Assembly (NCBI GenBank): GCA_963666285.1
Contig: OY762711.1
DNA from: Sedimentisphaerales bacterium
Lineage (GTDB): Bacteria; Planctomycetota; Phycisphaerae; Sedimentisphaerales; SM23-30
Length of the DNA stretch: 64,000 bases
Reading direction: 5' to 3' (one strand)
Position numbers and translations under genes: made by a program. Shown piece by piece: positions 1 to 64,000 of this stretch (positions within the stretch are counted from its first letter, which is position 1; the number at the start of each line of letters is the position of its first letter). Below the pieces are notes generated by a model. It was not told the DNA's origin and searched no databases. It saw nothing but the letters and a program-made list of their open reading frames with translations.

Positions 1-126
1 TTTGTCAATCTTAAATATTGAAGCAACTTTATCGTTTTCGATGTTAAACCTTAATCCCAAACCTTCATTACAATTGTCACCGCAGGCAAAGCATCTACTA
101 TGTACCTCTTGGCTAAGTTGCTGCAT
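1..126 (-). CDS. PaaI/hotdog-fold thioesterase family protein, 5' part (runs off window)
   Basis: ATG at 126 gives MQQLSQEVHSRCFACGDNCNEGLGLRF...; CFxCG..N..GLGLxF is typical of PaaI-like proteins; co-oriented with the upstream operon. Confidence 0.6.
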   Translation of the reverse strand, partial: MQQLSQEVHSRCFACGDNCNEGLGLRFNIENDKVASIFKIDK

Positions 127-184
127 TAATTCTAAATTCATTTGAAGCTTTTTCTAGTCGCATATTATTGTTTGAGAAGTTTTA

Positions 185-520
185 TTAATGGTCGCACGCA
201 TTAATGCCTGTTTCCAGGCTGTTGTCGAGGTAAGCCTGTACGACAGCAGTTGCTTCCATAGCGGGAGCGCCTGTAATAACACTTATCTGGTGCTGGCTGA
301 AAATGGCTTGTGCCCGCTGTCCCATTCCACCGGCGATAATAGTATTTACTGACATTTCAGCCAGCCATGCCGGTAGGACTCCTGGTTCATGAGGTGGTGG
401 GGTATGTTCAGAGCTGGTAGAAATTGTGTTATCTTCATTGATTTCAAATATAATGAATTTTTCGCAATGGCCAAAGTGCATGCAAAGTTCACCGTTTACT
501 GTTGGTAGTGCTATTTTCAT
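185..520 (-). CDS. NifB/NifX family (dinitrogenase FeMo-cofactor biosynthesis-like) protein
   Basis: MKIALP...HFGHC...PPPHEPGVLPAWL...IIAGGMG motifs. Confidence 0.9.
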   Translation of the reverse strand: MKIALPTVNGELCMHFGHCEKFIIFEINEDNTISTSSEHTPPPHEPGVLPAWLAEMSVNTIIAGGMGQRAQAIFSQHQISVITGAPAMEATAVVQAYLDNSLETGINACDH

Positions 521-536
521 GAATAACTCCTTATGA

Positions 537-1370
537 TTATTTTTTATGTATTTTGCTAAGTAAAGTTTCTACGATTTTTCCCAGTTCATCCTGGACAACA
601 TCTGTTGTTTTGCTTTCAGAAATAGACATGCCTGCATCACCACCGGTTGCAATGCCTGGATCAATTGGCAGACTGCCCAGTAAGGTCAGGCCGCTTTCTT
701 CTGACAGTTGTTTACCACCATCGGATTTGAAAATGTCAAACTTTTCTCCGCAATGAGGGCATACTACAGATGACATATTTTCGATTAATCCCCATATTGG
801 CAGCATTACCTGGTTGCAGAATGTCAGGCATTTACGTACATCGCCAATTGAAACTGCTTGTGGAGTGGTTACTACCACGGCGCCGGCATTGATTCCGACT
901 AATTGTGCCGCGCTTAACGGTTCATCACCAGTTCCGGGCGGTGAATCGATTACCAGGTAATCCAGTTCGCCCCAGTCTGTATTAGCCAGCAGTTGCTGTA
1001 TGACTGAGTTTTTCATTGGTCCCCGCCATATTACGGCTTTGTTGATATCATCCAGCAGGAAGTCTATTGACATTACTTTCAATGTCTCAGACACAACTAT
1101 AGGGATGAGTGTTTCATTGTCGCCGTGACATCTCTGGCCGCTTAAGCCGGTCATTCTTGGTACACTTGGTCCATGAAGGTCAATGTCAAGCAGGCCGGTT
1201 TTATATCCTTTTTTACTCAGCTCAACAGCCAGGTTAACTGCTACTGTACTTTTGCCTACACCGCCTTTACCGCTCAAGACGAGTATTTTTTTGCCGATAG
1301 CATTCATTACTCGTTCAAGTTTTTCTTTATCCGCCTGCGGATGCCCGTGAGTACCGCTATCTTGTACCAT
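537..1370 (-). CDS. mrp: Mrp/NBP35 family Fe-S cluster carrier ATPase
   Basis: SGKGGVGKST Walker A, DIDLHGPS, AVIWRGP, DSPPGTGD, ENMS..CPHC. Confidence 0.92.
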   Translation of the reverse strand: MVQDSGTHGHPQADKEKLERVMNAIGKKILVLSGKGGVGKSTVAVNLAVELSKKGYKTGLLDIDLHGPSVPRMTGLSGQRCHGDNETLIPIVVSETLKVMSIDFLLDDINKAVIWRGPMKNSVIQQLLANTDWGELDYLVIDSPPGTGDEPLSAAQLVGINAGAVVVTTPQAVSIGDVRKCLTFCNQVMLPIWGLIENMSSVVCPHCGEKFDIFKSDGGKQLSEESGLTLLGSLPIDPGIATGGDAGMSISESKTTDVVQDELGKIVETLLSKIHKK

Positions 1371-1374
1371 ATTG

Positions 1375-3177
1375 TTATTTCCTTATTGCTTTATTAATGT
1401 TTTGCCATATTGCTGTTATTTCCCTGGCAGTTTTACTGTCAGGGGAGTATTCAACTACAGTTTGTTTTTCTGACATGGCATTACAGAATACTTCATTATA
1501 TGATATTCTGCCGAGTAAATCTATATTGTTATTATTGGCAAAATTAATTATCTTAGTGCTCATTTCTTCATTTAAATCGGCTTTGTTAATGACGATACCG
1601 GCAGGTAGTCTGAAGTGCCTGCAAAGATCATATATCATGGTCAGGTCATGAAGTCCGGACACCGTTGGTTCTGCTGCCAGGACTACATATTTGACTCCGC
1701 CTACTGAAGCAATCACAGGGCAGCCTGTACCAGGTGAGCCGTCGATAATTACATAGTTATTCTTGTCTATCAGCTCACCGGCTTTGTTGCGTACCAGTGT
1801 TACCAGTTTGCCGGAATTGGACTTGCCGGGGACAAGTGTTGCATGACTCATTTTTCCACTTCGTATGTTTGATTCATACCATCGACCATCAATTCCAGGT
1901 CTGCCGAATATGGCGTTTCTTGGACACAGCTCGACACATGCGCCACAACCTTCACATTTATCTTCGTCGATCTGGTATCCGTAGCTTCCGGTTCGTTTAA
2001 CCGCTCCGAATTTACATATGTATAAGCAGTCTCCGCAAGGATGGCATTTACTATTATCAATATACATTGTTTGACCGCCTGTAAATTCCTTGCATTTTTG
2101 CACTTCCGGTTCAAAGATCAGGTGCATGTCAGCAGCGTCAACATCACAGTCAGCTATTGTTCCTTCTGATAAAACAGCCAGGCATCCGGCCAGTGAAGTT
2201 TTACCGCTGCCGCCTTTTCCGCTTAATACGGCGATTTCAATAACATTTGTATTATGGCTTCCGGTTCCGCTGATTCTACCTGTTGGTTCGGCCTGAAATA
2301 CACCTTTGCATTCGATAGGTTCATTTTTGGCTGGTTTCTGTTTTAAGATAATATCAGCTGCTGTTTTAAAGGCAGCTTTTATCTCCGGCATACTATTAAC
2401 TGCTAATTCACCTCTGGAATATTTTTCGGCAATTTCTCTGCTATCGGGTAAAGTCACCAGGATTTCCAGTTCTTCTTCTTCACACCATTTTGTAAGTGAT
2501 TTCAAGTCCCCTAATCCAGACCTGTTAATGAGAATTAGTGGTTCAATACCGAGAGATCGGCACATGCCGACAGAAAGTTTCATGTCATGTGTGCCAAATG
2601 GGGTAGGATCACCAACTACTACTGTTATATCTGCGTCTTGCACTGTATGAACTGCAGGGCAGCTTGTCCCCGGAGGGGAATCGTATATAGTGATGTTATC
2701 AGATAGATTTTCCTTTAGGGAATCTATCAATTTGGTTGTCATGCCGCCGGAACCTGTTGCGAGTTCTGCCCATTTCAAACTTATATTATCTTTTGTGCCG
2801 CAATATGTTGTGCCGATCTTTTTCTGGCTTTTTATCATTGCCTGCTGTTTGCAAACAACCTCACAAGCACCGCAGTACCGGCATAACTCGTTGAATACCA
2901 TAACCTTTTCTTTGCCTACGACAATAGCATTCATAAAGCATATTTTGCCGCAGTTTCCGCAAAGTACACATTTATCCATATCTACAGAATCAATACAATC
3001 AGCATATTGTACTATTTCTTTTGTTTCATCGGGTTTAATAAATAAATGTGCATTTGCACCTTCAACATCGCAGTCAATATATTCGACAGGTTGTTGTTCA
3101 CTTAAGACCTTTGCCAGGCAGGTGGCAGCAAAGGTCTTGCCGCTCCCGCCTTTTCCACTTGTAATAGCTATTTTCAT
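1375..3177 (-). CDS. Fusion of two MinD-like P-loop ATPase domains, each with an inserted 4Fe-4S ferredoxin module
   Basis: Two SGKGGSGKT motifs, two DCDV motifs, four CxxCxxCxxxC clusters, PPGTSCP/SPGTGCP; start taken at MKIAITSGKGG (ORF extends to 3222). Confidence 0.85.
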   Translation of the reverse strand: MKIAITSGKGGSGKTFAATCLAKVLSEQQPVEYIDCDVEGANAHLFIKPDETKEIVQYADCIDSVDMDKCVLCGNCGKICFMNAIVVGKEKVMVFNELCRYCGACEVVCKQQAMIKSQKKIGTTYCGTKDNISLKWAELATGSGGMTTKLIDSLKENLSDNITIYDSPPGTSCPAVHTVQDADITVVVGDPTPFGTHDMKLSVGMCRSLGIEPLILINRSGLGDLKSLTKWCEEEELEILVTLPDSREIAEKYSRGELAVNSMPEIKAAFKTAADIILKQKPAKNEPIECKGVFQAEPTGRISGTGSHNTNVIEIAVLSGKGGSGKTSLAGCLAVLSEGTIADCDVDAADMHLIFEPEVQKCKEFTGGQTMYIDNSKCHPCGDCLYICKFGAVKRTGSYGYQIDEDKCEGCGACVELCPRNAIFGRPGIDGRWYESNIRSGKMSHATLVPGKSNSGKLVTLVRNKAGELIDKNNYVIIDGSPGTGCPVIASVGGVKYVVLAAEPTVSGLHDLTMIYDLCRHFRLPAGIVINKADLNEEMSTKIINFANNNNIDLLGRISYNEVFCNAMSEKQTVVEYSPDSKTAREITAIWQNINKAIRK

Positions 3178-3282
3178 TTTATTAAAATATAGTTGCGGCT
3201 TTGAATTTGCAGAGACACTCACAGTGACTGTGGTTTGTGTTTCATACTAAAACATTGCCGCAACTGAGTACAAAAATATCAA

Positions 3283-3564
3283 TTAATATCCGCCGCCTCG
3301 AATTCGTTTGCGGCTGCCGTCACAGAAACCTCTACCAAATCCACCGCCTCGGCGACGTCCCATGCCGCGACCGAAACCGGCTTGTTGTGCAAATCCTCGT
3401 CCAAAGTTTGCATTAAAACTTTGATTTGGTATTTGGCTGGTTTCCTGTTCAGTTTCATTATTAGCGTTTACGTTATCTGTAGAGTAAGCTCCGTTACATC
3501 TACCCATACCGCGACCTGTCATAGGCCCCTGGCCATTTGGTCCAGTTCCATCAAAACGTGGCAT
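3283..3564 (-). CDS. DUF5320-like Gly/Arg-rich small protein
   Basis: MPRFDGTGPNGQGPMTGRGMGRC N-terminus and GRG repeats. Confidence 0.8.
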   Translation of the reverse strand: MPRFDGTGPNGQGPMTGRGMGRCNGAYSTDNVNANNETEQETSQIPNQSFNANFGRGFAQQAGFGRGMGRRRGGGFGRGFCDGSRKRIRGGGY

Positions 3565-3601
3565 GTTACACCTGCCTTTCTTTATGTTGTTTGTTGCATA
3601 C

Positions 3602-4468
3602 TCAAACACATTGTAGGTTGGTTTGAGTTATTATCATATCACCCAGGTTACATTCCAGTTCTCTGGCGACAACCGGGCATTTTGCCTTCAATAAGAAGAA
3701 TATATTTTTGTCAATATGATTGAGTGTTTCAAAATTTCCCTGACCCTTGGCGATTATAAGGTCTGCCTTTTCGAATTCCTTTAGAAAGTTGTCTGAACAT
3801 AGCTCCAGTACTGTTCCTGGTGCATTGGTACCATTGTCGATGACTTTTACCATTTGTGGTAGACCTGTAAGTCTTGCATCTTCAATTGTTACATCGTTCA
3901 GGATAGGCATTCCGCGAACAACCGCGGTCACTTTTTCCGTAGGCATCAATTCGATCAGTAATTTATCAAATACTACTTCTCCAGCATTATCCAGCAGGTA
4001 CAAAATATTTTCAGCTTTGGTTACGGCTTTTTGAAGCTCTTTGACTTTTTCAGTGTTTAATTTGCTGGTTAATGATTCTGTTATTGCTGCTTCAATTGTT
4101 TCATCCGAGACGTAACTTGTGACGCCAAAGTCGATTATATTTCCGGCAATTGCCAGTCGAATGGCTGTCTCAAATTTACATTCAGAGTTTTCTATTTTTT
4201 CATGCAGCTCATCCAGCAGTCTCAATGCCACCTTATCAGAGTTTTCTTTTATTTCTTTATAAGCATCTATGCCGCCGGTATGTTTGTTTATTATTTCCTG
4301 TATTTTTTGACTCAGTACCGGCGGGCTGTTTTCAAAATCCAGTTTACTGGCGGCAATTAGAGCTTCACGCATAATCTTTTCGCGAATTTCCTGATCGTTA
4401 ACTGTTTTTGCTGCCACAGTATATGCCTGGCGTATTAGGCAAGGCACACATTCCAAAAAAGTTTTCAT
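3602..4468 (-). CDS. DUF89/ARMT1-like metal-dependent phosphatase
   Basis: ECVPC, AIAGNIIDFG, LDNAGE, NDVT, KGQGNFETL, LKAKC motifs. Confidence 0.9.
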   Translation of the reverse strand: MKTFLECVPCLIRQAYTVAAKTVNDQEIREKIMREALIAASKLDFENSPPVLSQKIQEIINKHTGGIDAYKEIKENSDKVALRLLDELHEKIENSECKFETAIRLAIAGNIIDFGVTSYVSDETIEAAITESLTSKLNTEKVKELQKAVTKAENILYLLDNAGEVVFDKLLIELMPTEKVTAVVRGMPILNDVTIEDARLTGLPQMVKVIDNGTNAPGTVLELCSDNFLKEFEKADLIIAKGQGNFETLNHIDKNIFFLLKAKCPVVARELECNLGDMIITQTNLQCV

Positions 4469-4504
4469 AAACTACTCGTTCTACTCTCTCTATATACTGA
4501 TAGG

Positions 4505-4870
4505 TTAAACCCAATGTCCTTCAACATTTGCTTCTTTTATTTCTTCCAGTTTGTTAGCTTGAAGGTCGTTTGCTAATTCACGTATTTCCTTACCTTCTAA
4601 CGCTTTAAATACTTTTATGCCATTTCCTGTAAGGGCAGCCATAGCTTTAGGTCCTACATTTAATGCAACCAGTACCTCAACTCCGGCATCAATAATTTGT
4701 TGGGAAGCCTGTAAACCGGCACCTTGAACTGCCTGGGTGTCCTGGGTGTTTGAGATATAGGACCATTCTTTGCTATTAGTGTCGTAAATTGCAAAGAAAC
4801 CGGCACGTCCAAAACGTACAGAAACTAATGCATCATTACTTTCTTCTTCAACACAGAATGCTATTTTCAT
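4505..4870 (-). CDS. NifB/NifX family protein
   Basis: RFGRAGFF, GAGLQA, GPKA motifs. Confidence 0.88.
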   Translation of the reverse strand: MKIAFCVEEESNDALVSVRFGRAGFFAIYDTNSKEWSYISNTQDTQAVQGAGLQASQQIIDAGVEVLVALNVGPKAMAALTGNGIKVFKALEGKEIRELANDLQANKLEEIKEANVEGHWV

Positions 4871-4873
4871 ATT

Positions 4874-5185
4874 TTATTCCTCGCATTTCTTTCTATCAAA
4901 TCTTATGTGACCGCCTTCTATACAGATTGCTTTACCTTCTGCCAGAGCTTCTGCCAGTTTTTTTCTTACACTGGCGTAAATCCTGGTTACTGTCGGGCGT
5001 GAAATATTCATTTTTGCAGCTGCTGTTTCCTGGTCCATTCCCTGGTTGTCCAGCAGATTCATTACTTCGAATTCGTCCAGCGTTATAATGACTCGTTCCA
5101 GCTGCCGAGCTGGGATTCCGGCCGGTTTATACATTACCGATCCCGGCACACTTGAAATTCGTCTGTGTTTATGCGGCCTGGGCAT
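4874..5185 (-). CDS. DUF134 family DNA-binding protein
   Basis: MPRP..KPAGIP..LDEFE..QETAAAKMNISRPT..AEALAEGKAICIEGG. Confidence 0.9.
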   Translation of the reverse strand: MPRPHKHRRISSVPGSVMYKPAGIPARQLERVIITLDEFEVMNLLDNQGMDQETAAAKMNISRPTVTRIYASVRKKLAEALAEGKAICIEGGHIRFDRKKCEE

Positions 5186-5227
5186 TAATTACTCCCCGTT
5201 TAATGTTATTTCTATCGTCCTTTTTAT

Positions 5228-5262
5228 ACTACATTATGAACATATGTTCATAATGTAGTCAA
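5228..5262 (-). promoter_or_regulatory. Perfect 32 bp palindrome (operator candidate) overlapping a -35 element upstream of the DUF134 operon
   Basis: ACTACATTATGAACAT|ATGTTCATAATGTAGT at 5228-5259; TTGACT on the minus strand at 5262-5257. Confidence 0.7.
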
Positions 5263-5345
5263 GAAAAAATCTTTTGGAATATGATGTTTAGATCTGTAAG
5301 TGACTTTGAATAAAGTGGTTGAGGTGAAAAAAGAAATATTTTTTA

Positions 5346-5717
5346 TTAGCCGGCTGCAAGGTGGCAAGGGCAGTTATTATCGTTTTTTAGCTTAGTTTTG
5401 CTTTGGCTTGTCAGCTGTAAAAAGCGGCGGCACTGCTGCAGGCGGTCATAGCCTAGCATGGTGCCAAGTATGAAGTCTTCATCCGGAGTATATTCTGTCA
5501 GGTTAGGTTTGCCTATTGTTGTGATGACATTTACGCACTCTGTTGCACCAAAAAAGACATTTATATTTCCGTTTTTTAACGGGTAAATGACATATGCTAT
5601 CTCATACTTATTGAGCTTCTGTTCAATCTTATCTCTGAATTCAGAAGAAATGGTATGTAAGATCAGGTTTCTCAATCCTTTACGATATTCATATATGTGA
5701 TGATTAAATACTCTCAT
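5346..5717 (-). CDS. DUF2023 family protein
   Basis: HHIYEYRKGLRNLILHT...EDFILGTMLGYDRLQQC signature; lies downstream of feoB. Confidence 0.85.
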   Translation of the reverse strand: MRVFNHHIYEYRKGLRNLILHTISSEFRDKIEQKLNKYEIAYVIYPLKNGNINVFFGATECVNVITTIGKPNLTEYTPDEDFILGTMLGYDRLQQCRRFLQLTSQSKTKLKNDNNCPCHLAAG

Positions 5718-5805
5718 GTATTTTTCCTATATTCGTGAATGGTTATTGATCCTGTCCTTGTTTGATATTATTTAGGGAATAATATATGTGCGGTCAAGGT
5801 AAGCA

Positions 5806-7869
5806 TTAAGTCCCTATATTTAATGCTGTGCCAACCTGAAATACCAGGGTGGTGAGCCCAAATGCTATAACTGTAAGGCCGACGAACTGGAAAATAGCCC
5901 ATTTCCAGTTTGTCTCTCTTCGACATACTGCCAGAGTGGCCATACACGGTGCACTGATCAGGCAGAACAGCATGATGCAGAAGCCTTGAAGCGGGTTGTA
6001 GTTGTTTTTGAGTTTGTCTCTCAGTGTGTCAGATTCTTCATCTGTTTCACCTACGGAAAAGACGATACCCATTTGAGCGACAAAGACTTCCTTAGCGGCA
6101 AGAGCTCCCAGTAGAGCTGTGCCTATTTTGTAGTCAAAGCCCATTGGTTTGATAACAGGTTCCATCGTTTTACCTATTCTGCCGACGATAGAGTATTCCA
6201 GCTCGGCCTGCTGGACTTGTTCGGCGGTCAATCCTTCCAGTGATTCGGCAGAAGGTTTTGGGTAAACGGTTGCAGCCCATAAAGCGATAGATATCCATAA
6301 GATAACGGTACCGGCTTTTTTGAGGTATAGCCAGCTGCGGTTTGATACATGGATTGACAGGCCTCGTAAAGTCGGCATACGGTAGGGCGGCAGTTCCATC
6401 AGGAAGATTCCGCTCTGGCCTTTGAGTATCGTTCTTCGCAGTATAGCGGCAAGAATAACTGCTAGAATAATTCCTATAACGTACATAAGCCACATAACAA
6501 ATCCTCGCCATTGAACCGGGAAAAAGGCAGGGATAATAAGTGAATAAATTGGCAGCCTGGCACCGCAGCTCATAAGCGGCAGGATGAGAATTGTGGCAAA
6601 TCTACTCTTTTTATCTTCTAATATTCTGGTGCCCATAATTGCCGGTACGGTACAGCCAAAGCCGATGACCATTGGGATAAAGCTTCTGCCGTGCAGTCCG
6701 ATTTTTTTCATGATACGGTCCATGAGGAATGCCGCTCTTGCCATATAGCCGCTGTCTTCGAGCATGGAAATAGCAAGGAAGAGAAGTACGATATTTGGTA
6801 GAAAGACAATTACGCCGCCTACTCCGCCTATTATGCCATCGACAATAAGTGACTTCAGGTGGCCGTCCGGTATTATGTTGGAAATGCCGGTGCTTAGTAT
6901 TCCAAAGCCACTTTCAATCAAGCCCATGAGCGGATCGCCCGCCCAGAAAACCAGTTTGAAGACAAGGTACATCATGAGAAAGAAAATGGGCAGTCCGATA
7001 GCACGGTTAAGTAAGAATGTGTCAATAGTGTCGCTGATGTCGTGGTGACGCTGTGCTGTATGTTTAACAGCCTGTTCGTGTACTCCAGAGATGAACCCGT
7101 AGCGTTTTTCCGCAATAACAACATCAGGCCGGTCACCGAAAAGTTTATCCAGTTTTGAAGCACTTTCGTGGGCAGCTTCGAGAACTTCGATGTTATGTTC
7201 TTTGCTCAAGATATCTTCGTCATGTTCGAGCAGTTTAAGTGCGATCCATCTTCTACCGTATTTTTGTGCAAGGGTGTGATCTTTATTTACGACAGATGAA
7301 AGTTTGTCGAGTTCTTTTTCGATATCGTCGCCATAATTGATCAGGTTTGCAGAGTCAATATTACCGGGATTGTTTGCTTTGTCGATTACCGCATCGAGCA
7401 GTTCGTTCAGGCCTGAACCTTTTGAACCGATAGTAAGTACAACATTTGCGTTAAAGAATTTACTGATTTTAGCAATGTCGAATGTGAAACCCTGTTTTTC
7501 CGCGATGTCTGCCATATTGAGAGCAAGTACCATCGGTACATTAAGTTCCATAATCTGCGTGGTGAGATATAGATTTCTTTCGAAATTGCCAGAATCGATA
7601 ACATTTATAACAACATCCGGTTTTTCCAGGATAAGGTAATCTCTGGCAACAACCTCTTCGACCGAGTTGGCAGCTAACGAATATGTGCCAGGCAGGTCAA
7701 CCAGGTTGACCTGATAATCTTTGTATATTTTAGTGCCTTCTTTTTTTTCTACAGTAACGCCAGGGTAATTTCCAACATTCTGCTTGGCACCAGTAAAAGC
7801 ATTGAATATTGTTGTTTTACCGCTATTAGGATTACCCGCGATAGCTACTGTAAGTTTTTTATTTTGCAT
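5806..7869 (-). CDS. feoB: Ferrous iron transporter FeoB
   Basis: GNPNSGKTT, VGNYPGVTVEKK, DLPGTYSL, NMAD GTPase motifs plus membrane gate domains (LEDSGYMARAAF, GFGC, MELPPY). Confidence 0.97.
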   Translation of the reverse strand: MQNKKLTVAIAGNPNSGKTTIFNAFTGAKQNVGNYPGVTVEKKEGTKIYKDYQVNLVDLPGTYSLAANSVEEVVARDYLILEKPDVVINVIDSGNFERNLYLTTQIMELNVPMVLALNMADIAEKQGFTFDIAKISKFFNANVVLTIGSKGSGLNELLDAVIDKANNPGNIDSANLINYGDDIEKELDKLSSVVNKDHTLAQKYGRRWIALKLLEHDEDILSKEHNIEVLEAAHESASKLDKLFGDRPDVVIAEKRYGFISGVHEQAVKHTAQRHHDISDTIDTFLLNRAIGLPIFFLMMYLVFKLVFWAGDPLMGLIESGFGILSTGISNIIPDGHLKSLIVDGIIGGVGGVIVFLPNIVLLFLAISMLEDSGYMARAAFLMDRIMKKIGLHGRSFIPMVIGFGCTVPAIMGTRILEDKKSRFATILILPLMSCGARLPIYSLIIPAFFPVQWRGFVMWLMYVIGIILAVILAAILRRTILKGQSGIFLMELPPYRMPTLRGLSIHVSNRSWLYLKKAGTVILWISIALWAATVYPKPSAESLEGLTAEQVQQAELEYSIVGRIGKTMEPVIKPMGFDYKIGTALLGALAAKEVFVAQMGIVFSVGETDEESDTLRDKLKNNYNPLQGFCIMLFCLISAPCMATLAVCRRETNWKWAIFQFVGLTVIAFGLTTLVFQVGTALNIGT

Positions 7870-7884
7870 TGTATCAATCCTGTA

Positions 7885-8646
7885 CTATTGCTGTTCGACA
7901 ATGATGTTAACCGCTTCGTTTTTTCTGATAGATAAATGGTACCCTTTAACCTTAATCTCTATAGGGTCGCCAAGCGGCGCTACTCTCTCAACCTCAATGA
8001 CTGTGCCGCGGCTAATGCCCATTTCGGCCAGTCGTTTTGATGCAGAAGACCCTCTTTTGACTCTTTGGACGATACATTTATTGCCGGGTTTGATGTCCAG
8101 CAGGGTTTGGGGTTCGGTTTCATCGGTCATCTTTGCAATTTCCTTTTTGTGTCTGTTTGCGGTATCCTCAAGGCATGTCTGACAGGATTCCGAGCTGCTG
8201 AGGTGCAGTTTCTGGGTATAGCTTTGGAATCTATCGACCCAGTTTTTGCCGCATTTAGGACATGCCTGGATGAATTCAGAAAATAGTATTATCCGATCGA
8301 TAATCTCGTCCGGGACAGCGTGTTCCATCTCACAAGCTCCTTTTTCGGCAATGTCGGAATTGACGCCCAGTATGTTTTCGAAAAAGTCGCTTAGAGTTTC
8401 GTGTTTTCTGATAATTTCGAGTGCTTTTTCCTGGCCTTCCGGAGTAATGGAGATGAGTTCGTAAGGTGCATAGTTTATAAGTTTCATTTTTGTAAGGGCT
8501 TGTAGAGCGCCGGTGACAGATCCGGCCTTGACGTTAAGCCTGTCAGCGATGTCCTTTGCCCGTGCAGCTCCTTTATCGGCGACTATCAGGTAAATAGTTT
8601 CCAGGTAGTCTTCCAGGCTGGCACTAAGTTGTATGTTTTTAGTCAT
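7885..8646 (-). CDS. DtxR/MntR-family metal-dependent repressor fused to a C-terminal FeoA domain
   Basis: EDYLETIY, RKHETL, ACEMEH DtxR motifs; C-terminal RLAEMG...RVAPLGDPIEIKVKGYHLSIR. Confidence 0.92.
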   Translation of the reverse strand: MTKNIQLSASLEDYLETIYLIVADKGAARAKDIADRLNVKAGSVTGALQALTKMKLINYAPYELISITPEGQEKALEIIRKHETLSDFFENILGVNSDIAEKGACEMEHAVPDEIIDRIILFSEFIQACPKCGKNWVDRFQSYTQKLHLSSSESCQTCLEDTANRHKKEIAKMTDETEPQTLLDIKPGNKCIVQRVKRGSSASKRLAEMGISRGTVIEVERVAPLGDPIEIKVKGYHLSIRKNEAVNIIVEQQ

Positions 8647-8661
8647 GAAAAAGCCTTTCTT

Positions 8662-8703
8662 TTAGTCCTATCTAATTTTATAAGGCCAGCCTAACTTTGT
8701 CAA
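8662..8703 (-). promoter_or_regulatory. Sigma70 promoter overlapped by two DtxR-like boxes
   Basis: Minus strand TTGACA(8703-8698)-17 nt-TAAAAT(8680-8675); TTAGTCCTATCTAA (8662-8675) and TAAGGCCAGCCTAA (8681-8694) resemble the TTAGG..CCTAA DtxR core. Confidence 0.7.
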
Positions 8704-8949
8704 TATTTTTTTATTTTTTGGAGGTTTCAAGGGAGAGGTGTTTTTCATATATTTAGCACCAGGCGAAACTTGGAGCAGAGCAGGCATAGCCTGCACCAGA
8801 CCTCAGCAGCCTCGCTGCGTTCGGACCAGACATAGTCTGGACCAGACCTCGCTTTGCTCGGTAACGAATAGAGATTGTCAATTCTAGAGGGCAAATCAGA
8901 ATGATTTGCCGAGGCGTGATACAAATATTCAGTTTTTCAAAGAGCAAAA

Positions 8950-9417
8950 TTTATGTAAAAGACGAAGTATTCGTCGTTGTTAAGTTTTAACGAGAGCAGT
9001 TTTTTTGTCGGTAATCATTTTTATTAGCTCTCTACAATTGGACGGTATGTCGAAAGTGCGCTGATTTTTTTGATGGGATGGTTGGTTTGGAAGTTTGTAA
9101 GGTGTTGTGGATAAGCGGGATAATAATTTTGAAGATTTTAGATTTTCGCGATTTGGTGGATGTAAAAACGAGATGATTTTTTCGAGAAAATCAGGGGCCA
9201 GGGATCAGGTTTCAGATGCCAGGGAAGGTTGCTCGCTACCGCTCGCGGGTAATTGATGGGTAACGGGAGGTGTGCGGAAAGGTAACGGGACAGCGCGGAG
9301 GTGGGACGGCGGTGAAAAGGGGTGCGGATTTGAACGGCGGGGAATTGCGGGCTGCGGACAGTATACGGCGGAACGTTGAATGGGTGCGGCGGTATACGGA
9401 CTGGAACGAAGCGGAGA
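8950..9417 (+). repeat. ~470 bp non-coding leader-like repeat, copy A
   Basis: Aligns end to end with the reverse complement of 42573-43040; identical blocks include TTATTAGCTCTCTACAATTGGACGGTATGTCGAAAGTGCGCTGATTT. Confidence 0.9.
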
Positions 9418-10619
9418 AGCGACGAGCTACGCTAAATGAAAATGAATAATGAAAAATGAAAAGTTGAGGTGTCCGCTTCGCGGACGGCTTGTTTTAAACG
9501 GCTACGCCGAACGACGGAAGGTCGTTAGAGATTAGAGCAGGTGAGCAGAAGAACAGGCAATCAGCAGCGAGCCAACAGCGGCCAGCGAGCAGCCAAGCTG
9601 CTAGAGATTAGAGCAGATGACAGTGGAACAGGAGGAAGATAAATACGTGCTACGCACTCTGGCACATCATTGGACAAGTCCAATGATGTGAAGGTGTCGC
9701 TACGCAACCTGTTTGAATAATGTGCCGAGCTCCGCCTGAGGCGGATTTCAATCAGCTCAGCGTTCCCAGGAGTGAAGGTGTCGCTACGCGACCTGTTTTA
9801 AACGGGTTCGGCGAAAAGCAGAACCATCAATGAACGCGGATGAACACTGATAAGATGTTGCTAACGCGACGGATGTTTCATGCTCAGTGTTACCAGAGGT
9901 GAAGGAGGGGTTAAAAAACGGAATGAAATTGAAGAGTGCGGGGATATAAGAACGAATGCATGGCGGGTTCAGGGAAGAGTTGCGGCGGGGAGGGGATTTT
10001 GCGGATATTTACGTAAGTTGTTATTTTTGGATTGTGGGCGGACCAGATGCCGCGAAGCGGCATCTGAAGTCTGAAGTTTGAAGTCTGAATTCTGAAAAGA
10101 TGGTGTTCGCCTAGCGGCTCACAACTTATTTTAAAGCTGTTGCATATTTAAATTCAGAATTATGAAAAAGATTGGCAACCACGAAAATTCACGAAAGAAC
10201 ACGAAAAAAAATACTGTTGCTCGCAGAGGACGCAAAGATCGCAAAGAATATTACCTGGCCATGAAGGGAATGCGTTAAATTTAAAATTAAAAATTAAGAA
10301 TTGAGAATTAAAAAGAACTGAAAAATACAAGGCTGCGATAAGTACCAATAATTATAAGATGGCTTGCTTCAGCCTTCGTTAAAGCTATGGTTCGACAAGA
10401 CCGGACGTGATTAATAATTCTGAACCACTGATGCACGCGGATGGACACCGATAAGAAAATGTTTAGATAACTTGACGGTAAATTTTACAACCACGAAAAT
10501 ACAATGAAAGCCAGAATATTCCTGTAGCATGGCTTGTGTTATAATACACAATAATTTTAGCACGAGCTGTCACAGGGACGCTCAAATATTTAACCAATTT
10601 TATACGGAGTATTCTGGCT

Positions 10620-11666
10620 ATGAAGACTATTATGTCAATTGATTTAGGAAAATTCAAGAGTGTAGTTTGTTTTTATGAGGTAAAAAGCTGTAAGGCTATA
10701 TATAAGTCGTTTAAGACTAACCCTCAAGAGCTTCATGACCTGGCAGTATCTCACCCTGCTGATCTTATTGTATTTGAGGCTTGTGATATCATAGGCTGGA
10801 TTTGTGACCTTTTTGACACCCTGGAATTAAAATATGAAGTGGCAAATACTAATACCGGCGAATGGTCTGGCAGAAAATTGAAGAAGAAAACAGATAAAAA
10901 GGATGCATTTTGGCTGGCCAAGCGTGCTGCTTTAGGAGATTTATCAACTGTCTATGTTCCTAAAAAGGAAATTCGAGAGAAACGATCTTTAATTAATTAT
11001 CGCCAGAGCCTTACAGAACGGATAACTCAGGTAAAAAATACTATTCGTTCTTTATTAAATGCCCAGGCGTATTCGTTGCCGTCAGGCAGAAAGTGCTGGT
11101 CTAAGCAGAATCTGGAACAGTTAAGAAGTATGGCTATGCCAATGGATAAAGTTAAACCAGATGAGCTCTGGAAAGGCAATCTATGGAGCGAGCTTATATT
11201 ACTGGAACAATTAACAGACGCTTTGCAAGTAGTTGAAGATAAACTGGAAGAGTTAAATAGTACTGATGAAAAGGTAAAACTATTACAGACTGTTCCCGGA
11301 GTTGGCCCACGTCTGGCAGAGGCAGTTGCAGCTTATATTGATGATCCACATAGATTTAAGAATTGCAAACAAGTTGGCAGCTATATTGGTATGACACCGC
11401 GTCAGTACCAATCAGGTAATACAGACCGTCATGGGCGGATAAGTAAATATGGCAATAGGTTATTGCGAGCATTACTTGTTGAGGTTTGCTGGCTGGGTTT
11501 GCGTTGGAATCCATGGATAAAAGAAACATACGAAAGAATAAAGAGGGGAAGTAAAACTCGTGCAAAAATAGCGATAGTAGCTACAGCCCGACGGTTGTTC
11601 GTACGATTGTGGGCGATGATGCGAGATGGGACAAGTTGGCAGATGCCTGAATTGCAAAGTGTTTGA
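10620..11666 (+). CDS. IS110 family transposase/recombinase
   Basis: DEDD motifs IDLGK, VFEAC, KTDKKDA; C-terminal TVPGVG, YQSG, GRISKYGN. Confidence 0.95.
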   Translation: MKTIMSIDLGKFKSVVCFYEVKSCKAIYKSFKTNPQELHDLAVSHPADLIVFEACDIIGWICDLFDTLELKYEVANTNTGEWSGRKLKKKTDKKDAFWLAKRAALGDLSTVYVPKKEIREKRSLINYRQSLTERITQVKNTIRSLLNAQAYSLPSGRKCWSKQNLEQLRSMAMPMDKVKPDELWKGNLWSELILLEQLTDALQVVEDKLEELNSTDEKVKLLQTVPGVGPRLAEAVAAYIDDPHRFKNCKQVGSYIGMTPRQYQSGNTDRHGRISKYGNRLLRALLVEVCWLGLRWNPWIKETYERIKRGSKTRAKIAIVATARRLFVRLWAMMRDGTSWQMPELQSV

Positions 11667-11714
11667 TACCAATATAAGTAAAATATAAATATTACCTATG
11701 ATTTTGCCCGATTG

Positions 11715-11845
11715 AAATCGATACGGAACCTTGGTCGTGCATTTGGGTTTTGAACCTGACACGAAAATTAAGCCGTATCGCAATATATATAATGGAACCA
11801 TGGCGTAAAATACAGCCTCGGACACTCCGGATAGAAAGATGAAAC
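11715..11845 (+). ncRNA. Putative bridge RNA/seekRNA of IS copy 1 (approximate core)
   Basis: Stem CGATACGG/CCGTATCG (11719-11726/11773-11780) encloses TCGTGCATTT and CACGAAAATT, which match the two strands of the target; a second loop carries ATAGAAA matching the donor end. Confidence 0.75.
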
Positions 11846-12663
11846 AATCAGGTAAATAATGATTCGCTACGCGAAAATTGTTTTAAATAGGTTTATCGCA
11901 TAAGGTCAAAAAGCAAAAAACGAGGCGGTGTAAAACCGCCCCGGCTTCTTGACAACTTGCAACGCTCGGGTTGCTCCTCAGCAGAGCCCTATCCTTTGCA
12001 AGATAAAGGAATTATAGCAAAAATGAATAAAATTAGAAAATTAATGTTGCATTCTGGCTTCATAGAAATTCACGAAAGAACACGAAAAAAAATACTGTTG
12101 CTCGCAGAGGCCGCAAGGTTCGCAAAGTATCATTTCAAATATGGCACTGACCGACACGGGCAGGCACAGGCAAACACGGTAGGCAGCAATCAGCAATCAG
12201 CAATCAGCTACGAGCGGCGAGCGAACAGTGAAGAGGAAATACGTGCTGCGCACTCTGGCACATCATTGGACAAGTCCAATGATGTGAAGGTGTCGCCTGG
12301 CGGCGAGGATGATTAAAAAATAATGGGGAGGCTTGTTTATTCACCCGGTTGAAACCGGGGGCTACCAAAAATTAGCAGTCAGCGGCGAGCGATGCTAAGT
12401 GAAAAATGAATAATGAAAAGTGAAAAGTTGAGGTGTCCTGATATACGTTGACATCAGGAATAATTCGCTGTCGCTCACGACTTATTTTTAAGCTGTCGCA
12501 TATTTAAATTCAGAATTATGAAAAAGATTGTCAACCACGAAAATACAATGAAAGCCAGAATATTCCTGTAGCATGGCTTGTGTTATAATACACAATAATT
12601 TTAGCACGAGCTGTCACAGGGACGCTCAAATATTTAACCAATTTTATACGGAGTATTCTGGCT

Positions 12664-13710
12664 ATGAAGACTATTATGTCAATTGATTTAGGAAAATTCA
12701 AGAGTGTAGTTTGTTTTTATGAGGTAAAAAGCTGTAAGGCTATATATAAGTCGTTTAAGACTAACCCTCAAGAGCTTCATGACCTGGCAGTATCTCACCC
12801 TGCTGATCTTATTGTATTTGAGGCTTGTGATATCATAGGCTGGATTTGTGACCTTTTTGACACCCTGGAATTAAAATATGAAGTGGCAAATACTAATACC
12901 GGCGAATGGTCTGGCAGAAAATTGAAGAAGAAAACAGATAAAAAGGATGCATTTTGGCTGGCCAAGCGTGCTGCTTTAGGAGATTTATCAACTGTCTATG
13001 TTCCTAAAAAGGAAATTCGAGAGAAACGATCTTTAATTAATTATCGCCAGAGCCTTACAGAACGGATAACTCAGGTAAAAAATACTATTCGTTCTTTATT
13101 AAATGCCCAGGCGTATTCGTTGCCGTCAGGCAGAAAGTGCTGGTCTAAGCAGAATCTGGAACAGTTAAGAAGTATGGCTATGCCAATGGATAAAGTTAAA
13201 CCAGATGAGCTCTGGAAAGGCAATCTATGGAGCGAGCTTATATTACTGGAACAATTAACAGACGCTTTGCAAGTAGTTGAAGATAAACTGGAAGAGTTAA
13301 ATAGTACTGATGAAAAGGTAAAACTATTACAGACTGTTCCCGGAGTTGGCCCACGTCTGGCAGAGGCAGTTGCAGCTTATATTGATGATCCACATAGATT
13401 TAAGAATTGCAAACAAGTTGGCAGCTATATTGGTATGACACCGCGTCAGTACCAATCAGGTAATACAGACCGTCATGGGCGGATAAGTAAATATGGCAAT
13501 AGGTTATTGCGAGCATTACTTGTTGAGGTTTGCTGGCTGGGTTTGCGTTGGAATCCATGGATAAAAGAAACATACGAAAGAATAAAGAGGGGAAGTAAAA
13601 CTCGTGCAAAAATAGCGATAGTAGCTACAGCCCGACGGTTGTTCGTACGATTGTGGGCGATGATGCGAGATGGGACAAGTTGGCAGATGCCTGAATTGCA
13701 AAGTGTTTGA
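12664..13710 (+). CDS. IS110 family transposase/recombinase (identical protein to 10620..11666)
   Basis: Identical 348 aa translation. Confidence 0.95.
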   Translation: MKTIMSIDLGKFKSVVCFYEVKSCKAIYKSFKTNPQELHDLAVSHPADLIVFEACDIIGWICDLFDTLELKYEVANTNTGEWSGRKLKKKTDKKDAFWLAKRAALGDLSTVYVPKKEIREKRSLINYRQSLTERITQVKNTIRSLLNAQAYSLPSGRKCWSKQNLEQLRSMAMPMDKVKPDELWKGNLWSELILLEQLTDALQVVEDKLEELNSTDEKVKLLQTVPGVGPRLAEAVAAYIDDPHRFKNCKQVGSYIGMTPRQYQSGNTDRHGRISKYGNRLLRALLVEVCWLGLRWNPWIKETYERIKRGSKTRAKIAIVATARRLFVRLWAMMRDGTSWQMPELQSV

Positions 13711-13758
13711 TACCAATATAAGTAAAATATAAATATTACCTATGATTTTGCCCGATTG

Positions 13759-13889
13759 AAATCGATACGGAACCTTGGTCGTGCATTTGGGTTTTGAACC
13801 TGACACGAAAATTAAGCCGTATCGCAATATATATAATGGAACCATGGCGTAAAATACAGCCTCGGACACTCCGGATAGAAAGATGAAAC
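13759..13889 (+). ncRNA. Putative bridge RNA/seekRNA of IS copy 2
   Basis: Same sequence as 11715-11845. Confidence 0.75.
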
Positions 13890-15075
13890 AATCAGGTAAA
13901 TAATGATTCGCTACGCGAAAATTGTTTTAAATAGGTTTATCGCATAAGGTCAAAAAGCAAAAAACGAGGCGGTGTAAAACCGCCCCGGCTTCTTGACAAC
14001 TTGCAACGCTCGGGTTGCTCCTCAGCAGAGCCCTATCCTTTGCAAGATAAAGGAATTATAGCAAAAATGAATAAAATTAGAAAATTAATGTTGCATTCTG
14101 GCTTCATAGAAATTCACGAAAGAACACGAAAAAAAACTGTTGCTCGCAGAGGCCGCAAAGATCGCAAAGAATATTACTTGATCATGAAGGGAGTGGAGTT
14201 AATGAAGGAGAATAGAAGAGCGAAGCATTGCTAAGTGAAAAGTTATTAAGGTGGCCGCCTATCCTTCGACTAGCTCAGGACAGGTCGGTTCACGACTTGT
14301 TTTAAAGCTGTTGCTACGGATTGTAGAAAAAACGGATTGTGGTAAGTTGGGGAAATGGAATTTTGACTGTAACTAATGAGTGGGGTTGCGGTATAAGAGT
14401 GTGTGGTGTGAGTGAAGATGACATCAGGAATAATTTGCTTTCGCGAACTATTTTAAAGCTCCGCAAACACAGAATCTGACGCAAATAACGCACCTGTGAA
14501 TGCTTACAAGAATGAAATGAGATGGAAGCGATTGGCAGGTGGGCAGCTAAAGGCAACGGCTGTCAGCGGACAGCAAGCAGGATGGGATGTTAATTCCACA
14601 TTGTGCTGCGCACTTCGGCACTTTTCAGGCGGAGCTGAAAAGTGGAGGTATTGCCTGGCGGCGAGGCTTGTTACAAATGATGAGAATATCGGGATGGTTT
14701 AGGAGATTTTCCGGTGTGAGTTTGTGTTGAGGGGCTGGTGCGAGTGTTGGTGTTGTTGGGGTGTTGTAAGTGGTTGTATTATAGTGGTTTATGTTGTGGT
14801 GGTTTCGTGTTGGAAATGAAGGCAATGTTTTTTGAATTGCGGCGTCAATTTTGATGGTAAGTGTTTGGGGAATTGGCGTTTATTTGGTATAATACTATTG
14901 TTTTGAGATTGATTTTGTCTTTTGGCCGGGAAAGAACAGTTTTTTCTCCCGGAAGTTAAGTTTTTTAATAATTGCAGTAGAGTTAAGTCTTGTTTTGAAA
15001 AGAAGTTAGAGGATGAAAAACTGAACGGGTGAACAGTTGAGCAGAAGAAAGAAATATGAGTCTGGAGTCATAAAA

Positions 15076-18000
15076 ATGAAAAATATAATAACTTGTGTGT
15101 TAATTGTATTGTTATGGATGTCAACATTTGCATTTGGTGTGGGTGGAGTTTTGCCTGGGAGTGGGACAGTGAGTGATCCGTATTTGATAGAGGATCTGGC
15201 GGATTTTGATGTGTTTGCGGATGAGGCTAATGCCGGGACGTATTGGGCGAGCGGTGTGTATGCGAAACTGGTGTGTGATATAGATTTGAATGGTCGTGTA
15301 TATGATAGAGCTGTTATTGCATGGGATACAGATGATACAAATGGTGTTAATTTTGATGGAGCAGATTATTCAGGGATCTTTGAAGGTAATAATCACATAA
15401 TAAGTAATATTTCGCTAGAGACTTATTATTACGCAGGGCTTTTTGGTCGGTTAAATAATGGTTCAATTTTAAATCTAGGTGTCGAAAATATAAACATTAC
15501 AAGTTCCAATGGATATAGTGAATATGTTGGTGGTTTGGTCAGCTGTAGTATAAGCAGCTTAATCAATAATTGTTACACAATAGCAACAATTGAGACGGGT
15601 GGTTCTATGGTTGGCGGACTGGCAGGTTGTAATGGGTATGGCAGTACAATTGAAAAATGTTATAGCAATGCAACGGTTTCCGGATACCAATTAATTGGTG
15701 GTTTAGTCGGACTCAATAAAAGTAGTGGTACAATAAACGAAAGTTATGCTATTGGTTATATATCTGGCAGCAGGCTTGTAGGTGGTCTGGCGGGAAGGAA
15801 TTACGGTGGGTCAATATATTGGAGTAATGCATCAAGTACAGTTTCCTGTGATAATGAGATGGTTGGCGGTTTAGCAGGAGGTTCTTCTACTGGTTCCATA
15901 ATTTCTAATTGTTACTCAACGGGTACTATTACTGGAGATGCATATAAGGCCGGAGGCTTGATTGGTGATCTGGAATATGGACAATTATTGAGTTGTTATT
16001 CGCATTGTAGTGTATCAGGATCAAATTCAGTTGGAGGTCTTATTGGATCAGCAAAAGTATTAGATGTGGAATATTGCTATTCAACTGGAGTAGTGTCTGG
16101 AAGCCGATACCCTGGCGGTTTTATGGGATACTTATATTCCGGAAGCTCAGGTATAAAATCATGTTTCTGGGATGTTGACAGTTCTGGTATGACGAACGGA
16201 TTTAGCAGTTATAATATTGGAACGATTTCAGAACTGCAAGGGCTGAATACAGGTGAGATGCAAACTCGATCTACTTTTACTGATGCAGGATGGGACTTTA
16301 TTGATGAGAGCAGCAATGGTACTGATGACTTTTGGTCAATGAAATTATATCCAATATTAAGTATTAATACTGATGGATTTATTTCTATTCCTGACATAAC
16401 AAGCTTACCCCAGATTGATGCAGAAGCGTTAATAATAAGTTCAGGTTTTGTGCCAGGCAATATTAGTTATGATTATAACAGCATAATTCCTGAAGGAAAT
16501 GTAATTAGTCAATTTCCTTTAGCAGGTAAAATGAGGGTGTCAGGCGCCTACATTAATTATACTTTATCATTGGGAGTTTATCCTATTACTGGTTTGGGTA
16601 CAAAAGAATCCCCATATATTATTTCTGATTTTGAAGGTTTTAATATTTTCTGTGATCCGGAAAATGCAGTGAAATACTGGGAGGAGGGAGTTTATACTAG
16701 ATTAGACAATGATATTGACCTGGATCCAGTTTTACCTGACAGGCAGTTGTATACTATGGCACCAATATCACCAGATAGTGCTGGTTCAGGATATCAGGGA
16801 AAAGAATTCAGTGGAGTGTTTGACGGAAGTGGTAAAATAGTAAGTAACCTTACTATCGATGGATCATACTATTGTGGTATGTTTGGTAGAATAGGAACCA
16901 GCGGTTCAGTTATTAACCTCGGTTTGGAAAATGTTTCTGTTACCGGTTCATTTGATAATATTAGCGGACTTGCGGGAGAAAGTTCCGGCAATGTCAGCAA
17001 TTGCTACATTACCGGCATTGTTAGCGGGAGAGACGCTGTTGGCGGGCTTGTTGCAGAAAATAATAGAGGTAGTATTGATAATTGTTACAGCACATGCTCT
17101 GTGACAGGCGATTATGAAATTGGTGGTCTAGTTGGATCTAATTATTTTGGCAGTATTAGTAATTGTTACAGCATTGGTATTGTAGACGGGAATTTACTTG
17201 AGGGCGGACTGGTCGGAAGCGATCTTTCAGGTATCATTAGTAATTGTTATTTATATATTTATTGTGGTTTGAATAATGGACATGGTATTCCACTGGATGA
17301 TACTGGATTAGAGACAAAATCCAGTTTTTCCGGATTTGACTTTACCGGCGATAATGCTGATGGTTCTGGGGATTACTGGGCTATTGAGCCTGGTTATATG
17401 CCAAGACTTGTTTGGCAGGAATCTCCCGGTTTTAATGCGCCATATTTAATTGACAATATTACTACCAGCTTACTAGGCAGCGGTTATTCTGATGACCCTT
17501 TTATAATAGATAGTTATAGTGATCTAATGATATTTAAGAGCGACTCATCTCTGCGAATCGGCTACTACAGCTTAACAACTGATATAGATTTGTCAGGCAT
17601 AACATATACAGAAGCGTTTATACCGGATGATTTTTTCGGAATATTCCAGGGTAATGGTCATCGTATCTCCAACTTAACGATTGATAGTGATTCTAACCTG
17701 GGTTTGTTTGGTAGACTTAATGGTACAGTAGACAATCTAATCCTTGATGACATATCGATAAACGGCACAGGTTCTTATGTCGGTGGGGCAGCAGGAAACA
17801 ATTATTATGGCATTATCAGTAATTGCTATGTTACGGGCAGTATAGTTGGTTTGGGTAACTATGTTGGCGGACTGGCTGGGCGTAGTTATGGTAACATCAG
17901 CAATTGTTGCAACGAAAGTAATATTAGCGGCTCTTATCAAAGCACTGGTGGTTTAACGGGGGATAATTCTGGCAGAGTCATGAAAAGTTACAGTACCGGC

Positions 18001-19635
18001 AATGTAGAAGGAAGAAGTGCTGTTGGTGGTCTAGTGGGAAATAATTATGGCACTATTGTTAACAGTTACAGTACAGGTGATGTTAGCAGTTCTAATAATT
18101 ATGTTGGTGGTCTTGTTGGGACATTTACATCAGGAGATATGAGTAATTGCTATAGCACCGGAAAAGTGAACGGTTTACATTTTATTGGCGGTTTGGTAGG
18201 AGATTATCAACCAGAAACTGACAATGTCTGCAATTGTTATTTTTATGTTCATAGCGGTCCTAATAATGGCTATGGAATGTATCTTGATGATGTTGGCTTA
18301 GAGTCAAAATCCAGTTTTTTCGGTTTTGATTTTACAGGTGATGATACAGATGGCTCGGAAGATATTTGGGAAATTGATCCAGGTTACATGCCTAGACTTG
18401 TTTGGCAGGAAACTCTGGGCTTTAATGCTCCATATTTAATTGACAATATTTCTACCAGCTTAACCGGCAGTGGTTATCCTGATGCCCCATTTATTATAGA
18501 TAATTTAGATGATTTGCTGGAGTTTAAGAATAATAATGCACTTCGTATCGGATGCTATAGTTTAACGAGTGATATTGATTTAGCTAGCGTAACATATACA
18601 GAAGCGTTTATACCGGATGATTTTTTCGGAATATTCCAGGGTAATGGTCATCGTATTTCTAATTTAATGATTGATGGTGATTCTTACCTTGGTTTTTATA
18701 GTAAATTATGTGGTACCGTTGGTAATCTTGTCCTAGAGAATGTGTTCATAAATGGCTCAGATGATTATGTTGGCGGTTTGGTAGGAGACAATTATTATGG
18801 CAATATCATTAATTGTAATGTTTCAGGCAGTGTATCCGGTTTAGATCGTTATGTTGGTGGATTAGCGGGAGACAATTATTATGGCAGTATTAGCAATTGC
18901 TATTCCAGTTCAATTGTTACCGGCTATCGTTATGTTGGCGGCTTGGTGGGAAACAACTACAATGGTATAATTACCAAAAGTTATAACACCGGTACAACAA
19001 ATGGTACTGGTTATTCTATCGGCGGACTTACAGGAGAAAATTATAATGGTAGCATAAGCAGTAGTTTTAGTACCGGAATTGTGAACGGAGAAAGCTATAC
19101 AGGCGGCCTGTGTGGATCGAATTCCAGTGGAGATGTGAGTAACTGCTATGCCACAGGAGATGTTATTGGTTTTTATTCTGTCGGCGGTTTGGTAGGAGAG
19201 AATAATTATGCAAATATCAGTTACAGTTACAGTATCGGAGCAGTTTCTGGTAATAGTGTTGTGGGTGGATTTTGTGGAAATAATATTAGTGCCACTATCA
19301 GCAGTTGTTTCTGGGATATTGAAACTTCTGGTAGGACAATGAGTAATGGAAGTATTGGCAAATCAACAGCAGAGATGCAGATGGTAAGCACCTTCACTGA
19401 TGCGGGTTGGGATTTTGTAGGTGAGGATGGAAATGGTAGTGAGGATTTGTGGCGTATGCCGTATGCTATGCCGGGTTATCCGATACTGGCGTGGCAGAAG
19501 GATATCGCGGGCGATATAGCAGGTGGATATGGTGTGGATATGGAAGATGCAGCTCTGCTGGCGAGTGGTTGGATGGAGAACTATACAAAGGCAGATTTGG
19601 AAACTCTGGCGTCTAACTGGCTGGCGGGGAAGTGA
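15076..19635 (+). CDS. Large secreted GLUG-repeat protein with a PASTA-like domain and dockerin-like C-terminus
   Basis: Signal peptide, many VGGLVG..NCYSTG repeats, GSGTxxDPYLI repeats, IPEGNVISQFP (PASTA-like); start taken at ATG 15076. Confidence 0.85.
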   Translation: MKNIITCVLIVLLWMSTFAFGVGGVLPGSGTVSDPYLIEDLADFDVFADEANAGTYWASGVYAKLVCDIDLNGRVYDRAVIAWDTDDTNGVNFDGADYSGIFEGNNHIISNISLETYYYAGLFGRLNNGSILNLGVENINITSSNGYSEYVGGLVSCSISSLINNCYTIATIETGGSMVGGLAGCNGYGSTIEKCYSNATVSGYQLIGGLVGLNKSSGTINESYAIGYISGSRLVGGLAGRNYGGSIYWSNASSTVSCDNEMVGGLAGGSSTGSIISNCYSTGTITGDAYKAGGLIGDLEYGQLLSCYSHCSVSGSNSVGGLIGSAKVLDVEYCYSTGVVSGSRYPGGFMGYLYSGSSGIKSCFWDVDSSGMTNGFSSYNIGTISELQGLNTGEMQTRSTFTDAGWDFIDESSNGTDDFWSMKLYPILSINTDGFISIPDITSLPQIDAEALIISSGFVPGNISYDYNSIIPEGNVISQFPLAGKMRVSGAYINYTLSLGVYPITGLGTKESPYIISDFEGFNIFCDPENAVKYWEEGVYTRLDNDIDLDPVLPDRQLYTMAPISPDSAGSGYQGKEFSGVFDGSGKIVSNLTIDGSYYCGMFGRIGTSGSVINLGLENVSVTGSFDNISGLAGESSGNVSNCYITGIVSGRDAVGGLVAENNRGSIDNCYSTCSVTGDYEIGGLVGSNYFGSISNCYSIGIVDGNLLEGGLVGSDLSGIISNCYLYIYCGLNNGHGIPLDDTGLETKSSFSGFDFTGDNADGSGDYWAIEPGYMPRLVWQESPGFNAPYLIDNITTSLLGSGYSDDPFIIDSYSDLMIFKSDSSLRIGYYSLTTDIDLSGITYTEAFIPDDFFGIFQGNGHRISNLTIDSDSNLGLFGRLNGTVDNLILDDISINGTGSYVGGAAGNNYYGIISNCYVTGSIVGLGNYVGGLAGRSYGNISNCCNESNISGSYQSTGGLTGDNSGRVMKSYSTGNVEGRSAVGGLVGNNYGTIVNSYSTGDVSSSNNYVGGLVGTFTSGDMSNCYSTGKVNGLHFIGGLVGDYQPETDNVCNCYFYVHSGPNNGYGMYLDDVGLESKSSFFGFDFTGDDTDGSEDIWEIDPGYMPRLVWQETLGFNAPYLIDNISTSLTGSGYPDAPFIIDNLDDLLEFKNNNALRIGCYSLTSDIDLASVTYTEAFIPDDFFGIFQGNGHRISNLMIDGDSYLGFYSKLCGTVGNLVLENVFINGSDDYVGGLVGDNYYGNIINCNVSGSVSGLDRYVGGLAGDNYYGSISNCYSSSIVTGYRYVGGLVGNNYNGIITKSYNTGTTNGTGYSIGGLTGENYNGSISSSFSTGIVNGESYTGGLCGSNSSGDVSNCYATGDVIGFYSVGGLVGENNYANISYSYSIGAVSGNSVVGGFCGNNISATISSCFWDIETSGRTMSNGSIGKSTAEMQMVSTFTDAGWDFVGEDGNGSEDLWRMPYAMPGYPILAWQKDIAGDIAGGYGVDMEDAALLASGWMENYTKADLETLASNWLAGK

Positions 19636-19809
19636 GAAAACAGTGGTTAGGTTACAGGTGCCAGAGTATAGGGTTTGAAAGCCGCGGGCCTTTGATGTAC
19701 TCAGGGCAGACGGCAAGGTAATTTATATAAGTGTGTTTTAGTTTTGTGTATTATGCGAGGCATGCTTGTGGCAGTTCAGCATTGTACACGTAATGTCTGA
19801 TAGTGAAAT

Positions 19810-19968
19810 TAGAGCAATTTAATTTTTCGTGTTCGCTTTTTACCTGTTGCGGCTTCGGCTGACTTCATCAGAAATACTCGTAATATATCAATATTCCTGT
19901 GTTTTCTTCTTTATCAGCCTCGTCCTCACAGAGGCAAAAATCGGAACAGAAAATATTAAAGTGCTCTA
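19810..19968. mobile_element. MITE-like palindromic element, copy 1
   Basis: TIR TAGAGCAATTTAAT / ATTAAAGTGCTCTA with TA at both ends; homologous to 27037-27215 in the opposite orientation. Confidence 0.75.
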
Positions 19969-20061
19969 GAATTGCAGTTGAACGCAAATAATGCGTATAG
20001 GAAGAAGGGATAATGTAGTCGATGGCTGCATATAGAAATTGTGAAAACAGGAGAGTCTAAA

Positions 20062-23000
20062 ATGCAAAAGCTGAGTCTAATGATTTTGAGTCTGGTTTTG
20101 GTAGTAAGTGGGATGGTAAATGCTGCTGGTGGGGCTATGCCGGGGAGTGGGACGGAGTCTGATCCGTATTTGATAGAGGATCTGGCGGATTTTGATGTGT
20201 TTGCGGATGAGGCTAATGCCGGGACATATTGGTCGAGCGGTGTGTATACGAAACTGGTGTGTGATATAGATTTGAGCGGTCGGGTGTATGACAAGGCAGT
20301 GATAGCACCGGATACAGATAATACACAATTATGGTATCAGGGGAATAATTACTATGGAGTTTTTGATGGAAATGGTCATAAAATAACCGGTTTGACAATT
20401 ACGCCAACTGCCGGAGAAGATTATCTTGGCCTGTTTGGCAGGCTTTTGGGTTCTACAGCTGCAATAAAAAATCTTAATGTAGAAAATTATTCTATAACAG
20501 GAACCAACTTAAGTGATGTGTTGGGAGCAATATGCGGGATGTGTGTAGAAGCTAAGATTGATAGTTGTCATGGAAAAGGGATGGTGTCAGGATGTTATTA
20601 CCTAGGAGGTGTTTGCGGAGTATTAGCGGGAGGAGAAATAATTGACAGCAGTATAGAATGTGAAATTATTTGCAATAATAGTGTTTATGCCGGTGGTATA
20701 TGTGGTATTATTGATGGTAGTTCTTCTATAACAGACTGCTCCAGTGTAGGTGTAATATCAGGAATTGGTTTTACAAGAAAAATTGGTTGTTTGTGCGGCT
20801 ATAATAATTCATCGACGATCAGCAGGTGCTCGGCAGAAGGTTCGATCAGGCTTGGAGTTGATTCAGAATTAGTTGGCGGTTTTTGCGGCGAGAATAATTC
20901 TGGAACGATTGAACATAGCTATAGCCAGGTTTCTGTCGAAGGAGGTGACAGTTTAGGTGTGTTTTGTGGTTCGAACAATGACGGTACGATACGCAAATGT
21001 TATGCCAGTGGTGATATTCGTGGTGAAAGTAATGTTGGCGGTTTTTTGGGTTATAACAATACAGATGAATATTTAGTAACATATTGTTATTCTTCAGTTT
21101 TAGTATTAGGTATGGATAGGGATACAACGGGCGGCTTTTGTGGTGATTATGAATCCAAATCATCTTTATATTGTATCTACGATGGGGAAAAGAACAGTTA
21201 TTATTATGTTGGCGGTGCGTATCCTGCATCAACAGCCGAGATGCAAATGATGAGTACTTATACTGATAAAAACTGGGATTTTGTAAATTATTCTAATGGC
21301 GGGACAGATTCTGACTGGTATATGGCAGATTATCCGATATTATCATGGCAGATTGAAGAGTTCGTTGAGATGCCTTATGTTGGTAATATACTGCCGTCAG
21401 AAGCAGATGTTATGTTGGCTAATGCAGGTTTGCTTACAGGAGTGGTGAGCAATGAATACAGTAATGTTGTTGCAGAAGGTATGATAATCAGCCTGGAATA
21501 TGAAGCGGGAGACTATCTGGCAAGCGGTTCGAGTGTTGATTATACTGTATCTCTCGGAGTATGGCCGGTAGTGCCGGAGTTGGTAATGATGACATTGGCT
21601 GGCGCAGAATCGGCGATATTGGATGCCGGTCTGGAATTTGGTGGGGCCGGTTATGTTTACCATGATTTCTTCGAGCCGGGAAGAGTTTGCAGTCAGTATC
21701 CTGCTGCGGGTGTAATGTTAGGGGCTGGAGAGAAGGTATATATTAATGTTTCGCTGGGAGTGTGCCCGGGATTGGCAGGCAGCGGAACGGAGGAAGATCC
21801 TTACCTGATAGCGAGCCTGGCAGATTTTGTTGAGTTTTCTGATGTTGATAATGAAGGAGTTTACTGGGCGGAAGGTGTGTATGCCAGGCTAACAAATGAT
21901 ATTGATCTTGAGACAATGAATTATACAAACTCGGTTGTATCGTCATATAATGGTATTTTTGACGGTGATGGTCATGTGATAAGTAATTTGCGGATAGGAA
22001 GTATGGATGGTTTTGGTGACCTGGGACTGTTTGGTTGGCTGCGTGCAGGTTCTGTGGTAAGGGCTCTTGGTCTGGAAGATGTCGAAGTTCGGTCGGGTAA
22101 CAGGTCGAATTATATAGGCTCTCTTTGCGGGATGATTTATGGCGAAGGAGCAAAGATTGAGGGCTGCTATTCAACCGGAAGTGTAACAGCGGGCGAGGGA
22201 GTGAATTTTGTCGGCGGTCTGTGCGGCAGAGTGGCAAACGAAGGTGTATTGACAGATTCGTATTCAGTTTGTACGGTATCTGCAGGTAGGAACTCGGACA
22301 ATATTGGCGGTCTGTGTGGGGCAGTTAATGGCACAGTTGCTTATTGTTATGCCGGGGGAGATGTAAGTGGAGAAGGAGTTAGAGTCGGCGGATTGTGCGG
22401 CGGAATAGGTACGTGGTCGGGTATAACCGGGACAGTATCAAACAGCTATGCAACCGGTTCTATAAGCGGTGTGGATTATGTCGGCGGCTTTTGCGGGGAA
22501 AGTATTTCAGATGTAGTAATAAACTGTTATGCAACAGGCGAGGTAAGCGGCGAAGATTATATAGGAGGTTTTATTGGTTATGGCAGTGCGAGCGGCTGCT
22601 ATGCAACGGGAAATGTTACGGGGGCCTCTAAAGTAGGTGGCTTTGTCGGTTACGGCGGCGGCGAGAATTGTTATGCTACGGGTGAGGTTACGGGATTGGC
22701 TGAGGTTGGCGGTTTTGTCGGAACTTTGTATAATGTCGATGTGAAATATTGTTATTCGACCGGTAAGGTATCAGGGTATTCAGAAGTTGGTGGTTTTATC
22801 GGGGTATTAAAAGAAGGCGTTTCGGAGAGTAATTTCTGGGATGTTGAAGCGAGCGGATTCGGCAGTGTTGGTGATGTATGGGCAGGTTCAACCGGCATGA
22901 CAACGGCACAGATGCAGACGAGGCAGACGTATGGTGATGCGGATTGGAATATGGTTTATCAGGCTTCAAATTATGATTCCCGAGAATACATTGCGCCAGA

Positions 23001-24849
23001 TTGGTATATGGAAGAAGGCAGTTACCCTCAAAAGCCATGGGAGTTTGCATGTGATTTGCTGCCGGGTAAGGGTTCCAGTTACAATCCGTTTCTAATAGAG
23101 GATATCTCTGATTTTGATATTTTATGCGATACACGATATTTCTGTCACGAAGGCGTTCATGTGAAACTAATGTGCGACCTAGACCTTGAAGGAAGGGTTT
23201 ATGATAATTCACCAATAGCTCCTCAATGTTATAGATATTCTGACAATGAAAGATACGTTGAGGTTGGATTTGCCGGGGTATTTGATGGAAATGGTTATGT
23301 TATTAGTAATATTAACATTGAACCAGACGGCGATAATATTATGCAATGCATAGGTTTTTTTGGCAGGGTAAAAGGTGAAAATGCTGAAATTAAAAACCTT
23401 GGAATAGAAAACATAACGATATCAGATACGGTAATGGACAATTACGTTAATGTTTGGGAATATCGGTATGGTGGATTATGTGGTTCAAACCAATATGGCG
23501 TAATAAGAAATTGTTATACTACAGGAATGGTTGGCGGTATAGGATTGTACAGTCAGTTAAGTAATAGTAATGGCGGTTTGTGTGGATACAATCTAGCAGG
23601 CGAAATCACAGGTAGTCATTCATTATGTGATATTTCAGGCGGAGGTGGCGGTTTATGTGGCTGGAATAGGGGAGGTTCAATTACAAATTGTTATGCTGCA
23701 GGTGAAATATTTAATGGCGGCGGTGGTTTATGTGGATATTCACTTGATTATTCACCATCAGCATCATCAGATATTTATTATGCTTCAATAAAAGATTGCT
23801 ATGCTTCAGGAAATGTGAGCGGAAAAAGATATGTTGGAGGTTTTATAGCAAGAAATTGTAGTTTAGTTGAGAATTGTTATGCAACAGGAAATGTTGAAGG
23901 AATTGAATTTCTTGGCGGTTTTGCAAGTTCAAATGAATATGATAGTTTCGTATATCATGCAGGTAATATTTCGCAATGTCATTCGACAGGTGACGTGAAT
24001 GTCAATGTTCCGGCTGATTATATAATTGATGAGGTTTCGTATGCCGGCGGTTTTTGCGGTAAAGGACGTTCAGATATAACAAACTGTTATAGTGAAGGTA
24101 ATGTAACGGTGAATAATGAATGCCCGAATGCCTATAGTAAAGTCGGCGGTTTTTGCGGCGGGAGTGTGTCCTCAACTTTACGTATATCATATTGTTTTTC
24201 GACCGGTTCGGTTTATGCCGGGGCAAATAGCGAAAGTGTCGGCGGTTTTTGCGGATTTAGTAGCCAAGCAACGATATTCAGGAATTATTCCAGGGGCGAT
24301 GTTGAAGGCGGCAAATATGTTGGCGGTTTCCTTGGTTATGCAGATGGATGTTCGATAGGTTATAATTATTCAACAGGCGAGGTTGATGGAAATGAGAAAG
24401 TTGGTGGCTTTGCCGGATATTTTGAAAGTAATCGTGGCGGAGGTTCATTCTGGGATGTAGAGACAAGCGGCATGGCAGATCCAGAAGCAGGAGAGGAAGA
24501 TACTGACGGGATGGCAGGCAAAATGACATCAGAGATGTATGATATTGATACATATCTGGATGCGGGTTGGGATTTCAGATTTGGTCGTGGAAGCGGTACA
24601 ATCAGTTACTGGTATATGCCGGTAGATGATTATCCGATCTTGACCTGGCAGGAAGGTGTTCCGCTGACACCAGATATTGATGGTGATAGGGATATTGATA
24701 TAATAGATTTTACACGATTTGCCAGTTACTGGGGTGAGTGTGATTGTGGCGAGCCAGGCTGGTGCGGTGGAAGAGATTTTGATATGGATCGTTGTGTGAA
24801 TATGAATGATTTGCTTATACTGGCGTCTAACTGGCTGGCGTGGAAGTAA
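20062..24849 (+). CDS. Large secreted GLUG-repeat protein with two PASTA-like domains and dockerin-like C-terminus
   Basis: Signal peptide, VGGFCG/GGLCG repeats, PASTA-like segments, DIDGDRDIDIIDF...DFDMDRCVNMNDL C-terminus; GGAG RBS before ATG 20062. Confidence 0.85.
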   Translation: MQKLSLMILSLVLVVSGMVNAAGGAMPGSGTESDPYLIEDLADFDVFADEANAGTYWSSGVYTKLVCDIDLSGRVYDKAVIAPDTDNTQLWYQGNNYYGVFDGNGHKITGLTITPTAGEDYLGLFGRLLGSTAAIKNLNVENYSITGTNLSDVLGAICGMCVEAKIDSCHGKGMVSGCYYLGGVCGVLAGGEIIDSSIECEIICNNSVYAGGICGIIDGSSSITDCSSVGVISGIGFTRKIGCLCGYNNSSTISRCSAEGSIRLGVDSELVGGFCGENNSGTIEHSYSQVSVEGGDSLGVFCGSNNDGTIRKCYASGDIRGESNVGGFLGYNNTDEYLVTYCYSSVLVLGMDRDTTGGFCGDYESKSSLYCIYDGEKNSYYYVGGAYPASTAEMQMMSTYTDKNWDFVNYSNGGTDSDWYMADYPILSWQIEEFVEMPYVGNILPSEADVMLANAGLLTGVVSNEYSNVVAEGMIISLEYEAGDYLASGSSVDYTVSLGVWPVVPELVMMTLAGAESAILDAGLEFGGAGYVYHDFFEPGRVCSQYPAAGVMLGAGEKVYINVSLGVCPGLAGSGTEEDPYLIASLADFVEFSDVDNEGVYWAEGVYARLTNDIDLETMNYTNSVVSSYNGIFDGDGHVISNLRIGSMDGFGDLGLFGWLRAGSVVRALGLEDVEVRSGNRSNYIGSLCGMIYGEGAKIEGCYSTGSVTAGEGVNFVGGLCGRVANEGVLTDSYSVCTVSAGRNSDNIGGLCGAVNGTVAYCYAGGDVSGEGVRVGGLCGGIGTWSGITGTVSNSYATGSISGVDYVGGFCGESISDVVINCYATGEVSGEDYIGGFIGYGSASGCYATGNVTGASKVGGFVGYGGGENCYATGEVTGLAEVGGFVGTLYNVDVKYCYSTGKVSGYSEVGGFIGVLKEGVSESNFWDVEASGFGSVGDVWAGSTGMTTAQMQTRQTYGDADWNMVYQASNYDSREYIAPDWYMEEGSYPQKPWEFACDLLPGKGSSYNPFLIEDISDFDILCDTRYFCHEGVHVKLMCDLDLEGRVYDNSPIAPQCYRYSDNERYVEVGFAGVFDGNGYVISNINIEPDGDNIMQCIGFFGRVKGENAEIKNLGIENITISDTVMDNYVNVWEYRYGGLCGSNQYGVIRNCYTTGMVGGIGLYSQLSNSNGGLCGYNLAGEITGSHSLCDISGGGGGLCGWNRGGSITNCYAAGEIFNGGGGLCGYSLDYSPSASSDIYYASIKDCYASGNVSGKRYVGGFIARNCSLVENCYATGNVEGIEFLGGFASSNEYDSFVYHAGNISQCHSTGDVNVNVPADYIIDEVSYAGGFCGKGRSDITNCYSEGNVTVNNECPNAYSKVGGFCGGSVSSTLRISYCFSTGSVYAGANSESVGGFCGFSSQATIFRNYSRGDVEGGKYVGGFLGYADGCSIGYNYSTGEVDGNEKVGGFAGYFESNRGGGSFWDVETSGMADPEAGEEDTDGMAGKMTSEMYDIDTYLDAGWDFRFGRGSGTISYWYMPVDDYPILTWQEGVPLTPDIDGDRDIDIIDFTRFASYWGECDCGEPGWCGGRDFDMDRCVNMNDLLILASNWLAWK

Positions 24850-24923
24850 TTTTCAGTAAAAAGAATTAACTTTTGTGTGGGCATTCTTCTGATTCATTAC
24901 AGGAGATGCCCATTTTTTTTCAG

Positions 24924-25973
24924 CTATTTCCCGTAGCAGATGCTCGGTCCGAGGTGGTTGGGGAAGTGGTTGTTTTCGAAGAGGAACTTGCGGGTATCAT
25001 AGCACAGGTGGCATTTGCCGGTGTAAGTCGGCTTGGGCCGGAATCCGAGCGTGACGGCGTGTTGGGCCAGCCCGTAGGGTCCGGAATTGGTGAGGGTAGA
25101 CCATATCGGATGGGTGGTGAAGTTATAGTCTAGCCATAGGTCTTTGAGCGAGTATTCCGAGTTGATTTTGCCGGTGATAATGCCTATGCAGGTGCTGCTG
25201 AAGACATTTCCCATGCCGTCGATATGGACACCCTTGGCGTCCATGTGTGATTTACGGCATCCGGCGGATTTGAACTGTTCAAACGGTTTCTGGTCAACGA
25301 GAGGAGCGAGTTGTTCAGCGGCTCGGCCAACCATCCGTTCGGGAATTTTGGCGAGAGCGTCTTTGAATGCCTGGTTTAGCTGAGTTTGGCTCATGGATTC
25401 GGTGTGGGTCGGATTAGCGGCGAAATCCCGCCATCGAACCTGTACTTTATCATCGCCGAGTATTTCCGTTGCAATACGTATGCCCCGCTGTACGCATTCT
25501 GTTGGGACATATTGCTGATGATAGCAGTCTGTGCTTATTTGCAGTTTTGTGAGGCCAAGATTGGCGAGTTCTTCTATTCTTTTGGTTGTAATATCGTCAT
25601 TTATACACCATGCTGCGTTGGTTTCGACCTTTTCGAGCCCTCCGAGACGTTCCTGCTGAGCGATTTTGAGGGTGTCGCGCAGAGTTTCATATCGCAGGAA
25701 AGGTTCGCCTCCGGTAATATGTACCAGTCCCTCCTGTCCGCAAAGCTGCCGGGTAGCACGCCAGCAGTCGATAGCCATTTCGAGCGACATTTCAGTATCG
25801 GGTGAGTTGATATCCGGGGCGGAAAAGACATAGCAGCAGGCGCAGGCCGCGGGGCATCGGTAGGTGAGCATAATGCCAACAGACCGCCATAGTTTATACT
25901 TTGGAGCATTGCGAGGCTGGTCCATATTGAAGGCATTTTCGTATAGATTAACAGGTTCTTTCTTATTTGTCAT
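24924..25973 (-). CDS. Radical SAM protein with Cys-rich C-terminal (SPASM-like) region
   Basis: CPAACACC, ITGGEPF, ETNA, CHLCY; start at MTNKK (ORF extends to 26021). Confidence 0.85.
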   Translation of the reverse strand: MTNKKEPVNLYENAFNMDQPRNAPKYKLWRSVGIMLTYRCPAACACCYVFSAPDINSPDTEMSLEMAIDCWRATRQLCGQEGLVHITGGEPFLRYETLRDTLKIAQQERLGGLEKVETNAAWCINDDITTKRIEELANLGLTKLQISTDCYHQQYVPTECVQRGIRIATEILGDDKVQVRWRDFAANPTHTESMSQTQLNQAFKDALAKIPERMVGRAAEQLAPLVDQKPFEQFKSAGCRKSHMDAKGVHIDGMGNVFSSTCIGIITGKINSEYSLKDLWLDYNFTTHPIWSTLTNSGPYGLAQHAVTLGFRPKPTYTGKCHLCYDTRKFLFENNHFPNHLGPSICYGK

Positions 25974-26477
25974 ACAGGGAATTTTAGCTTTTTGAGTCGA
26001 AATTAGCAAGGAAAGATACAAACTTCAGACTATCAGTAAGTCAGTTTGTGGTTATGGAAGATTGGAGTATGAAGAGTTAAGGTATTGCATGCCGGTAAAA
26101 CTGTTAAATAATGGCAGAAAAGCCGTTAAACAAGCGAATAACCTGTTATTTCATGGTAATATTGATTATAGTTTTCGTTAGATTTTTTGAGAGAGGAAAG
26201 TGGAAAAATGCTCTGTAGATAGCTCTAAAATGGCAGGAAAAGGCCTGAAACGTAAAAATTTTGCATTTTTAGCGATTTTTTTATACTTTTTCTCAACTTT
26301 TTGCTTTGCAAAAACCGATTTAGAGAGTAAAAATAGAGCTATATTATCGGACATGACTATTTCGTTATGAATTAAGCTTTATTTAAAGGACTGGATAAAG
26401 AGAGATACTTTGTACTGTGTGCGGCATAACGTAAGGCCGCTTGTATTATATTACTTATTCTCATGGAGGATACGATT

Positions 26478-26735
26478 ATGGCGAAAAAAGCCGCGAAGAA
26501 AACTGCTAAAAAACCTGCTAAGAAAGCTGCTGCTAAAAAACCTGCTAAGAAAGCTGCATCAAGAGAAGTATTGGTTGTAGCCAGCAAGGTAAAAGCTTAC
26601 ATCAAGAGCAAAGGCATGATGTGCAGCAGTGACGCTGTTCAGGCACTATCAGAAAAAATTTACTGCATCCTGGATTGTGCATGCACACGCACCGAAGCTA
26701 ACCGTCGCAGCACAGTTAAGCCTCAGGATCTGTAA
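26478..26735 (+). CDS. Bacterial histone-fold protein with Lys/Ala-rich N-terminal tail
   Basis: Core EVLVVASKVKAYIKSKGM..SSDAVQALSEKI...RRSTVKPQDL resembles Bdellovibrio HBb/Bd0055 (recalled as EVLVVTSKVKKLIK...RKTVMARDI); GGAGG RBS at 26465-26469. Confidence 0.85.
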   Translation: MAKKAAKKTAKKPAKKAAAKKPAKKAASREVLVVASKVKAYIKSKGMMCSSDAVQALSEKIYCILDCACTRTEANRRSTVKPQDL

Positions 26736-26974
26736 TTTTTGTGGTGTTCCTGATGAGTGTTTAGCGAAAGCGGTAATACATTTTCGCTAAAGATGATAAG
26801 GCTGAGAGTAATATCTTCTCAGATAAGAAATCATCGAAGTGTCTCATAACTGCACTGTGGTAAATATCGCAAATGCGGGGGTTGTGCTTATATTCGTAGG
26901 GTACAATTTTACGCTAAAGGTGACAGTAGTATTTGAGAACAGATTACGATTCAGTAAAACCCGAAAAGACAAAG

Positions 26975-27004
26975 AAAAGCCGGGCATTTATGTTCGGCTT
27001 TTTT
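26975..27004 (+). terminator. Rho-independent terminator
   Basis: AAAAGCCGGGC-ATTTAT-GTTCGGCTTTTTT. Confidence 0.75.
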
Positions 27005-27036
27005 ATTTTAAATCAAGCAGGTTAATTCCGGAAGCA

Positions 27037-27215
27037 TAGAGCAATTTAATTTTTTTGTTCCGATTTATGCCTCAGTGAGGACGAGGCTGACAAAGAAGAA
27101 AACACAGTAATATTCATATATTGTGAGTATTTCTGTTGAAGTCAGCCGAAACCGCAACAGGCAAAAAGCGAATACGTCATAAAGTGATGCGAAGCATAAA
27201 AATTAGATTGCTCAA
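27037..27215. mobile_element. MITE-like palindromic element, copy 2 (inverted, small insertion near right end)
   Basis: TAGAGCAATTTAAT...AATTAGATTGCTC; interior is the reverse complement of 19810-19968 (e.g. GAGGACGAGGCTGA, GAAGTCAGCCGAA). Confidence 0.7.
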
Positions 27216-27418
27216 AAAGTAGCCTTGCCGACCTCTTGCCTCGTAGCCAGAATCCGGCATACCTTTTTTTGTAGTTTAGCGAAGCTTGCCCCTCGGCAAC
27301 CGTAGCGGGCAGCAGTTCGCTGTTTTCTTTTCACATAAATGGACCCGGTACCGGCCTTTGCGGATAATGTTGAACAGTTAAAACTACGCCTTGTATAAGA
27401 TGCGTAGCATAAAGCGTA

Positions 27419-27640
27419 TTACTTACCTGAACCTGTTAATCTGTCAAGTGCAGATTGAGCGTCCGTATCTCCCTGCTCCGCCGCTTTGCGATACCATTTC
27501 ACAGCCTCAGTATAGTTTTGTTCATCATAATATTCTAATCCTAAATTAAAACACTCTTCTTTGGATTTGGCGGCATAAGACTGTTCACTAATTCCTAAAA
27601 CCAATGCTGACACTATCAATATAATACTTACTTTTTTCAT
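27419..27640 (-). CDS. Small secreted protein with a single Sel1-like repeat (possibly truncated)
   Basis: Signal peptide; FNLGLEYY..NYTEAVKWYRKAAEQGDTDAQ. Confidence 0.7.
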   Translation of the reverse strand: MKKVSIILIVSALVLGISEQSYAAKSKEECFNLGLEYYDEQNYTEAVKWYRKAAEQGDTDAQSALDRLTGSGK

Positions 27641-27734
27641 TACTGATTTATCCTTTTCCTTGATTTTTATGCTATTATATACTTATTGCCGCTTCTGGCA
27701 ATATTATTATGGCAGTAGCCACACAGCCATACCC

Positions 27735-28196
27735 CAAAGCCCTGCCGATTTCTTCGATTATTCCATGGCCAATCGTACCTATCGATATTTCAAAGGTGAG
27801 CCGCTATATGCCTTTGGTTATGGCCTGAGCTATACAACTTTCGATTACAGCGAGATTGAATTGTCTGATAAGATTGTCAAAACTGACGGCAGTATTAAGG
27901 TCAGTGTAAAAGTAAAAAATACCGGCAAAGTTGACGGCGAAGAGGTCGTCCAGCTATATCTCCGTCATATAGACTCACCCGTACCTCAGCCGATCCATAG
28001 CCTCGCCGGTTTCAAGCGAGTTGCTATTGCCTCTGGAAAATCAGAAACAGTTGAGTTCGAACTGCCTGATTCCTCTCTGCGATATTGGGATACCGATGCC
28101 GGTAAATATGTTGTCCCAACCGGCAGGTTCGAGGTCCAGGTTGGCTCGTCTTCTGACAATATCCGTCAGAAAGCTGCCTGCGTTGCTGTTAAATAA
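27735..28196 (+). pseudogene. C-terminal remnant of a GH3 beta-glucosidase/xylosidase (GH3_C end plus Fn3-like domain)
   Basis: DYSMANRTYRYF..PLYAFGYGLSYTTF..VKNTGKVDGEEVVQLY..LAGFKRV..VGSSS; catalytic N-terminal domain absent. Confidence 0.85.
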
Positions 28197-28609
28197 TTTC
28201 GAAGTGGATTATGTTTTGCTAAATGAAAAAGTTCTGACTGATATTGGGGCTTTTTTCTTTTTCATTACCGACGAAAACACTTGAGTTATCGGAATATAGT
28301 CTGAATTTATAATGAAATATATTTGAATAAATGCATTTTGGTGAAATGTCGCTGTAAATTCTGGAAAGTAAGATTTGTGACATTTGTTTCACTTCACCTG
28401 TGTGTAATATTAAAATAATGCCTGGTTTGTGAAATATATTTCCGGATCCCCTAACTTGTCGTTACAGTAATTTCATAATTTAGTTCTCTTCTGATTATCG
28501 TAAGCAATTGCATATCGTTGTCTTCAAAATTATATTCTAAACTGCTTTTCATCTTTTCCGATAGTACAATCAACAAGAGGTAAGAATGTTTTTTTATTAG
28601 GAGGAGAAG

Positions 28610-30523
28610 ATGGAATCTGATCTTCAAGCTGTAACTGAAAATTTGAATTATATCTGGGTATTGATGTGTGCGGGACTGGTATTCTTTATGCAGGCTGGTT
28701 TTATGTGTGTTGAATCCGGGTTGGCTCGTGCCAAGAATTCTATTAATGTTGCGATCAAGAATATGGCCGATTTCGTGCTTGCCACAATCCTGTTCTGGTT
28801 TGTTGGCTTTGGCATTATGTTCGGCAAAAGCTGGAATGGCTGGTTTGGCACTTCAGAGTTTATGATCAACCTGGACAATACCTGGGAAATTGCTTTTATG
28901 ACTTTCCAGATTGTGTTCGTTGGTACCGCTGCGACTATCGATTCCGGTGCTGTTGCCGAACGAACCAAGTTCATGTCTTATCTTATTCTTTCTGCCATTG
29001 TTTCTTCACTTATATACCCGGTATTCGGTCATTGGGCCTGGGGTAGTCTATTCTTCAACGATCAGGCAGGATGGCTCGAAAATATGGGCTTCAAGGATTT
29101 CGCCGGGTCAACTGTTGTCCATTCTGTCGGTGGCTGGGTTGCTCTTGCCGGTGTTATTATTATTGGTCCGAGAATGGACAAGTACGATGAAAACGGTAAT
29201 CCCAGGAAGCTGCATCCGCACAATATGCCGCTCACTTATCTTGGCACATTCATTCTTATTTTTGGCTGGTTCGGCTTTAATTGCGGCAGTACCCTTGCTG
29301 CTACAAAAGATATCGCACCAATTGCCTTTAACACCATTCTTTCCGGCTGTTTCGGTTGTGTGGTTTCTTCTGCTCTCAGTACTTTATTCAGCCATGACAA
29401 ACACCCGGAAGGTGAGATGATCGCCAACGGCGTTCTCGGCGGGCTGGTCGGTATTACTGCCGGTTGTGCCTTTGTCGAATCTACCGGTGCTATGTATATT
29501 GGTATAGGCTCAGGCTTTGTGGTATATTTTGGTTCACTTTTTATCGAAAGAGTTCTAAAGCTTGATGATGTGGTAGGAGCGATTGCGGTTCATGGTCTTT
29601 GCGGGGCGTGGGGAACAATTGCTGTTGGACTTTTTATCACCGATGCGAATCTCGGCGAACTTACCAGGCTTCAGCAGCTATGGGCACAATGCGTTGGCGT
29701 GGTAACGGCTTTCTTCTGGACTTTCATCACGAGCTTTATCATTATCAAACTGATCTCAATGTTTAACGGTGGTATGCGGGTTTCTCGCGAAGATGAACTC
29801 ATGGGGCTGAATGTTGCCGAACATGGAGCATCATCTTCTATTCTGGAACTTGCCAACGCAATGGACAAGGCTACCCGCACCGGAGATTTCTCCGAAGCTG
29901 TTAAGATCACCGAAGAAGTTGGCACCGAAGCCGGTGATCTCGCTCGCGGTTTCAATCTCATGGTCGATACTGTCCGTTCTGCTCTCGAAAGAACTCAGCA
30001 GCAGGTAATCGCAGTCAGCAAAGCCCAAGAGGAAAGTAGGAATATGCACGAACAGCTCGAGAGTAACCAGCTTGAATATTCGACCAGGATCGAGCAGATC
30101 GCATCGAATCTCAACGCTATGATTGCTGAACTTGATAACTCTATGGCTGTTATCGCCGGTGCCGCTGATAATGTCGGAGTAAATGCTACCGATCTCCAAT
30201 CTCAAATCGATTCTATCCATAAGTCTTTGAAGAAGATCGACGAGATATCAAATACTATCAACCTGATATCTATGAACGCGATGGTTGAAGCTGCCAGGGC
30301 CGGCGAGTCCGGCAGAAGCTTCGCGGTTGTCGCGACAAACATGAAAAAACTTGCCGGAAATTCCAATGATATTACTCAGGAAATTCATAATATTGCTGAT
30401 GGCATATTTAATAAGCTTAACGATGTTCTGAATAGTATACGCGAACAAATTGAAATTGCCGGTAAAGGCAAAGAGTCAATTTTGAATGCTAATGTCCTTG
30501 TTAGTAATCTTATTAAAGAATAA
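28610..30523 (+). CDS. amt: Ammonium transporter (Amt) fused to a methyl-accepting chemotaxis-type signalling domain
   Basis: FMQAGF, SGAVAER, DFAGSTVVH, WFGFN, DDVVGAIAVHG; C-terminal INLISMNAMVEAARAGESGRSFAVVA (MCP hairpin tip). Confidence 0.9.
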   Translation: MESDLQAVTENLNYIWVLMCAGLVFFMQAGFMCVESGLARAKNSINVAIKNMADFVLATILFWFVGFGIMFGKSWNGWFGTSEFMINLDNTWEIAFMTFQIVFVGTAATIDSGAVAERTKFMSYLILSAIVSSLIYPVFGHWAWGSLFFNDQAGWLENMGFKDFAGSTVVHSVGGWVALAGVIIIGPRMDKYDENGNPRKLHPHNMPLTYLGTFILIFGWFGFNCGSTLAATKDIAPIAFNTILSGCFGCVVSSALSTLFSHDKHPEGEMIANGVLGGLVGITAGCAFVESTGAMYIGIGSGFVVYFGSLFIERVLKLDDVVGAIAVHGLCGAWGTIAVGLFITDANLGELTRLQQLWAQCVGVVTAFFWTFITSFIIIKLISMFNGGMRVSREDELMGLNVAEHGASSSILELANAMDKATRTGDFSEAVKITEEVGTEAGDLARGFNLMVDTVRSALERTQQQVIAVSKAQEESRNMHEQLESNQLEYSTRIEQIASNLNAMIAELDNSMAVIAGAADNVGVNATDLQSQIDSIHKSLKKIDEISNTINLISMNAMVEAARAGESGRSFAVVATNMKKLAGNSNDITQEIHNIADGIFNKLNDVLNSIREQIEIAGKGKESILNANVLVSNLIKE

Positions 30524-30617
30524 TTATTGTAATAGGTTAGTCTATTAAAAACAAACTGTTACAACGCGGCTACTGTATATGACGACACACTAAAATCTAC
30601 TTTTTCATTAATACGGC

Positions 30618-30663
30618 TTGACATCTGACTACGCTTGTAGTATGTTAGACTACAGACGTAGTC
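30618..30663 (+). promoter_or_regulatory. Promoter with two palindromic BlaI-type operators
   Basis: TTGACA(30618)-17 nt-TATGTT(30641); ACTAC-N4-GTAGT (30628-30641) and GACTAC-N4-GTAGTC (30648-30663). Confidence 0.75.
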
Positions 30664-30723
30664 ATTTGTTTTTTTATTTAAACATGCCGATGGCTTGCTT
30701 GAGTTTTTAAGGAAGTGTGCCGT

Positions 30724-31116
30724 ATGAGTGAAAAAAATCAGTCTTTAGGCCAGCTGGAGCTGGAAGTATTAAAAATCGTATGGGAAAAACAGGGTTGTTC
30801 TGTCCCCGAAGCGGCCGAGATTCTGTCCGGTCAAAAAGGATATGCTCGCACAACAATTCTCACTATCTTTCAGCGTTTGCACAAAAAAGGATTTCTTAAC
30901 CGAAGGAAAAAGGCCGGTATATTCTGCTACTACCCGACTCAGCAGAAAAACGATGTGCTCGGCAATCTCGCTCAGCAGTTTGTCCGAAATATCTTCGAAG
31001 GTTCTCCTTCCGGGCTCGTCCAACACCTCACTAAATCTAATGTCTCTGCCGATGAGCTTGCCCGCATGCGTCAGATCATTGATGATGCCTTAGCAGCAGA
31101 AGGGGGCAAATCATGA
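30724..31116 (+). CDS. BlaI/MecI/CopY family transcriptional repressor
   Basis: LGQLELEVLKIVW..YARTTILTIFQRLHKKGFLNR..FEGS..LVQHL. Confidence 0.9.
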   Translation: MSEKNQSLGQLELEVLKIVWEKQGCSVPEAAEILSGQKGYARTTILTIFQRLHKKGFLNRRKKAGIFCYYPTQQKNDVLGNLAQQFVRNIFEGSPSGLVQHLTKSNVSADELARMRQIIDDALAAEGGKS

Positions 31117-31226
31117 ACTTTGTTCAGGATTTTCTTTCTTCCGGTTATGCCGCCGACCTGGCTGTTGCCCTTATCCATACTCTCTGGCTGGGCGTTATTA
31201 TTGCTCTCGCTCTATTCGCTTCTTGA
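31113..31226 (+). pseudogene. Truncated N-terminus of a BlaR1/M56-family membrane sensor
   Basis: ATGA overlap with the blaI stop; MNFVQDFLSSGYAADLAVALIHTLWLG (LxHxLWxG motif) then a stop after 37 aa and an abrupt switch to AT-rich DNA. Confidence 0.7.
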
Positions 31227-31627
31227 AATTATATCCAACTTTTTAAAATGTAAACCAAAAATTTGCTATATAGCATTATAATATATTACAAACACGAAAC
31301 TTATGATATTTTTTTAAGATATATGGAGGGAGATTCTTATCTATGGACCTTGAAAATGTCGATTTTCAAGCGTAGTCGGCAATCACAAATCGTTTTTAAT
31401 CAAATAGGCCTTTATAACAATAGATTTATGGGATAATACCTTAAAATGATATGCCGGATAGTAAATTTGAATTATTTTTTAAAATTAATGTCTTAATTTT
31501 GCTCATTAAGACCCTATAGCAATAGAAGTCTAAATTCTAAATTACGTTAGTTTATTTGGTATGTCTGGTCCTGTGATAAGTTGTCACATTATAGATTTAA
31601 TGTTTTAACAAATAACAGGAGACAACA

Positions 31628-32047
31628 ATGTTGGTAAGTAAACGAACTTATAATCGCTACAGCGAAGCCTTTAAATTACAGGTGGTAAATGATCTTGAAT
31701 CTGGTAAGCTAAGCAGTATTTATGAGGCTAATTCCCGCTATGGGATTTCTGGTACAACAACAGTAAAGAGTTGGCTAAGAAAATATGGCCGTAACCATTT
31801 GATACCAAAGGTGATACGCGTGGAAAAACTAGATGAACAAGATCATGTAAAGAAGTTAGAATCAGAGATTAAGCAGCTTAAAGAAGCGTTAGCAGACAGC
31901 CATATAGAGAATATTGTAAGTGAAGCCAGGTTTCAGGTTATTTGTAAAGAATACGGGCTGGATCCCGAGGAGTATAAAAAAAAAGTCGATACCAAACGGT
32001 TCAACAAGCGTCCGAGGCAACCGTTGAAAAGAAAGAGGAAAAAATAG
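31628..32047 (+). CDS. IS3 OrfA (HTH)
   Basis: RYSEAFKLQVV..YGISGTTTVKSWLRKYG; A9G slippery run at 31976-31985. Confidence 0.85.
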   Translation: MLVSKRTYNRYSEAFKLQVVNDLESGKLSSIYEANSRYGISGTTTVKSWLRKYGRNHLIPKVIRVEKLDEQDHVKKLESEIKQLKEALADSHIENIVSEARFQVICKEYGLDPEEYKKKVDTKRFNKRPRQPLKRKRKK

Positions 32048-32076
32048 CGATAACTTCCTTATGCAAAGCTGTTGGC

Positions 32077-32862
32077 ATGAGTCGTCAGAATTATTATAAA
32101 TCACATAAAGTTCGGCGCAGGCGGCACTATGAAAAAGACCTGATAATATCTTTGGCCAGGCTGGAAAGATCATTGCAGCCTGAGATGGGTTGCAGAAAGG
32201 TTTTGAAGCGTATAAAGCCCAAACTGGCAAAAGCCGGTATTAGTATAGGGCGAGATAGATTTTATGAAACGATGTCAGAAGCAGATATGTTGATAGAGCG
32301 TAAAAAGCGAAGTGTGACAACGACAGACAGTCGTCATAACTTTAAGACTTATAAGAATATACTGAAAGATGAAGAGCTTACAGGAGCCAATCAGGCCCTG
32401 GTAAGTGATATAACGTACATATATACAGATGAAGGATTTATGTATCTGTCGTTGATAATGGATGCATTTAGTCGCAAGATAGTTGGCTATGACTGTAGTG
32501 ATAGTTTGGAAGCAGAAGGTTGTTTGCGTGCATTAACAAAGGCGATAAAGCAATTGCCCAAAGGTAGTAATACGATACATCATTCAGATCGTGGCAGTCA
32601 GTATTGCTGCCATAGATATATAGATAAGCTTAAAAGAAATGGGCTGCGAGTTAGTATGACCGAAGATAATCATTGTTATGAGAATGCCCAGGCCGAGAGG
32701 TTAAACGGTATATTGAAGCACGAGTATGGATTGAAGAATACGTTTAAGAAAAAAGCTCATGTTCATGCTGCGGTTAAACAGGCGATAGAACTGTATAATA
32801 CCTGTCGTCCACATTTTGCTTTGGGATATCGTGTGCCTGAGGAAGTGCATATGGCGGCGTGA
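32077..32862 (+). CDS. IS3 OrfB (DDE transposase)
   Basis: VSDITYI, DAFSRKIVG, HHSDRGSQY, ENAQAERLNGILKHE. Confidence 0.92.
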   Translation: MSRQNYYKSHKVRRRRHYEKDLIISLARLERSLQPEMGCRKVLKRIKPKLAKAGISIGRDRFYETMSEADMLIERKKRSVTTTDSRHNFKTYKNILKDEELTGANQALVSDITYIYTDEGFMYLSLIMDAFSRKIVGYDCSDSLEAEGCLRALTKAIKQLPKGSNTIHHSDRGSQYCCHRYIDKLKRNGLRVSMTEDNHCYENAQAERLNGILKHEYGLKNTFKKKAHVHAAVKQAIELYNTCRPHFALGYRVPEEVHMAA

Positions 32863-33092
32863 TATATTCCTCCGTTCCGGTCGCCCTTCGGGCTCCCTGC
32901 ACTACGGAATATATCATCAAAAAACAATAGTAAATAGAAACGGAAAGTGACAACTTTAAATCAGGACTTGACAGTAGTTTATGAGTGTTATGCTAAGATG
33001 TTTTGATGGAAGATAATAATTAAAGATACAACTGGAAGGTCCTTTTTTGCATTTATTACATCGTGAAAACTTTGAAAGAAAAGTTATATATT

Positions 33093-33620
33093 ATGAACAC
33101 AAATGACTTAGATGAAATATTTATTACTCTTTTGGCTGAGAATCAAAGGAAAATATATTCTTACATTTTGTCTGCGGTGAGTAGGCGTAATGTTGCTGAT
33201 GATATTATGCAGCAAACCCTTCTTCTTTTATGGCGTAATTTTTCGCGATATGAGGCTGGAACAAATTTTGCTGCCTGGGCAAAAGAAATAGCAAAGTACG
33301 AAATCTTTAATTACCGGAAAAAGAAAGCAAAAGATTGTATATTAGATTATGACGCTCTTGAGAAGGTTATGGAAGCTTCAGTAGAACTTGTGAAAACTTC
33401 AGATATGCGTATTGATGCACTCGAAGGTTGTCTTAAGAAACTGAGTGAAAAAAATCGTTCTCTGATTAATTATCGTTATTATGAGGGATTTTCTTGCCGG
33501 AAAATATCAAAAGAGTTTAATTGCCCTGTTTCTACAATATATAAAACATTTGCCCGTATGCACACTTCTCTTCATGAATGTGTTCGCCGAACAATGGATA
33601 TTTGGGAGGCTCAGTCATGA
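33093..33620 (+). CDS. ECF-type RNA polymerase sigma factor
   Basis: ADDIMQQT..LW..F..GTNFAAWA..ALEGCLKKL..RY. Confidence 0.88.
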   Translation: MNTNDLDEIFITLLAENQRKIYSYILSAVSRRNVADDIMQQTLLLLWRNFSRYEAGTNFAAWAKEIAKYEIFNYRKKKAKDCILDYDALEKVMEASVELVKTSDMRIDALEGCLKKLSEKNRSLINYRYYEGFSCRKISKEFNCPVSTIYKTFARMHTSLHECVRRTMDIWEAQS

Positions 33621-35200
33621 TGGACACTGAAGAAAAAAATAAATTCTTTGAACTTTTGACCAAAGCTTTTGAAGGTCAAATAAGTAGTGAAGAGGTTAGG
33701 GTTTTAAACGATTGTATCAAAAATACACAAGGAGCTGCAAAATGTTATATTGAATTCTTTGATGATGTGACGAGTTTGATGGATATTAACCTTAGTTCAG
33801 TCAGTACCGAACCAGATGATATGAGCAATGTTTTGCAGGATTTGGTAGAGTACGAAAAAAAATCTCCTACTATTCCTCATGTTTGTGAAGGCGAATATGT
33901 TGAGGGTAATGATCCTAAAACTTTAGAAAACAATGTACAAAGTGAATTTGAGTTAAAAAGAACAAACAAGTTCTTTATAATATTTGACAAACTTGTATAT
34001 ATAGCTGCTATATTTATGATTATATTTGTCATTTATGCTAATGTTTTTCCTCCCCAATTATCTGTACAGGTTGCGACAGTACAAGACCAAATGGATGTGG
34101 TATGGAATACCTCATCCGTCAAATTAACAAATGGAGAACAAATATTCGCTAATCAGCGTCCTTATAAATTGGATAAAGGTATAATTCAATTTTCCTATGA
34201 ACATGGTGTTAATGTTTTAGTGGAAGCGCCCGCAGAATTTATAATTCCCGCACAAAATCAAATTGTAATGAATTTAGGCAGGACTTTTGTATCTGTGCCT
34301 GAGTCGTCTATTGGTTTCGAAGTAAACACTCCGTGTGCCAAAATCGTAGATCTTGGCACTGAATTCGGAGTAGGAGTGGATATTCGAAATACAGTGAGAA
34401 CCATTGTGTATAAAGGTAAAGTTGAAATGTCTATACCACCAGAGCAGGCAAATCCAGGAAAATTTCTGATTGTGAAAGGTCAGCTTGGCGTCTTAGAAAA
34501 GCATGGACAACTATCTATTACTGAAATTTCTCCGAACTATAGTGAGTTTGCTTGCGGTATGAATGACTATCAATCTGGTTTATCGCTTTTAGATCGTAAC
34601 CTTATAACTAATGGTGATTTTGAACAGGATAGAGTAGTTTACGAATCATTGGATATTGATTCAATTAAATTGAGTAATAATAATATTAGTATTGCAGGTT
34701 GGCAGGACACCACACCTGCCACAATCAATACTTATGCCACTTTTGGCACTGGGGAAATAGATGCATCAGAAAGGGCGGCTATTCCGGTTCCATCTCAAAA
34801 GGGAAACAATTTCTTTGACGGACATAAGTCCTGTACCATTACCCAGGAAATTGATCTGGAGGATATATCGTATAAAATTAATAGAAGCGAGGTTAACTAC
34901 GAATTATCAGGCTGGGTTGGCGGTTGGCACAGACAAGAAGACACACTTGAATTCTCTGCTTCATATCTGGATAACTCTGGTCGGCTGATTGAAATTGCTA
35001 CTATCAGATCATTGACGGCAAGTGAGCGAAATAACAAAACCTGCTTTGTTAAGCGATCTGAAAAAGGACCATTGCCAGAGGGTGTTAGAAAAATCATTAT
35101 CAGCCTTACTACAAAACTCATAGAAGGAGAAACAGCCGATGCTTATGCAGATAATCTGGAATTTATTTTGTCTGACAATAATATTGCTTCACGAAGATAA
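33617..35200 (+). CDS. FecR-like anti-sigma factor with extracytoplasmic C-terminal domain
   Basis: Single TM helix; GFEVNTPCAKIVDLGTEFGV FecR motif; ATGA overlap with the sigma gene. Confidence 0.88.
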   Translation: MMDTEEKNKFFELLTKAFEGQISSEEVRVLNDCIKNTQGAAKCYIEFFDDVTSLMDINLSSVSTEPDDMSNVLQDLVEYEKKSPTIPHVCEGEYVEGNDPKTLENNVQSEFELKRTNKFFIIFDKLVYIAAIFMIIFVIYANVFPPQLSVQVATVQDQMDVVWNTSSVKLTNGEQIFANQRPYKLDKGIIQFSYEHGVNVLVEAPAEFIIPAQNQIVMNLGRTFVSVPESSIGFEVNTPCAKIVDLGTEFGVGVDIRNTVRTIVYKGKVEMSIPPEQANPGKFLIVKGQLGVLEKHGQLSITEISPNYSEFACGMNDYQSGLSLLDRNLITNGDFEQDRVVYESLDIDSIKLSNNNISIAGWQDTTPATINTYATFGTGEIDASERAAIPVPSQKGNNFFDGHKSCTITQEIDLEDISYKINRSEVNYELSGWVGGWHRQEDTLEFSASYLDNSGRLIEIATIRSLTASERNNKTCFVKRSEKGPLPEGVRKIIISLTTKLIEGETADAYADNLEFILSDNNIASRR

Positions 35201-35415
35201 AAAGAATGTGAGATACATTATTTATCGTACATATTATTTTCAGATGATAAGTTTTTGGATTATTTACTGATTTTTCTGATCGATTATCGTGAAAGTCAGT
35301 TTTGTGATTGCTTGTTTATTTGATAGTTGTAGCTAGAAAGCATTTATATTTGTATAATTTTTCACAGGTGTTTGTGGAAAATATAAACAGTGGATATTTT
35401 TTAAGGAGAAGGTAA

Positions 35416-37488
35416 ATGAAAAAAAATTGTATTTTAATTGGTATATTAGCTATTGTGTCGGTAGCTCATGCGGAACTGGTGGGAATATGGGAATTTGATG
35501 ATGCCAGTAACCTGAACATGGCAACCATTGGACCGGATCTGTATCTTACAGGCAGTCAAACTGCAGTAGAAGGTGTTAATGCAAATGACGGTGCCGTACA
35601 AATCGACCCGGGAAGTTATTATACTTTAATTCACGGCATGGAAGGTAATGGCGGTGGTAATTATGTCAATGAGTGGACATTGATCTTTGATATCAAAGTG
35701 CCTTTGACCAATAAATACAGCTCGTTATTGCAAACAAGTATTTCAAACAACGACGATGCCGATGTTTTTATAAAAAAGAATGCTGATAGCACTAATCCCG
35801 TTACGGGCCACTTTGGTGTGGGCGATACAGGCTATGCATTAGACCGGGTAGTCGCCAACACATGGTGTCGTTTAGCAATTCGTGTTGATAACGGCAGCTT
35901 TTATGAGCTTTGGGTTGATGGTGAACGAGTATTGTTGAGTGGAAATGTCCAGGCAGTTGACGGTCGTTACTCATTGCGTCCGGAAGTGCTGTTTTTTACC
36001 GACGATGATGGAGAAGAGGATACCGTGTATGTGTCTGCAATAGCTCTCTACGACACTGCAATTCCAACCGCTGAACTTCAGGCAATGGGCGCTGCTGCAA
36101 ACCCTCTGCGTCCATGTGCAAAAATTATTTCACCTAAAAACAACGCGACCGGAGTTGCAACAGATGCTACTTTGAATTGGTCCTCACCATACGATAATTA
36201 TTCCTTCGATGTATATTTGGGAACAGAAGAACCTAATGCATACGCGGCAAATTATGGCACTTCGTTTACCAAACTAAATGGTTCAACTAAACTGATTGCA
36301 ACTAGTATGTCAGTTCCATATGCCCTGAATAATTCTACAAAATATTACTGGGTTGTAGATTCATTTGCACCTGGTAGTGACACTCCATATCAAGGTGACC
36401 CATGGGCGTTTACAACCATTCCGTTTGATACTGCTCCTGTGGTAACAAAAAGTAGCAACTATATTACCTGGTTTGATATTATGCCTCAAAGTGTTCAAGC
36501 CTCTATTGATGATAACGGTGAGAATGATGTATCTGATGCCGGCATTGTATGGACAATTGAAACTTTCCCCGGAGCTCCAACTGACCAGACTGCTAGAGCC
36601 TTCAATCGCGGTATGACCGGTGCTAATGCCTTGGCATTAAATGAGCTGGGTTATGATCCGAATGCTTTATCTGATTCGATTGGCTGTGATGCTCGTTCTG
36701 ACAACCTGGGTAACCCGCTTGTATTTGTTATCAGCGGTCTTCCGGCAGGAGAATATACCTGTACAACAATGCATCATGATTATAATGACCAGACAGGGCT
36801 GTTCAATGTTTATGTTAACGATGTTCAAGTTGCTGCTGATGTCGATGCTTCAGCTGGAACTCAAACTCCAACTGAATTTTCCACTGTAATCTCTTCTGAT
36901 GGCTCAAACCCGATTAAGCTGATCTTCGAAGAAGTAAATATTACTGGTAGCGGTATTGGAATCCTGCTTGTAAATACTATGACTATTACCAATGGTGTAA
37001 ATACTATGAATGTTGATTTTGGTACTGCAACTTCTAATGTAGCTACAGGCTATCAGGCATATATTGCTTCTGATAGAATCCTGGAAACATTCACTGCTCA
37101 GGATTTTACCTTTGGCTCCGCTACTGTGACAATTAAGCCGGAATTTGGACCTGGTAAAGCTGGCTGGATTGATGCTGATCTGGTAAAAACCAGCACTGAT
37201 ATTCATCTTTCAACTGCAGCTTTTTCTACCAGTTTTACTGGTACATATATTATTAAAGTATCTGTGACTGATGACGCTGTCTATGGTCCTGAAGCTATGA
37301 CCGGGGCTGATGAAATTGTTATCCAGGTTGTGGAAAATGCCTGTGAGGCTGCTCAGAAATCTGACAACTGGGAAGGTTTTAACACCTATGATGCGAATAA
37401 TGACTGTAGTGTTAATCTGCTTGATTTTGCTGAATTCGCAGTCAATTGGCTGACAGACTCAAGTATGACAGAGGCTGTGACTTACTAA
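35416..37488 (+). CDS. Secreted LamG-like jelly-roll protein with dockerin-like C-terminus
   Basis: Signal peptide, LVGIWEFD, YYWVVD..GDPWAFTT, DANNDCSVNLLDFAEFAVNWL. Confidence 0.75.
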   Translation: MKKNCILIGILAIVSVAHAELVGIWEFDDASNLNMATIGPDLYLTGSQTAVEGVNANDGAVQIDPGSYYTLIHGMEGNGGGNYVNEWTLIFDIKVPLTNKYSSLLQTSISNNDDADVFIKKNADSTNPVTGHFGVGDTGYALDRVVANTWCRLAIRVDNGSFYELWVDGERVLLSGNVQAVDGRYSLRPEVLFFTDDDGEEDTVYVSAIALYDTAIPTAELQAMGAAANPLRPCAKIISPKNNATGVATDATLNWSSPYDNYSFDVYLGTEEPNAYAANYGTSFTKLNGSTKLIATSMSVPYALNNSTKYYWVVDSFAPGSDTPYQGDPWAFTTIPFDTAPVVTKSSNYITWFDIMPQSVQASIDDNGENDVSDAGIVWTIETFPGAPTDQTARAFNRGMTGANALALNELGYDPNALSDSIGCDARSDNLGNPLVFVISGLPAGEYTCTTMHHDYNDQTGLFNVYVNDVQVAADVDASAGTQTPTEFSTVISSDGSNPIKLIFEEVNITGSGIGILLVNTMTITNGVNTMNVDFGTATSNVATGYQAYIASDRILETFTAQDFTFGSATVTIKPEFGPGKAGWIDADLVKTSTDIHLSTAAFSTSFTGTYIIKVSVTDDAVYGPEAMTGADEIVIQVVENACEAAQKSDNWEGFNTYDANNDCSVNLLDFAEFAVNWLTDSSMTEAVTY

Positions 37489-37517
37489 TAATTTTAAGTT
37501 ATCTTAATTGTTTTTTC

Positions 37518-37567
37518 ATAAGTAAAGTGTATCCTATAAAGAGGTATATACTTTACTTATTTTTTTT
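37518..37567 (+). terminator. Rho-independent terminator
   Basis: ATAAGTAAAGTGTAT...ATATACTTTACTTAT followed by a T-tract. Confidence 0.7.
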
Positions 37568-38069
37568 GTATATAGTTTGAATTGCTTAATAGGCATTTAT
37601 GTGTGTCACGTAGATAAGCTTAGCTCTGACTTTCTGGAGTTATCTCTTATCATGTTCTGTAAGTGATGGAGGTTTGGCCCTCCACTGTTGGCTGACAGTA
37701 GCAGGCGGCAAATCGTCCTCCCCAAAATAAATCTGAGATGTAGTTCACCTGGAATTTATGATTATGCGAAAGAAATTTGCTCTTTGAATAGTTGATCTTG
37801 CCAGCAAAAACAAGTGAAAACTTTTGAAAAATGCCGAGATACAGCTCAAATTTGCCTGATGGTGAGATATGTCTTGGATTGGCAAAGAATGAGTGGGAAA
37901 ATTATATGTTATTGTGATTCCTGTGTATGACTGCTATTAATGACTTGATTTTTATAAGTATAAGAGTAATATCTATCCTGGTAAAAGAGACTTAGATGGA
38001 TTTTCTATTGTGTCGTTATTATTTCAAAAAATTACTGTTTTTAGCTTGTATATGTGTGCCCGACTATAA

Positions 38070-38252
38070 ATGATGCAGATAAATGTAAATGATTTTCCGA
38101 CAACTAGATATCAAGGGAGTAAAAGGAAACTTATACCTTGGATCTATAAATACATTTCAAAATTAGAGTTTCATTCGGCTTTGGATGTGTTTGGTGGTAC
38201 CGGATGTGTTCAAGATACTTTTAAAAGTGTCTATTCCAGGAAAGAAGTTTAA
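38070..38252 (+). pseudogene. N-terminal fragment of a Dam/D12-class DNA adenine methyltransferase
   Basis: RYQGSKRKLIPWI...DVFGGTG (motifs X/I) then stop at 60 aa. Confidence 0.75.
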
Positions 38253-38693
38253 ATGAAAAATATTGAAGAAGTAAAAGCCTATATTACTGTTATATCAAGC
38301 ATTATCTCTGATTTACATCAGAATGACGAATTTCAGGAACAAATGACATCCTTGCGAATGATTGAATGTGAGGAAGAATTCAAGGGAGAGGATACAAGCA
38401 ATCATGTCTTTGATTATTTTGAATTGCATTCAATGGATATAGTTGGGTGTGCATCATGGGCTGAAAGTATGAAAAATAAAGTTGATGATTTAGAAAGTAA
38501 AATAAAAATTTTAAAAAGCTATTCTTTGTTTAATCAACCTAAGCTAATGGAATGGATTGTAAAAAATAAAGATAAATATCCAAAGTATGTCCAAAGTCAA
38601 TTATTGATAGACTATATTGGTCGTATTACACTTGACTTGTTTTTAGCATATCAAGAAGGCTTAAGTGATAGAAATGCCGTAATAGGCGAATAA
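38253..38693 (+). CDS. Hypothetical protein
   Basis: 146 aa ORF in AT-rich DNA; no recognisable motif. Confidence 0.55.
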   Translation: MKNIEEVKAYITVISSIISDLHQNDEFQEQMTSLRMIECEEEFKGEDTSNHVFDYFELHSMDIVGCASWAESMKNKVDDLESKIKILKSYSLFNQPKLMEWIVKNKDKYPKYVQSQLLIDYIGRITLDLFLAYQEGLSDRNAVIGE

Positions 38694-39764
38694 GTATCCG
38701 AATCTAAATGTTTTTCATCTGGCGTAAACTCTTTACAAGGGTGGAATGAGACATTGATAGAATTTTTTAATAAAGGAGCTCCATATTATGAGGATGTAGA
38801 TATCAATAAATCAAATGATGTCGGTTATAGCTATTCAAGTAAAACACATGTATGGTTACAAAGTAATGAGTTCTTGGATTGGGCAAAAATTGCTCAATTG
38901 GTGTTTGATAAGCGTAATTTTGAAGCAAAACTTAGGGAAAATCAATAATGAAATACGGTACAGTGATAATGTTGTTCTTAGTATTTGTGATACAATCAGC
39001 TCAAATAAAAGGCGAATATTTTAATGTTGAAAAAGATATAGAAAGTTATTCACATGTAAATGTATATATTTCGCCGCTAAAGATTGATAAAGTTGGTAAA
39101 AAAATATTATATTACAAACTATTGGAAAATACTTATGAAAATAGAAACATGATGAGGAATTTTACTTCGATAGAAACTATTGAAAATTATTGCATTACTA
39201 TTACGGAACATTATATAGGCAGTCCTTTTTCTATAAAAATAAAATCAATTTATACAAATGATGTACATCCTGTTTTAGGGAAGTATAGCTTTCTTAAATT
39301 GCCATCTAATAGTAGTATTATTGATATTACATGTAATATTAGTGGTTTCAAAGGTGATAATACGGAAAATCATTATTACGTATTAAAACATCCTTCAGGG
39401 TATTTACCGATGAAAGGCTGGCTGTTTGATGTGATCTACTATGATTGGGATATTAGTGAAAATCATTTTTTTGAGTTTGTGAATGTGTACTGGTTCAGCG
39501 TGAACTGGACAAATCCGTTTCCAATTTAATAGACTTTACGTCTTGATTTTAACAACATGTTTTGCCTTCGGCAAGGCTTTATTTTACAGGTTTTTTAAGG
39601 CATTACAAAGCTCTGAATGATCTTTGAAAATGGTGGCAGCGTGCAACCACCACCATAACGACAATTCGTCGCTCAGTTCCGGCTATCCCTGGCAGGTTGC
39701 ACCTCTGCAGAGCCTGCTTCCGTTTCGCCGGACAAATGCATTATCAATTACATCATTCAAACTG

Positions 39765-40628
39765 TCAAGCTGATTTCCGTTTCTGTTTTCGGGCTGCTCT
39801 GGCTGCTTCCAGCTTCCTGTCACGTTCGGCATGGATCGCCTCGGCTCTACCCTCAAGCTTATCAATCGGAGTAATATAACCTATCGCACTATGCAACCGT
39901 TTATTATTATAATGGTCAACAAAGTCTGTTACCAGACGCCGACCATCTTCCAGAGATAACGGCGTTTTTGGTCTAATACAGGTACTTTTGATAGTTTTAT
40001 GATACCTTTCCAACTTACCATTACTCTGTGGATAATACGGCGAGGTTCTTACATGTGTCATGCCGCTGAGCCTGATATATTCCTTGAAGTCTTTCGATAT
40101 AAACTGCGGTCCATTGTCAGAGATAATCCTAGGGTTTTCATCCGGGAACTTCTCCCTGGCTTTCTGCAAAATTATCTCTACATCGTATTCTTTCATTGCT
40201 TCACGGATCTCCCAGTGAACAATATAACGGCTGTAGCCGTCCAGAATACTGCACATGTAGTAAAACGTGCCGCAAATATTGAGGTAAGATATGTCTATAT
40301 GCCAATGGTCATGAGCCTGTATCGGCTGAACAAAACCGGTGCCTTTCTTGCTGGCTTTACGGTTCCACCTGTCCATATACCCGGCATCTTTCAATACCCG
40401 ATATACGCTGGAAGGACTTACTGCTACAATATCGGCATCCATCATCATATAACACAATCTGCGATAACCTTCTTTCGAATATCGGCGGAAATAATCTATT
40501 ATCGTCTGTCTCTCGGCTTCGGTCAGCCAGAAATCTCTCGGTATCAGACCATTATGCTCGTTTTCCATGCCGTATCGCTTCTTCCAGTTATAATATTTAC
40601 TGCGGGATATGCCCAGCCACTTTATCAT
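39765..40628 (-). CDS. IS3 OrfB (DDE transposase)
   Basis: WHIDISY, LDGYSRYIV, ISDNGPQF, PQSNGKLER, RLHSAIGY. Confidence 0.92.
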   Translation of the reverse strand: MIKWLGISRSKYYNWKKRYGMENEHNGLIPRDFWLTEAERQTIIDYFRRYSKEGYRRLCYMMMDADIVAVSPSSVYRVLKDAGYMDRWNRKASKKGTGFVQPIQAHDHWHIDISYLNICGTFYYMCSILDGYSRYIVHWEIREAMKEYDVEIILQKAREKFPDENPRIISDNGPQFISKDFKEYIRLSGMTHVRTSPYYPQSNGKLERYHKTIKSTCIRPKTPLSLEDGRRLVTDFVDHYNNKRLHSAIGYITPIDKLEGRAEAIHAERDRKLEAARAARKQKRKSA

Positions 40629-40717
40629 GACCTTGGCAACAATTTCAGTTCGGTTGGTCCAGTAGCCTACATAGTCAACTACCTGATCACGAACATCAGG
40701 TTCAGCCCAGGAACCAT

Positions 40718-41041
40718 TTAGTCCTCGCCAAGACTTTTTTTTAGCTTGATATGTGACTCCATAATCTCGGCAATTACTTCATCCTTTTGAGTTATCTTTG
40801 CCTGAAGTTGTGCATTTTGACGCTCTAATCGTTTATCATAAGGAACTTTTCGGCTCTTGGCCTGTTTTGTAAATGCCGCAGCTCCATTTTCAAAAAACTG
40901 CTTCTGCCAATTGTAAAATACATTAGGATTTAGACCGATTCGCTCGCATATCTCTGACACCGGAACGTTATCAACCAAATGCTCTTTGAGTAACTTTACC
41001 TTCTCTTCTGCTGAATAATTCTTACGCTTTGCCATGTACAT
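40718..41041 (-). CDS. IS3 OrfA
   Basis: RKNYSAEEK..VSEICE..FYNWQKQF; A8G -1 frameshift motif at 40742-40734. Confidence 0.88.
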   Translation of the reverse strand: MYMAKRKNYSAEEKVKLLKEHLVDNVPVSEICERIGLNPNVFYNWQKQFFENGAAAFTKQAKSRKVPYDKRLERQNAQLQAKITQKDEVIAEIMESHIKLKKSLGED

Positions 41042-41859
41042 TTCCTTTCTGCTAGACTATACTAACAATAATTCAGGAAATGTCCAATTCCAACTGAAGC
41101 AATACAAATGATAATCTGAGTAATTGTATTTTTTTTCCAGACCCTGAATTTATGGAAGAGTTTATAAGTGATCCTCTAGGTATATATATAATACCTTCAA
41201 ATGAATATGAAAGTGTTGTAAAAGAAATTATGTTAAAAATACCTGATATTCAATTTCAAAATAGTAATGTGAATAATCTGGTGGATTATCCTAAATATGA
41301 TGATGCAATAAAGGAATATCAAAACAAATATATTATCTATTTCCAAAATTCAATCTATATTTTAGATGTAATGATTGGAGATGGATTTTTAATTACTAAA
41401 ATGAATAAGTTGATGCAAGGACCGGAATATAATTCTTATCCTTTTATAAAAAAGCCTGGCCTCAATAACTCGCCTGGATTTACACCTGAAAAATGGTACG
41501 AAGGTAGAAAAAAACTATTAGATAAATATCATAATAACAATACCTTTGAAGATGTGATCTTGGAGATTCTAAAAAAACACGATATTCGTAAAGAAAAAAG
41601 TAGAAAAGATTTTCAATAGTGACTGTCGCGTAATGTGCAAATAATCATCTGGTTGCAAATAGTTGAATTCTAATAGGTTTGTGTCTTCCCTAAAAACTAA
41701 TCTGAGGTAAAAATAGCTTTGTTTTTATGAATATTCGATATAAATTAGCTCTTTGAAAAGTTGATATTGCCAGTGGAAGCTAGAGAAAATAATGAAAGAC
41801 AATATTTTTACGTTCTGTTCGCCATCTTTAATGGTCGTCTTAAACTTCGCTTCTCTCTT

Positions 41860-42572
41860 CTCCCTCTTCTCGGTGTCCATCTGCGTGAATCTGGTTCGGC
41901 TTTTCGGCATAGCCGTTTAAAACAAACTATCTGCGAATGCGGTCACCTCCATTACACGTTTTATTATACCCTTTACACTTTTAAAGCCTATGTCTTGACA
42001 CTCAACCGTTACCCATGTCCTGAACGAATTGGTTTAAACCTCTCACTTCTCGCTTCTTTCTTCTAACTCTTCTCATCCTTCAGATGCCGCAATTTTGATT
42101 GAACTTTACCTACGCGTTAGCCTTAAAACAAACCGTGAGCGACAGCGAATTATTCCTGATGTCAACGTACATCAGGACACCTCAATTCTTCACCCGCTTG
42201 CGACATGCGAAGCATACTTAGTTCTTCGTTCTTCACTCAATTATCTGGTTGGCCCAATTTTAAAAATAACAACTTACGTCAACCAACTCTCAAATCCGCG
42301 ATTCGCCGCAACTCTTTCCTGAACCCGCCATGCATTCGTTCTTATATCCCCGCACTCTTCTATTTCATTCCGTTTTTTAACCTCTCCTTCACCCGCCACT
42401 CTCACTTATAAATCAATTAGCCTCGGCCAAGCCGTTACCTTCCCTAATACCAAATACCCAACACCTAATACCTTCTTTCCCCCTGGGAACGCTGAGCACA
42501 AGCTCGGCACACTATTTAAAACAGGTCGCGTAAGCGACACCTTTTACCTCTTACTTTTTACCTGCCTTCCCA
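41860..42572 (-). repeat. Mosaic array B of non-coding modules
   Basis: Units at 42543-42515, 42183-42123, 41949-41916; block 42304-42393 is nearly identical to 9898-9987. Confidence 0.8.
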
Positions 42573-43040
42573 TCTCCGCTTCGTCCCCGTCCGTATACCG
42601 CCGCACCCATTCAACGTTCCGCCGTATACTGCCCGCGGCCCGCAATTCACCGCCGCTCAAATCCGTACCCCTTTTCACCGCCGTACACCCGCCGCGCTGC
42701 CCCGTATATATGCCGCACTCCCTCCGTCCCCCATCAATCTGCCGCGAGCGTCAGCGAGCAACCTTCCCTGGCACCTGAAACCAGATCCCTGACCCCTGAT
42801 TTTCTCGAAAAAATCACCGCGTTTTTACAACCACCAAAACGCGAAAATCTAAAATCTTCAAAAATTTTATCCACTTTACCATCAACACCTTACAATCTTC
42901 CACACCAACTATCCCGCCCAATAAATCAGCGCACTTTCGACATACCGTCCAATTGTAGAGAGCTAATAAAAAATGAGAACCAACAAAAATCAGCTCTCGC
43001 TAAAACATAACAACGACGAAAACTTCGTCTTTAACATAAA
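42573..43040 (-). repeat. ~470 bp non-coding leader-like repeat, copy B (inverted)
   Basis: Reverse complement aligns with 8950-9417. Confidence 0.9.
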
Positions 43041-43108
43041 AAAGTGATCTATAAAAATCGAATATTGAAGCTTGTTTTTATGCTGTGCTATACCGTATCA
43101 TTTAGCGT

Positions 43109-43900
43109 ATGACAAACAAGATAACAATCATGGGCAGCGGCACAAGTATGGGCGTACCAAGGGTAGGCTGCCATTGCGAGGTATGCACCAGTACCGACCC
43201 TCGCGATAAACGTTCACGTAGCAGTAGTTTAGTAGAGATCAACGGCAAACGAATTCTTATCGACACTCCGCCCGAACTTAGACTGCAATGCCTGGCAAAC
43301 AATATCCACAATATCGATGCATGTCTCATAACGCACGCTCACGCCGACCATATCATGGGCATGGACGATCTTCGTGGATTTACTAAATCTCAAAAGAAGC
43401 CGCTTGACGTTTGGGTTAGTTCTCTCCATTATGAAAATGTTCAAAGGATATTCGGCTATACCGACGTCAAATACACTGGCGGCAATAAAGACCTGCCTCA
43501 ACTGATATTCCGGCAATTTCCACCTGACAGACTATTCCAGATCTCTGACATCGACATCGTTCCCATTGAGCTCGACCATGTGACAGTTAACAACGTTGGT
43601 AAGATGAAATCTATCGGGTTCCGGTTTGGCGATCTGGGCTATTGCACCGATCTCAGCGGCATGACCGATTCTCAAATCGAGATTCTGAAAGGCGTTAAAG
43701 TACTAATCTTAGGCGTGTTACGGCATAAACCCCATCCCGCACACCTTAATACCGACCAGGCAATACAAATCAGCAGGGCTATCGGTGCCGAACGGACATT
43801 CTTTACCCATCTCGGCCATAAGATTCTCCACGAACGTGAGGAGCGGCTGCTACCGGACAATATCCGGATAGCTTATGACGGGCTTACTATCGAGTGGTAA
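43109..43900 (+). CDS. MBL-fold metallo-hydrolase, PhnP-like
   Basis: GSGTSMGVP..GCHCEVC, LIDT, THAHADH, YCTD, HL, AYDGL. Confidence 0.92.
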   Translation: MTNKITIMGSGTSMGVPRVGCHCEVCTSTDPRDKRSRSSSLVEINGKRILIDTPPELRLQCLANNIHNIDACLITHAHADHIMGMDDLRGFTKSQKKPLDVWVSSLHYENVQRIFGYTDVKYTGGNKDLPQLIFRQFPPDRLFQISDIDIVPIELDHVTVNNVGKMKSIGFRFGDLGYCTDLSGMTDSQIEILKGVKVLILGVLRHKPHPAHLNTDQAIQISRAIGAERTFFTHLGHKILHEREERLLPDNIRIAYDGLTIEW

Positions 43901-43937
43901 GACCAGCACGATTCCATACTTGCCTTATTATTCAAAG

Positions 43938-43972
43938 AAAAAAACAACCTGCCAAAATATATGACAGGTTGT
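43938..43972 (-). terminator. Terminator hairpin between convergent genes
   Basis: ACAACCTG(c)CA..TG(a)CAGGTTGT preceded by an A-run (T-tract on the minus strand). Confidence 0.6.
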
Positions 43973-43997
43973 AATAAAGTTTCATGACGCGAAGCTA

Positions 43998-44065
43998 TTA
44001 AAATAAGCTGTGAGCCGTCAGGTGAACACCGCAGCTCTTCACTCTTAGTTTTTCACTCTTCACTT
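43998..44065 (-). repeat. Solo array-type module
   Basis: Minus strand GGTGTTCACCTGACGGCTCACAGCTTATTTTAA, similar to 10102-10135 and preceded by heptad repeats. Confidence 0.65.
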
Positions 44066-44094
44066 CTTATCAAACTGACCTCGGTTAGTTTGAG

Positions 44095-46494
44095 CTAGTT
44101 ACAATAACTTTCCGGATAATAACCGCAGTCCAGCCAGCTGGAGGCTATCACTGACATGTCTTCCAGGTTGACCAGACAGTCGCCGGTTATATCTCCCAAT
44201 GGCGTTGAACTGCATGTTGCACAAGTAGCTATCACTGGCAGTATCAACTCTGGCGTATCGGGATCGTTACTGTAAATTGTTATATTGTCGGAATATGATA
44301 TTTCACTTTCACAAACCGCACTGCAATCACTGGCCAGGCATATTGTTAATGTCGAATTCGGCAGTATCTCTATAGGAAACTGCATATCGATAGTTAGCCA
44401 TGCAGGCAGGTTGATGCCGCTGATGCTGAGTGTTTGGCCGCCTGTGTTATTGATCGATATTGACTCGCCGTCGCATGGGTATGCGGCTTCGAGTGCACTT
44501 TCAAGGTTGATAAGTGGGGTATAGATATCCGATTTGGGGTCATAAGTCATGGTTCCGGTATCAACCAGCAGGTTTCTTATTTCGCTTGGACTGAGGTAAC
44601 TACCGGTATTTTGGTATGAATACTGCTGGATGACGGCGACTACGCCCGCAACATAAGGTGTTGCGGCAGATGTACCCGCGAAACCTGTTGTATAGTCAGA
44701 GGAGTTATCATAACCGCCAGAACCGGTTATGTCTGTTGTTGTTACAGAATACGATGGGGCCAGTACATCTAGAATATCTGCTGAGTTTGAATAGCAGTTA
44801 ACTTCGCCGGATATCGCGTTGGTATCGTAGCATATATAGCCGGTATCGCATTCGGGATAGGATTCGGCGATACATGATGTGGAATCTATGCACCAGCCGC
44901 CAGATGATAATGACCTGTCATAAACTGCTCCAACCGAGATAATGGTACTTATACACGCTGGTTCGGATATCGAATCACAGTAGCCTTCATTTCCTGATGC
45001 GGCAACGATGGTAATACCTGCATTTGTGGCGTTACCGGCTGCTGTTGTAAGCAGCACAGTGCTATTGTCGCAGATATTACTGAACTTGCTGCCGCCGAGA
45101 CTGACGCTGATGACCATGATCGGATTGTCTTGATCGGCATATTGATTCGTAACGCACCAGTCCCAGGATGCGGCAATTGAATCATCATACATATATTCTT
45201 CAGAGCCTTCGGTTACTTTTAACGCATATAGCTTCGCTCCTGGAGCAACTCCGCCTATATAGTCGCCGTAGCTGCCGATGAAGCCGGCGGCAATACCCGC
45301 ACAGGCGGTGCCATGTGCTTCGTAATATGGATAAGGATCTGAATCATCATCTCCGAAGTCATAACCGCCTATAACCTTGTCATTTGGAAAACTTGCACCG
45401 CCCAGCATTGGGTGAGTATAGTCGATGCCGGTATCACAGATTGCGATAGATATGCCGCTGCCGGTAGTGGCGGAACGGCTGTCGAAAGCGTTAATAAGCG
45501 GCAGTCCCTGCGCGGTAAAGCATTTATACTTTCTGGCTGGTTCGATTGAAGCTATATTATCTTCTGCCAAAAGATCGTTGAGCTGATCGACTGTAACATT
45601 CGCAGAAAACGATGGAATATTATCATATTCGTGATGTGTTTTGAAACTTTTTTTGCCTTTATACTTGTCTAGTACAACATCGCGAACCTGTTTGACTTTT
45701 GAGCGAAATGCTTTTGTGCTTTTACCTTTTACCAGGGCAGCTTTTGTATCAGCAACAAGTGATTCTTTGAGATTTACTATCACTCTTGCTGTTCCCTGTT
45801 CATCAAACATTTCATTTATTGCTTCTTTGTCGATTAACCGGGAAGTTGATTCCTTTTGTTGGGTACTGCTTGACGCTGCCAGGGTAGAAACCGATTGACT
45901 ATCGCTGCAGTCAATGTGAAGTTCGCTGGTACTAAGTGAGATATCTGGTTCAGCATTAGCATAGTAGACTTTTAAGGTCATTTCATTTAGCTGGCCGGTA
46001 TCGTCCTCCAATACGTCTCTAAATTGGTAAAACCATACCTGGTTTGGGTCATCGCCGGTAAATGTGGTAGTATTTGTAATAGTTTCATCAATATCTTCAA
46101 CGTTATTATCTAAATCTGAACTGTGGATAGACCATAGTTTTGTATCATTTTCTAGCTGGATGTCGAGATCGCCGGTGTAGGTATGAGTGTATGAATGAGA
46201 TATTTCTACTTTCGTAACAGCTTTTCCTACTGGAATTATTCCATTTGGGTCACAGCTGATTATGGTCCAGTTAAGATTTTCATCTGGTATATAAATTGGC
46301 CCGGTATATGTCCAGGTTGCAACGTATTCGATTGCTTGCGGTGTGATTTTACCCGCCAGGTTGACCGAACCGGTATGATTTTCTACGAGATGAATCTCTG
46401 GCTGGTTCAAAATGATAGTATCAGCTCGGCTGGAGGTGGAAATGGATATAGAGACAAATAACGCAAGTAATATGAAGAATAGGCTTTTATTCAT
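44095..46494 (-). CDS. Secreted S8 (subtilisin-like) serine peptidase with P-domain and dockerin-like tail
   Basis: Catalytic DTG, HGTACAG, GTSAATP; HTYTGDL P-domain; GDITGDCLVNLEDM. Confidence 0.92.
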   Translation of the reverse strand: MNKSLFFILLALFVSISISTSSRADTIILNQPEIHLVENHTGSVNLAGKITPQAIEYVATWTYTGPIYIPDENLNWTIISCDPNGIIPVGKAVTKVEISHSYTHTYTGDLDIQLENDTKLWSIHSSDLDNNVEDIDETITNTTTFTGDDPNQVWFYQFRDVLEDDTGQLNEMTLKVYYANAEPDISLSTSELHIDCSDSQSVSTLAASSSTQQKESTSRLIDKEAINEMFDEQGTARVIVNLKESLVADTKAALVKGKSTKAFRSKVKQVRDVVLDKYKGKKSFKTHHEYDNIPSFSANVTVDQLNDLLAEDNIASIEPARKYKCFTAQGLPLINAFDSRSATTGSGISIAICDTGIDYTHPMLGGASFPNDKVIGGYDFGDDDSDPYPYYEAHGTACAGIAAGFIGSYGDYIGGVAPGAKLYALKVTEGSEEYMYDDSIAASWDWCVTNQYADQDNPIMVISVSLGGSKFSNICDNSTVLLTTAAGNATNAGITIVAASGNEGYCDSISEPACISTIISVGAVYDRSLSSGGWCIDSTSCIAESYPECDTGYICYDTNAISGEVNCYSNSADILDVLAPSYSVTTTDITGSGGYDNSSDYTTGFAGTSAATPYVAGVVAVIQQYSYQNTGSYLSPSEIRNLLVDTGTMTYDPKSDIYTPLINLESALEAAYPCDGESISINNTGGQTLSISGINLPAWLTIDMQFPIEILPNSTLTICLASDCSAVCESEISYSDNITIYSNDPDTPELILPVIATCATCSSTPLGDITGDCLVNLEDMSVIASSWLDCGYYPESYCN

Positions 46495-46784
46495 TAATTT
46501 CTCCTCATTTTTCTTTTCTTTTCATTTCCTTGGAACTCAATTATATTGATATAATTTGATTATATCTAAATAGTTATATCATTCCAAAGATAAATAATCA
46601 AATTGGCTATTTGTATGAATAATATCGGTGTTTTCGATGATGGACTTTGGAGTATTTTTTATAATTCGTTTTAATTATTGTATTTATGGTCTGTTGTGCC
46701 GGTTGTTAAAAAGGGGGGAGTCTACTTGAGGAATTGGCCGAATTTTGTAATATGTGGCGTAAGTTATTAATTTGTATGCCCATT

Positions 46785-47774
46785 TTATTCGGCAAGTATC
46801 TGGTCTATGAGTTTTAGTTCATCATGAGAGAACTCTATATTGTTTAGAGCAGCGACGTTGTCCAATATTTGTTGTGAGCTGCTGGCTCCGATCAAAACAG
46901 AGGTTACCGCCGGCTCACGGGCAACCCAAGCGAGAGCCATTTGTGCCATAGTCTGGCTGCGTTTTGTTGCTAAGTCGTTTAGCTTTGTTACCTTACCGAG
47001 CAGCTCCTGGGTGATCTGCTCTCTTTTGAGAAATTCACTTTTTGTGGCTCGTGACCCGTCTGGTATGCCCTTGAGGTATTTGTCGGTTAGCATGCCGCCG
47101 GCCAGGGGCGAAAAAGCGATGATTCCCATGCCAAGGTCCTGGGCTATGTCGAAGACATCATCGTCTTTGAATGGGTGTATCAGCATTGAATGTCGCAGCT
47201 GCTCAACGATACAAGGCACATTTCTTTCTGTTAGAATTGCGTGCATATCACGTGCATCTTCTTTATAGTATTTTGATATGCCGATATATAGTGCTTTGCC
47301 GGAGCGAACTATCTGCTCCAGTGCTTCAGCTGTTTCTTCCATAGGTGTTTCAGGGGTAGGGCGATGATGGTAAAAAATGTCGACATAGTCAAGCCCCATA
47401 CGTTTTAGGCTCTGGTTTAGACTGCTGATGAGGTATTTTTTGCTGCCGCCGTCTCCATATGGCCCCGGCCACATATAATGCCCGGCTTTGGTGGCGATAC
47501 AGAGTTCATCGCGATATTCTGCCAGGTCTTGTTTGAGTATCTGACCGAAGGTGGTTTCTGCTGCTCCCGGCGGTGGGCCGTAATTATTAGCCAGGTCAAT
47601 GTGGTTTATGCCGTGGTCAAAAGCGGTAAAAATCATATTACGGCAATTTTCAAAGTCGTCTTCAGGGCCGAAATTATGCCAGAGCCCAAGTGAAATTGCC
47701 GAAATTTGCAGGCCTGATTGACCGCAAAAGTTGTATTGCATATTATCGTATCGATTGCTATTTGGTGTGTGCAT
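46785..47774 (-). CDS. Aldo/keto reductase, YghZ/Gpr (L-glyceraldehyde-3-phosphate reductase)-like
   Basis: ISLGLWHNFG, DLANNYGPPPG, TKAG..MWPGPYG, YVDIFYHHR, GKALYIGIS. Confidence 0.92.
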   Translation of the reverse strand: MHTPNSNRYDNMQYNFCGQSGLQISAISLGLWHNFGPEDDFENCRNMIFTAFDHGINHIDLANNYGPPPGAAETTFGQILKQDLAEYRDELCIATKAGHYMWPGPYGDGGSKKYLISSLNQSLKRMGLDYVDIFYHHRPTPETPMEETAEALEQIVRSGKALYIGISKYYKEDARDMHAILTERNVPCIVEQLRHSMLIHPFKDDDVFDIAQDLGMGIIAFSPLAGGMLTDKYLKGIPDGSRATKSEFLKREQITQELLGKVTKLNDLATKRSQTMAQMALAWVAREPAVTSVLIGASSSQQILDNVAALNNIEFSHDELKLIDQILAE

Positions 47775-47782
47775 GATAGTAC

Positions 47783-49480
47783 TTAAATCTTGATGTTAGA
47801 GTTATCTTTGTTCCCCATTTTCAATAGACTTTTGATAATTATTATAGTGTCTGGGGAGCCATTTGAATAGTTAAAACCAGAAACTGTCGATATTTGCTGA
47901 TTTTTCACAAGTTCGGGAGCTATTTTATTATAAGCTTCCTGTGAGATTATAAGAATGGCATTTTGAGTGGAGTTAAACCATTTGACAGCCTGTTTGCTGT
48001 TTAGCGGTTCAATATGACGTGCGATGTAGAAGTTTAATGAAGGTTCTTTATAGGAGCAGTATCCTACCGGATCAGAGGCGTCAGAGTTATTAATAACGGC
48101 TTTGGCAACTTGTGGTGATATTTTAGTTGAGTCGATAGCAGGCAATACGACAATCAGGATGACTGGAACAACAACAATTAGGGTGTTAACTAATGACCGG
48201 GTACTGTTTTGGGTGTCTTCTCGTAATTGGTATTTATTGATTTTGGTACCACCGATAAGCAATAATATGCCTGCTAAGGGGCCGGCGATATATGACAGTA
48301 AGCCGGATTTTATGATAAATGGCAGGGCGATAAGTGCAAGAGCAAAAGCACTATTAATAATGCCAAAGAACCATATCCCGCCGCGTAGCCATTTTCTGTC
48401 CCGATTTGAAAGATTAACGTTATTTCTATCCAGCAGTGCGGCTGTAATGATAGCCAGTGCCGGAAATGAAAGTATAATATAGTGCGGCAGTTTAGTTGCT
48501 ATCAGGGTCATTAGAATAATAACAGGCATGATCCATCCCAGAACTAGCAGTTTCCCGGTAGAACCATTAAGTCGTGAGCCGAGCGAAGCAGAAATTGCCG
48601 CCGGCAGGTGCAGTGTCCATGGGAAGAAAATAAGAGGAATTACGACAAAATAATATGGCAGATACAGGAAGAAATTTCCGCCATGCGATTCCATTGCCGA
48701 AGTGGACCTGCCTATGACGTGCTTACCTATACCCATCCGGTAAAATTCGCCGTTAGTAGCGTTGTTAGCCGGTATTGCCCAGAGTAGAAATATACCGGCT
48801 GAAATAACCATTGCCAGTAAGGTCGGCCCAAAAATAGGCCAGAATCTTATGCCTTGCCTGCGTTTTAATAATAAGGTCGTCATGATTACTAGTGCTGGCA
48901 GATAGCCAACCGGCCCTTTAGCTAGAAGGGCAAAGGCAAACGCTGCTGCCATGTATATTGTGTCAACCGGTGAGACTTTTCCGCGGTCAAGAGAGCGGTA
49001 GAAAATCATAATAACTGCCGTCATTGCAGGCAACAATATAGAGTCTGCGGTTGCAAAGGTTCCGATTGTGAAAATCAGCAGGTTTGAAGCAAGAATTCCG
49101 ATAGCAATATATGCCGTGCGGGTACAGAATAGCCGTCTTGCGATAAAAAAAGTGAACAAACAGGTGAAAGCAGTCCCAAATGCGGCAATAAACCGTACGG
49201 GAAATGAGTGTGGTCCCAAAAAACTGAAAATTCGGACCGGTACCGACATGAGCCAGTATATCATGATAGGTTTGTCAGGTCTAAGTTCACCATTAAAAGT
49301 AGGATAGAGATAGTTGCCGGTCTCGACCATTTCATATGCGGCACTCGCAAAACGCGGCTCATCGCGGTCCCAGAGTGTCGATCTGGCAGCGGCAAACAGA
49401 TAAATGACAATGATAAATATAAGTATCAGAAAAAGTATTTTATATTGAGATACGCAGTTGATTGTTTCTTTATTACTCAC
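47783..49480 (-). CDS. ArnT/PMT-like (GT-C) membrane glycosyltransferase
   Basis: LWDRDEPRF..EM, RPDKP, LAKGPVG, FFPW, TKLPHYI; start uncertain (GTG 49480; ORF extends to 49573). Confidence 0.85.
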   Translation of the reverse strand: MSNKETINCVSQYKILFLILIFIIVIYLFAAARSTLWDRDEPRFASAAYEMVETGNYLYPTFNGELRPDKPIMIYWLMSVPVRIFSFLGPHSFPVRFIAAFGTAFTCLFTFFIARRLFCTRTAYIAIGILASNLLIFTIGTFATADSILLPAMTAVIMIFYRSLDRGKVSPVDTIYMAAAFAFALLAKGPVGYLPALVIMTTLLLKRRQGIRFWPIFGPTLLAMVISAGIFLLWAIPANNATNGEFYRMGIGKHVIGRSTSAMESHGGNFFLYLPYYFVVIPLIFFPWTLHLPAAISASLGSRLNGSTGKLLVLGWIMPVIILMTLIATKLPHYIILSFPALAIITAALLDRNNVNLSNRDRKWLRGGIWFFGIINSAFALALIALPFIIKSGLLSYIAGPLAGILLLIGGTKINKYQLREDTQNSTRSLVNTLIVVVPVILIVVLPAIDSTKISPQVAKAVINNSDASDPVGYCSYKEPSLNFYIARHIEPLNSKQAVKWFNSTQNAILIISQEAYNKIAPELVKNQQISTVSGFNYSNGSPDTIIIIKSLLKMGNKDNSNIKI

Positions 49481-49813
49481 GTTTGTTAAATTGTTTGGTG
49501 TATATTTTGCGAATGAATTTATCAGAGTGGATTTTAATATAATTAAGTTAAGTGTAAAAGTGAAAAAATGCATGCATAGTTGTTTATTTTGAATAGTTTA
49601 TGGAGAAAATTTTAAATTTCTCTTTAGTAAGGGTTGCAGATTTGGTATATTGAATTTTAAGTGAATATTTAATTGAGAATTTAATATGGAGAAGAAGGGT
49701 ATATGGTTTCTAATTCTTTTGTAATTATTTGTTAAATAGACGCTTATGTATGTGTGTGCATAGTTGTTTCTAATGTTTAATTCTAATATTATCTTAAAAA
49801 TGGAGTTACGAAA

Positions 49814-50887
49814 ATGAAGAAAATTGCTGGAATTGTGATTGTTTTGCTTGCATTAGCGATAAGTTCTGAAGCAGCGGTGAAATATGAACTGGTTGACCTG
49901 GGTGTCCTGGATGGTTATCAATATAGCTGTGCAAAAGGGATAAATGAAAATGGTCAGGTGGTAGGTTATTGTAGAAATAGCGAAAGTGAAACAGCTTTTG
50001 CATTTGTCTGGGATAGTGAAAATGGTATGGTAGCTCTTGGTGATCTGGGCGGCGGAGTAAGTGCAGCAAATGCAATAAACAATAACGGTCAGATAGTCGG
50101 AGTAAGTTCAAATGCGGATGGTAATTATGAAGCGTTTCTCTGGGACAGTGTGAACGGTATGGTTGGCCTGGGTGATTTTGGTGGTAATGATAGTAGAGCT
50201 GTTGATATAAATGACTATGGAGTAGTAGTTGGAAGCAGTGTCAATTTGTCAGGTCAGACGGAAGGTTTTGTCTATGATCCGGCTGAAGGCATGCAGGTAT
50301 TTAATTCTTTTGGTGGAAGCCATACCGAGGTATGGGCAATTAATAACTCAGGACAGATTACAGGTGTTGCTAGAAATTCCAGTGGCGTTATGACAGCTTA
50401 TACTTTTGATAGTGAGAGTGGTTTGACCGATCTTGGACATCTTGGTGGATACGTAAGTTATGGAAATGATATTAACGAAAATGGTACAGTTGTTGGCTGG
50501 AGCCATAATTTTACTGATGGACTTGAAGGGTTTGTTTATGAGAATTCTGATATGGATGGAATAGGCATAATAGGTTCAACTAGTAATTTATTTTCAATAA
50601 ATGACAATGGCCAGGGAGTTGGGTATGATTTGGTTAATGGAGTTGATGAGAGAGCACTATTTTATGATAGCGAATTGGGTTTAGTATATCTTGATGACCT
50701 TATTGATCCAACTTTAGGATGGCAATTAAATATTGCCTGGGATAATAATAATTCCGGTATGATAGTCGGCTATGGAACAAATGATCTTGGTATCGAACAT
50801 GCATTTCTGCTAACGCCAGTACCGGAGCCGGGAACAATATGCCTGATCGGTTTTGGCGGTCTGGCACTGCTGAGGAGAAAGAAATAA
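49814..50887 (+). CDS. PEP-CTERM protein with extracellular HAF-type repeats
   Basis: Repeated (A)INxxGQxVG..AFxWD..GMxxLG; C-terminal VPEPGT-hydrophobic-RRKK. Confidence 0.9.
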   Translation: MKKIAGIVIVLLALAISSEAAVKYELVDLGVLDGYQYSCAKGINENGQVVGYCRNSESETAFAFVWDSENGMVALGDLGGGVSAANAINNNGQIVGVSSNADGNYEAFLWDSVNGMVGLGDFGGNDSRAVDINDYGVVVGSSVNLSGQTEGFVYDPAEGMQVFNSFGGSHTEVWAINNSGQITGVARNSSGVMTAYTFDSESGLTDLGHLGGYVSYGNDINENGTVVGWSHNFTDGLEGFVYENSDMDGIGIIGSTSNLFSINDNGQGVGYDLVNGVDERALFYDSELGLVYLDDLIDPTLGWQLNIAWDNNNSGMIVGYGTNDLGIEHAFLLTPVPEPGTICLIGFGGLALLRRKK

Positions 50888-50921
50888 CATAACTCACTTA
50901 ATTTTGTAGTTATAAAAATTG

Positions 50922-50952
50922 ACAGGGCTTGCATTTATGCGGCCCTGTTTTT
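50922..50952 (+). terminator. Terminator
   Basis: ACAGGGCTTGCA..TGCGGCCCTGT followed by a T-tract. Confidence 0.65.
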
Positions 50953-51931
50953 ATTTGCGCAGTTTTTTATATATGACTGACAGTACCCGGGTGGGGAAAT
51001 GATACATAGCAAGCGGCAGGGCAAGGAAAGATATTTTTAGTGCATGAAACAGTATTCTGAAATTGTCTGTTGGTGCGATACAATTATCTTTTAGATTAAG
51101 TGCGAGCCTGGCCCATTCTGATACCTGGTGGTTAATCGCCGGTAATTTAATCTTAAATGGAGCTTTGTAGTTTTTTAGAATGAAGTTCACTACGGTTAGT
51201 ACTTCGATAATGTGTGATCCCTGGTTTGAGGTCATATGTGCGGCTCGTGCGGAATTGTGATGGATTAACCGCATCTGGTTTAGAGGCTGCGGCAGGTAGA
51301 ATATATCACCATAGCCAAGCATACGGGCCCAGGTCATCCAGTCACCGGTAAGTTTGAAATTTTCAGGCGCTCCGCCTGCTTTGCTGTAAATTTCTTTTCT
51401 GAAAAGTACCGCAGAGGCATTTACTATGCCGGATGTGGATACAGTTTGCCGGAAGCAGTCTTCTATACCCGGTAATATACAGTTAGGAGCCCTGAAGTCA
51501 GGGTATTTAACTTCATAGTTGTAGAGAATATTATTTTCCTGATCGATAATCTCTGACTGGCATTTCACCAGAGCCAGGCTTGGGTTCTGGTCGAGTACCG
51601 GAACAAGTATCTCGAGGAATTCCGGGTAAGCATAGTCGTCAGATTCAGCAAACCAGATAAATTCACCGGATGCGAGAGAAACCCCTTTATTCCACTGGGG
51701 AAAAGTGCTGCCGGAATTTTGCCGGTTGTAAACAATATTGGTTACTTTTGGATTATTGCGGTATTTTTCGATTATGTCTCGACTGTTGTCGACCGAACAG
51801 TCATCAAGAATAATAACTTCAAAATCAGGATAAGTTTGCGAAAGAACAGAGTCAATCCGCCGCTTTAGGAACTGAGCGTGGTTGTAGTTTGGTATGACAA
51901 CAGAAACTTTTGGCGGTTTATTTTCCAACAC
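50951..51931 (-). CDS. Glycosyltransferase family 2
   Basis: VSVVIPNYNH, ILDDCS, AESDD; probable GTG start 51931 (ORF extends to 51973). Confidence 0.9.
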   Translation of the reverse strand: MLENKPPKVSVVIPNYNHAQFLKRRIDSVLSQTYPDFEVIILDDCSVDNSRDIIEKYRNNPKVTNIVYNRQNSGSTFPQWNKGVSLASGEFIWFAESDDYAYPEFLEILVPVLDQNPSLALVKCQSEIIDQENNILYNYEVKYPDFRAPNCILPGIEDCFRQTVSTSGIVNASAVLFRKEIYSKAGGAPENFKLTGDWMTWARMLGYGDIFYLPQPLNQMRLIHHNSARAAHMTSNQGSHIIEVLTVVNFILKNYKAPFKIKLPAINHQVSEWARLALNLKDNCIAPTDNFRILFHALKISFLALPLAMYHFPTRVLSVIYKKLRK

Positions 51932-53060
51932 ATTCTCCGATGATAGTTTCAATCTGGCCGACATAATTATCAACAGTATAAGTTTCTTTAGCGTATTCTC
52001 TGGCGTTTTGGGCTATTTTGAGTGCCTGGTCGTAGTTGTTGTAAACCCAGGTGATTTTATGGGCCCATTCTGCAGGATCTTTGGGTTTTGCCAGAAAGCC
52101 GTTTTGCCCGTCATTTATAATTTCCGGTATTCCTCCTGCATTGGCGACAATAACCGGCAGACCTGAGAGCATCGCTTCAACAACAACACGCCCCCATGGC
52201 TCATCGTTTGAAGGAACAAGCATAATGTTAGAGTTTGTCATGTAATCTTGAATGTTGTCAACGTGACTAATAAAATTTATATTATCTGTAATATCTTCGT
52301 TTTTACATATACACTTTAACTCCTCAATGTATTTACTTGGGGTTCCAATTATATTAAAAACGATATTTTTCCCGAATTGATTATCTTTTAACAAGAGGCC
52401 AATTGCTCTTAATGCCGTATCAATTCCTTTACGCTTAATTACAGTACCAGCAAACAATAGTACAAATGGATCTTTTTTACATATTGCTTTGTCGCTTATT
52501 GGAAAGTCTACATAATTATTAACAATATGAGTTTTAGAAGCAATCTTTGGTGAAAATTGCTTACTAACTGCTTTAGATATTACAATCATCTCTTTGCAGT
52601 TAATTTCAGTATAATTCAAAGTCTTATTAAGAGATAATACAGGTGTTAGGTCTGGATTGTTAGGTAAAATCTCTCTAATATGCCAAATATGTGGTAAGTT
52701 AAGCATTTTGGCAAGTTTAGCCCCGGTACGGTTGGCGATAGTGTTAGAGTATATAATATCTATATTGTTTTTGCCGGCAACAGGTATAAGCTGTTTAACG
52801 GCTTTGTTTTCTTCAAGTATAACCCGCAAGGGTTCTAGAAACCTCTTTTTCTCCCAGTTAACCCAGCGCGGCATAGATATTATCTGGTAGTTGATATCTA
52901 TTTCCCGGAGTTGTTTTACCATAGGTCCATTTTGCGGAATGATCACCAGTGGCTGAAAACGCGAGCGGTCAATATGCTTTAGCAGTGTAATAAAGCTTTT
53001 TTCGGCACCATGACATCCGGCAGAGTGTGAAACAAACAGTATGTTAATTTTTTTAGACAT
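51918..53060 (-). CDS. Glycosyltransferase family 4
   Basis: GAEKS, HIWHIRE, EPWGRVVVEAM..GLPVI. Confidence 0.9.
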   Translation of the reverse strand: MSKKINILFVSHSAGCHGAEKSFITLLKHIDRSRFQPLVIIPQNGPMVKQLREIDINYQIISMPRWVNWEKKRFLEPLRVILEENKAVKQLIPVAGKNNIDIIYSNTIANRTGAKLAKMLNLPHIWHIREILPNNPDLTPVLSLNKTLNYTEINCKEMIVISKAVSKQFSPKIASKTHIVNNYVDFPISDKAICKKDPFVLLFAGTVIKRKGIDTALRAIGLLLKDNQFGKNIVFNIIGTPSKYIEELKCICKNEDITDNINFISHVDNIQDYMTNSNIMLVPSNDEPWGRVVVEAMLSGLPVIVANAGGIPEIINDGQNGFLAKPKDPAEWAHKITWVYNNYDQALKIAQNAREYAKETYTVDNYVGQIETIIGECVGK

Positions 53061-53126
53061 AAGTTCTGTAGTAAATGGTTATATCATAAAAACATGTAAT
53101 CTATAGTTTATCAATAAATATTATAA

Positions 53127-54131
53127 TTATAATCCAAATATATTCTGCAATCTTACAAGTTTTTTCAATTTCATAATAATAATGTCAAATGTGCGTTTAA
53201 TGGTTGCTAAAAACAAATAAAATGCAAGCAGAAAACTAGTCGAAGATATAATATATGTAATCGAGACAAAGTCTTTGAATTTTATTAATTGTTTTGCGAT
53301 ATTACAGAGTTCTTTTATATACACCTGGAGAGGTTTCTTGAAAGTTTCCAGAGTATATCCGGCAGATGGTTTGAAATTTTTAACGATATATTTCATTACA
53401 ATAAAGAATTCTCTGTGGTATCGGCCCCTGTTTTTGTCCAGGTACTGGATACGGGCAGAATTATTGTGCATTTCTCGCATAAAGTTAAGCGGCTCTGCGA
53501 TATGTGCAAGTTTGCATGACTTTAGCATTTGGATCCAGGTCATCCAGTCGCCGGAATATTTGAATGATTCACAGGCATATCCGGAACTGACATATATATC
53601 TTTACGAAAAACAATGCCGCTGGCATTTGGAAATGAGGTTCTGTATTTCATTTGCAGCAGGCAGTCTTCTCGACCATCAATTATGAAAGAGTTGGACCAG
53701 TTACGTTCTCTTTGGTACTCCCATATATCGAGCTGATTGTCATTTTCGTCAATCATCCTGGTAAGAGTCTTGACGATGCCGACATCCGGATTGGAATTAA
53801 GAGTTTCGACAGTTTTGGCAAGGAAAGTTGTGTCAGCCTGGTCGTCGGATTCGGCTATCCATATATATTTACCGCGAGCAAGTTTAACGCCTTTGTTCCA
53901 CTGGATGAACGGACTGCCGGAATTAGAGCTGTTATAGACTATTTCAGATACTTTTGGGTTATTTCTATATTGTTCGATAATTTCCCGGCTATTGTCGGAA
54001 GAACAATCGTCGAGAATGATAATTTCATAATCAGTATACGATTGAGCCAGTACAGACTCTAACCGCCGGGCCAGGAACGGGGCATGGTTATAGTTTGGTA
54101 TAATAATCGATACTTTTGGGGTGCTGCTCAT
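53127..54131 (-). CDS. Glycosyltransferase family 2
   Basis: VSIIIPNYNH, ILDDCS, AESDD. Confidence 0.9.
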   Translation of the reverse strand: MSSTPKVSIIIPNYNHAPFLARRLESVLAQSYTDYEIIILDDCSSDNSREIIEQYRNNPKVSEIVYNSSNSGSPFIQWNKGVKLARGKYIWIAESDDQADTTFLAKTVETLNSNPDVGIVKTLTRMIDENDNQLDIWEYQRERNWSNSFIIDGREDCLLQMKYRTSFPNASGIVFRKDIYVSSGYACESFKYSGDWMTWIQMLKSCKLAHIAEPLNFMREMHNNSARIQYLDKNRGRYHREFFIVMKYIVKNFKPSAGYTLETFKKPLQVYIKELCNIAKQLIKFKDFVSITYIISSTSFLLAFYLFLATIKRTFDIIIMKLKKLVRLQNIFGL

Positions 54132-55276
54132 TATCTATAAAGTTCAAAAATATTTTGTACGTATGTAATATTGTTTTCCAGTGAGAATTTGGTTTTTACG
54201 ATTTTTTTTCCATTTTCAGCATATTGACATGCATCGGAGTAGTTATTGTATGTCCAAATGATTTTTTCGGTCCATTGCCTGATGTTACCCGGTTCGGCAA
54301 GTAAACCGGTCTTTCCGTCAGAGATGCTTTCCAGTATTCCTCCGGCTTTGGCACCAATAACCGGCAAACCGGAAAGTAGAGCTTCGGCAACGACTCTACC
54401 CCAGGGCTCTTCGTGTGATGGTACCAGGAGAATGTGAGAGTTTTTTAGATATTCAAAAACGTTATCTTTCTGACCGACGAATGAGATACTTTCGCTTACG
54501 TTAAGTTCTTTTGCGAGTTTTTCAAGGTTTTTTCTATAACGTCCTTCTCCAACAACAGTAAGCGAAACCGGTACAGGCAGCGGGTTGTTAGTTTTTATTT
54601 CTGTCAGTGTATGTATTAGGGTGTCGATTCCTTTTCGTTTTATAATGCTACCCATATAGAGCAGCCTTAACTCATTGTCAGGAGTGTTGTTGTGAGTGGT
54701 TTCCGGAAATTCGACCGAATCGTAAACGATCTTGATTTTGTCGGAATGTGAATTTTGGAATTGAACTGAAGTTGCGTTTGAAATAGAAATAATTGTGTCG
54801 GAATGACTTATTACATATTTAAGGGTTTTGTCAATGGATTTAACAGGGAAGAAATCCGGGTTGTTCGGCAGGATTTCCCTGATATGCCAGATATGCGGTA
54901 TTTTATATTTTGCAGCAGTGACAGCTCCGGCAAAAATTACCATGGTGTTGGTATATATTATATCAGGTTTTTCTTGTTTAATTATAGCTTTAAGTTGTTT
55001 TTGGGCTTTCCATTCTTCCTTAAGATTTTTTAAATAGTTGTATTTTACACAAGGTAAACCAGTAATCCATTTGGGGAAATCTATCATATAATTTTTGATA
55101 TTAAGCTTCTCAAATTCACTAACCAGTGGCCCTTCTTCTCGTGAGATAACGACGAGTTCGTACTGGGAACGGTTATAGTTTTTTAATATGGTAAGAAAAC
55201 ATCTTTCAGCGCCGTATATGCCGGAACTGTGAGAAAAGCAAAGTATTTTTAGTTTATTATTAGCTGTTTGTTTCAT
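54131..55276 (-). CDS. Glycosyltransferase family 4
   Basis: GAERC, HIWHIRE, EPWGRVVAEAL. Confidence 0.9.
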   Translation of the reverse strand: MKQTANNKLKILCFSHSSGIYGAERCFLTILKNYNRSQYELVVISREEGPLVSEFEKLNIKNYMIDFPKWITGLPCVKYNYLKNLKEEWKAQKQLKAIIKQEKPDIIYTNTMVIFAGAVTAAKYKIPHIWHIREILPNNPDFFPVKSIDKTLKYVISHSDTIISISNATSVQFQNSHSDKIKIVYDSVEFPETTHNNTPDNELRLLYMGSIIKRKGIDTLIHTLTEIKTNNPLPVPVSLTVVGEGRYRKNLEKLAKELNVSESISFVGQKDNVFEYLKNSHILLVPSHEEPWGRVVAEALLSGLPVIGAKAGGILESISDGKTGLLAEPGNIRQWTEKIIWTYNNYSDACQYAENGKKIVKTKFSLENNITYVQNIFELYR

Positions 55277-55285
55277 AATAGAATA

Positions 55286-56887
55286 TTACATATATCCCAG
55301 GTCTTTTAGCCTTTGTTCGACGTCATTTCTTTCGTTGCTCGAAAATGACTCTTTTTGGAGTGAGTTATTTTCAATAGACACGGTTATCTGCTCAGCTGAG
55401 TCGATGGAATCGGAGTTACTGAACAGATGCTTTAATTTCTTACCATCAAAAGTACCGTTTGGAATAGAGATACCAAGCAGCCATAAAATGGTAGGGGTAA
55501 GGTCGAGAATGTTGTTTGTATTGTATTGGCCGGGTTTAATGCCGGGGCCATTAATTGCGAAAATTCCGTCCTGATGGTGGGTTCCGATATGGATTGTTGT
55601 ATCCATATCGGTTTCTATGAACAGGCTGTCGCTGTTTTCGTGGAAAACACAGCTCCATTTATCTATCGGAACCATTGTTATATCAGGCATTGTGTCAAGG
55701 TTTTCACCATGGAAGATTTCATTTTTGCGATAAATATTAGCGAATACTTTTTTACCGTCAAATTCGAGATCATTCAGTTTTTCTATTATTTCATTTACTA
55801 GTTTACTTTTTTTCTGCAGATCCTGTTCGATAATGGTTAGAAAGCCTTCCCGGCAGCCGCCGGAGTACAAAATTTGATTTTCAACCTGTTCCTGTTTAAG
55901 ATTAAGCTGATGTTCGAGCCTGGCAACATTTTTCTTTGGGATAAATGACCTGGCAATTTTACCAATTCCTATTTTTTTTGCAAAAGCAATTGCAGGGTTA
56001 GGCTTTACTGGTTTTGGATGTGGTTTGACATATCCCTGCTCAATTAGCCATTTGCCCATGTTTACCTGGAAAACATTAGATTGAAAGCCGTGGTCAGACA
56101 TTAAAACGACATATGAATCGTCTCCCATCCTGCTTTTGAATGTATCGACAATTTTACCAATATTTGCATCCAGGTGAGAGTAGAATTTGTCGAATATCTT
56201 GTTCTGTTTTTCTGGTGAAAACAGTTTATGCTCAGGGTCCAGGTAACCCCACAGACCATGCTGGATAATGTCAGAGGCATGGTAATGGATCATAAACAGG
56301 TCGTAATCCCTGGAATTTACAAGAAACTGTCCGGCTTTGAGTCTGTAATCCAGGTTTGTTTTCATCATGTTTATAAATTCATCGAGAGAATTTTCAGCCG
56401 GCGAAACCGCTACATTACTCAGGTTTAGAATGTTATAATCCGGTATTGCCGTAAGCAGCTCATTTTTCAGTTCTGGCGGCCAGGTGAAATTACTGGAAAG
56501 CCCAGGTGTAAGCAGACCGCATACCATTTCTCCGTTAATTTTTCGGGGAGGGTATGTCATCGGAACGTTCAGAACCCCGACTCGTTTGCCGGCAGTACCT
56601 GCAATTTCCCAGATCGTGTTTTTTAGCATATCAGAGCTTACCAGCTGGCGTTTACCATTTTGATCCCAGTATTTGAAATCGTAGATACCATTCTGGCCGG
56701 GGTTACGTCCGGTTTGAAAACTGCCCCATGCAGCAGGGGTAATCGCCGGAATGACCGAGCTAAGCCGACTGGATGCACCATTTTGTGTAAATTGGCTAAG
56801 GTAGGGCATAAAACCTGCTTCCATAGCGGGTTTGAGGACATCCCACGTTCCTCCATCTATGCCTATGATTAGTACCTTGTTGCTCAT
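55286..56887 (-). CDS. Alkaline-phosphatase-superfamily phosphodiesterase/nucleotide pyrophosphatase
   Basis: IIGIDGGT, TGRNPG, NVPMTYP, MSDHGF, DLTPTIL, RLKDLGY. Confidence 0.88.
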   Translation of the reverse strand: MSNKVLIIGIDGGTWDVLKPAMEAGFMPYLSQFTQNGASSRLSSVIPAITPAAWGSFQTGRNPGQNGIYDFKYWDQNGKRQLVSSDMLKNTIWEIAGTAGKRVGVLNVPMTYPPRKINGEMVCGLLTPGLSSNFTWPPELKNELLTAIPDYNILNLSNVAVSPAENSLDEFINMMKTNLDYRLKAGQFLVNSRDYDLFMIHYHASDIIQHGLWGYLDPEHKLFSPEKQNKIFDKFYSHLDANIGKIVDTFKSRMGDDSYVVLMSDHGFQSNVFQVNMGKWLIEQGYVKPHPKPVKPNPAIAFAKKIGIGKIARSFIPKKNVARLEHQLNLKQEQVENQILYSGGCREGFLTIIEQDLQKKSKLVNEIIEKLNDLEFDGKKVFANIYRKNEIFHGENLDTMPDITMVPIDKWSCVFHENSDSLFIETDMDTTIHIGTHHQDGIFAINGPGIKPGQYNTNNILDLTPTILWLLGISIPNGTFDGKKLKHLFSNSDSIDSAEQITVSIENNSLQKESFSSNERNDVEQRLKDLGYM

Positions 56888-56945
56888 TTAAACCTCTTAT
56901 CAATAATAGCTTGAACGTAGTATAACCGGAACAAACGATTTTTTC

Positions 56946-58094
56946 TTATTTACATACATTAATCAGTACATTTTCTAGTTTATCAACTTGATCTGGTGTA
57001 TTGAATTTAGATAGCATGTGCTCTCTGGCAGCTACACCCATAATTTTTCTTGTTTCGGGGTCTGACGCAAGTAATATCATTTTATCTGCCATATCATTAT
57101 AGTCTTTTTCCTTTACTAGAAAACCAGTAATATTATTTTTAACCAAGTCAGGTATTCCGGCATGCCAGGTTGAAATAACAGGTAGACCAGCTGCAGCAGC
57201 TTCTGCAATAGAAACTGGGGAACCTTCAGTGTCACCGTCTGAAGAGATTATTGAATGTTGAACAAATATATCTGCCTGATAAAGTATCTCTTTAACTTTA
57301 TCAGGCGGCAGTTCTCCAATCAGGTGAATATTGCTTGAATATTTACTTTTTTGAGCTATATCTGTAATTTTGTTTTTAAGCGGTCCGTCACCAATAATGT
57401 CAAGCCTGGCCTCAATATTATTTCGGGCAAGGTCAAAAGCTTTTATTGTATATTCCAGTCCTTTCTTTTCTACCAGCCTGGATATAGCTACAAATGTTGT
57501 TTTTTGTTTTGGTTTTCTTTCAACGTACTCAAACTCATCGACCGGAACACCGCAGGGGATAAGATGAACTTTTTCTGGTGAAATGCCTTGCTCTTTCATC
57601 CATTGTTTTTGGTGGGAGCCTACAACTACGATCGCAGCGAACTTGTCCAGATGTTGTAAAAGCTCTTTTTTGTATTTAGCATCAGTTTTCAGCATTGCGC
57701 TGAGATCTCTACCGTGAAAATGGCATACAGTCGGTATATTTCTTTCCAGGGCGAAAGGTAATAATTCAATCCCTACCGGCCCAAACTGGCAAAGCAGAAT
57801 ATCCGGCATGATATGGTCCAGCCATTTAGTAATTTCCTGCCAGAAGGGGGTTGGTTTTGTGAAATTATTCAGAAAATGCCATTTTTTTTGGAAGAATCTG
57901 AAGGCTCTTATATTAGATAATGGTTTACTTATCTGGCTGATTGTTGTAGTGTTGGAAAAAGGAAATTGATCCTGATTGAAGTAGTTCCAGGTCAAAACTT
58001 TGGTAGAAAATTTGCTTATACCTATCAGCTGGCGGTACATCCAGACTTCAGAGGAATATCCCAGGTTTCGAGTTATGAATCCAAGTTTGAGCAT
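56946..58094 (-). CDS. Glycosyltransferase family 4 (WcaL-like)
   Basis: FHGRD, RLVEKKG, GDTEGSPVSIAEA..GLPVIST.HAGIP. Confidence 0.9.
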   Translation of the reverse strand: MLKLGFITRNLGYSSEVWMYRQLIGISKFSTKVLTWNYFNQDQFPFSNTTTISQISKPLSNIRAFRFFQKKWHFLNNFTKPTPFWQEITKWLDHIMPDILLCQFGPVGIELLPFALERNIPTVCHFHGRDLSAMLKTDAKYKKELLQHLDKFAAIVVVGSHQKQWMKEQGISPEKVHLIPCGVPVDEFEYVERKPKQKTTFVAISRLVEKKGLEYTIKAFDLARNNIEARLDIIGDGPLKNKITDIAQKSKYSSNIHLIGELPPDKVKEILYQADIFVQHSIISSDGDTEGSPVSIAEAAAAGLPVISTWHAGIPDLVKNNITGFLVKEKDYNDMADKMILLASDPETRKIMGVAAREHMLSKFNTPDQVDKLENVLINVCK

Positions 58095-58165
58095 ATGCTT
58101 TTTCTTTAGCCTATTAAAATATTTAATGAATTAAGTATTCCTTTGCCAGGATGTTTCAGGATTAT

Positions 58166-59674
58166 CTATTTCCTATTTTTAAAAATCCCACCTTTGATGA
58201 ATATATGTTTGAATCTATGTAAATTTCCAATTATTTTATCTTTTGAAAGGCTATCGATAATTCTTAATAATTTGCTGCTTTGAAGCTTACTGCTTTTTGT
58301 GAGCTTATAAATATCACAAAGTGATTTACGGCCTTTATACACATTATAGTAGATCCAAACATATTCTCGCTCGATTTGCTTTTTAGAAAAGTTTGGTAAA
58401 TCTAAAAAAGCATGCTGACGTTCATATTTTGAATTTGTTATTTTAGGCAAAAGGTTTTGTTCCTGACATATCTGGAATAAACGTGTCCCTGGATATGGGA
58501 AGAAGATAGAATCATAAAGGTAATCCGGCTGACTTATTCTCAGGCATTTGATAGTTTCCTTAAAATCAGAATGAGTTTCACCGGGAATACCAATTAAAAC
58601 ATATATTTTAGTTTTTAGCCCGTACTCGCGTGCTTTATCCATAGCTTCATAGTATTGTTCATTTGAATATCGCCTATTGAGTATTTCATACCTTACTTTT
58701 TCACTTCCAGATTCCAGTCCGATGCATATATTGTCGAAATTAGCCTTTTTCATTGCAGAAAAAAGCTGGTCGTAATTAATATTTGGTGCAATTCTTAGGT
58801 TAACTCCAAAACTTATAGGTTTGATTCTTTTACTGTTGAATTGTTCAAGGTGCTGACAAAGGTTAAGTGCATATTTGATATTAACACCAATGGTTTCTAC
58901 CCTGAATTGCATATGATCTAAGTTAGGAAATAGGGAAGTAAGCCTGTTAAGTTCTTCGACAATGATTTTAGGAGATCTAAAACGGACATATTTTGAGTCG
59001 GCTAATTTTTTTAAGGCATGATTACAACAGTAGGTACATTCAAAAGGGCAACCTCTACCAAGTAATATCTGATGAAAGTCGTTTGGGTTTTCAATCCATT
59101 TTTGCCACATTTGTATGTTAGGAAGAGGCAATTCATCAAGGTCTTCAATGAAACTTCGATTAGGATTTTTTTCAATATTCCCGTTATTATTAAACCAGAT
59201 GTTTTTAATTTTGCTTGGAGTTTTATTATTTTCCAGCGTTTCAACTAGCTCAAGTAAAGGGTATTCACCTTCGTTTACGCAAACAGCATCAAAACCATCT
59301 TTAATAGCATCATTAGGATTTAAGCTTACATGAACACCACCTATAATTTGATAAATATTGGGGAATTTTGATTTGATGTATTTAGCAGTTTCTACTATTA
59401 TGTCGTATTCGCTGAAAACAGAAGTAAAAGACACTATTTGAGGGGCAAAAGTTGCAATGTAGTCTTCAATAAAACTGTTTTGAGTCTTTTGGCATATTGC
59501 AAGTAAATCAACCTCATGGCCGTGGTATTCAAGTAAAGAAGCTATTGAAGATATCCCAAATTGTATCCTGCTTTGATTTGACAAAGGAGTTATTGGGTTG
59601 CTTGACATTTTATTGCTAATTACAAAAAGAATTTTCATTATAAGTTTTTCTCGTGTAACGTTATATTTGTGCAT
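58166..59674 (-). CDS. B12-binding domain radical SAM protein
   Basis: IIGGVH, EGE, RGCPFECTYC, GLESGS, GIPGET; alternative start 59638. Confidence 0.9.
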   Translation of the reverse strand: MHKYNVTREKLIMKILFVISNKMSSNPITPLSNQSRIQFGISSIASLLEYHGHEVDLLAICQKTQNSFIEDYIATFAPQIVSFTSVFSEYDIIVETAKYIKSKFPNIYQIIGGVHVSLNPNDAIKDGFDAVCVNEGEYPLLELVETLENNKTPSKIKNIWFNNNGNIEKNPNRSFIEDLDELPLPNIQMWQKWIENPNDFHQILLGRGCPFECTYCCNHALKKLADSKYVRFRSPKIIVEELNRLTSLFPNLDHMQFRVETIGVNIKYALNLCQHLEQFNSKRIKPISFGVNLRIAPNINYDQLFSAMKKANFDNICIGLESGSEKVRYEILNRRYSNEQYYEAMDKAREYGLKTKIYVLIGIPGETHSDFKETIKCLRISQPDYLYDSIFFPYPGTRLFQICQEQNLLPKITNSKYERQHAFLDLPNFSKKQIEREYVWIYYNVYKGRKSLCDIYKLTKSSKLQSSKLLRIIDSLSKDKIIGNLHRFKHIFIKGGIFKNRK

Positions 59675-59694
59675 AAAAGATTGTATTTTACATC

Positions 59695-60888
59695 TTACAT
59701 CTTATTCCATTTATGAGCCAGGATAACCACTCCGTCAACGTTATGTCCCCCAATTACCTGTATTATTTTGGCATTACTATATATGCAGTACATTGAGAAA
59801 CTATCTTGATCCAATACTGCAAAATTTAAATTATAAGTATTTGGCAGCAAATTGATTTTAGGGAAAACTATTTCAATAGTACCTTTTCCATGGAGGGTTC
59901 CAAAGTTGACATCATCGAGATTACTTCTAATGCTACATATGTGTATTCCTTCGCTATTTGTAATATATATAACAAATACTGGGTTGTCTATGCATTTGAT
60001 AAAGTTATAATTGATATGTACACAGAGGTCTTCTTCTGGGTTCAATTTATTTGTCTTATTTTCATTTACAAATGTTTCAATGCTTTCGATAATAACTTCA
60101 CCTGTATTGTTCATTTTCTTTGAAACAAAGTTAGAGCAGATTTCTTTATATTTGTCTATAGCTTCTATAGATGGCAGTTGCTGTATGGCTTTGCCTTTTT
60201 GCAGGACTATTACAGAAGAACATAGGTGATTAACCAGATTCATATTATGAGATATGAAGATTATTGACGTTCCTCTGTTAACTAATTCCATTATTCTATT
60301 TCGACATTTTGCCTGGAAAGCAAGGTCGCCAACAGCAAGTACTTCATCAACGAGCAATATATCTGGGTCAAGATGAGCTGCAATACTAAACCCTAACCTT
60401 ACTCTCATGCCTGAACTATAGTTTTTTACCGGAGTATCAAGGAATTCTTCCAATCCGGAGAATTCTACAATATTGTTAAATTGTCTATCAATTTCAGTTT
60501 TGCTTAATCCGAGTATTGAACCATTTATATATATATTTTCTCGACCGGTAAGTATTGGCTGGAAGCCGGCTCCAACTTCGATTAATGCTCCCATTCTTCC
60601 TTTGTAAGAAATTGAACCTTTGTCTGGTTTGATTATTCCATTAAGCATTTTTAAAAGGGTGCTTTTCCCTGCGCCATTTGGGCCAATAATACCAATACAT
60701 TCGCCACGTTTTAGATCAAAACTTATATCAGAGACTGACCAGAATTCATTTTTTCTGAGCTTGTTGTGATTTGTGGGTATTGCTAAGGCGTCTTTTATAA
60801 TATCGAAACAACCATACATCATAGACCTTTTAAGGTCTCGACAATATTTCTTACTTAAATTATTAACTTTTAATATGATTTCACTCAA
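59695..60888 (-). CDS. wzt: Polysaccharide ABC transporter ATPase with C-terminal Wzt domain
   Basis: GPNGAGKSTL, YSSGMRVRLGF, DEVLAVGD. Confidence 0.92.
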   Translation of the reverse strand: MSEIILKVNNLSKKYCRDLKRSMMYGCFDIIKDALAIPTNHNKLRKNEFWSVSDISFDLKRGECIGIIGPNGAGKSTLLKMLNGIIKPDKGSISYKGRMGALIEVGAGFQPILTGRENIYINGSILGLSKTEIDRQFNNIVEFSGLEEFLDTPVKNYSSGMRVRLGFSIAAHLDPDILLVDEVLAVGDLAFQAKCRNRIMELVNRGTSIIFISHNMNLVNHLCSSVIVLQKGKAIQQLPSIEAIDKYKEICSNFVSKKMNNTGEVIIESIETFVNENKTNKLNPEEDLCVHINYNFIKCIDNPVFVIYITNSEGIHICSIRSNLDDVNFGTLHGKGTIEIVFPKINLLPNTYNLNFAVLDQDSFSMYCIYSNAKIIQVIGGHNVDGVVILAHKWNKM

Positions 60889-60923
60889 GGCAGATTTACC
60901 CTCAGATATTAATTTTGACTTTA

Positions 60924-61748
60924 CTATACTCTTTCAGCAATCCTTGGAATAGCAATTCTGAAGAATCTCCAGCCAGTAAGAAAGATGATTATACTTATTA
61001 TGCAAAGAAATGTTAGTGATTTTGGATTAGAAATGGTTCCATCAAATGCGAGACTTTTTATACTTATCACAAAAGTGCTTATTGGGTTGATATAATTGAG
61101 TTTACTTACGGATGGGCTAAATAATGCAGGTGTAAGCAACATGCCAAATGTTAACAGCAAACTTAACGAATTTGCTAAATCCCTGAAAACGCCGTTTATT
61201 AACGTAAGAAAAAAACCCAATCCGATTGTAAATAAGGAAAGAAAAAAAAGTACAACAGGAATATATAGTGCTTGCCAGGTCGGACAAATGCCATACCATA
61301 CATAAATAACTGCAATCAAAGGGATTCTGATGAGGAATTCAAACACAGATTCTCCAAAAGCTGCAAAGACTAGGGTTTCTCTACAAAAATTGATTTTGGT
61401 AATAATTGCTTGAGAATTTGCTAGGCATTGTGTTGTTCTTGTTAATCCTATAGAAAATAACTGCCAGCAGGTAATCCCGGTAATTACATACACTGGGTAG
61501 CTTATTTCGTCAGTGTTACCGATATTGATGATGTTGTTATTTTTTATGTAAGAAGCTGCAAATACAGTTGTTAAAGCTGGAATTATTGCCCAGATATATC
61601 CTAGAAAACTCTGTCTGTATTTCCCTGAAATTTCCCTAAGAAAAAAACATAAGACTAACTCTCGGCTGTTCCACAAGTCGTAGAACATGTTCTCTGTATA
61701 TTTTTGTTTGTCTGCGGAGTATTCTGTTATGCTGTGATGGTTAATCAT
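60924..61748 (-). CDS. wzm: Polysaccharide ABC transporter permease
   Basis: KYRQSFLGYIW, FRDL, NP motifs; about 6 TM segments. Confidence 0.9.
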   Translation of the reverse strand: MINHHSITEYSADKQKYTENMFYDLWNSRELVLCFFLREISGKYRQSFLGYIWAIIPALTTVFAASYIKNNNIINIGNTDEISYPVYVITGITCWQLFSIGLTRTTQCLANSQAIITKINFCRETLVFAAFGESVFEFLIRIPLIAVIYVWYGICPTWQALYIPVVLFFLSLFTIGLGFFLTLINGVFRDLANSLSLLLTFGMLLTPALFSPSVSKLNYINPISTFVISIKSLAFDGTISNPKSLTFLCIISIIIFLTGWRFFRIAIPRIAERV

Positions 61749-61933
61749 GTGATGTAAGTAATTATTATTAAATAACTTAGGTTAATATTGGTTGAAATCT
61801 GAGTGTTTACATGAATATATTATAGTAATTGCCAGAATTCATTTCAATTAAGATGTAAGTATAACTTAAAAAAAGATTTATTGTGTACTTTGTTTTTTTT
61901 CCTTTTAAAACAGTTAAAACGATAATAATAGGC

Positions 61934-61962
61934 TTGACTGAAAAGTAAAATTCATGTATATT
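61934..61962 (+). promoter_or_regulatory. Sigma70-like promoter upstream of the prepilin-like gene
   Basis: TTGACT-17 nt-TATATT. Confidence 0.5.
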
Positions 61963-62222
61963 TTAATAGCGTAAGGATGTATGAAAATATGTCCTGCGAA
62001 CGCCTGATTTTAACCCGCCTGTTTTCAGCGTGTGCAGGCATGCTGTACAATATTCATTATTGTATTTTGTTAAATGACGCTTATTTAAGCTGTTGTATTG
62101 CATGAGTTTAACGATGTGAGGTATTGTCTCTGTGTGGGAGGCACAACTGAAATTATATATTTATTATTCGAAATATATGCCTCGCTGTTCACAATAAAAT
62201 CCATTTTATGGAGGTTTTCATT

Positions 62223-63179
62223 ATGAAAAGAAAAGGTTTCACATTGATCGAGTTGCTGGTTGTTATCGGCATTATCGCTCTGTTGGTATCTATCCTGATG
62301 CCTGCTTTGAGCCGTGCTAAAGAACTGGCAAAAAGAACAGTTTGTTCTACAAACTTGAAAGGTATTGGTACTGCTACTGCAATTTATATGAATGATAATA
62401 AAGGTAGTGCTATGAGAGTTTGGAGAAGCAATGCAGCTAGTTCTGGTTTTGGTCTTGGTTTATACAATGCAGCTGAGCCTTACACTGCAAAGGGTAGATG
62501 GGCATCAACTACTTGGAATGACTGGGCAAACTATCAAACTGCTGGTGGTTGTTTATTCCTTCTGGTTAAATATGCTGATGTAACTCCCAAAAGCTTTATC
62601 TGCCCAAGTTCTGGTGATGTAGAAATGGAATTGCAATATGCAATCGATATAGATAATAATGTAGAAGACTGGACTGATTGCAAGGACTTTGCATCTGGAA
62701 CTACACTTAGTTATTCTTACAATGATCCTTGGAATAAGCTTTTGGATGATAGTTCTAGTGCTTCTCTTGTACTTGCAGCAGACAAAAACTATGCATTTGA
62801 TACAGATGATTTTACGCAAAGAGCAGACAGTATGAGTGTTTGTCCTGAGCCCAAAGGATGGAAAGATTCTGACAAGGATGGCGATCCTACTCAGTGGGAT
62901 TGGTCTCAGTGTAATACCGAAGGTCAATATTATTCGGGTAATTCAGAAAATCATCAGTTTGAAATGCAGAATGTTCTTTTTGCAGATACTCACGTAAAAG
63001 GTTCTACTCATCCTTGTGTTGGTGTTGCTGATGATAATATTTATACATATAGAGATAGTGGTAGGGCGTTTAATCAGCTATGGTCTCCGTTCATGATCGG
63101 TACATGGCAGCATTCAATTGGTTACGCAAGTCAAACAGATGGTACAAATCATCAGGATGATACTTATTTGGGGAACTAA
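62223..63179 (+). CDS. Prepilin-type N-terminal cleavage/methylation domain protein (DUF1559-like, H-X9-DG-like C-terminal motif)
   Basis: [51 protein letters not shown]. Confidence 0.9.
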
Positions 63180-63211
63180 TTCCTAAAATAATTCCAATAA
63201 TAACAATATTT

Positions 63212-63253
63212 AATAGGTTGCTGATAAATCATGTCAGTAACCTATTATTTTTT
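63212..63253 (+). terminator. Terminator
   Basis: AATAGGTTGCTGA...TCAGTAACCTATT followed by a T-tract. Confidence 0.65.
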
Positions 63254-63351
63254 CTGGTGGTAGAATAAATAAATTGAATGTTTTTGCTAAACAATGCTGA
63301 ATTATGATGTTATTAAGAAGTTAAATAATTATGGTCAGGTTTGGTGGTAAT

Positions 63352-64000
63352 ATGAGTTTTGCAGATATTGATATTGAACTTTCTAATGTGAGGCAGGCAA
63401 TTGATAAGATGCCGGAATCTCTCTATGATTGGAGTTCGGTATACTTTGAAGAGCAGAAGAGAAGGTATCAATTAGATTGGAAACTGTTTTCTCAATATTA
63501 TTCATCTGGTAAGGTTTTAGAAGTTGGGGCATTGCCATTTCATTTTACAAGCATTCTCGCTCAAAAAAAAGTACCTTATGTTAGTATAGATTTAGCGCCT
63601 GAACGCGCTCAGTTTCTTGTTCAAGTAGAAAAGCTTAATGTTGTTAAGTGTAATATTGAACTTGAAGATTTGCCTTTTAAAGAGGAATTTGATTTTATTT
63701 TTTTTAATGAAATTTTTGAGCATTTAAGAATTAATCCAATTGAAGTAGTTGGAAAACTTTATTCTGTTTTGAAAAAAGATGGGCTGATTGTGTTAACAAC
63801 TCCAAATTTAAATGAGATATGTAAACGGCTTAAGCACTTGAAAGGGCATGATTTTGATGATCCTTATTTTGAGTTTTTAAAGTTGGATAGACTCGGTCAC
63901 ATGGGGCATGTGAGAGAATATACATTATCACAGGTATGTAAATTTTTAACTGCAAAGGGTTTTGAGATTGTAAATTATGAATTTAGAAGCTTCTATGATT
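63352..64000 (+). CDS. Class I SAM-dependent methyltransferase (partial, runs off window)
   Basis: Own translation: KVLEVGA..IDLAP..LPFKEEFDFIFFNEIFEHL..LKKDGLIVLTTPN. Confidence 0.85.
   Translation, partial: MSFADIDIELSNVRQAIDKMPESLYDWSSVYFEEQKRRYQLDWKLFSQYYSSGKVLEVGALPFHFTSILAQKKVPYVSIDLAPERAQFLVQVEKLNVVKCNIELEDLPFKEEFDFIFFNEIFEHLRINPIEVVGKLYSVLKKDGLIVLTTPNLNEICKRLKHLKGHDFDDPYFEFLKLDRLGHMGHVREYTLSQVCKFLTAKGFEIVNYEFRSFYD

What the first reader, a model, noticed from the sequence alone, without database searches (positions are those of the whole stretch)
8950..14680. Leader-anchored, polarised array of non-coding cassettes, present twice in the window (candidate undescribed system)
Seen: two loci (8950-14680 on +, 43040-41860 on -) share one plan. 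A conserved ~470 bp leader is followed by co-oriented short modules punctuated by a unit RAGGTG-[variable hairpin]-YTRTTTTAAA. Examples: GAGGTGTCCGCTTCGCGGACGGCTTGTTTTAAA (9466), AAGGTGTCGCTACGCGACCTGTTTTAAA (9775), GGTGTTCGCCTAGCGGCTCACAACTTATTTTAAA (10102), plus 12287, 12430, 14248, 14415, 14645 and, on the minus strand, 42543, 42183, 41949. The outer boxes are conserved while the inner hairpin is swapped. Units are often preceded by ~7 nt microrepeats. No cas, integrase or reverse transcriptase gene is adjacent. Inference: this leader plus variable cassette plan resembles an integron or CRISPR locus but fits neither, and may be assembled by a trans-acting recombinase or HUH enzyme acting on hairpins.
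Basis: partly seen in the sequence, partly recalled or inferred. Interest (0 to 1): 0.85.

Follow-up and report, generated by a model that had tools for sequence, protein, structure and literature searches.

The report
Patchwork mosaic repeats of a planctomycete
The two look-alike loci belong to about 30 gene-free mosaic repeats in this bacterium that share one fixed end and swap small pieces with each other at an unusually fine scale, which suggests selfish DNA remixed through short single strands rather than a CRISPR- or integron-like memory.

Summary
The loci are real but are not an acquisition array. The leader has 30 near-full copies on the chromosome. All 77 units within 6 kb downstream of a leader point the same way, and 119 more are solo. 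Copies share a collinear scaffold with swappable slots, one inside the 'leader', and hold almost no unique sequence.

The striking feature is patchwork. Leaders are 71-91% identical and nearly two-allele, with linkage gone by 20-40 bp; a simple model fits exchange tracts of about 30 nt. A second genome's element behaves likewise. Extra-stable DNA mini-hairpins are 34-fold enriched, mainly on one strand. The modules resemble flanks of four-helix-bundle and GxxExxY genes and are targets of IS110, IS3-like elements and group II introns. Analogous elements occur in at least three relatives.

No mobilising enzyme was found. Closest known: NIME, BIME/REPIN, BrickBuilt. This scan noted related heptamer-hairpin mosaics before, here and in other genomes. 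Verdict: new variant of a known kind.

The parts
8779..8924 (+). Optional upstream extension (short palindromes plus a 65-bp module at 8861-8925); start approximate
   Evidence: the 65-bp module lies directly before 9 leaders and 1 degenerate fragment
8925..8945 (-). Sharp fixed edge of the element; on the minus strand it resembles this genome's rRNA-leader motif (boxA, name recalled)
8925..9190 (+). Scaffold block L1 (first part of the 'leader'), with a small hairpin at 8961-8975
9191..9249 (+). Slot 0 inside the 'leader': heptamer run plus hairpin; replaced by another run plus unit in 9 of 30 copies and by a third module in 1
9250..9415 (+). Scaffold block L2 (G-rich second part of the 'leader'); end approximate
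9416..9498 (+). Slot 1: heptamer run plus complete unit (9466-9498)
9499..9899 (+). Variable modules: hairpins, heptamer runs, palindromic block B (9655-9700), degenerate unit ~9692, unit 9775-9802, decamer module ~9822-9855
9900..10047 (+). Scaffold block C (29 of 30 loci); its end resembles the ~28-32-nt anchor repeat of analogous elements in relatives
10048..10496 (+). Hairpin, heptamer run, unit 10102-10135, then decamer and heptamer modules
10497..12065 (+). IS110 element, copy 1 (1569 bp; transposase 10620-11666), inserted in a decamer module; ends +/-4
12066..12540 (+). Array modules between the IS copies: second block B, partial unit 12287, unit 12430-12491
12541..14109 (+). IS110 element, copy 2, identical to copy 1 (0 differences; transposase 12664-13710)
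14110..14680 (+). Distal modules: unit 14248-14306, truncated unit ~14415-14457, degenerate unit ~14645; ragged end
42575..43065 (-). Second element: fixed edge, L1, slot 0, L2
41850..42574 (-). Second element's array: units 42543-42515, 42183-42122 and 41949-41916, block C ~42393-42243, block D ~42115-42066, heptamer and decamer runs; ragged end
43998..44040 (-). Solo heptamer run plus unit-like hairpin just behind the subtilase gene, ~1 kb upstream of the second leader
   Evidence: (read from the sequence), gene

Best explanation
These are copies of a lineage-specific, non-autonomous, gene-free mosaic repeat, one-end-anchored and about 1.0-1.8 kb without IS insertions. Each copy is a fixed scaffold (edge, L1, slot, L2, slot, B, C, slot, D, ragged end). 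The slots are filled from a closed stock of small modules: heptamer runs, decamer runs and hairpin units. The same modules lie solo across the genome and flank four-helix-bundle and GxxExxY mini-genes.

SHOWN: architecture, polarity, slot swaps, fine-scale two-allele patchwork, strand-biased mini-hairpins, and targeting by IS110, IS3-like elements and group II introns.

INFERRED: copies are continually rewritten by short-tract exchange (about 15-60 nt) among the ~30 elements and the solo modules. The same process at short shared words swaps slot contents. The donor is most likely short single-stranded DNA of the C-rich strand, stabilised by its mini-hairpins. The agent that spreads and remixes the elements acts in trans and is unidentified. 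The host gains little, or at most a sink for insertion sequences.
For: (1) 30 near-full copies with a sharp edge and ragged far end; no significant orientation bias (19 leading / 12 lagging; upstream gene 18 same / 13 opposite). (2) Collinear scaffold: median 86% of shared sequence lies in one collinear chain over 325 pairs, and pairs share a median 58%; block order. (3) Leader identity 0.71-0.91, with no recent duplicate pair. (4) Linkage r2 falls from 0.36 (<=5 bp) through 0.105 and 0.076 to 0.041 at 20-40 bp, baseline 0.038; Spearman -0.174 against a permutation minimum of -0.057. (5) Third alleles 10% against 32% (28-37) in 40 no-recombination simulations; clean two-allele transversion sites 75% against 20% (0-40). 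(6) The same signs appear in block C (n=26) and in a 115-column block from another genome (n=30). (7) A simple conversion model fits mean tracts of ~15-60 nt, best near 30; at 120 nt or more linkage is too long. (8) A 12-copy coding paralog family of similar identity keeps linkage to >100 bp (r2 0.38 at 10-20 bp against 0.14 for 11-leader subsamples). (9) GC-GNA-GC hairpins: 89 bottom strand, 17 top, 2.6 expected; GC-GNNA-GC: 47, 8, 4.1. These are the extra-stable, nuclease-resistant DNA mini-hairpins of PMC13037366. (10) Run plus unit lies directly upstream of four-helix-bundle genes at C1:8296 and C1:5096210; like runs flank such genes and GxxExxY genes in relatives. (11) IS3-like 8 of 9, IS110 8 of 9 and a second IS110 family 3 of 3 lie within 700 bp of modules, which covers 5.6% of the chromosome.
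Against: (1) No enzyme was found: arrays hold no genes but IS passengers; the one RAYT-like gene is below cut-off and not flanked by units; four-helix-bundle genes do not track the elements. (2) Alignment breakpoints are only weakly enriched at hairpins (0.25-0.30 against 0.22 background), so junctions are not shown to be hairpin-defined. (3) The coding control also shows conversion, so ectopic exchange is general here and the difference may be one of degree. (4) The tract estimate comes from a toy model with 2-6 replicates per setting, no population structure and no selection. (5) Mini-hairpin counts come from about a dozen module types copied many times, so they are not independent. (6) Solo units just behind genes lean to the gene's strand (26 same, 9 opposite) and score as terminator-like, which fits an RNA role. 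(7) No clean empty site was found.
Confidence: 0.55

Rival explanations
1. An old MITE-like repeat that spread once and is now inert. Ordinary RecA-type ectopic conversion over long times, plus slippage in the heptamer runs, made the patchwork; the hairpin-plus-T-run units are REP-like terminators or mRNA stabilisers. No special machinery.
For: No recent duplicates. A coding family also shows conversion. Units score as terminator-like on the + strand. Solo units close behind genes are co-oriented 26 to 9. Decayed copies exist at C1:1420038 and C1:769028.
Against: Linkage vanishes several-fold faster than in the coding control. Copies differ by 9-29% and mutS is present, which should hinder ordinary recombination (established knowledge). 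Mini-hairpin loops are strand-biased to the DNA-stable form. Another genome's copies show few private changes and the same two-allele mixing.
Confidence: 0.25
2. Retro-type system: the G/A-rich strand is transcribed and reverse-transcribed in trans (group II intron RT, with Avd-like four-helix-bundle proteins as helpers, as in diversity-generating retroelements). The C-rich cDNA patches or seeds other copies, giving one fixed and one ragged end.
For: One fixed and one ragged end. Mini-hairpins lie on the strand that would be cDNA. Two RT genes are present, one with a motif change, plus a frameshifted one. Modules flank four-helix-bundle genes; their likeness to Avd is recalled.
Against: No adenine-specific bias: major-to-minor changes are led by G>A 20 and T>A 12, A>G 8. 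The RTs sit in group II introns that insert into the heptamer runs, i.e. look like passengers. No fixed template copy is evident (star-like tree, internal branches 16% of length).
Confidence: 0.1
3. One reading: an integron- or CRISPR-like locus in which a trans-acting recombinase adds cassettes next to a leader.
For: Strict polarity, 77 of 77. Conserved outer boxes with swapped inner hairpins. The boxes loosely recall Xer dif arms (recalled, not tested).
Against: Closed vocabulary and no gene cassettes. Fixed block order. The leader itself has a slot. 119 solo units. No integron integrase over cut-off. The two cas1 genes lie >80 kb from any leader.
Confidence: 0.06
4. Host-functional regulatory loci or a large structured RNA: antitermination (boxA-like edge) or promoter blocks that control neighbouring genes.
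For: boxA-like edge with a hairpin just before it on the minus strand, the same order as in this genome's rRNA leader.
Against: No orientation link to neighbours. Promoter-like hits at chance level, 4 against 3.2 +/- 2.0. The consensus fold of 30 leaders shows only local hairpins. No Rfam match but one at E 3.4. The leader was not found in 40 relatives, including two near-complete genomes of the same genus.
Confidence: 0.04

Closest known systems
Neisserial intergenic mosaic elements (NIME: dRS3 + RS elements; PMC1797815, passages seen)
   Same: Intergenic arrays of a short conserved repeat with varied 50-150-bp modules. Proposed recombination substrates, with insertion elements inside and a phage recombinase targeting the repeat.
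   Different: NIME punctuation is a 20-bp inverted repeat flanking modules, with no anchor described in the passages seen. Here there is a ~500-bp anchor, fixed block order, one polarity, heptamer runs and a measured patchwork.
REP/BIME and REPIN-RAYT (abstract starts seen; PMC8049555 passages)
   Same: Short imperfect hairpins, high copy, lineage-specific, intergenic, often just behind stop codons, built into mosaics. A single-strand HUH enzyme is the model mobiliser.
   Different: BIME/REPIN REPs alternate in orientation; here 77 of 77 are co-oriented. No RAYT gene is flanked by units. Long fixed scaffold.
BrickBuilt MITE of Porphyromonas gingivalis (PMC4596501, passages seen); BOX elements of Streptococcus pneumoniae (recalled; named in earlier finding e1-4714902)
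   Same: About 20-30 intergenic copies with a conserved leader and a variable repeat interior; species-restricted.
   Different: BrickBuilt has one 23-nt repeat, a tail and IS5-type terminal inverted repeats, and no IS inside. Here there is no conserved far end, many module types, and heavy IS targeting.
Intergenic heptamer direct repeats of Beggiatoaceae, Cyanobacteria and Bacteroidetes (PMC4679880, abstract and passages seen)
   Same: Oriented heptamer runs between genes, patchy distribution, mechanism unknown.
   Different: Here many heptamer types are tied to hairpin units and assembled on a scaffold. The paper's main text has no hit for 'four helix' or 'GxxExxY'.
IS110-family RNA-guided transposases that target repeats (NF033542; targeting of repeats recalled and noted in e1-8162753)
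   Same: The two IS110 copies in the window; 8 of 9 genome copies sit co-oriented in the same decamer module.
   Different: They are passengers: most elements lack them.

Membership tests
Integron / CALIN | Integron integrase in the genome | tested here: not met
   TIGR02249: best 85 bits against cut-off 265; the top two tyrosine recombinases read as XerC/XerD-like (label recalled)
Integron / CALIN | Gene cassettes between attC sites | tested here: not met
   ORFs between modules are antisense readings of the repeats or host genes; only IS genes lie inside arrays
Integron / CALIN | attC anatomy (R'/R'' cores, L boxes, extrahelical bases) | not tested
   No attC model was run; the units have a bulged stem by inspection
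CRISPR array | Identical repeats with unique, equal-length spacers | tested here: not met
   20,804 of 20,812 array bases recur elsewhere; spacing irregular; no Rfam CRISPR hit
CRISPR array | cas genes linked | tested here: not met
   cas1 at C1:3246967 and C1:6067449, >80 kb from the nearest leader
REP/BIME/REPIN | 20-40-nt imperfect palindromes in high copy, intergenic | tested here: met
   196 units; 7 of 119 solo units inside long ORFs
REP/BIME/REPIN | Pairs in inverted orientation | tested here: not met
   77 of 77 co-oriented
REP/BIME/REPIN | RAYT gene flanked by the repeats | tested here: not met
   5 Y1 hits: three identical and one broken IS200-like, one RAYT-like at 62 bits (cut-off 80); none flanked by units
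MITE (BrickBuilt type) | Terminal inverted repeats or a conserved tail, and target duplication | tested here: not met
   Far ends are ragged and no common terminus was seen; target duplication cannot be read without a second end
MITE (BrickBuilt type) | Non-coding, multicopy, lineage-restricted | tested here: met
   30 copies; leader not found in 40 relatives bar two 27-35-bp chance-level hits; unit pattern in 0 of 24 family genomes
NIME-like mosaic arrays | Arrays of a conserved short repeat separating families of variable modules | tested here: met
NIME-like mosaic arrays | dRS3 sequence, Neisseria host | tested here: not met
   Units do not resemble the dRS3 given in PMC1797815
NIME-like mosaic arrays | Syntenic arrays differ between strains | not testable with these tools
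   Only unitig-type contigs of 2 samples from 1 study; no piece spans the locus
Diversity-generating retroelement | Template/variable repeat pair with adenine-specific changes | tested here: not met
   Change spectrum not adenine-specific; no template copy evident
IS91-like rolling-circle element | Y2 transposase in the genome | tested here: inconclusive
   No PF04986 hit, but the control genomes were silent too

The most novel reading that the evidence does not exclude
A dedicated, RecA-independent system in these planctomycetes makes short, mini-hairpin-protected single strands from dispersed mosaic elements and from four-helix-bundle/GxxExxY cassette flanks. It pastes ~30-nt patches between 30-50 chromosomal sites, spreading the elements and keeping them in a combinatorial two-allele state. 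This would be a natural oligo-recombineering process and would explain the long-unexplained heptamer repeats of many bacteria.
Probability: 0.25. Interest if true: 0.88.

Novelty: new variant of a known kind. Interest (0 to 1): 0.62.

Why it matters
How heptamer repeats and REP-like mosaics arise and spread is an open question; PMC4679880 finds no mechanism. This family gives measurable handles: one fixed end, defined slots, a tract-length estimate far below usual recombination tracts, and a strand-specific single-strand signature. It is seen here and, with unrelated sequence, in relatives. It also shows that one small module stock links four-helix-bundle/GxxExxY flanks, solo intergenic hairpins and kilobase elements, and that three IS families and group II introns land in it. 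If a dedicated short-patch enzyme exists, it would be a new editing activity that works between sequences 10-30% apart despite mutS.

Tried and rejected
(1) Rfam: one chance hit, E 3.4. (2) Consensus folding: one search mixed orientations and was discarded; redone, giving only local hairpins. (3) Collection scans: exact 24-mer of the leader, 0 hits in metagenome contigs; 17-mer, 35 hits, none with a leader-like extension beyond one 53-bp match at 77% (the printout was cut, judged from the BLAST table); unit and block-C patterns, 0 in viral contigs. (4) No RNA holder was listed. The three runs are contigs from at most 2 samples of 1 study: they confirm single-copy pieces of the array (9797-9939, 12108-12255, 14258-14483 with 0 differences in X1 and X2) but cannot show strain order or expression. 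(5) Replichore bias: none significant. (6) Enzyme hunt: Y1, Y2, RT, tyrosine recombinases, GIY-YIG, integron integrase and Cas1, and ORFs between modules; none is tied to the arrays except as an inserted passenger. (7) Co-occurrence: four-helix-bundle genes in 19 of 24 relatives, GxxExxY in 20 of 24 but none in this genome, mutS in 20 of 24 and here; none discriminates. (8) Junctions at hairpins: weak. (9) Empty sites through paralogous flanks: none clean. (10) Contigs C2-C4 lack these modules. (11) Two other control families were too uniform to use and two had too few copies. (12) A module-by-module string for each locus is not given; order rests on alignments and three blocks. (13) Literature searches with no paper; one search gave one listing (PMC2267715, abstract start only); one search gave nothing on this plan. 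Subscription journals are mostly not in the library, and no supplements were read.

Full report
1. OBSERVATION. The sequence is as described at most coordinates. Complete units lie at 9466, 9775, 10102, 12430 and 14248 on + and at 42543, 42183 and 41949 on -; those at 12287, 14415 and 14645 are partial. The window is G000:C1:704001-768000 of a 6.35-Mb genome. Earlier notes call it a planctomycete, and records with related repeats are titled Planctomycetota or Sedimentisphaerales; I did not determine the taxon myself.

2. A DISPERSED FAMILY. BLAST of the leader gives 34 hits on C1, 30 near full length at 78-89%. Nine leaders carry a shared 65-bp extension further out. Unit cores number 219 against 1-2 in shuffles. 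Of 196 non-redundant units, 77 lie within 6 kb downstream of a leader, all co-oriented, 1 lies upstream, about 6 are expected by chance, and 119 are solo. Leaders show no significant bias to replichore (19/12) or to the upstream gene (18/13). Solo units within 130 nt of a gene end lean to that gene's strand, 26 to 9 (crude ORF calls). Array strands are G/A-rich and C-poor (A 0.31, G 0.31, C 0.15).

3. SCAFFOLD WITH SLOTS, NOT A GROWING ARRAY. Over 325 pairs, a median 58% of an array matches the other, and a median 86% of the shared sequence is collinear. Block C is in 29 of 30 loci, B precedes C in 24 of 25, and D follows C in 16 of 16. Between the blocks, heptamer runs and hairpin units are exchanged. 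The 'leader' has such a slot itself: 20 copies of one filling, 9 of another, 1 of a third. Almost nothing is unique: 20,804 of 20,812 bases match elsewhere against 16% for 40 other intergenic stretches (partly circular). No genes lie in arrays except inserted elements. Alignment ends are only weakly enriched at hairpins.

4. PATCHWORK. The 30 leaders are 0.71-0.91 identical, with no recent pair. At 76 informative sites outside the slot, r2 is 0.36, 0.105, 0.076, 0.041, 0.055, 0.037 and 0.036 with rising distance; the baseline is 0.038. Against 40 simulations on the best tree without recombination, third alleles are 10% (simulated 28-37%), clean two-allele transversion sites 75% (0-40%), and near/far r2 0.154/0.036 (flat 0.07). 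Block C (n=26; third alleles 0.21 against 0.26-0.33) and a 115-column block from one MAG record (30 of 34 rows kept; 0.13 against 0.15-0.29) show the same signs. A toy copy-to-copy conversion model fits mean tracts of 15-60 nt, best near 30. A 12-member coding family in the same genome also shows conversion, but with linkage beyond 100 bp. mutS is present. Short-read contigs reproduce three 143-226-nt array pieces exactly at single-copy depth, which argues against, but does not exclude, assembly chimeras.

5. SINGLE-STRAND SIGNATURE. The most enriched short hairpin class is GC-GNA-GC: 89 on the C-rich strand, 17 on the other, 2.6 expected; GC-GNNA-GC gives 47, 8 and 4.1. PMC13037366 (abstract start and passages) describes these as extra-stable, nuclease-resistant DNA mini-hairpins found at single-strand origins and the N4 promoter. 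Standard DNA energies do not separate the strands (-6.7 against -6.7), and that review says such models do not capture this stability. The counts are not independent. The units also read as hairpin plus T-run on the other strand.

6. WHERE THE MODULES COME FROM AND WHAT USES THEM. The genome has 9 four-helix-bundle hits over cut-off. At C1:8296 and C1:5096210 a heptamer run plus unit lies directly before the gene; at C1:45310 gene plus run is tandemly repeated. In relatives, heptamer runs flank these genes and decamer runs flank GxxExxY genes (14 loci viewed). This genome has no GxxExxY gene over cut-off. Copies within 700 bp of a module: IS3-like 8 of 9, IS110 8 of 9, a second IS110 family 3 of 3, against 5.6% of the chromosome. 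The window's IS110 sits in the same decamer module in 8 of 9 copies, and two group II introns sit in heptamer runs.

7. RELATIVES. The leader was not found in 40 relatives nor the unit pattern in 24 family genomes. Block C matched only short words in 13 of 200 genomes of the order. Following those words showed multicopy elements of the same plan in G010, G022 and G018 (59, 46 and 46 matches): an anchor of ~28-32-nt repeats, a fixed block, co-oriented heptamer, decamer and hairpin modules, and a ragged end. That anchor repeat matched in 5 of 24 family genomes and gave 77 loci in 4 records of the genome collection. These records may overlap the handles and are not counted as independent.

8. MECHANISM. 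Best supported (0.55): non-autonomous mosaic repeats rewritten by short-tract exchange, probably through single-stranded DNA of the C-rich strand, with a trans-acting agent not identified. Tested enzyme candidates gave no link.

9. COMPARISON AND NOVELTY. It works like NIME or BIME arrays and looks in outline like BrickBuilt, but it fails membership of integrons, CRISPR, REPIN-RAYT, classical MITEs and DGRs on tested features. I found no paper on this plan. Papers seen: PMC4679880 (abstract, passages), PMC1797815, PMC4596501, PMC8049555, PMC13037366 and bioRxiv 10.64898/2026.10.21.760802 (passages only); others as listings. Earlier notes of this scan report heptamer-hairpin mosaics in this and other genomes; a search of them for patchwork conversion returned nothing. 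Verdict: new variant of a known kind, interest 0.62; novel reading probability 0.25.

Noticed in passing
G000:C1:3242372-3250718: A CRISPR array of 14 repeats follows a 1290-aa gene (Cas12a-like start, recalled), cas1 and two small genes. The ninth copy of the window's IS110 is inserted inside one spacer; the 23 nt right of it have no match within 4 mismatches elsewhere in the genome.
   Followed up: partly
window 11860-11887 and 13904-13931: The non-coding right end of the IS110 carries a unit-like hairpin with the same right box.
   Followed up: no
G000:C1:45310-46200: Tandem amplification of a four-helix-bundle gene with its heptamer flank: two whole copies and a partial third.
   Followed up: no
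G000:C1:2346621-2347219: A second array in the opposite orientation abuts the edge of this leader, the one clear head-to-head case.
   Followed up: no
G000:C1:2548554 and C1:2695018-2695199: One element sits ~90 bp behind a tRNA-like gene whose promoter region is duplicated elsewhere with a different 3' flank.
   Followed up: partly
G000:C1 family of 1514062-1514745: A 12-copy small coding family shows gene-conversion-like linkage over ~100-160 bp.
   Followed up: partly
window 15037-24849: Two large GLUG-repeat/PASTA proteins (1532 and 1602 aa) follow the first element.
   Followed up: no
window 14720-14900: AT-rich stretch past the array end, with a palindrome-like motif that resembles the end of block C.
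   Followed up: no
window 31560-32975 (approximate): The one IS3-like copy of this family in the window appears to lie outside any module.
   Followed up: no
G000:C2, C3, C4: Three related ~65-kb contigs (76-96% in parts), free of these modules.
   Followed up: partly

Follow-up and report, generated by a model that had tools for sequence, protein, structure and literature searches.

A probable bispecific bridge RNA encoded behind the transposase gene of an IS1111-type insertion sequence from a Sedimentisphaerales bacterium

Closest Described Systems

The guide RNAs of IS110 and IS1111 elements were described in 2024, and NCBI names the protein family RNA-guided, so the kind of system treated here is already known. 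For the IS1111 family, seekRNAs have been reported for ISEc11, ISPa11, ISKpn4 and ISPst6 (Siddiquee et al. 2024; PMC11187229). In the account given there, the guide that is complementary to the top strand is placed 5′, which is the reverse of the order in IS110/IS621. The bridge RNA of IS621 was described by Durrant et al. 2024 (PMC11208160) and Hiraizumi et al. 2024 (PMC11208158), with the structure deposited as PDB 8wt6. A multi-loop position of the donor-binding nucleotides is noted for many IS1111 elements in the text of PMC11208160. As these sources present them (PMC11187229; PMC11208160), the marks of IS1111 elements are subterminal inverted repeats and a short upstream together with a long downstream non-coding end.

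The element described here lies in a window of 64,000 nt, which is the whole stretch of DNA that was analysed, on contig OY762711.1 of the Sedimentisphaerales bacterium assembly GCA_963666285.1. It resembles the IS1111 seekRNA elements, as characterised in PMC11187229, in five respects: a putative RNA gene downstream of tnp, subterminal inverted repeats, a transposase within 330–350 aa, site- and orientation-specific insertion into a repeated sequence and, in the RNA, a top-strand complement guide that is placed 5′. It differs from ISEc11, ISPa11, ISKpn4 and ISPst6 in its target and in its transposase, which is distant as judged by a plasmid collection. The other difference from the IS1111 seekRNAs, in the form in which PMC11187229 describes them, is that the donor ends also appear to be matched in the RNA. 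Bispecificity is a likeness to IS621, as the RNA would carry left and right guides for both target and donor, all overlapping a short core. Unlike in IS621, however, the RNA gene is situated at the opposite end of the element and has the reversed guide order, the strands of a three-way junction, rather than an internal loop, harbour the putative donor guides, the subterminal repeats are long, and the core falls in an A run rather than in CT.

Nothing about the element is categorically new; it is an additional natural example of an RNA-guided recombinase, and the ISfinder-wide predictions of Durrant et al. (Supplementary Table 5) might list close relatives already. It does offer a natural data set of nine copies with an identical RNA core and five perfect empty sites in one genome, and two off-consensus insertions reveal target positions that are tolerated. 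Around it stand about 60 homologous RNAs with many guide–target pairs, a three-way junction backed by covariation and a covariance model, and the orthologues are raw material for the engineering of programmable recombinases.

The Insertion Sequence and Its Target Site

Copy A of the insertion sequence occupies 10501–12069 of the window on the + strand (1569 bp, with ends that are ambiguous by the shared AAA(T)). A second, identical copy is found at 12545–14113 on the same strand, the two being 2044 bp apart, and contains a match to the bridge RNA model at 13742–13905. The genome (6.35 Mb, four contigs) holds a total of nine copies with 98.98–100% identity, as well as one 35-nt fragment. In terms of annotation, the element accounts for the tandem identical 1.6-kb repeats in this gene-poor, repeat-rich stretch.

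The junctions were defined by comparison with an unoccupied target site, CAACCACGAAAATTCACGAAAG, at 10176–10197 (+ strand), inside a dispersed repeat at 10117–10249. With a slash marking the junction, copy A reads ...CACGAAAAT/ACAATG... on the left and ...CATAGAAAT/TCACGA... on the right. The left flank ..ACCACGAAAAT (xxACCACGAAAAT) is present in all nine copies and the right flank is of the TCACGAAAG type in seven, the other two having the related sites ACACAAAAA and AACACGAAAGG; the orientation relative to the site is identical in 9/9. The target was delimited to a 20-nt site within a dispersed repeat of ~130 nt, of which 48 BLAST pieces were obtained in the genome. Five perfect empty 20-nt sites and seven canonical filled ones were counted there.

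The two junctions share the A run/AAAT and nothing else, i.e. insertion occurs without target duplication. Among the nine copies compared, the right junction lacks the T in one and has one extra A in two, which makes AAAT an upper bound of the core and nothing more. The original prediction, made from the letters of the window, had both guides overlapping an AAAT core; both do span these letters, and AAAT needs to be read as such a bound with the crossover in the A run. All nine copies can be explained by a crossover within the A run, the T then coming from the left end and, in canonical sites, also from the right target half.

The target holds a direct repeat (CACGA...CACGA). Direct-repeat targets, such as CACGAAx..CACGAAx or CACAGAG..CACAGAG, were seen at L025, L027, L028, L029, L030 and L043 as well as at 10181–10210 of the window, and the family members at such targets insert between the two units. 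Insertion at this position renders the two guides mutually complementary, so that they pair in single-sequence folds. Such guide–guide pairing could reflect a closed form that the RNA takes when free.

The left subterminal inverted repeat, ATGAAAGCCAGAAT, was read directly at 10504–10517 (+ strand) and its motif is conserved in the family. On the right, the repeat together with CATAG (ATTCTGGCTTCATAG) extends over 12051–12065 (+ strand), with the repeat part at 12051–12063, whose reverse complement agrees with the left repeat at 13 of 14 positions with one 1-nt indel. Terminal extensions lie beyond the repeats, ACA on the left and AG plus AAAT on the right, and the inverted-repeat motif is present in most of the homologous loci. 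In the IS1111 group, such repeats are 7–17 bp long and are followed by short extensions at the termini. The non-coding ends measure 119 nt upstream of tnp and 403 nt downstream, the longer one thus being downstream. By its transposase domains, inverted repeats, 3′ non-coding region, site specificity and C-terminal motif, the element belongs to the IS1111 group, and to judge from its sequence it is an active-looking member.

Assembled contigs of the runs X1–X3 were inspected over 10050–12350. The contig of the insertion sequence has a depth of ~229 versus ~19–28 in the unique neighbours, in line with multiple copies of the element. One joint in X3 leads from 10496 to 12066, skipping 1569 letters with four letters that fit either side, and has the form of the empty site. 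It was dropped as evidence of excision since other empty genomic copies could yield it, an origin to which it can be ascribed because only 26 letters lie on one side. No circle-junction joint is listed in the contigs of X1–X3, in which rare forms are invisible.

The Transposase

The transposase/recombinase gene is an open reading frame of 348 aa at 10620–11666 on the + strand, with its stop at 11664–11666. The protein matches the Pfam domains DEDD_Tnp_IS110 (PF01548, 1.1e-13) and Transposase_20 (PF02371, 1.5e-26), and it scores 213.5 bits against NCBIfam NF033542, ‘IS110 family RNA-guided transposase’, for which the cutoff is 140. Its PDB matches are the transposases of IS621 (8wt6, 3.5e-14 for the Tnp domain) and ISCro4 (9t56, 1.7e-15), the relation running via the C-terminal domain. 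An alignment of 40 homologues shows no variation at D8, E53, D92, D95, S265 and G266. The C-terminal G..P....S/T-G motif is present as GMTPRQYQSG, which aligns to GLTPRRYESG of ISCro4. Based on this motif and the ISCro4 alignment, the invariant residues presumably represent DEDD and the catalytic Ser-Gly, so the protein would be a DEDD + Ser recombinase like that of IS621. In the plasmid collection, the best transposase match was 42% identical and none reached 60%. A single-protein search of genome contigs returned two distant relatives only (28–32%), and these were left unused.

The RNA Gene

The gene for the putative bridge RNA, or long seekRNA, extends over 11710–11849 on the + strand and is bounded by a closing helix of GATTG (11710–11714) and CAATC (11845–11849). 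The covariance model R1 (see below) matches 11698–11861 with 90.4 bits (E 4.9e-19), and all nine of its matches in the genome are within the nine copies. The target-binding arm (11719–11780, + strand) is formed by the stem CGATACGG (11719–11726)/CCGTATCG (11773–11780), an inner 3-bp CTT/AAG (11730–11732/11770–11772) that shows covariation in the family, and a hairpin GGTT-TTG-AACC (11746–11756) that can be read directly, all of them on the + strand. The right target guide TCGTGCATTT (11735–11744, + strand) is complementary to the top strand of the target and fits AAATTCACGA at nine of ten positions. The left target guide CACGAAAATT (11760–11769, + strand) is identical to the top strand at ten of ten positions and would pair with the bottom strand.

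The strings and coordinates that the original prediction had quoted for the stem, the guides and the hairpin are all in the sequence, and the stem, which had been placed about 50 nt after the transposase stop, was measured to lie 52 nt after it. The 10/10 top-strand and 9/10 bottom-strand matches proved to be real when set against the empty site at 10176–10197. The one mismatch of the right guide concerns the base after the core, where the guide has C opposite T or A in 9/9 sites. As a chance control, the 403-nt 3′ non-coding region was shuffled 2000 times with its dinucleotides preserved. Of the shuffled sequences, 15/2000 matched the top strand at 10/10 with the core included, 167/2000 matched the bottom strand at 9/10 or better, and 0/2000 had both matches within 60 nt and in the order of the real sequence.

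It can be argued that these matches are features of the DNA, such as a captured remnant of an earlier target or a decoy that binds protein, and that the transposase alone recognises the target. The region is indeed AT-rich and the direct repeat CACGA...CACGA of the target makes short matches easier to obtain. This explanation is nevertheless very unlikely, as the two segments are of opposite strand sense and face each other across one internal loop of a helix-rich fold, and as their arrangement was never reproduced by shuffling. In addition, G-U and compensatory changes maintain the pairing on one strand only, and in dozens of elements with unrelated targets these two loop positions differ in step with the flanks.

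Beyond the target arm, a junction strand (11781–11792, + strand) with a candidate right donor guide, TATA at 11786–11789, leads to the helix P3. This helix spans 11793–11829 (+ strand), pairs TGGA (11793–11796) with TCCG (11826–11829) and encloses a variable stem-loop, CC..GGC (11798–11804)/GCC..GG (11815–11821), whose loop at 11805–11814 contains AAATACA. The interior of the P3 arm differs between family members in both length and sequence. The second single strand of the junction (11830–11844, + strand) carries the putative left donor guide ATAGAAA (11831–11837, + strand), which has the same sense as the right end CATAGAAA.

The original prediction had drawn a CGGA-CAC-TCCG hairpin in this part of the molecule. 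The hairpin exists in the sequence and in the single-sequence minimum-energy fold, which also pairs the two target guides with each other and reaches −33.3 kcal/mol versus −20.4 kcal/mol for the family consensus structure. Across the family, however, TCCG pairs with TGGA, and CGGA/TCCG as a conserved feature was rejected in its favour even though the single-sequence fold prefers the hairpin. It is the pairing of TCCG with TGGA at 11793–11796 that puts the putative donor guides in single strands of a three-way junction.

No Rfam 15 family was found in the window at the gathering score, and a search of 10400–12200 at E ≤ 10 gave only mir-754 and a snoRNA, both at chance level. Thirty alignment columns vary among the nine copies and none of them lies within 11707–11949, where ~3 would be expected in 140 nt; this invariance of the RNA core is weak evidence in support of an RNA gene.

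Among the sequencing runs listed as containing this stretch, none is catalogued as RNA. A scan for promoter-like sites found none directly 5′ of the RNA on the + strand. Co-transcription with tnp and subsequent processing, as published for ISEc11 in PMC11187229, would therefore be the likeliest route to the RNA. The same position directly behind the gene, on the same strand and with no + strand promoter-like site of its own, would also suit an element in the 3′ UTR of the transposase mRNA that terminates transcription, stabilises the message or regulates translation, the target being chosen by other means. Yet the scan found no + strand terminator-like site that covers the region, and a 3′ UTR element leaves the covariation of guide with flank and of guide with element end unexplained, which renders this possibility extremely unlikely.

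Covariation of the Fold

Relatives were gathered as follows. Within the family and order, a match at E ≤ 1e-20 was present in 9/41 genomes, and within the phylum a match at E ≤ 1e-70 in 3/401, the own genome included in each case. A protein search gave 2759 proteins at E ≤ 1e-40 among 6565 candidates, the closest having 92%, 73% and ~68% identity. Of 602 candidate stretches in metagenome contigs, 487 were found to code for a relative, and the 80 best of these were retained. The target-loop pattern was found in 24 elements, this element counted, and 23 of them (the truncated L036 was omitted) were aligned with MAFFT to give alignment A2.

Using a structure drawn by hand, 90.5% of the cells in A2 are paired, versus 29–41% when the 3′ partners are slid by 1–3 columns. 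Changes on both sides were observed in 17 of the 28 pairs, and the observed values were reached by 0/500 shuffles. RNAalifold independently returned the closing helix, the target arm and, in addition, a long-range helix that had not been drawn. The covariance model R1, which was built from A2, produced 61 matches (56 distinct) in 98 sources, 36 of them in loci outside the seed. In alignment A3 of these 61 matches, 93.5% of the cells are paired versus at most 38% after sliding and 24/28 pairs changed on both sides, although A3 leans towards the model because it was fitted to it. P3 is paired in 100% of the cells in A2 and 98.7% in A3, with compensatory changes in three of its four pairs. By these alignments, the 3′ non-coding region holds a conserved structured RNA. 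The RNA family defined by R1 was found in 16/151 genomes searched in the same order, the own genome included, and in 0/3 of the same genus.

Guides and Target Flanks

The guides were also compared with the flanks of the elements that carry them, after de-duplication of the guides and omission of the rows with insufficient flank. For the top-strand guide, the seven bases farthest from the core were set against the 16 nt that follow the right-end motif. At least 6/7 fit in 25/38 cognate as opposed to 38/1406 non-cognate combinations, and the elements outside the seed behave alike (13/22 versus 18/462). For the bottom-strand guide, bases one to six were set against the 20 nt that precede the left-end motif, and at least 5/6 fit in 21/28 cognate versus 96/756 non-cognate combinations. 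The observed sum was reached by 0/10000 label permutations in each of four tests, figures which overstate the significance because related elements are not independent. Cognate pairs that fit poorly are L025 and L043 (4/7), L035 (5/7), L048 (3/6), and L005 and L037 (4/6).

Individual cases can be inspected as well. In G470, the guide complement AAGGGGTCAG meets the flanks GAGGGGTCAGG and GAAGGGGTCAG, and further genome-derived elements agree. The closest relative with a different site is G017, which has 66% aa identity and two copies. Between this element and G017, the bottom-strand guide changes from CACGAAAATT to CGTGAAGATT and the left flank from CACGAAAAT to CGTGAAGAT, with three changes on each side, and G017 shows what appears to be a natural reprogramming. 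Its top-strand guide fits the right flank AGTGAA; the core-proximal part needs a 2-nt bulge at its two sites.

In these comparisons, the two loop segments covary with the left and the right target halves, on opposite strands. Covariation of guide and target across homologues, named as a check in the original prediction, was thus observed, as the guides track their own flanks. Its reading of the locus as an RNA-guided system of the IS1111 type gains support from the family hallmarks, the conserved structured RNA and this guide–flank covariation.

The Donor Side and the Proposed Mechanism

A second loop with AAATACA and ATAGAAA had been proposed in the original prediction, with less certainty, to match the donor junction. 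Both strings do match the inferred circle junction, CATAGAAAT/ACAATG, and one of them stood. In 52/57 rows, the three bases that follow ATAG are those found after CATAG at the right end of the same element, in six classes of right-end triplets (AAG 35, AGG 6, GAG 4, TCG 3, ATG 2, AAA 2). This confirms ATAGAAA at 11831–11837 as the predicted left donor guide, for which the top-strand sense is the expected one. AAATACA (11808–11814) was rejected as a donor guide, as it has top-strand sense and is placed in the terminal loop of the family-variable arm. The probability that a 7-mer match occurs by chance in such an AT-rich stretch is roughly estimated to be above 0.1.

The candidate right donor guide was sought on the other strand of the junction. 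The tetranucleotide located 3 nt before P3 is perfectly complementary to the one preceding the left-end ATG in 31/42 rows, with AGTT/AACT in 28, GGAT/ATCC in two and ATTT/AAAT in one, and three more rows fit with one G-T (34/42); since most donor ends are identical in the family, the donor test rests on few independent classes. Three rows, GAAC/ATCC, CGTT/GAAT and CGTT/TGCG, are failures. In this element the comparison is TATA versus TACA, i.e. 3/4 in an AT-rich sequence.

These results bear on how much of the RNA is used. The short seekRNA may function by itself, the target arm at ~11719–11780 guiding both excision and insertion via the target halves that flank the element. The protein would then read the ends via the subterminal inverted repeats, the second domain would be a precursor part or a scaffold, and its matches to the ends would be conserved for other reasons. 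According to the experiments on ISEc11 that are set out in PMC11187229, an 82-nt RNA comprising the target loop alone was sufficient, transposition reaching 42% with it and 15% with the long form, and a match between guides and donor flanks was required. Moreover, the agreement here is mostly between constants (AAG/AAG in 35/57 rows, AGTT/AACT in 28/42) because conservation is high in the element ends as well as in the junction strands, and the right donor guide of this element fits at only three of four positions. Against this, the RNA varies with the right end through six triplet classes with 52/57 exact, and the left end contributes at least three perfect classes (AACT, ATCC, AAAT) and two more with one G-T. 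Compensatory changes are found in P3, the inner stem and the closing helix, which indicates that the whole 140-nt fold is under selection. Taken together, a target arm that works alone is an unlikely account of this locus.

The 3′ non-coding region of this IS1111-type element probably encodes a bispecific bridge RNA in the long seekRNA form, at ~11710–11849. This bridge RNA would fold as a three-way junction closed by GATTG/CAATC, with one arm forming the loop that binds the target, and with donor guides in the single strands of the junction. The 348-aa DEDD/Ser recombinase, when loaded with the RNA, would bring the element, in circular form, to the site CACGAAAA(T)TCACGA. Exchange of the strands within the A run would lead to oriented insertion without target duplication. 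In this scheme, transcription, processing, assembly of the RNP, the circular intermediate and the chemistry of the reaction are all taken from published systems.

A further proposal concerns the point where the bottom-strand target guide ends. The end of the guide and the start of the left end read ..AG-AA-T and AAACT in the main clade, and ..AT-T and AT in this element, G017 and L028; in the L092 group, a guide GAAT stands against a left end GAATCC. It is conceivable, though doubtful, that the bottom-strand target guide of the present clade reads past the core into the first two bases of its own left end. If it does so, the product junction is matched better than the target. This would amount to a bottom-strand ‘handshake’ on the guide opposite to that of IS621 and, in combination with donor guides in a three-way junction, to an IS1111-type strand exchange distinct from that of IS621. 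A handshake like that of IS621 at the core-distal end of the top-strand guide was rejected, as it has no consistent register across the family.

Other Features of the Region

An extra module of ~190 nt (11862–12040) separates the bridge RNA from the right inverted repeat and is shared only with G017 (78% column identity). It contains a strong intrinsic-terminator-like hairpin with a T run at 11921–11943 on the minus strand, and the hairpin stem is kept in G017 with other letters. The module may protect against antisense transcription running into the element; alternatively, it may represent a second RNA. Two minus-strand open reading frames at the right end (24 aa and 51 aa) were dropped, as inspection by eye showed no conservation in G017.

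The ISEc11 target, as given in a table of PMC13604230, ends in ten bases that also occur at 12089–12098, 20 nt to the right of the insertion point and within the dispersed repeat that holds it. This ten-base match is probably due to chance.

A promoter-like TTGACG-17-GAAAAT was found on the + strand at 10472–10500 and ends exactly at the left junction. The flank type with this promoter-like site, TTGACGGTAAATTTTACAACCACGAAAAT, is common to copy A, one other copy and two empty sites. As the site abuts the left junction, host transcription could enter the element there. At the left end, downstream of the inverted repeat, TGTTATAAT is present at 10537–10545, and a similar string is found at the same place in G020 and G038. 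We take it to resemble an extended −10 consensus.

The genome also holds a second IS110-family element in four copies (C1:1589823, 2394713, 5026826 and 5746309), whose transposase is 36% identical, and the model R1 has no match in these four copies. Contigs C2–C4 are near-equal in size (65.6, 65.6 and 66.6 kb) beside the 6.15-Mb chromosome, and C4 carries a distant IS110-family gene with 29% identity.

Within the window, the stretch 8650–15050 (~6.4 kb) has no convincing open reading frame and is dense in short dispersed repeats, for example GAAGTCTGAAGTTTGAAGTCTGAATTCTGAAAA, ...TTTTAAAGCTGTTGC and AGCAATCAGCAATCAGC. Successive repeat units in this stretch are each interrupted by one copy of the insertion sequence.

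Follow-up and report, generated by a model that had tools for sequence, protein, structure and literature searches.

Our analysis indicates that gene P0001, at positions 26478-26735 on the plus strand of the window (the whole 64,000-nucleotide stretch of a Sedimentisphaerales genome that was analysed), quite probably encodes a genuine bacterial histone of the alpha3-truncated face-to-face (FtF) type represented by HLp, whose N-terminal tail would serve as a polycation of the kind known from linker histone H1. This reading explains the observations best overall. The gene comprises 85 codons and a stop (ATG 26478, TAA 26733-26735); residues 29-85 form the histone-fold core (26562-26732, plus strand) and residues 1-28 the tail (26478-26561, plus strand). 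Bacterial histones are a young field: HBb and HLp are the two that have been characterized, and both are without a real tail.

The core consists of alpha1 (residues 35-44), loop L1, alpha2 (51-74), loop L2 and a one-turn alpha3 (82-84). Its C-terminus reads R77-S-T79-V-K-P-Q-D84-L, which is the histone signature RxTVxxxD that the preliminary description of this DNA had recognized at the end of a core of about 57 aa. A phmmer search against PDB sequences matched residues 26-84 to HLp of Leptospira perolatii (9qt0) with E 1.1e-18, followed by HBb of Bdellovibrio (E 5e-4) and HTkC (E 0.28), and 1510 homologues were found at E≤1e-3 among 8000 scored candidates. Since the match to HLp is this strong and the homologues this many, the assignment to histones is not a matter of chance. 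The AlphaFold2 model, built with 104 homologues, has block-mean pLDDT values of 92-96 over residues 31-85. Compared with known structures by Foldseek, it finds histones as its top matches: 9qt0_A at TMt 0.95, with an rmsd of 0.8 Å and 61% identity, and then HBb and HTkC at TMt 0.83-0.88. The model thus shows alpha1, alpha2 and a short alpha3, with HLp as the closest histone fold. FtF histones have an alpha3 cut down to 3-4 residues and a shortened alpha2, and the protein conforms to this: it stops at L85, one turn past L2, and aligns with HLp end to end.

Profile libraries give no hint of this relationship. A Pfam scan of the protein returned no histone family even at E≤10, and an NCBIfam scan returned none either; both yielded only sub-threshold matches of low complexity. 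In particular, the protein did not reach the Pfam gathering thresholds of CBFD_NFYB_HMF or DUF1931, and a genome-wide search for DUF1931 found no match. Wherever a source names one of the listed homologues or cluster members, the name is 'hypothetical protein', apart from two evident mislabels. The practical point is that the FtF histone family goes unrecognized by Pfam and NCBIfam.

Core residues were mapped onto those of HLp, as these are named in the parts of PMC12701072 that were covered, using the phmmer alignment (our numbering equals that of HLp plus 22). The tetramer triad of HLp (R49, N53, R55) is present as R71, N75 and R77, and its RD clamp (R55-D62) as R77-D84. The DNA contacts of alpha1 (A13, S14, K15, K17 and K21 in HLp) correspond to A35, S36, K37, K39 and K43, and those of loop L2 (K54, R59) to R76 and K81; all of these contact residues, together with T79, are conserved here. 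Changes are found in the tetramer network, with A74 and Q83 at the places of S52 and T61, and among the loop L1 contacts to DNA, with C49 and S51 at those of T27 and G29. R71 and D84 do not vary across the 104 aligned homologues, and each of N75, R77, T79, S36 and K37 is conserved in at least 90% of them. All five top residues of the FtF logo (R48, N52, R54, T56, D61) are found in the protein as R71, N75, R77, T79 and D84, as in the FtF category of Schwab et al. 2024, which includes archaeal HTkC (PDB 9F2C; PMC11390915, parts covered). With them come both the RxTxxxxD motif with the RD clamp of FtF histones and the R48/N52 pair between dimers, the absence of which distinguishes bacterial dimer histones.

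A complex prediction with four copies of the chain reached an ipSAE of 0.86, whereas three controls scored 0.00 at best, with contacts that agree by at least 98% between runs and a partner pLDDT of at least 77; the mark applied was reached by 20 of 30 solved homo-pairs and 1 of 23 single chains, counts that hold only roughly for the present case. In the predicted complex the scored chain contacts one partner over residues 30-85, as in the histone handshake, and a second over residues 70-71, 74-75, 77 and 81-84, which is the tetramer interface of HLp. The four-copy pass may echo memory of solved complexes (HLp 9QT0, HTkC 9F2C) and is to be read as a likeness, not as proof of assembly. According to the model, two chains would pair as a handshake dimer, and two dimers would associate by way of R71, N75, R77 and the C-terminal turn to give a ring-shaped tetramer, around which some 60 bp of DNA would wrap by analogy with HLp.

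The protein could instead be a dimer that bends or coats DNA, like HBb (Bd0055) of Bdellovibrio bacteriovorus (PDB 8CMP, 8FVX, 9EZZ), and not a tetrameric wrapper. The two share the alpha3-truncated fold (TMt 0.83-0.87), the RxTxxxxD motif and about 41% identity; the match to HBb is significant (E 5e-4, TMt about 0.87), and the oligomeric state proposed here is a predicted one. However, HBb is dimeric and nearly tail-less, and it has S and D at the positions of R71 and N75, two residues that are nearly invariant among the relatives of our protein and that the four-copy model uses for its second interface. Identity to HLp, at 61%, exceeds that to HBb, and bacterial dimer histones lack the R48/N52 pair according to the parts of PMC11390915 covered, which makes a dimer of the HBb kind distinctly improbable. 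The preliminary description had likened the core to Leptospira and Bdellovibrio histones alike: it was right about a bacterial histone, more precisely one of the HLp-like FtF kind, and the dimeric Bdellovibrio type has to be given up for the sake of R71 and N75. Its statement that the Bdellovibrio histone is essentially tail-less agrees with the phmmer alignment of HBb, which begins at chain residue 3-4.

The tail precedes the core in the reading frame, and its translation deserves attention. A Shine-Dalgarno sequence, GGAGGA (26465-26470, plus strand), lies 7 nt upstream of ATG 26478, so the strong ribosome-binding site first reported for this 85-aa ORF is indeed there; a second in-frame ATG, at 26463, overlaps this sequence and has no Shine-Dalgarno of its own. 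From the best 80 of the 483 species-level genomes with a relative we fetched 80 loci and recovered 77 ORFs, 75 of which open with MA(K/N/Q/G/T) after a GGAG/GAGG-type Shine-Dalgarno 5-10 nt upstream. The next in-frame methionine is M47, within loop L1, and a start there would remove alpha1. Given the well-spaced Shine-Dalgarno, the same layout in 75 of 77 loci and the location of M47, we conclude that the tail is translated. A start after the tail, which would turn the tail into an annotation artefact and which the preliminary description had named as a danger to its reading, has nothing in its favour but the general risk that goes with low-complexity 5' ends, and we hold it to be very improbable.

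The gene stands alone, as had been described: the neighbouring long ORFs (24924-26021 and 27419-27640) are both on the minus strand. It is single copy in its genome, and among 80 related loci no conserved operon partner was found. The divergent upstream ORF of 365 aa (24924-26021, minus strand) has a CxxxCxxC-like motif and looks radical-SAM-like by eye; it is kept in L003, L004 and L007, three of the 80 related loci and all of them high-scoring, and the other neighbours in the window recur in 0-1.

With 12 Lys, 11 Ala and 2 Pro in residues 1-28, the tail is as Lys-rich as was first noticed, and it is predicted to be disordered. Block means of pLDDT are 52 for residues 1-10, 55 for 11-20 and 67 for 21-30, the last block taking in two residues of the core. 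In the DSSP assignment, secondary structure starts only at residue 35. The perfect 27-nt tandem repeat of the preliminary description was recovered by TRF at 26503-26557 on the plus strand (period 27, 2.0 copies, 100% matches, score 110), and it encodes AKKPAKKAA twice (residues 10-27). KKPAKK occurs twice, beside AKKAA-type units, which places the tail among PAKK/KAAK repeats in disordered segments like those of HupB, Hc2 and AlgP, a compositional class and not a homologous family. The Pfam models HC2 and Hc1 do not match the protein, and a PDB sequence search with the tail alone returned nothing at E≤10. With its K/A/P composition, and without the R/G/S/T/Q-rich motifs of H3 and H4 tails, the tail presumably resembles the C-terminal domain of H1.

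Tails of the eukaryotic core histones suggest another function, namely a platform for regulated acetylation or methylation of lysines that would tune chromatin. The 12 Lys in a disordered, exposed segment would suit it, but none of them holds a fixed position: the tail is of low complexity, ranges from 4 to 52 aa between families and varies even among the close relatives P0002-P0006, so that a conserved sequence with fixed modifiable residues, as in eukaryotes, is not seen. Its composition is closer to what we take to be that of the H1 C-terminal domain than to that of H3 and H4 tails. Neither an acetyltransferase nor a deacetylase gene adjoins the histone gene in the ORF list of the window, and the sole recurrent neighbour is the radical-SAM-like one (3 of 80 loci). 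Despite a precedent in actinobacteria, where HU with a Lys-rich tail has been linked to deacetylase-dependent compaction (PMC11229371, as far as covered), we consider a modification platform unlikely. The word 'eukaryote-like', used of the tail in the preliminary description, is apt if the C-terminal domain of H1 is meant and should be dropped if core histones are, the tail being conserved in neither length nor sequence.

Relatives of the gene allow the tail to be followed across lineages. A search of contigs with a 35-sequence alignment found the 483 species-level genomes mentioned above, the best 80 being mostly Planctomycetota (Phycisphaerae, Sedimentisphaerales, Anaerohalosphaeraceae). Among the 120 nearest clusters at 90% identity, 116 have a tail of at least 10 aa (median 18, maximum 52), and the net charge is at least +4 in 116/116. 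Of the 150 best representatives at 50% identity, 116 gave usable single-domain matches; 86 of these have a tail of at least 10 aa, which is strongly basic in 70. Histone matches were obtained in 62 of 301 sampled genomes of the class and many other families of the class are without any, while within the order of the window the match is found in 39 of 43 other genomes (by family 4/4, 21/23, 3/4, 9/10 and 2/2).

Tail length was tabulated by family from 54 of 60 fetched regions that could be parsed, the dropped ones being four weak f7 and two f14 matches. It is 22-39 aa in f1, the family of the window itself, whose own tail counts 29 by the same measure, 13-23 aa in f2 and 44 aa in f3, where three of three genomes agree (L121-L123). 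Families f4, f5 and f10 have short tails of 4-7, 8 and 7-8 aa respectively, and f14 has 8-16 aa. One outlier of f2 carries the longest tail, 52 aa, in a protein of 108 aa with the source name Anaerohalosphaera lusitana (P0062, locus L104). Tail length is family-specific, between 4 and 52 aa, which is a description and not a test, as the relatives are non-independent.

Tails grow by in-frame tandem repeats. Among the retrieved sequences, a subset of the 1510 homologues to which our counts of tail repeats and of cysteine columns refer, such DNA repeats occur in 13 of 18 distinct tails of at least 20 aa, with periods of 12-63 nt. P0002-P0006, the nearest relatives with 91-95% identity in the best local alignment, retain the first twelve residues and differ in the body of repeats. 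Metagenome contigs cover positions 26489-26530 about seven- to fourteen-fold more deeply, owing to other contigs with similar Lys/Ala-coding DNA; since there are several of these, such tails or repeat proteins must be frequent in that community. Two runs from one metagenome sample contain the stretch unchanged, as DNA contigs, and may be where it came from; no tail-length variants within the same organism were seen in the metagenome contigs.

Growth by repeats raises the question of whether the tail does anything at all, as it might be low-complexity sequence that is close to neutral and prone to slippage, with selection acting on no more than a short basic N-terminus. The 27-nt duplication, being perfect, points to a recent event, repeats are present in 13/18 long tails, and relatives with tails of 4-8 residues persist. 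On the other side, the tails stay in frame and basic (all 116 of at least 10 aa among the nearest 120 are at +4 or more), and their lengths cluster by family, which suggests constraint over drift, with the caution that relatives are not independent of each other. We find a tail free of selection quite improbable.

A polycationic role similar to that of linker histones is favoured for the tail, by analogy, because its KKPAKK and AKKAA motifs match H1-like tails and because mycobacterial HupB offers a precedent. The 28-residue Lys/Ala/Pro tail of each chain would leave the core at the N-terminus of alpha1, beside the DNA-contact motif A35-S36-K37 ('paired ends of helices'). By a count from the sequence, each core bears a charge of about +4 and each tail contributes +12, so that a tetramer has about +16 without its tails and about +64 with them; 60 bp of DNA carry about 120 phosphates. 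The tail could thus be a built-in polycation of the H1 C-terminal type that increases affinity for DNA, neutralizes charge, and bridges or condenses DNA. It would lengthen and shorten through slippage of the in-frame tandem repeats. A long tail seems inessential to the basic function of the histone, because many relatives of the same order manage with 4-8 residues.

These considerations can be taken one step further, though tentatively, as we think the following proposal rather more likely to be wrong than right. In it, the Sedimentisphaerales-type FtF histone merges the functions of core and linker histones in one chain: DNA wraps around a ring tetramer with four H1-like polycationic tails, tail length, set in each lineage between 4 and 52 residues through slippage, determines how closely adjacent particles or DNA segments are packed, and separate Lys/Ala-repeat proteins add linker-like activity. 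If this were true, tail length would be a dial by which evolution could adjust compaction of the nucleoid. It may then track ionic conditions, the longest tail (52 aa) being that of the protein with the source name Anaerohalosphaera lusitana, and here the link to salt is a guess.

The histone is not the sole candidate nucleoid protein of its genome and need not be the main compactor, because a gene of the HU/IHF family and free-standing Lys/Ala-repeat proteins are also present. The single HU/IHF gene (G000:C1:5409879-5410235, plus strand; L002:1489-1845) encodes 119 aa, of which about 27 at the C-terminus form an acidic, Gln/Pro-rich extension, opposite in charge to the tail of the histone; an HU/IHF gene was found in 45 of 46 sampled genomes of the order. 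Leptospira, on the other hand, is reported to be without HU in the covered parts of PMC12701072. Two proteins consist of AKK/VKK repeats almost throughout (96 aa, G000:C1:3784621-3784908, plus strand, L145:301-591; 115 aa, G000:C1:655640-655987, plus strand, L146:388-735). Neither has a Pfam match, and they may add linker-like activity beside the tailed histone. A further protein, of 261 aa (G000:C1:4732073-4732855, minus strand; L147:301-1083), joins a folded N-terminal part to a Lys/Thr/Ala-rich C-terminal tail, and this tail matches chlamydial HC2 weakly and below threshold (PF07382; 19 bits, with the cut-off at 40; E 0.0014).

Codon usage suggests that the histone may be abundant. Its CAI, a proxy for expression, is 0.704, inside the range of ribosomal proteins (0.63-0.78), and ranks at the 99.2nd percentile among the 2399 ORFs that have at least 300 codons and at the 93.5th among length-matched windows; the reference set comprised 25 Pfam-verified ribosomal and IF1 genes, and the index is noisy for a gene of 85 codons.

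No published measurement of DNA binding, oligomeric state or abundance was found for this protein or any planctomycete homologue, nor did we find literature on the histone fold in Phycisphaerae. With HLp (PDB 9QT0-9QT2; PMC12701072) the protein shares the truncated alpha3, the R/N/R tetramer residues, the RD clamp, the Lys contacts of alpha1 and a single-copy gene, at 61% identity over a core of 56-57 residues. In contrast to the 28 Lys/Ala-rich residues here, HLp has about seven disordered N-terminal residues, which are unresolved in the crystals (PMC12701072, parts covered). The HLp gene, moreover, lies beside smc and map, which the histone gene here does not.

As to tails, the covered parts of PMC11390915 report that FtF histones occur in Planctomycetota, that bacterial FtF histones commonly have positively charged tails, and that archaeal members are generally tail-less. 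The closest functional analogues lie outside the histones. HupB/MDP1 of mycobacteria (PMC5676037, PMC5974015) and chlamydial Hc2 (PMC2848022) have a disordered Lys/Ala/Pro repeat tail of variable length on a nucleoid protein; in what was covered of these papers, the PAKK/KAAK tail of HupB is indispensable for binding to the nucleoid (PMC5676037) and Hc2 varies in length with the number of its Lys-rich repeats (PMC2848022). Their core is HU or absent and their tail C-terminal, whereas here an N-terminal tail precedes a histone core, and the likeness is one of functional analogy, not of homology. Among histones, the tailed ones of Asgard archaea and the core histones of eukaryotes do extend a histone fold by a basic, disordered N-terminal segment. 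They differ from our protein in being of the nucleosomal type with a full alpha3, and the eukaryotic tails keep their sequence and modification sites.

Tailed FtF histones in Planctomycetota have already been published, and the gene described here is one further clear case, with a long tail and a freshly duplicated repeat. What our results add is the family-specific length of the tail, its growth by repeats, and the coexistence of the histone with an HU/IHF gene and with free-standing Lys/Ala-repeat proteins; the main text of PMC11390915, in the parts covered, gives no family-level account of tail length or of the origin of repeats. Planctomycete FtF histones form a natural series with the same core and tails of 4-52 residues, and at least one member is assigned by its source to a described species (Anaerohalosphaera lusitana, P0062). 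With such a series, the role of a histone tail outside eukaryotes becomes directly testable.

It is more difficult to explain the cysteines of the core. All four that had been counted are there, at positions 49, 63, 67 and 69 (codons within 26622-26684), where HLp has T, A, D and L. Among the 120 nearest homologues Cys is found at column 63 in 65 and at column 49 in 47, less often at 64 (25), 60 (20), 67 (15), 47 (11) and 69 (10). Co-occurrence is strong, C49 being present in 11/11 sequences with C47 and in 25/25 with C64, and Phycisphaerae histones show two alternative patterns, 47/49/60/63/64 or 49/63/67/69. Our default reading is conservative exchange of small residues in anaerobes together with shared ancestry; the cysteines could alternatively form a metal or redox site. 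Were the wider proposal on tail length to hold, the recurrent Cys at columns 49, 63, 64 and 67 might bring in control by redox state or metal.

The surroundings of the gene contain a few further features. Downstream of the stop codon, two hairpins (26759-26824, plus strand) are a possible 3' end structure; the RNA fold of 26733-26830 has -25.8 kcal/mol (z -2.99 against 200 shuffles), and the hairpins are not followed by a U-run. A terminator-like site of consensus type follows at 26973-27004. An Rfam match to BSnc120 (26946-27019, plus strand) overlaps this terminator-like hairpin and is probably due to chance, with 25 bits against a gathering score of 114 and E 0.014. Two Leu/Phe-rich ORFs, of 56 aa (26410-26580, plus strand) and 71 aa (26372-26587, minus strand), are readings of the Lys/Ala repeat DNA in another frame and in antisense, and are very probably not genes. 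Elsewhere in the window, a secreted repeat protein of 1602 aa is encoded at 20041-24849 (plus strand), and an ORF of 637 aa (28610-30523, plus strand) appears by eye to combine an ammonium-transporter membrane domain with a C-terminal part like the signalling domain of methyl-accepting chemotaxis proteins.
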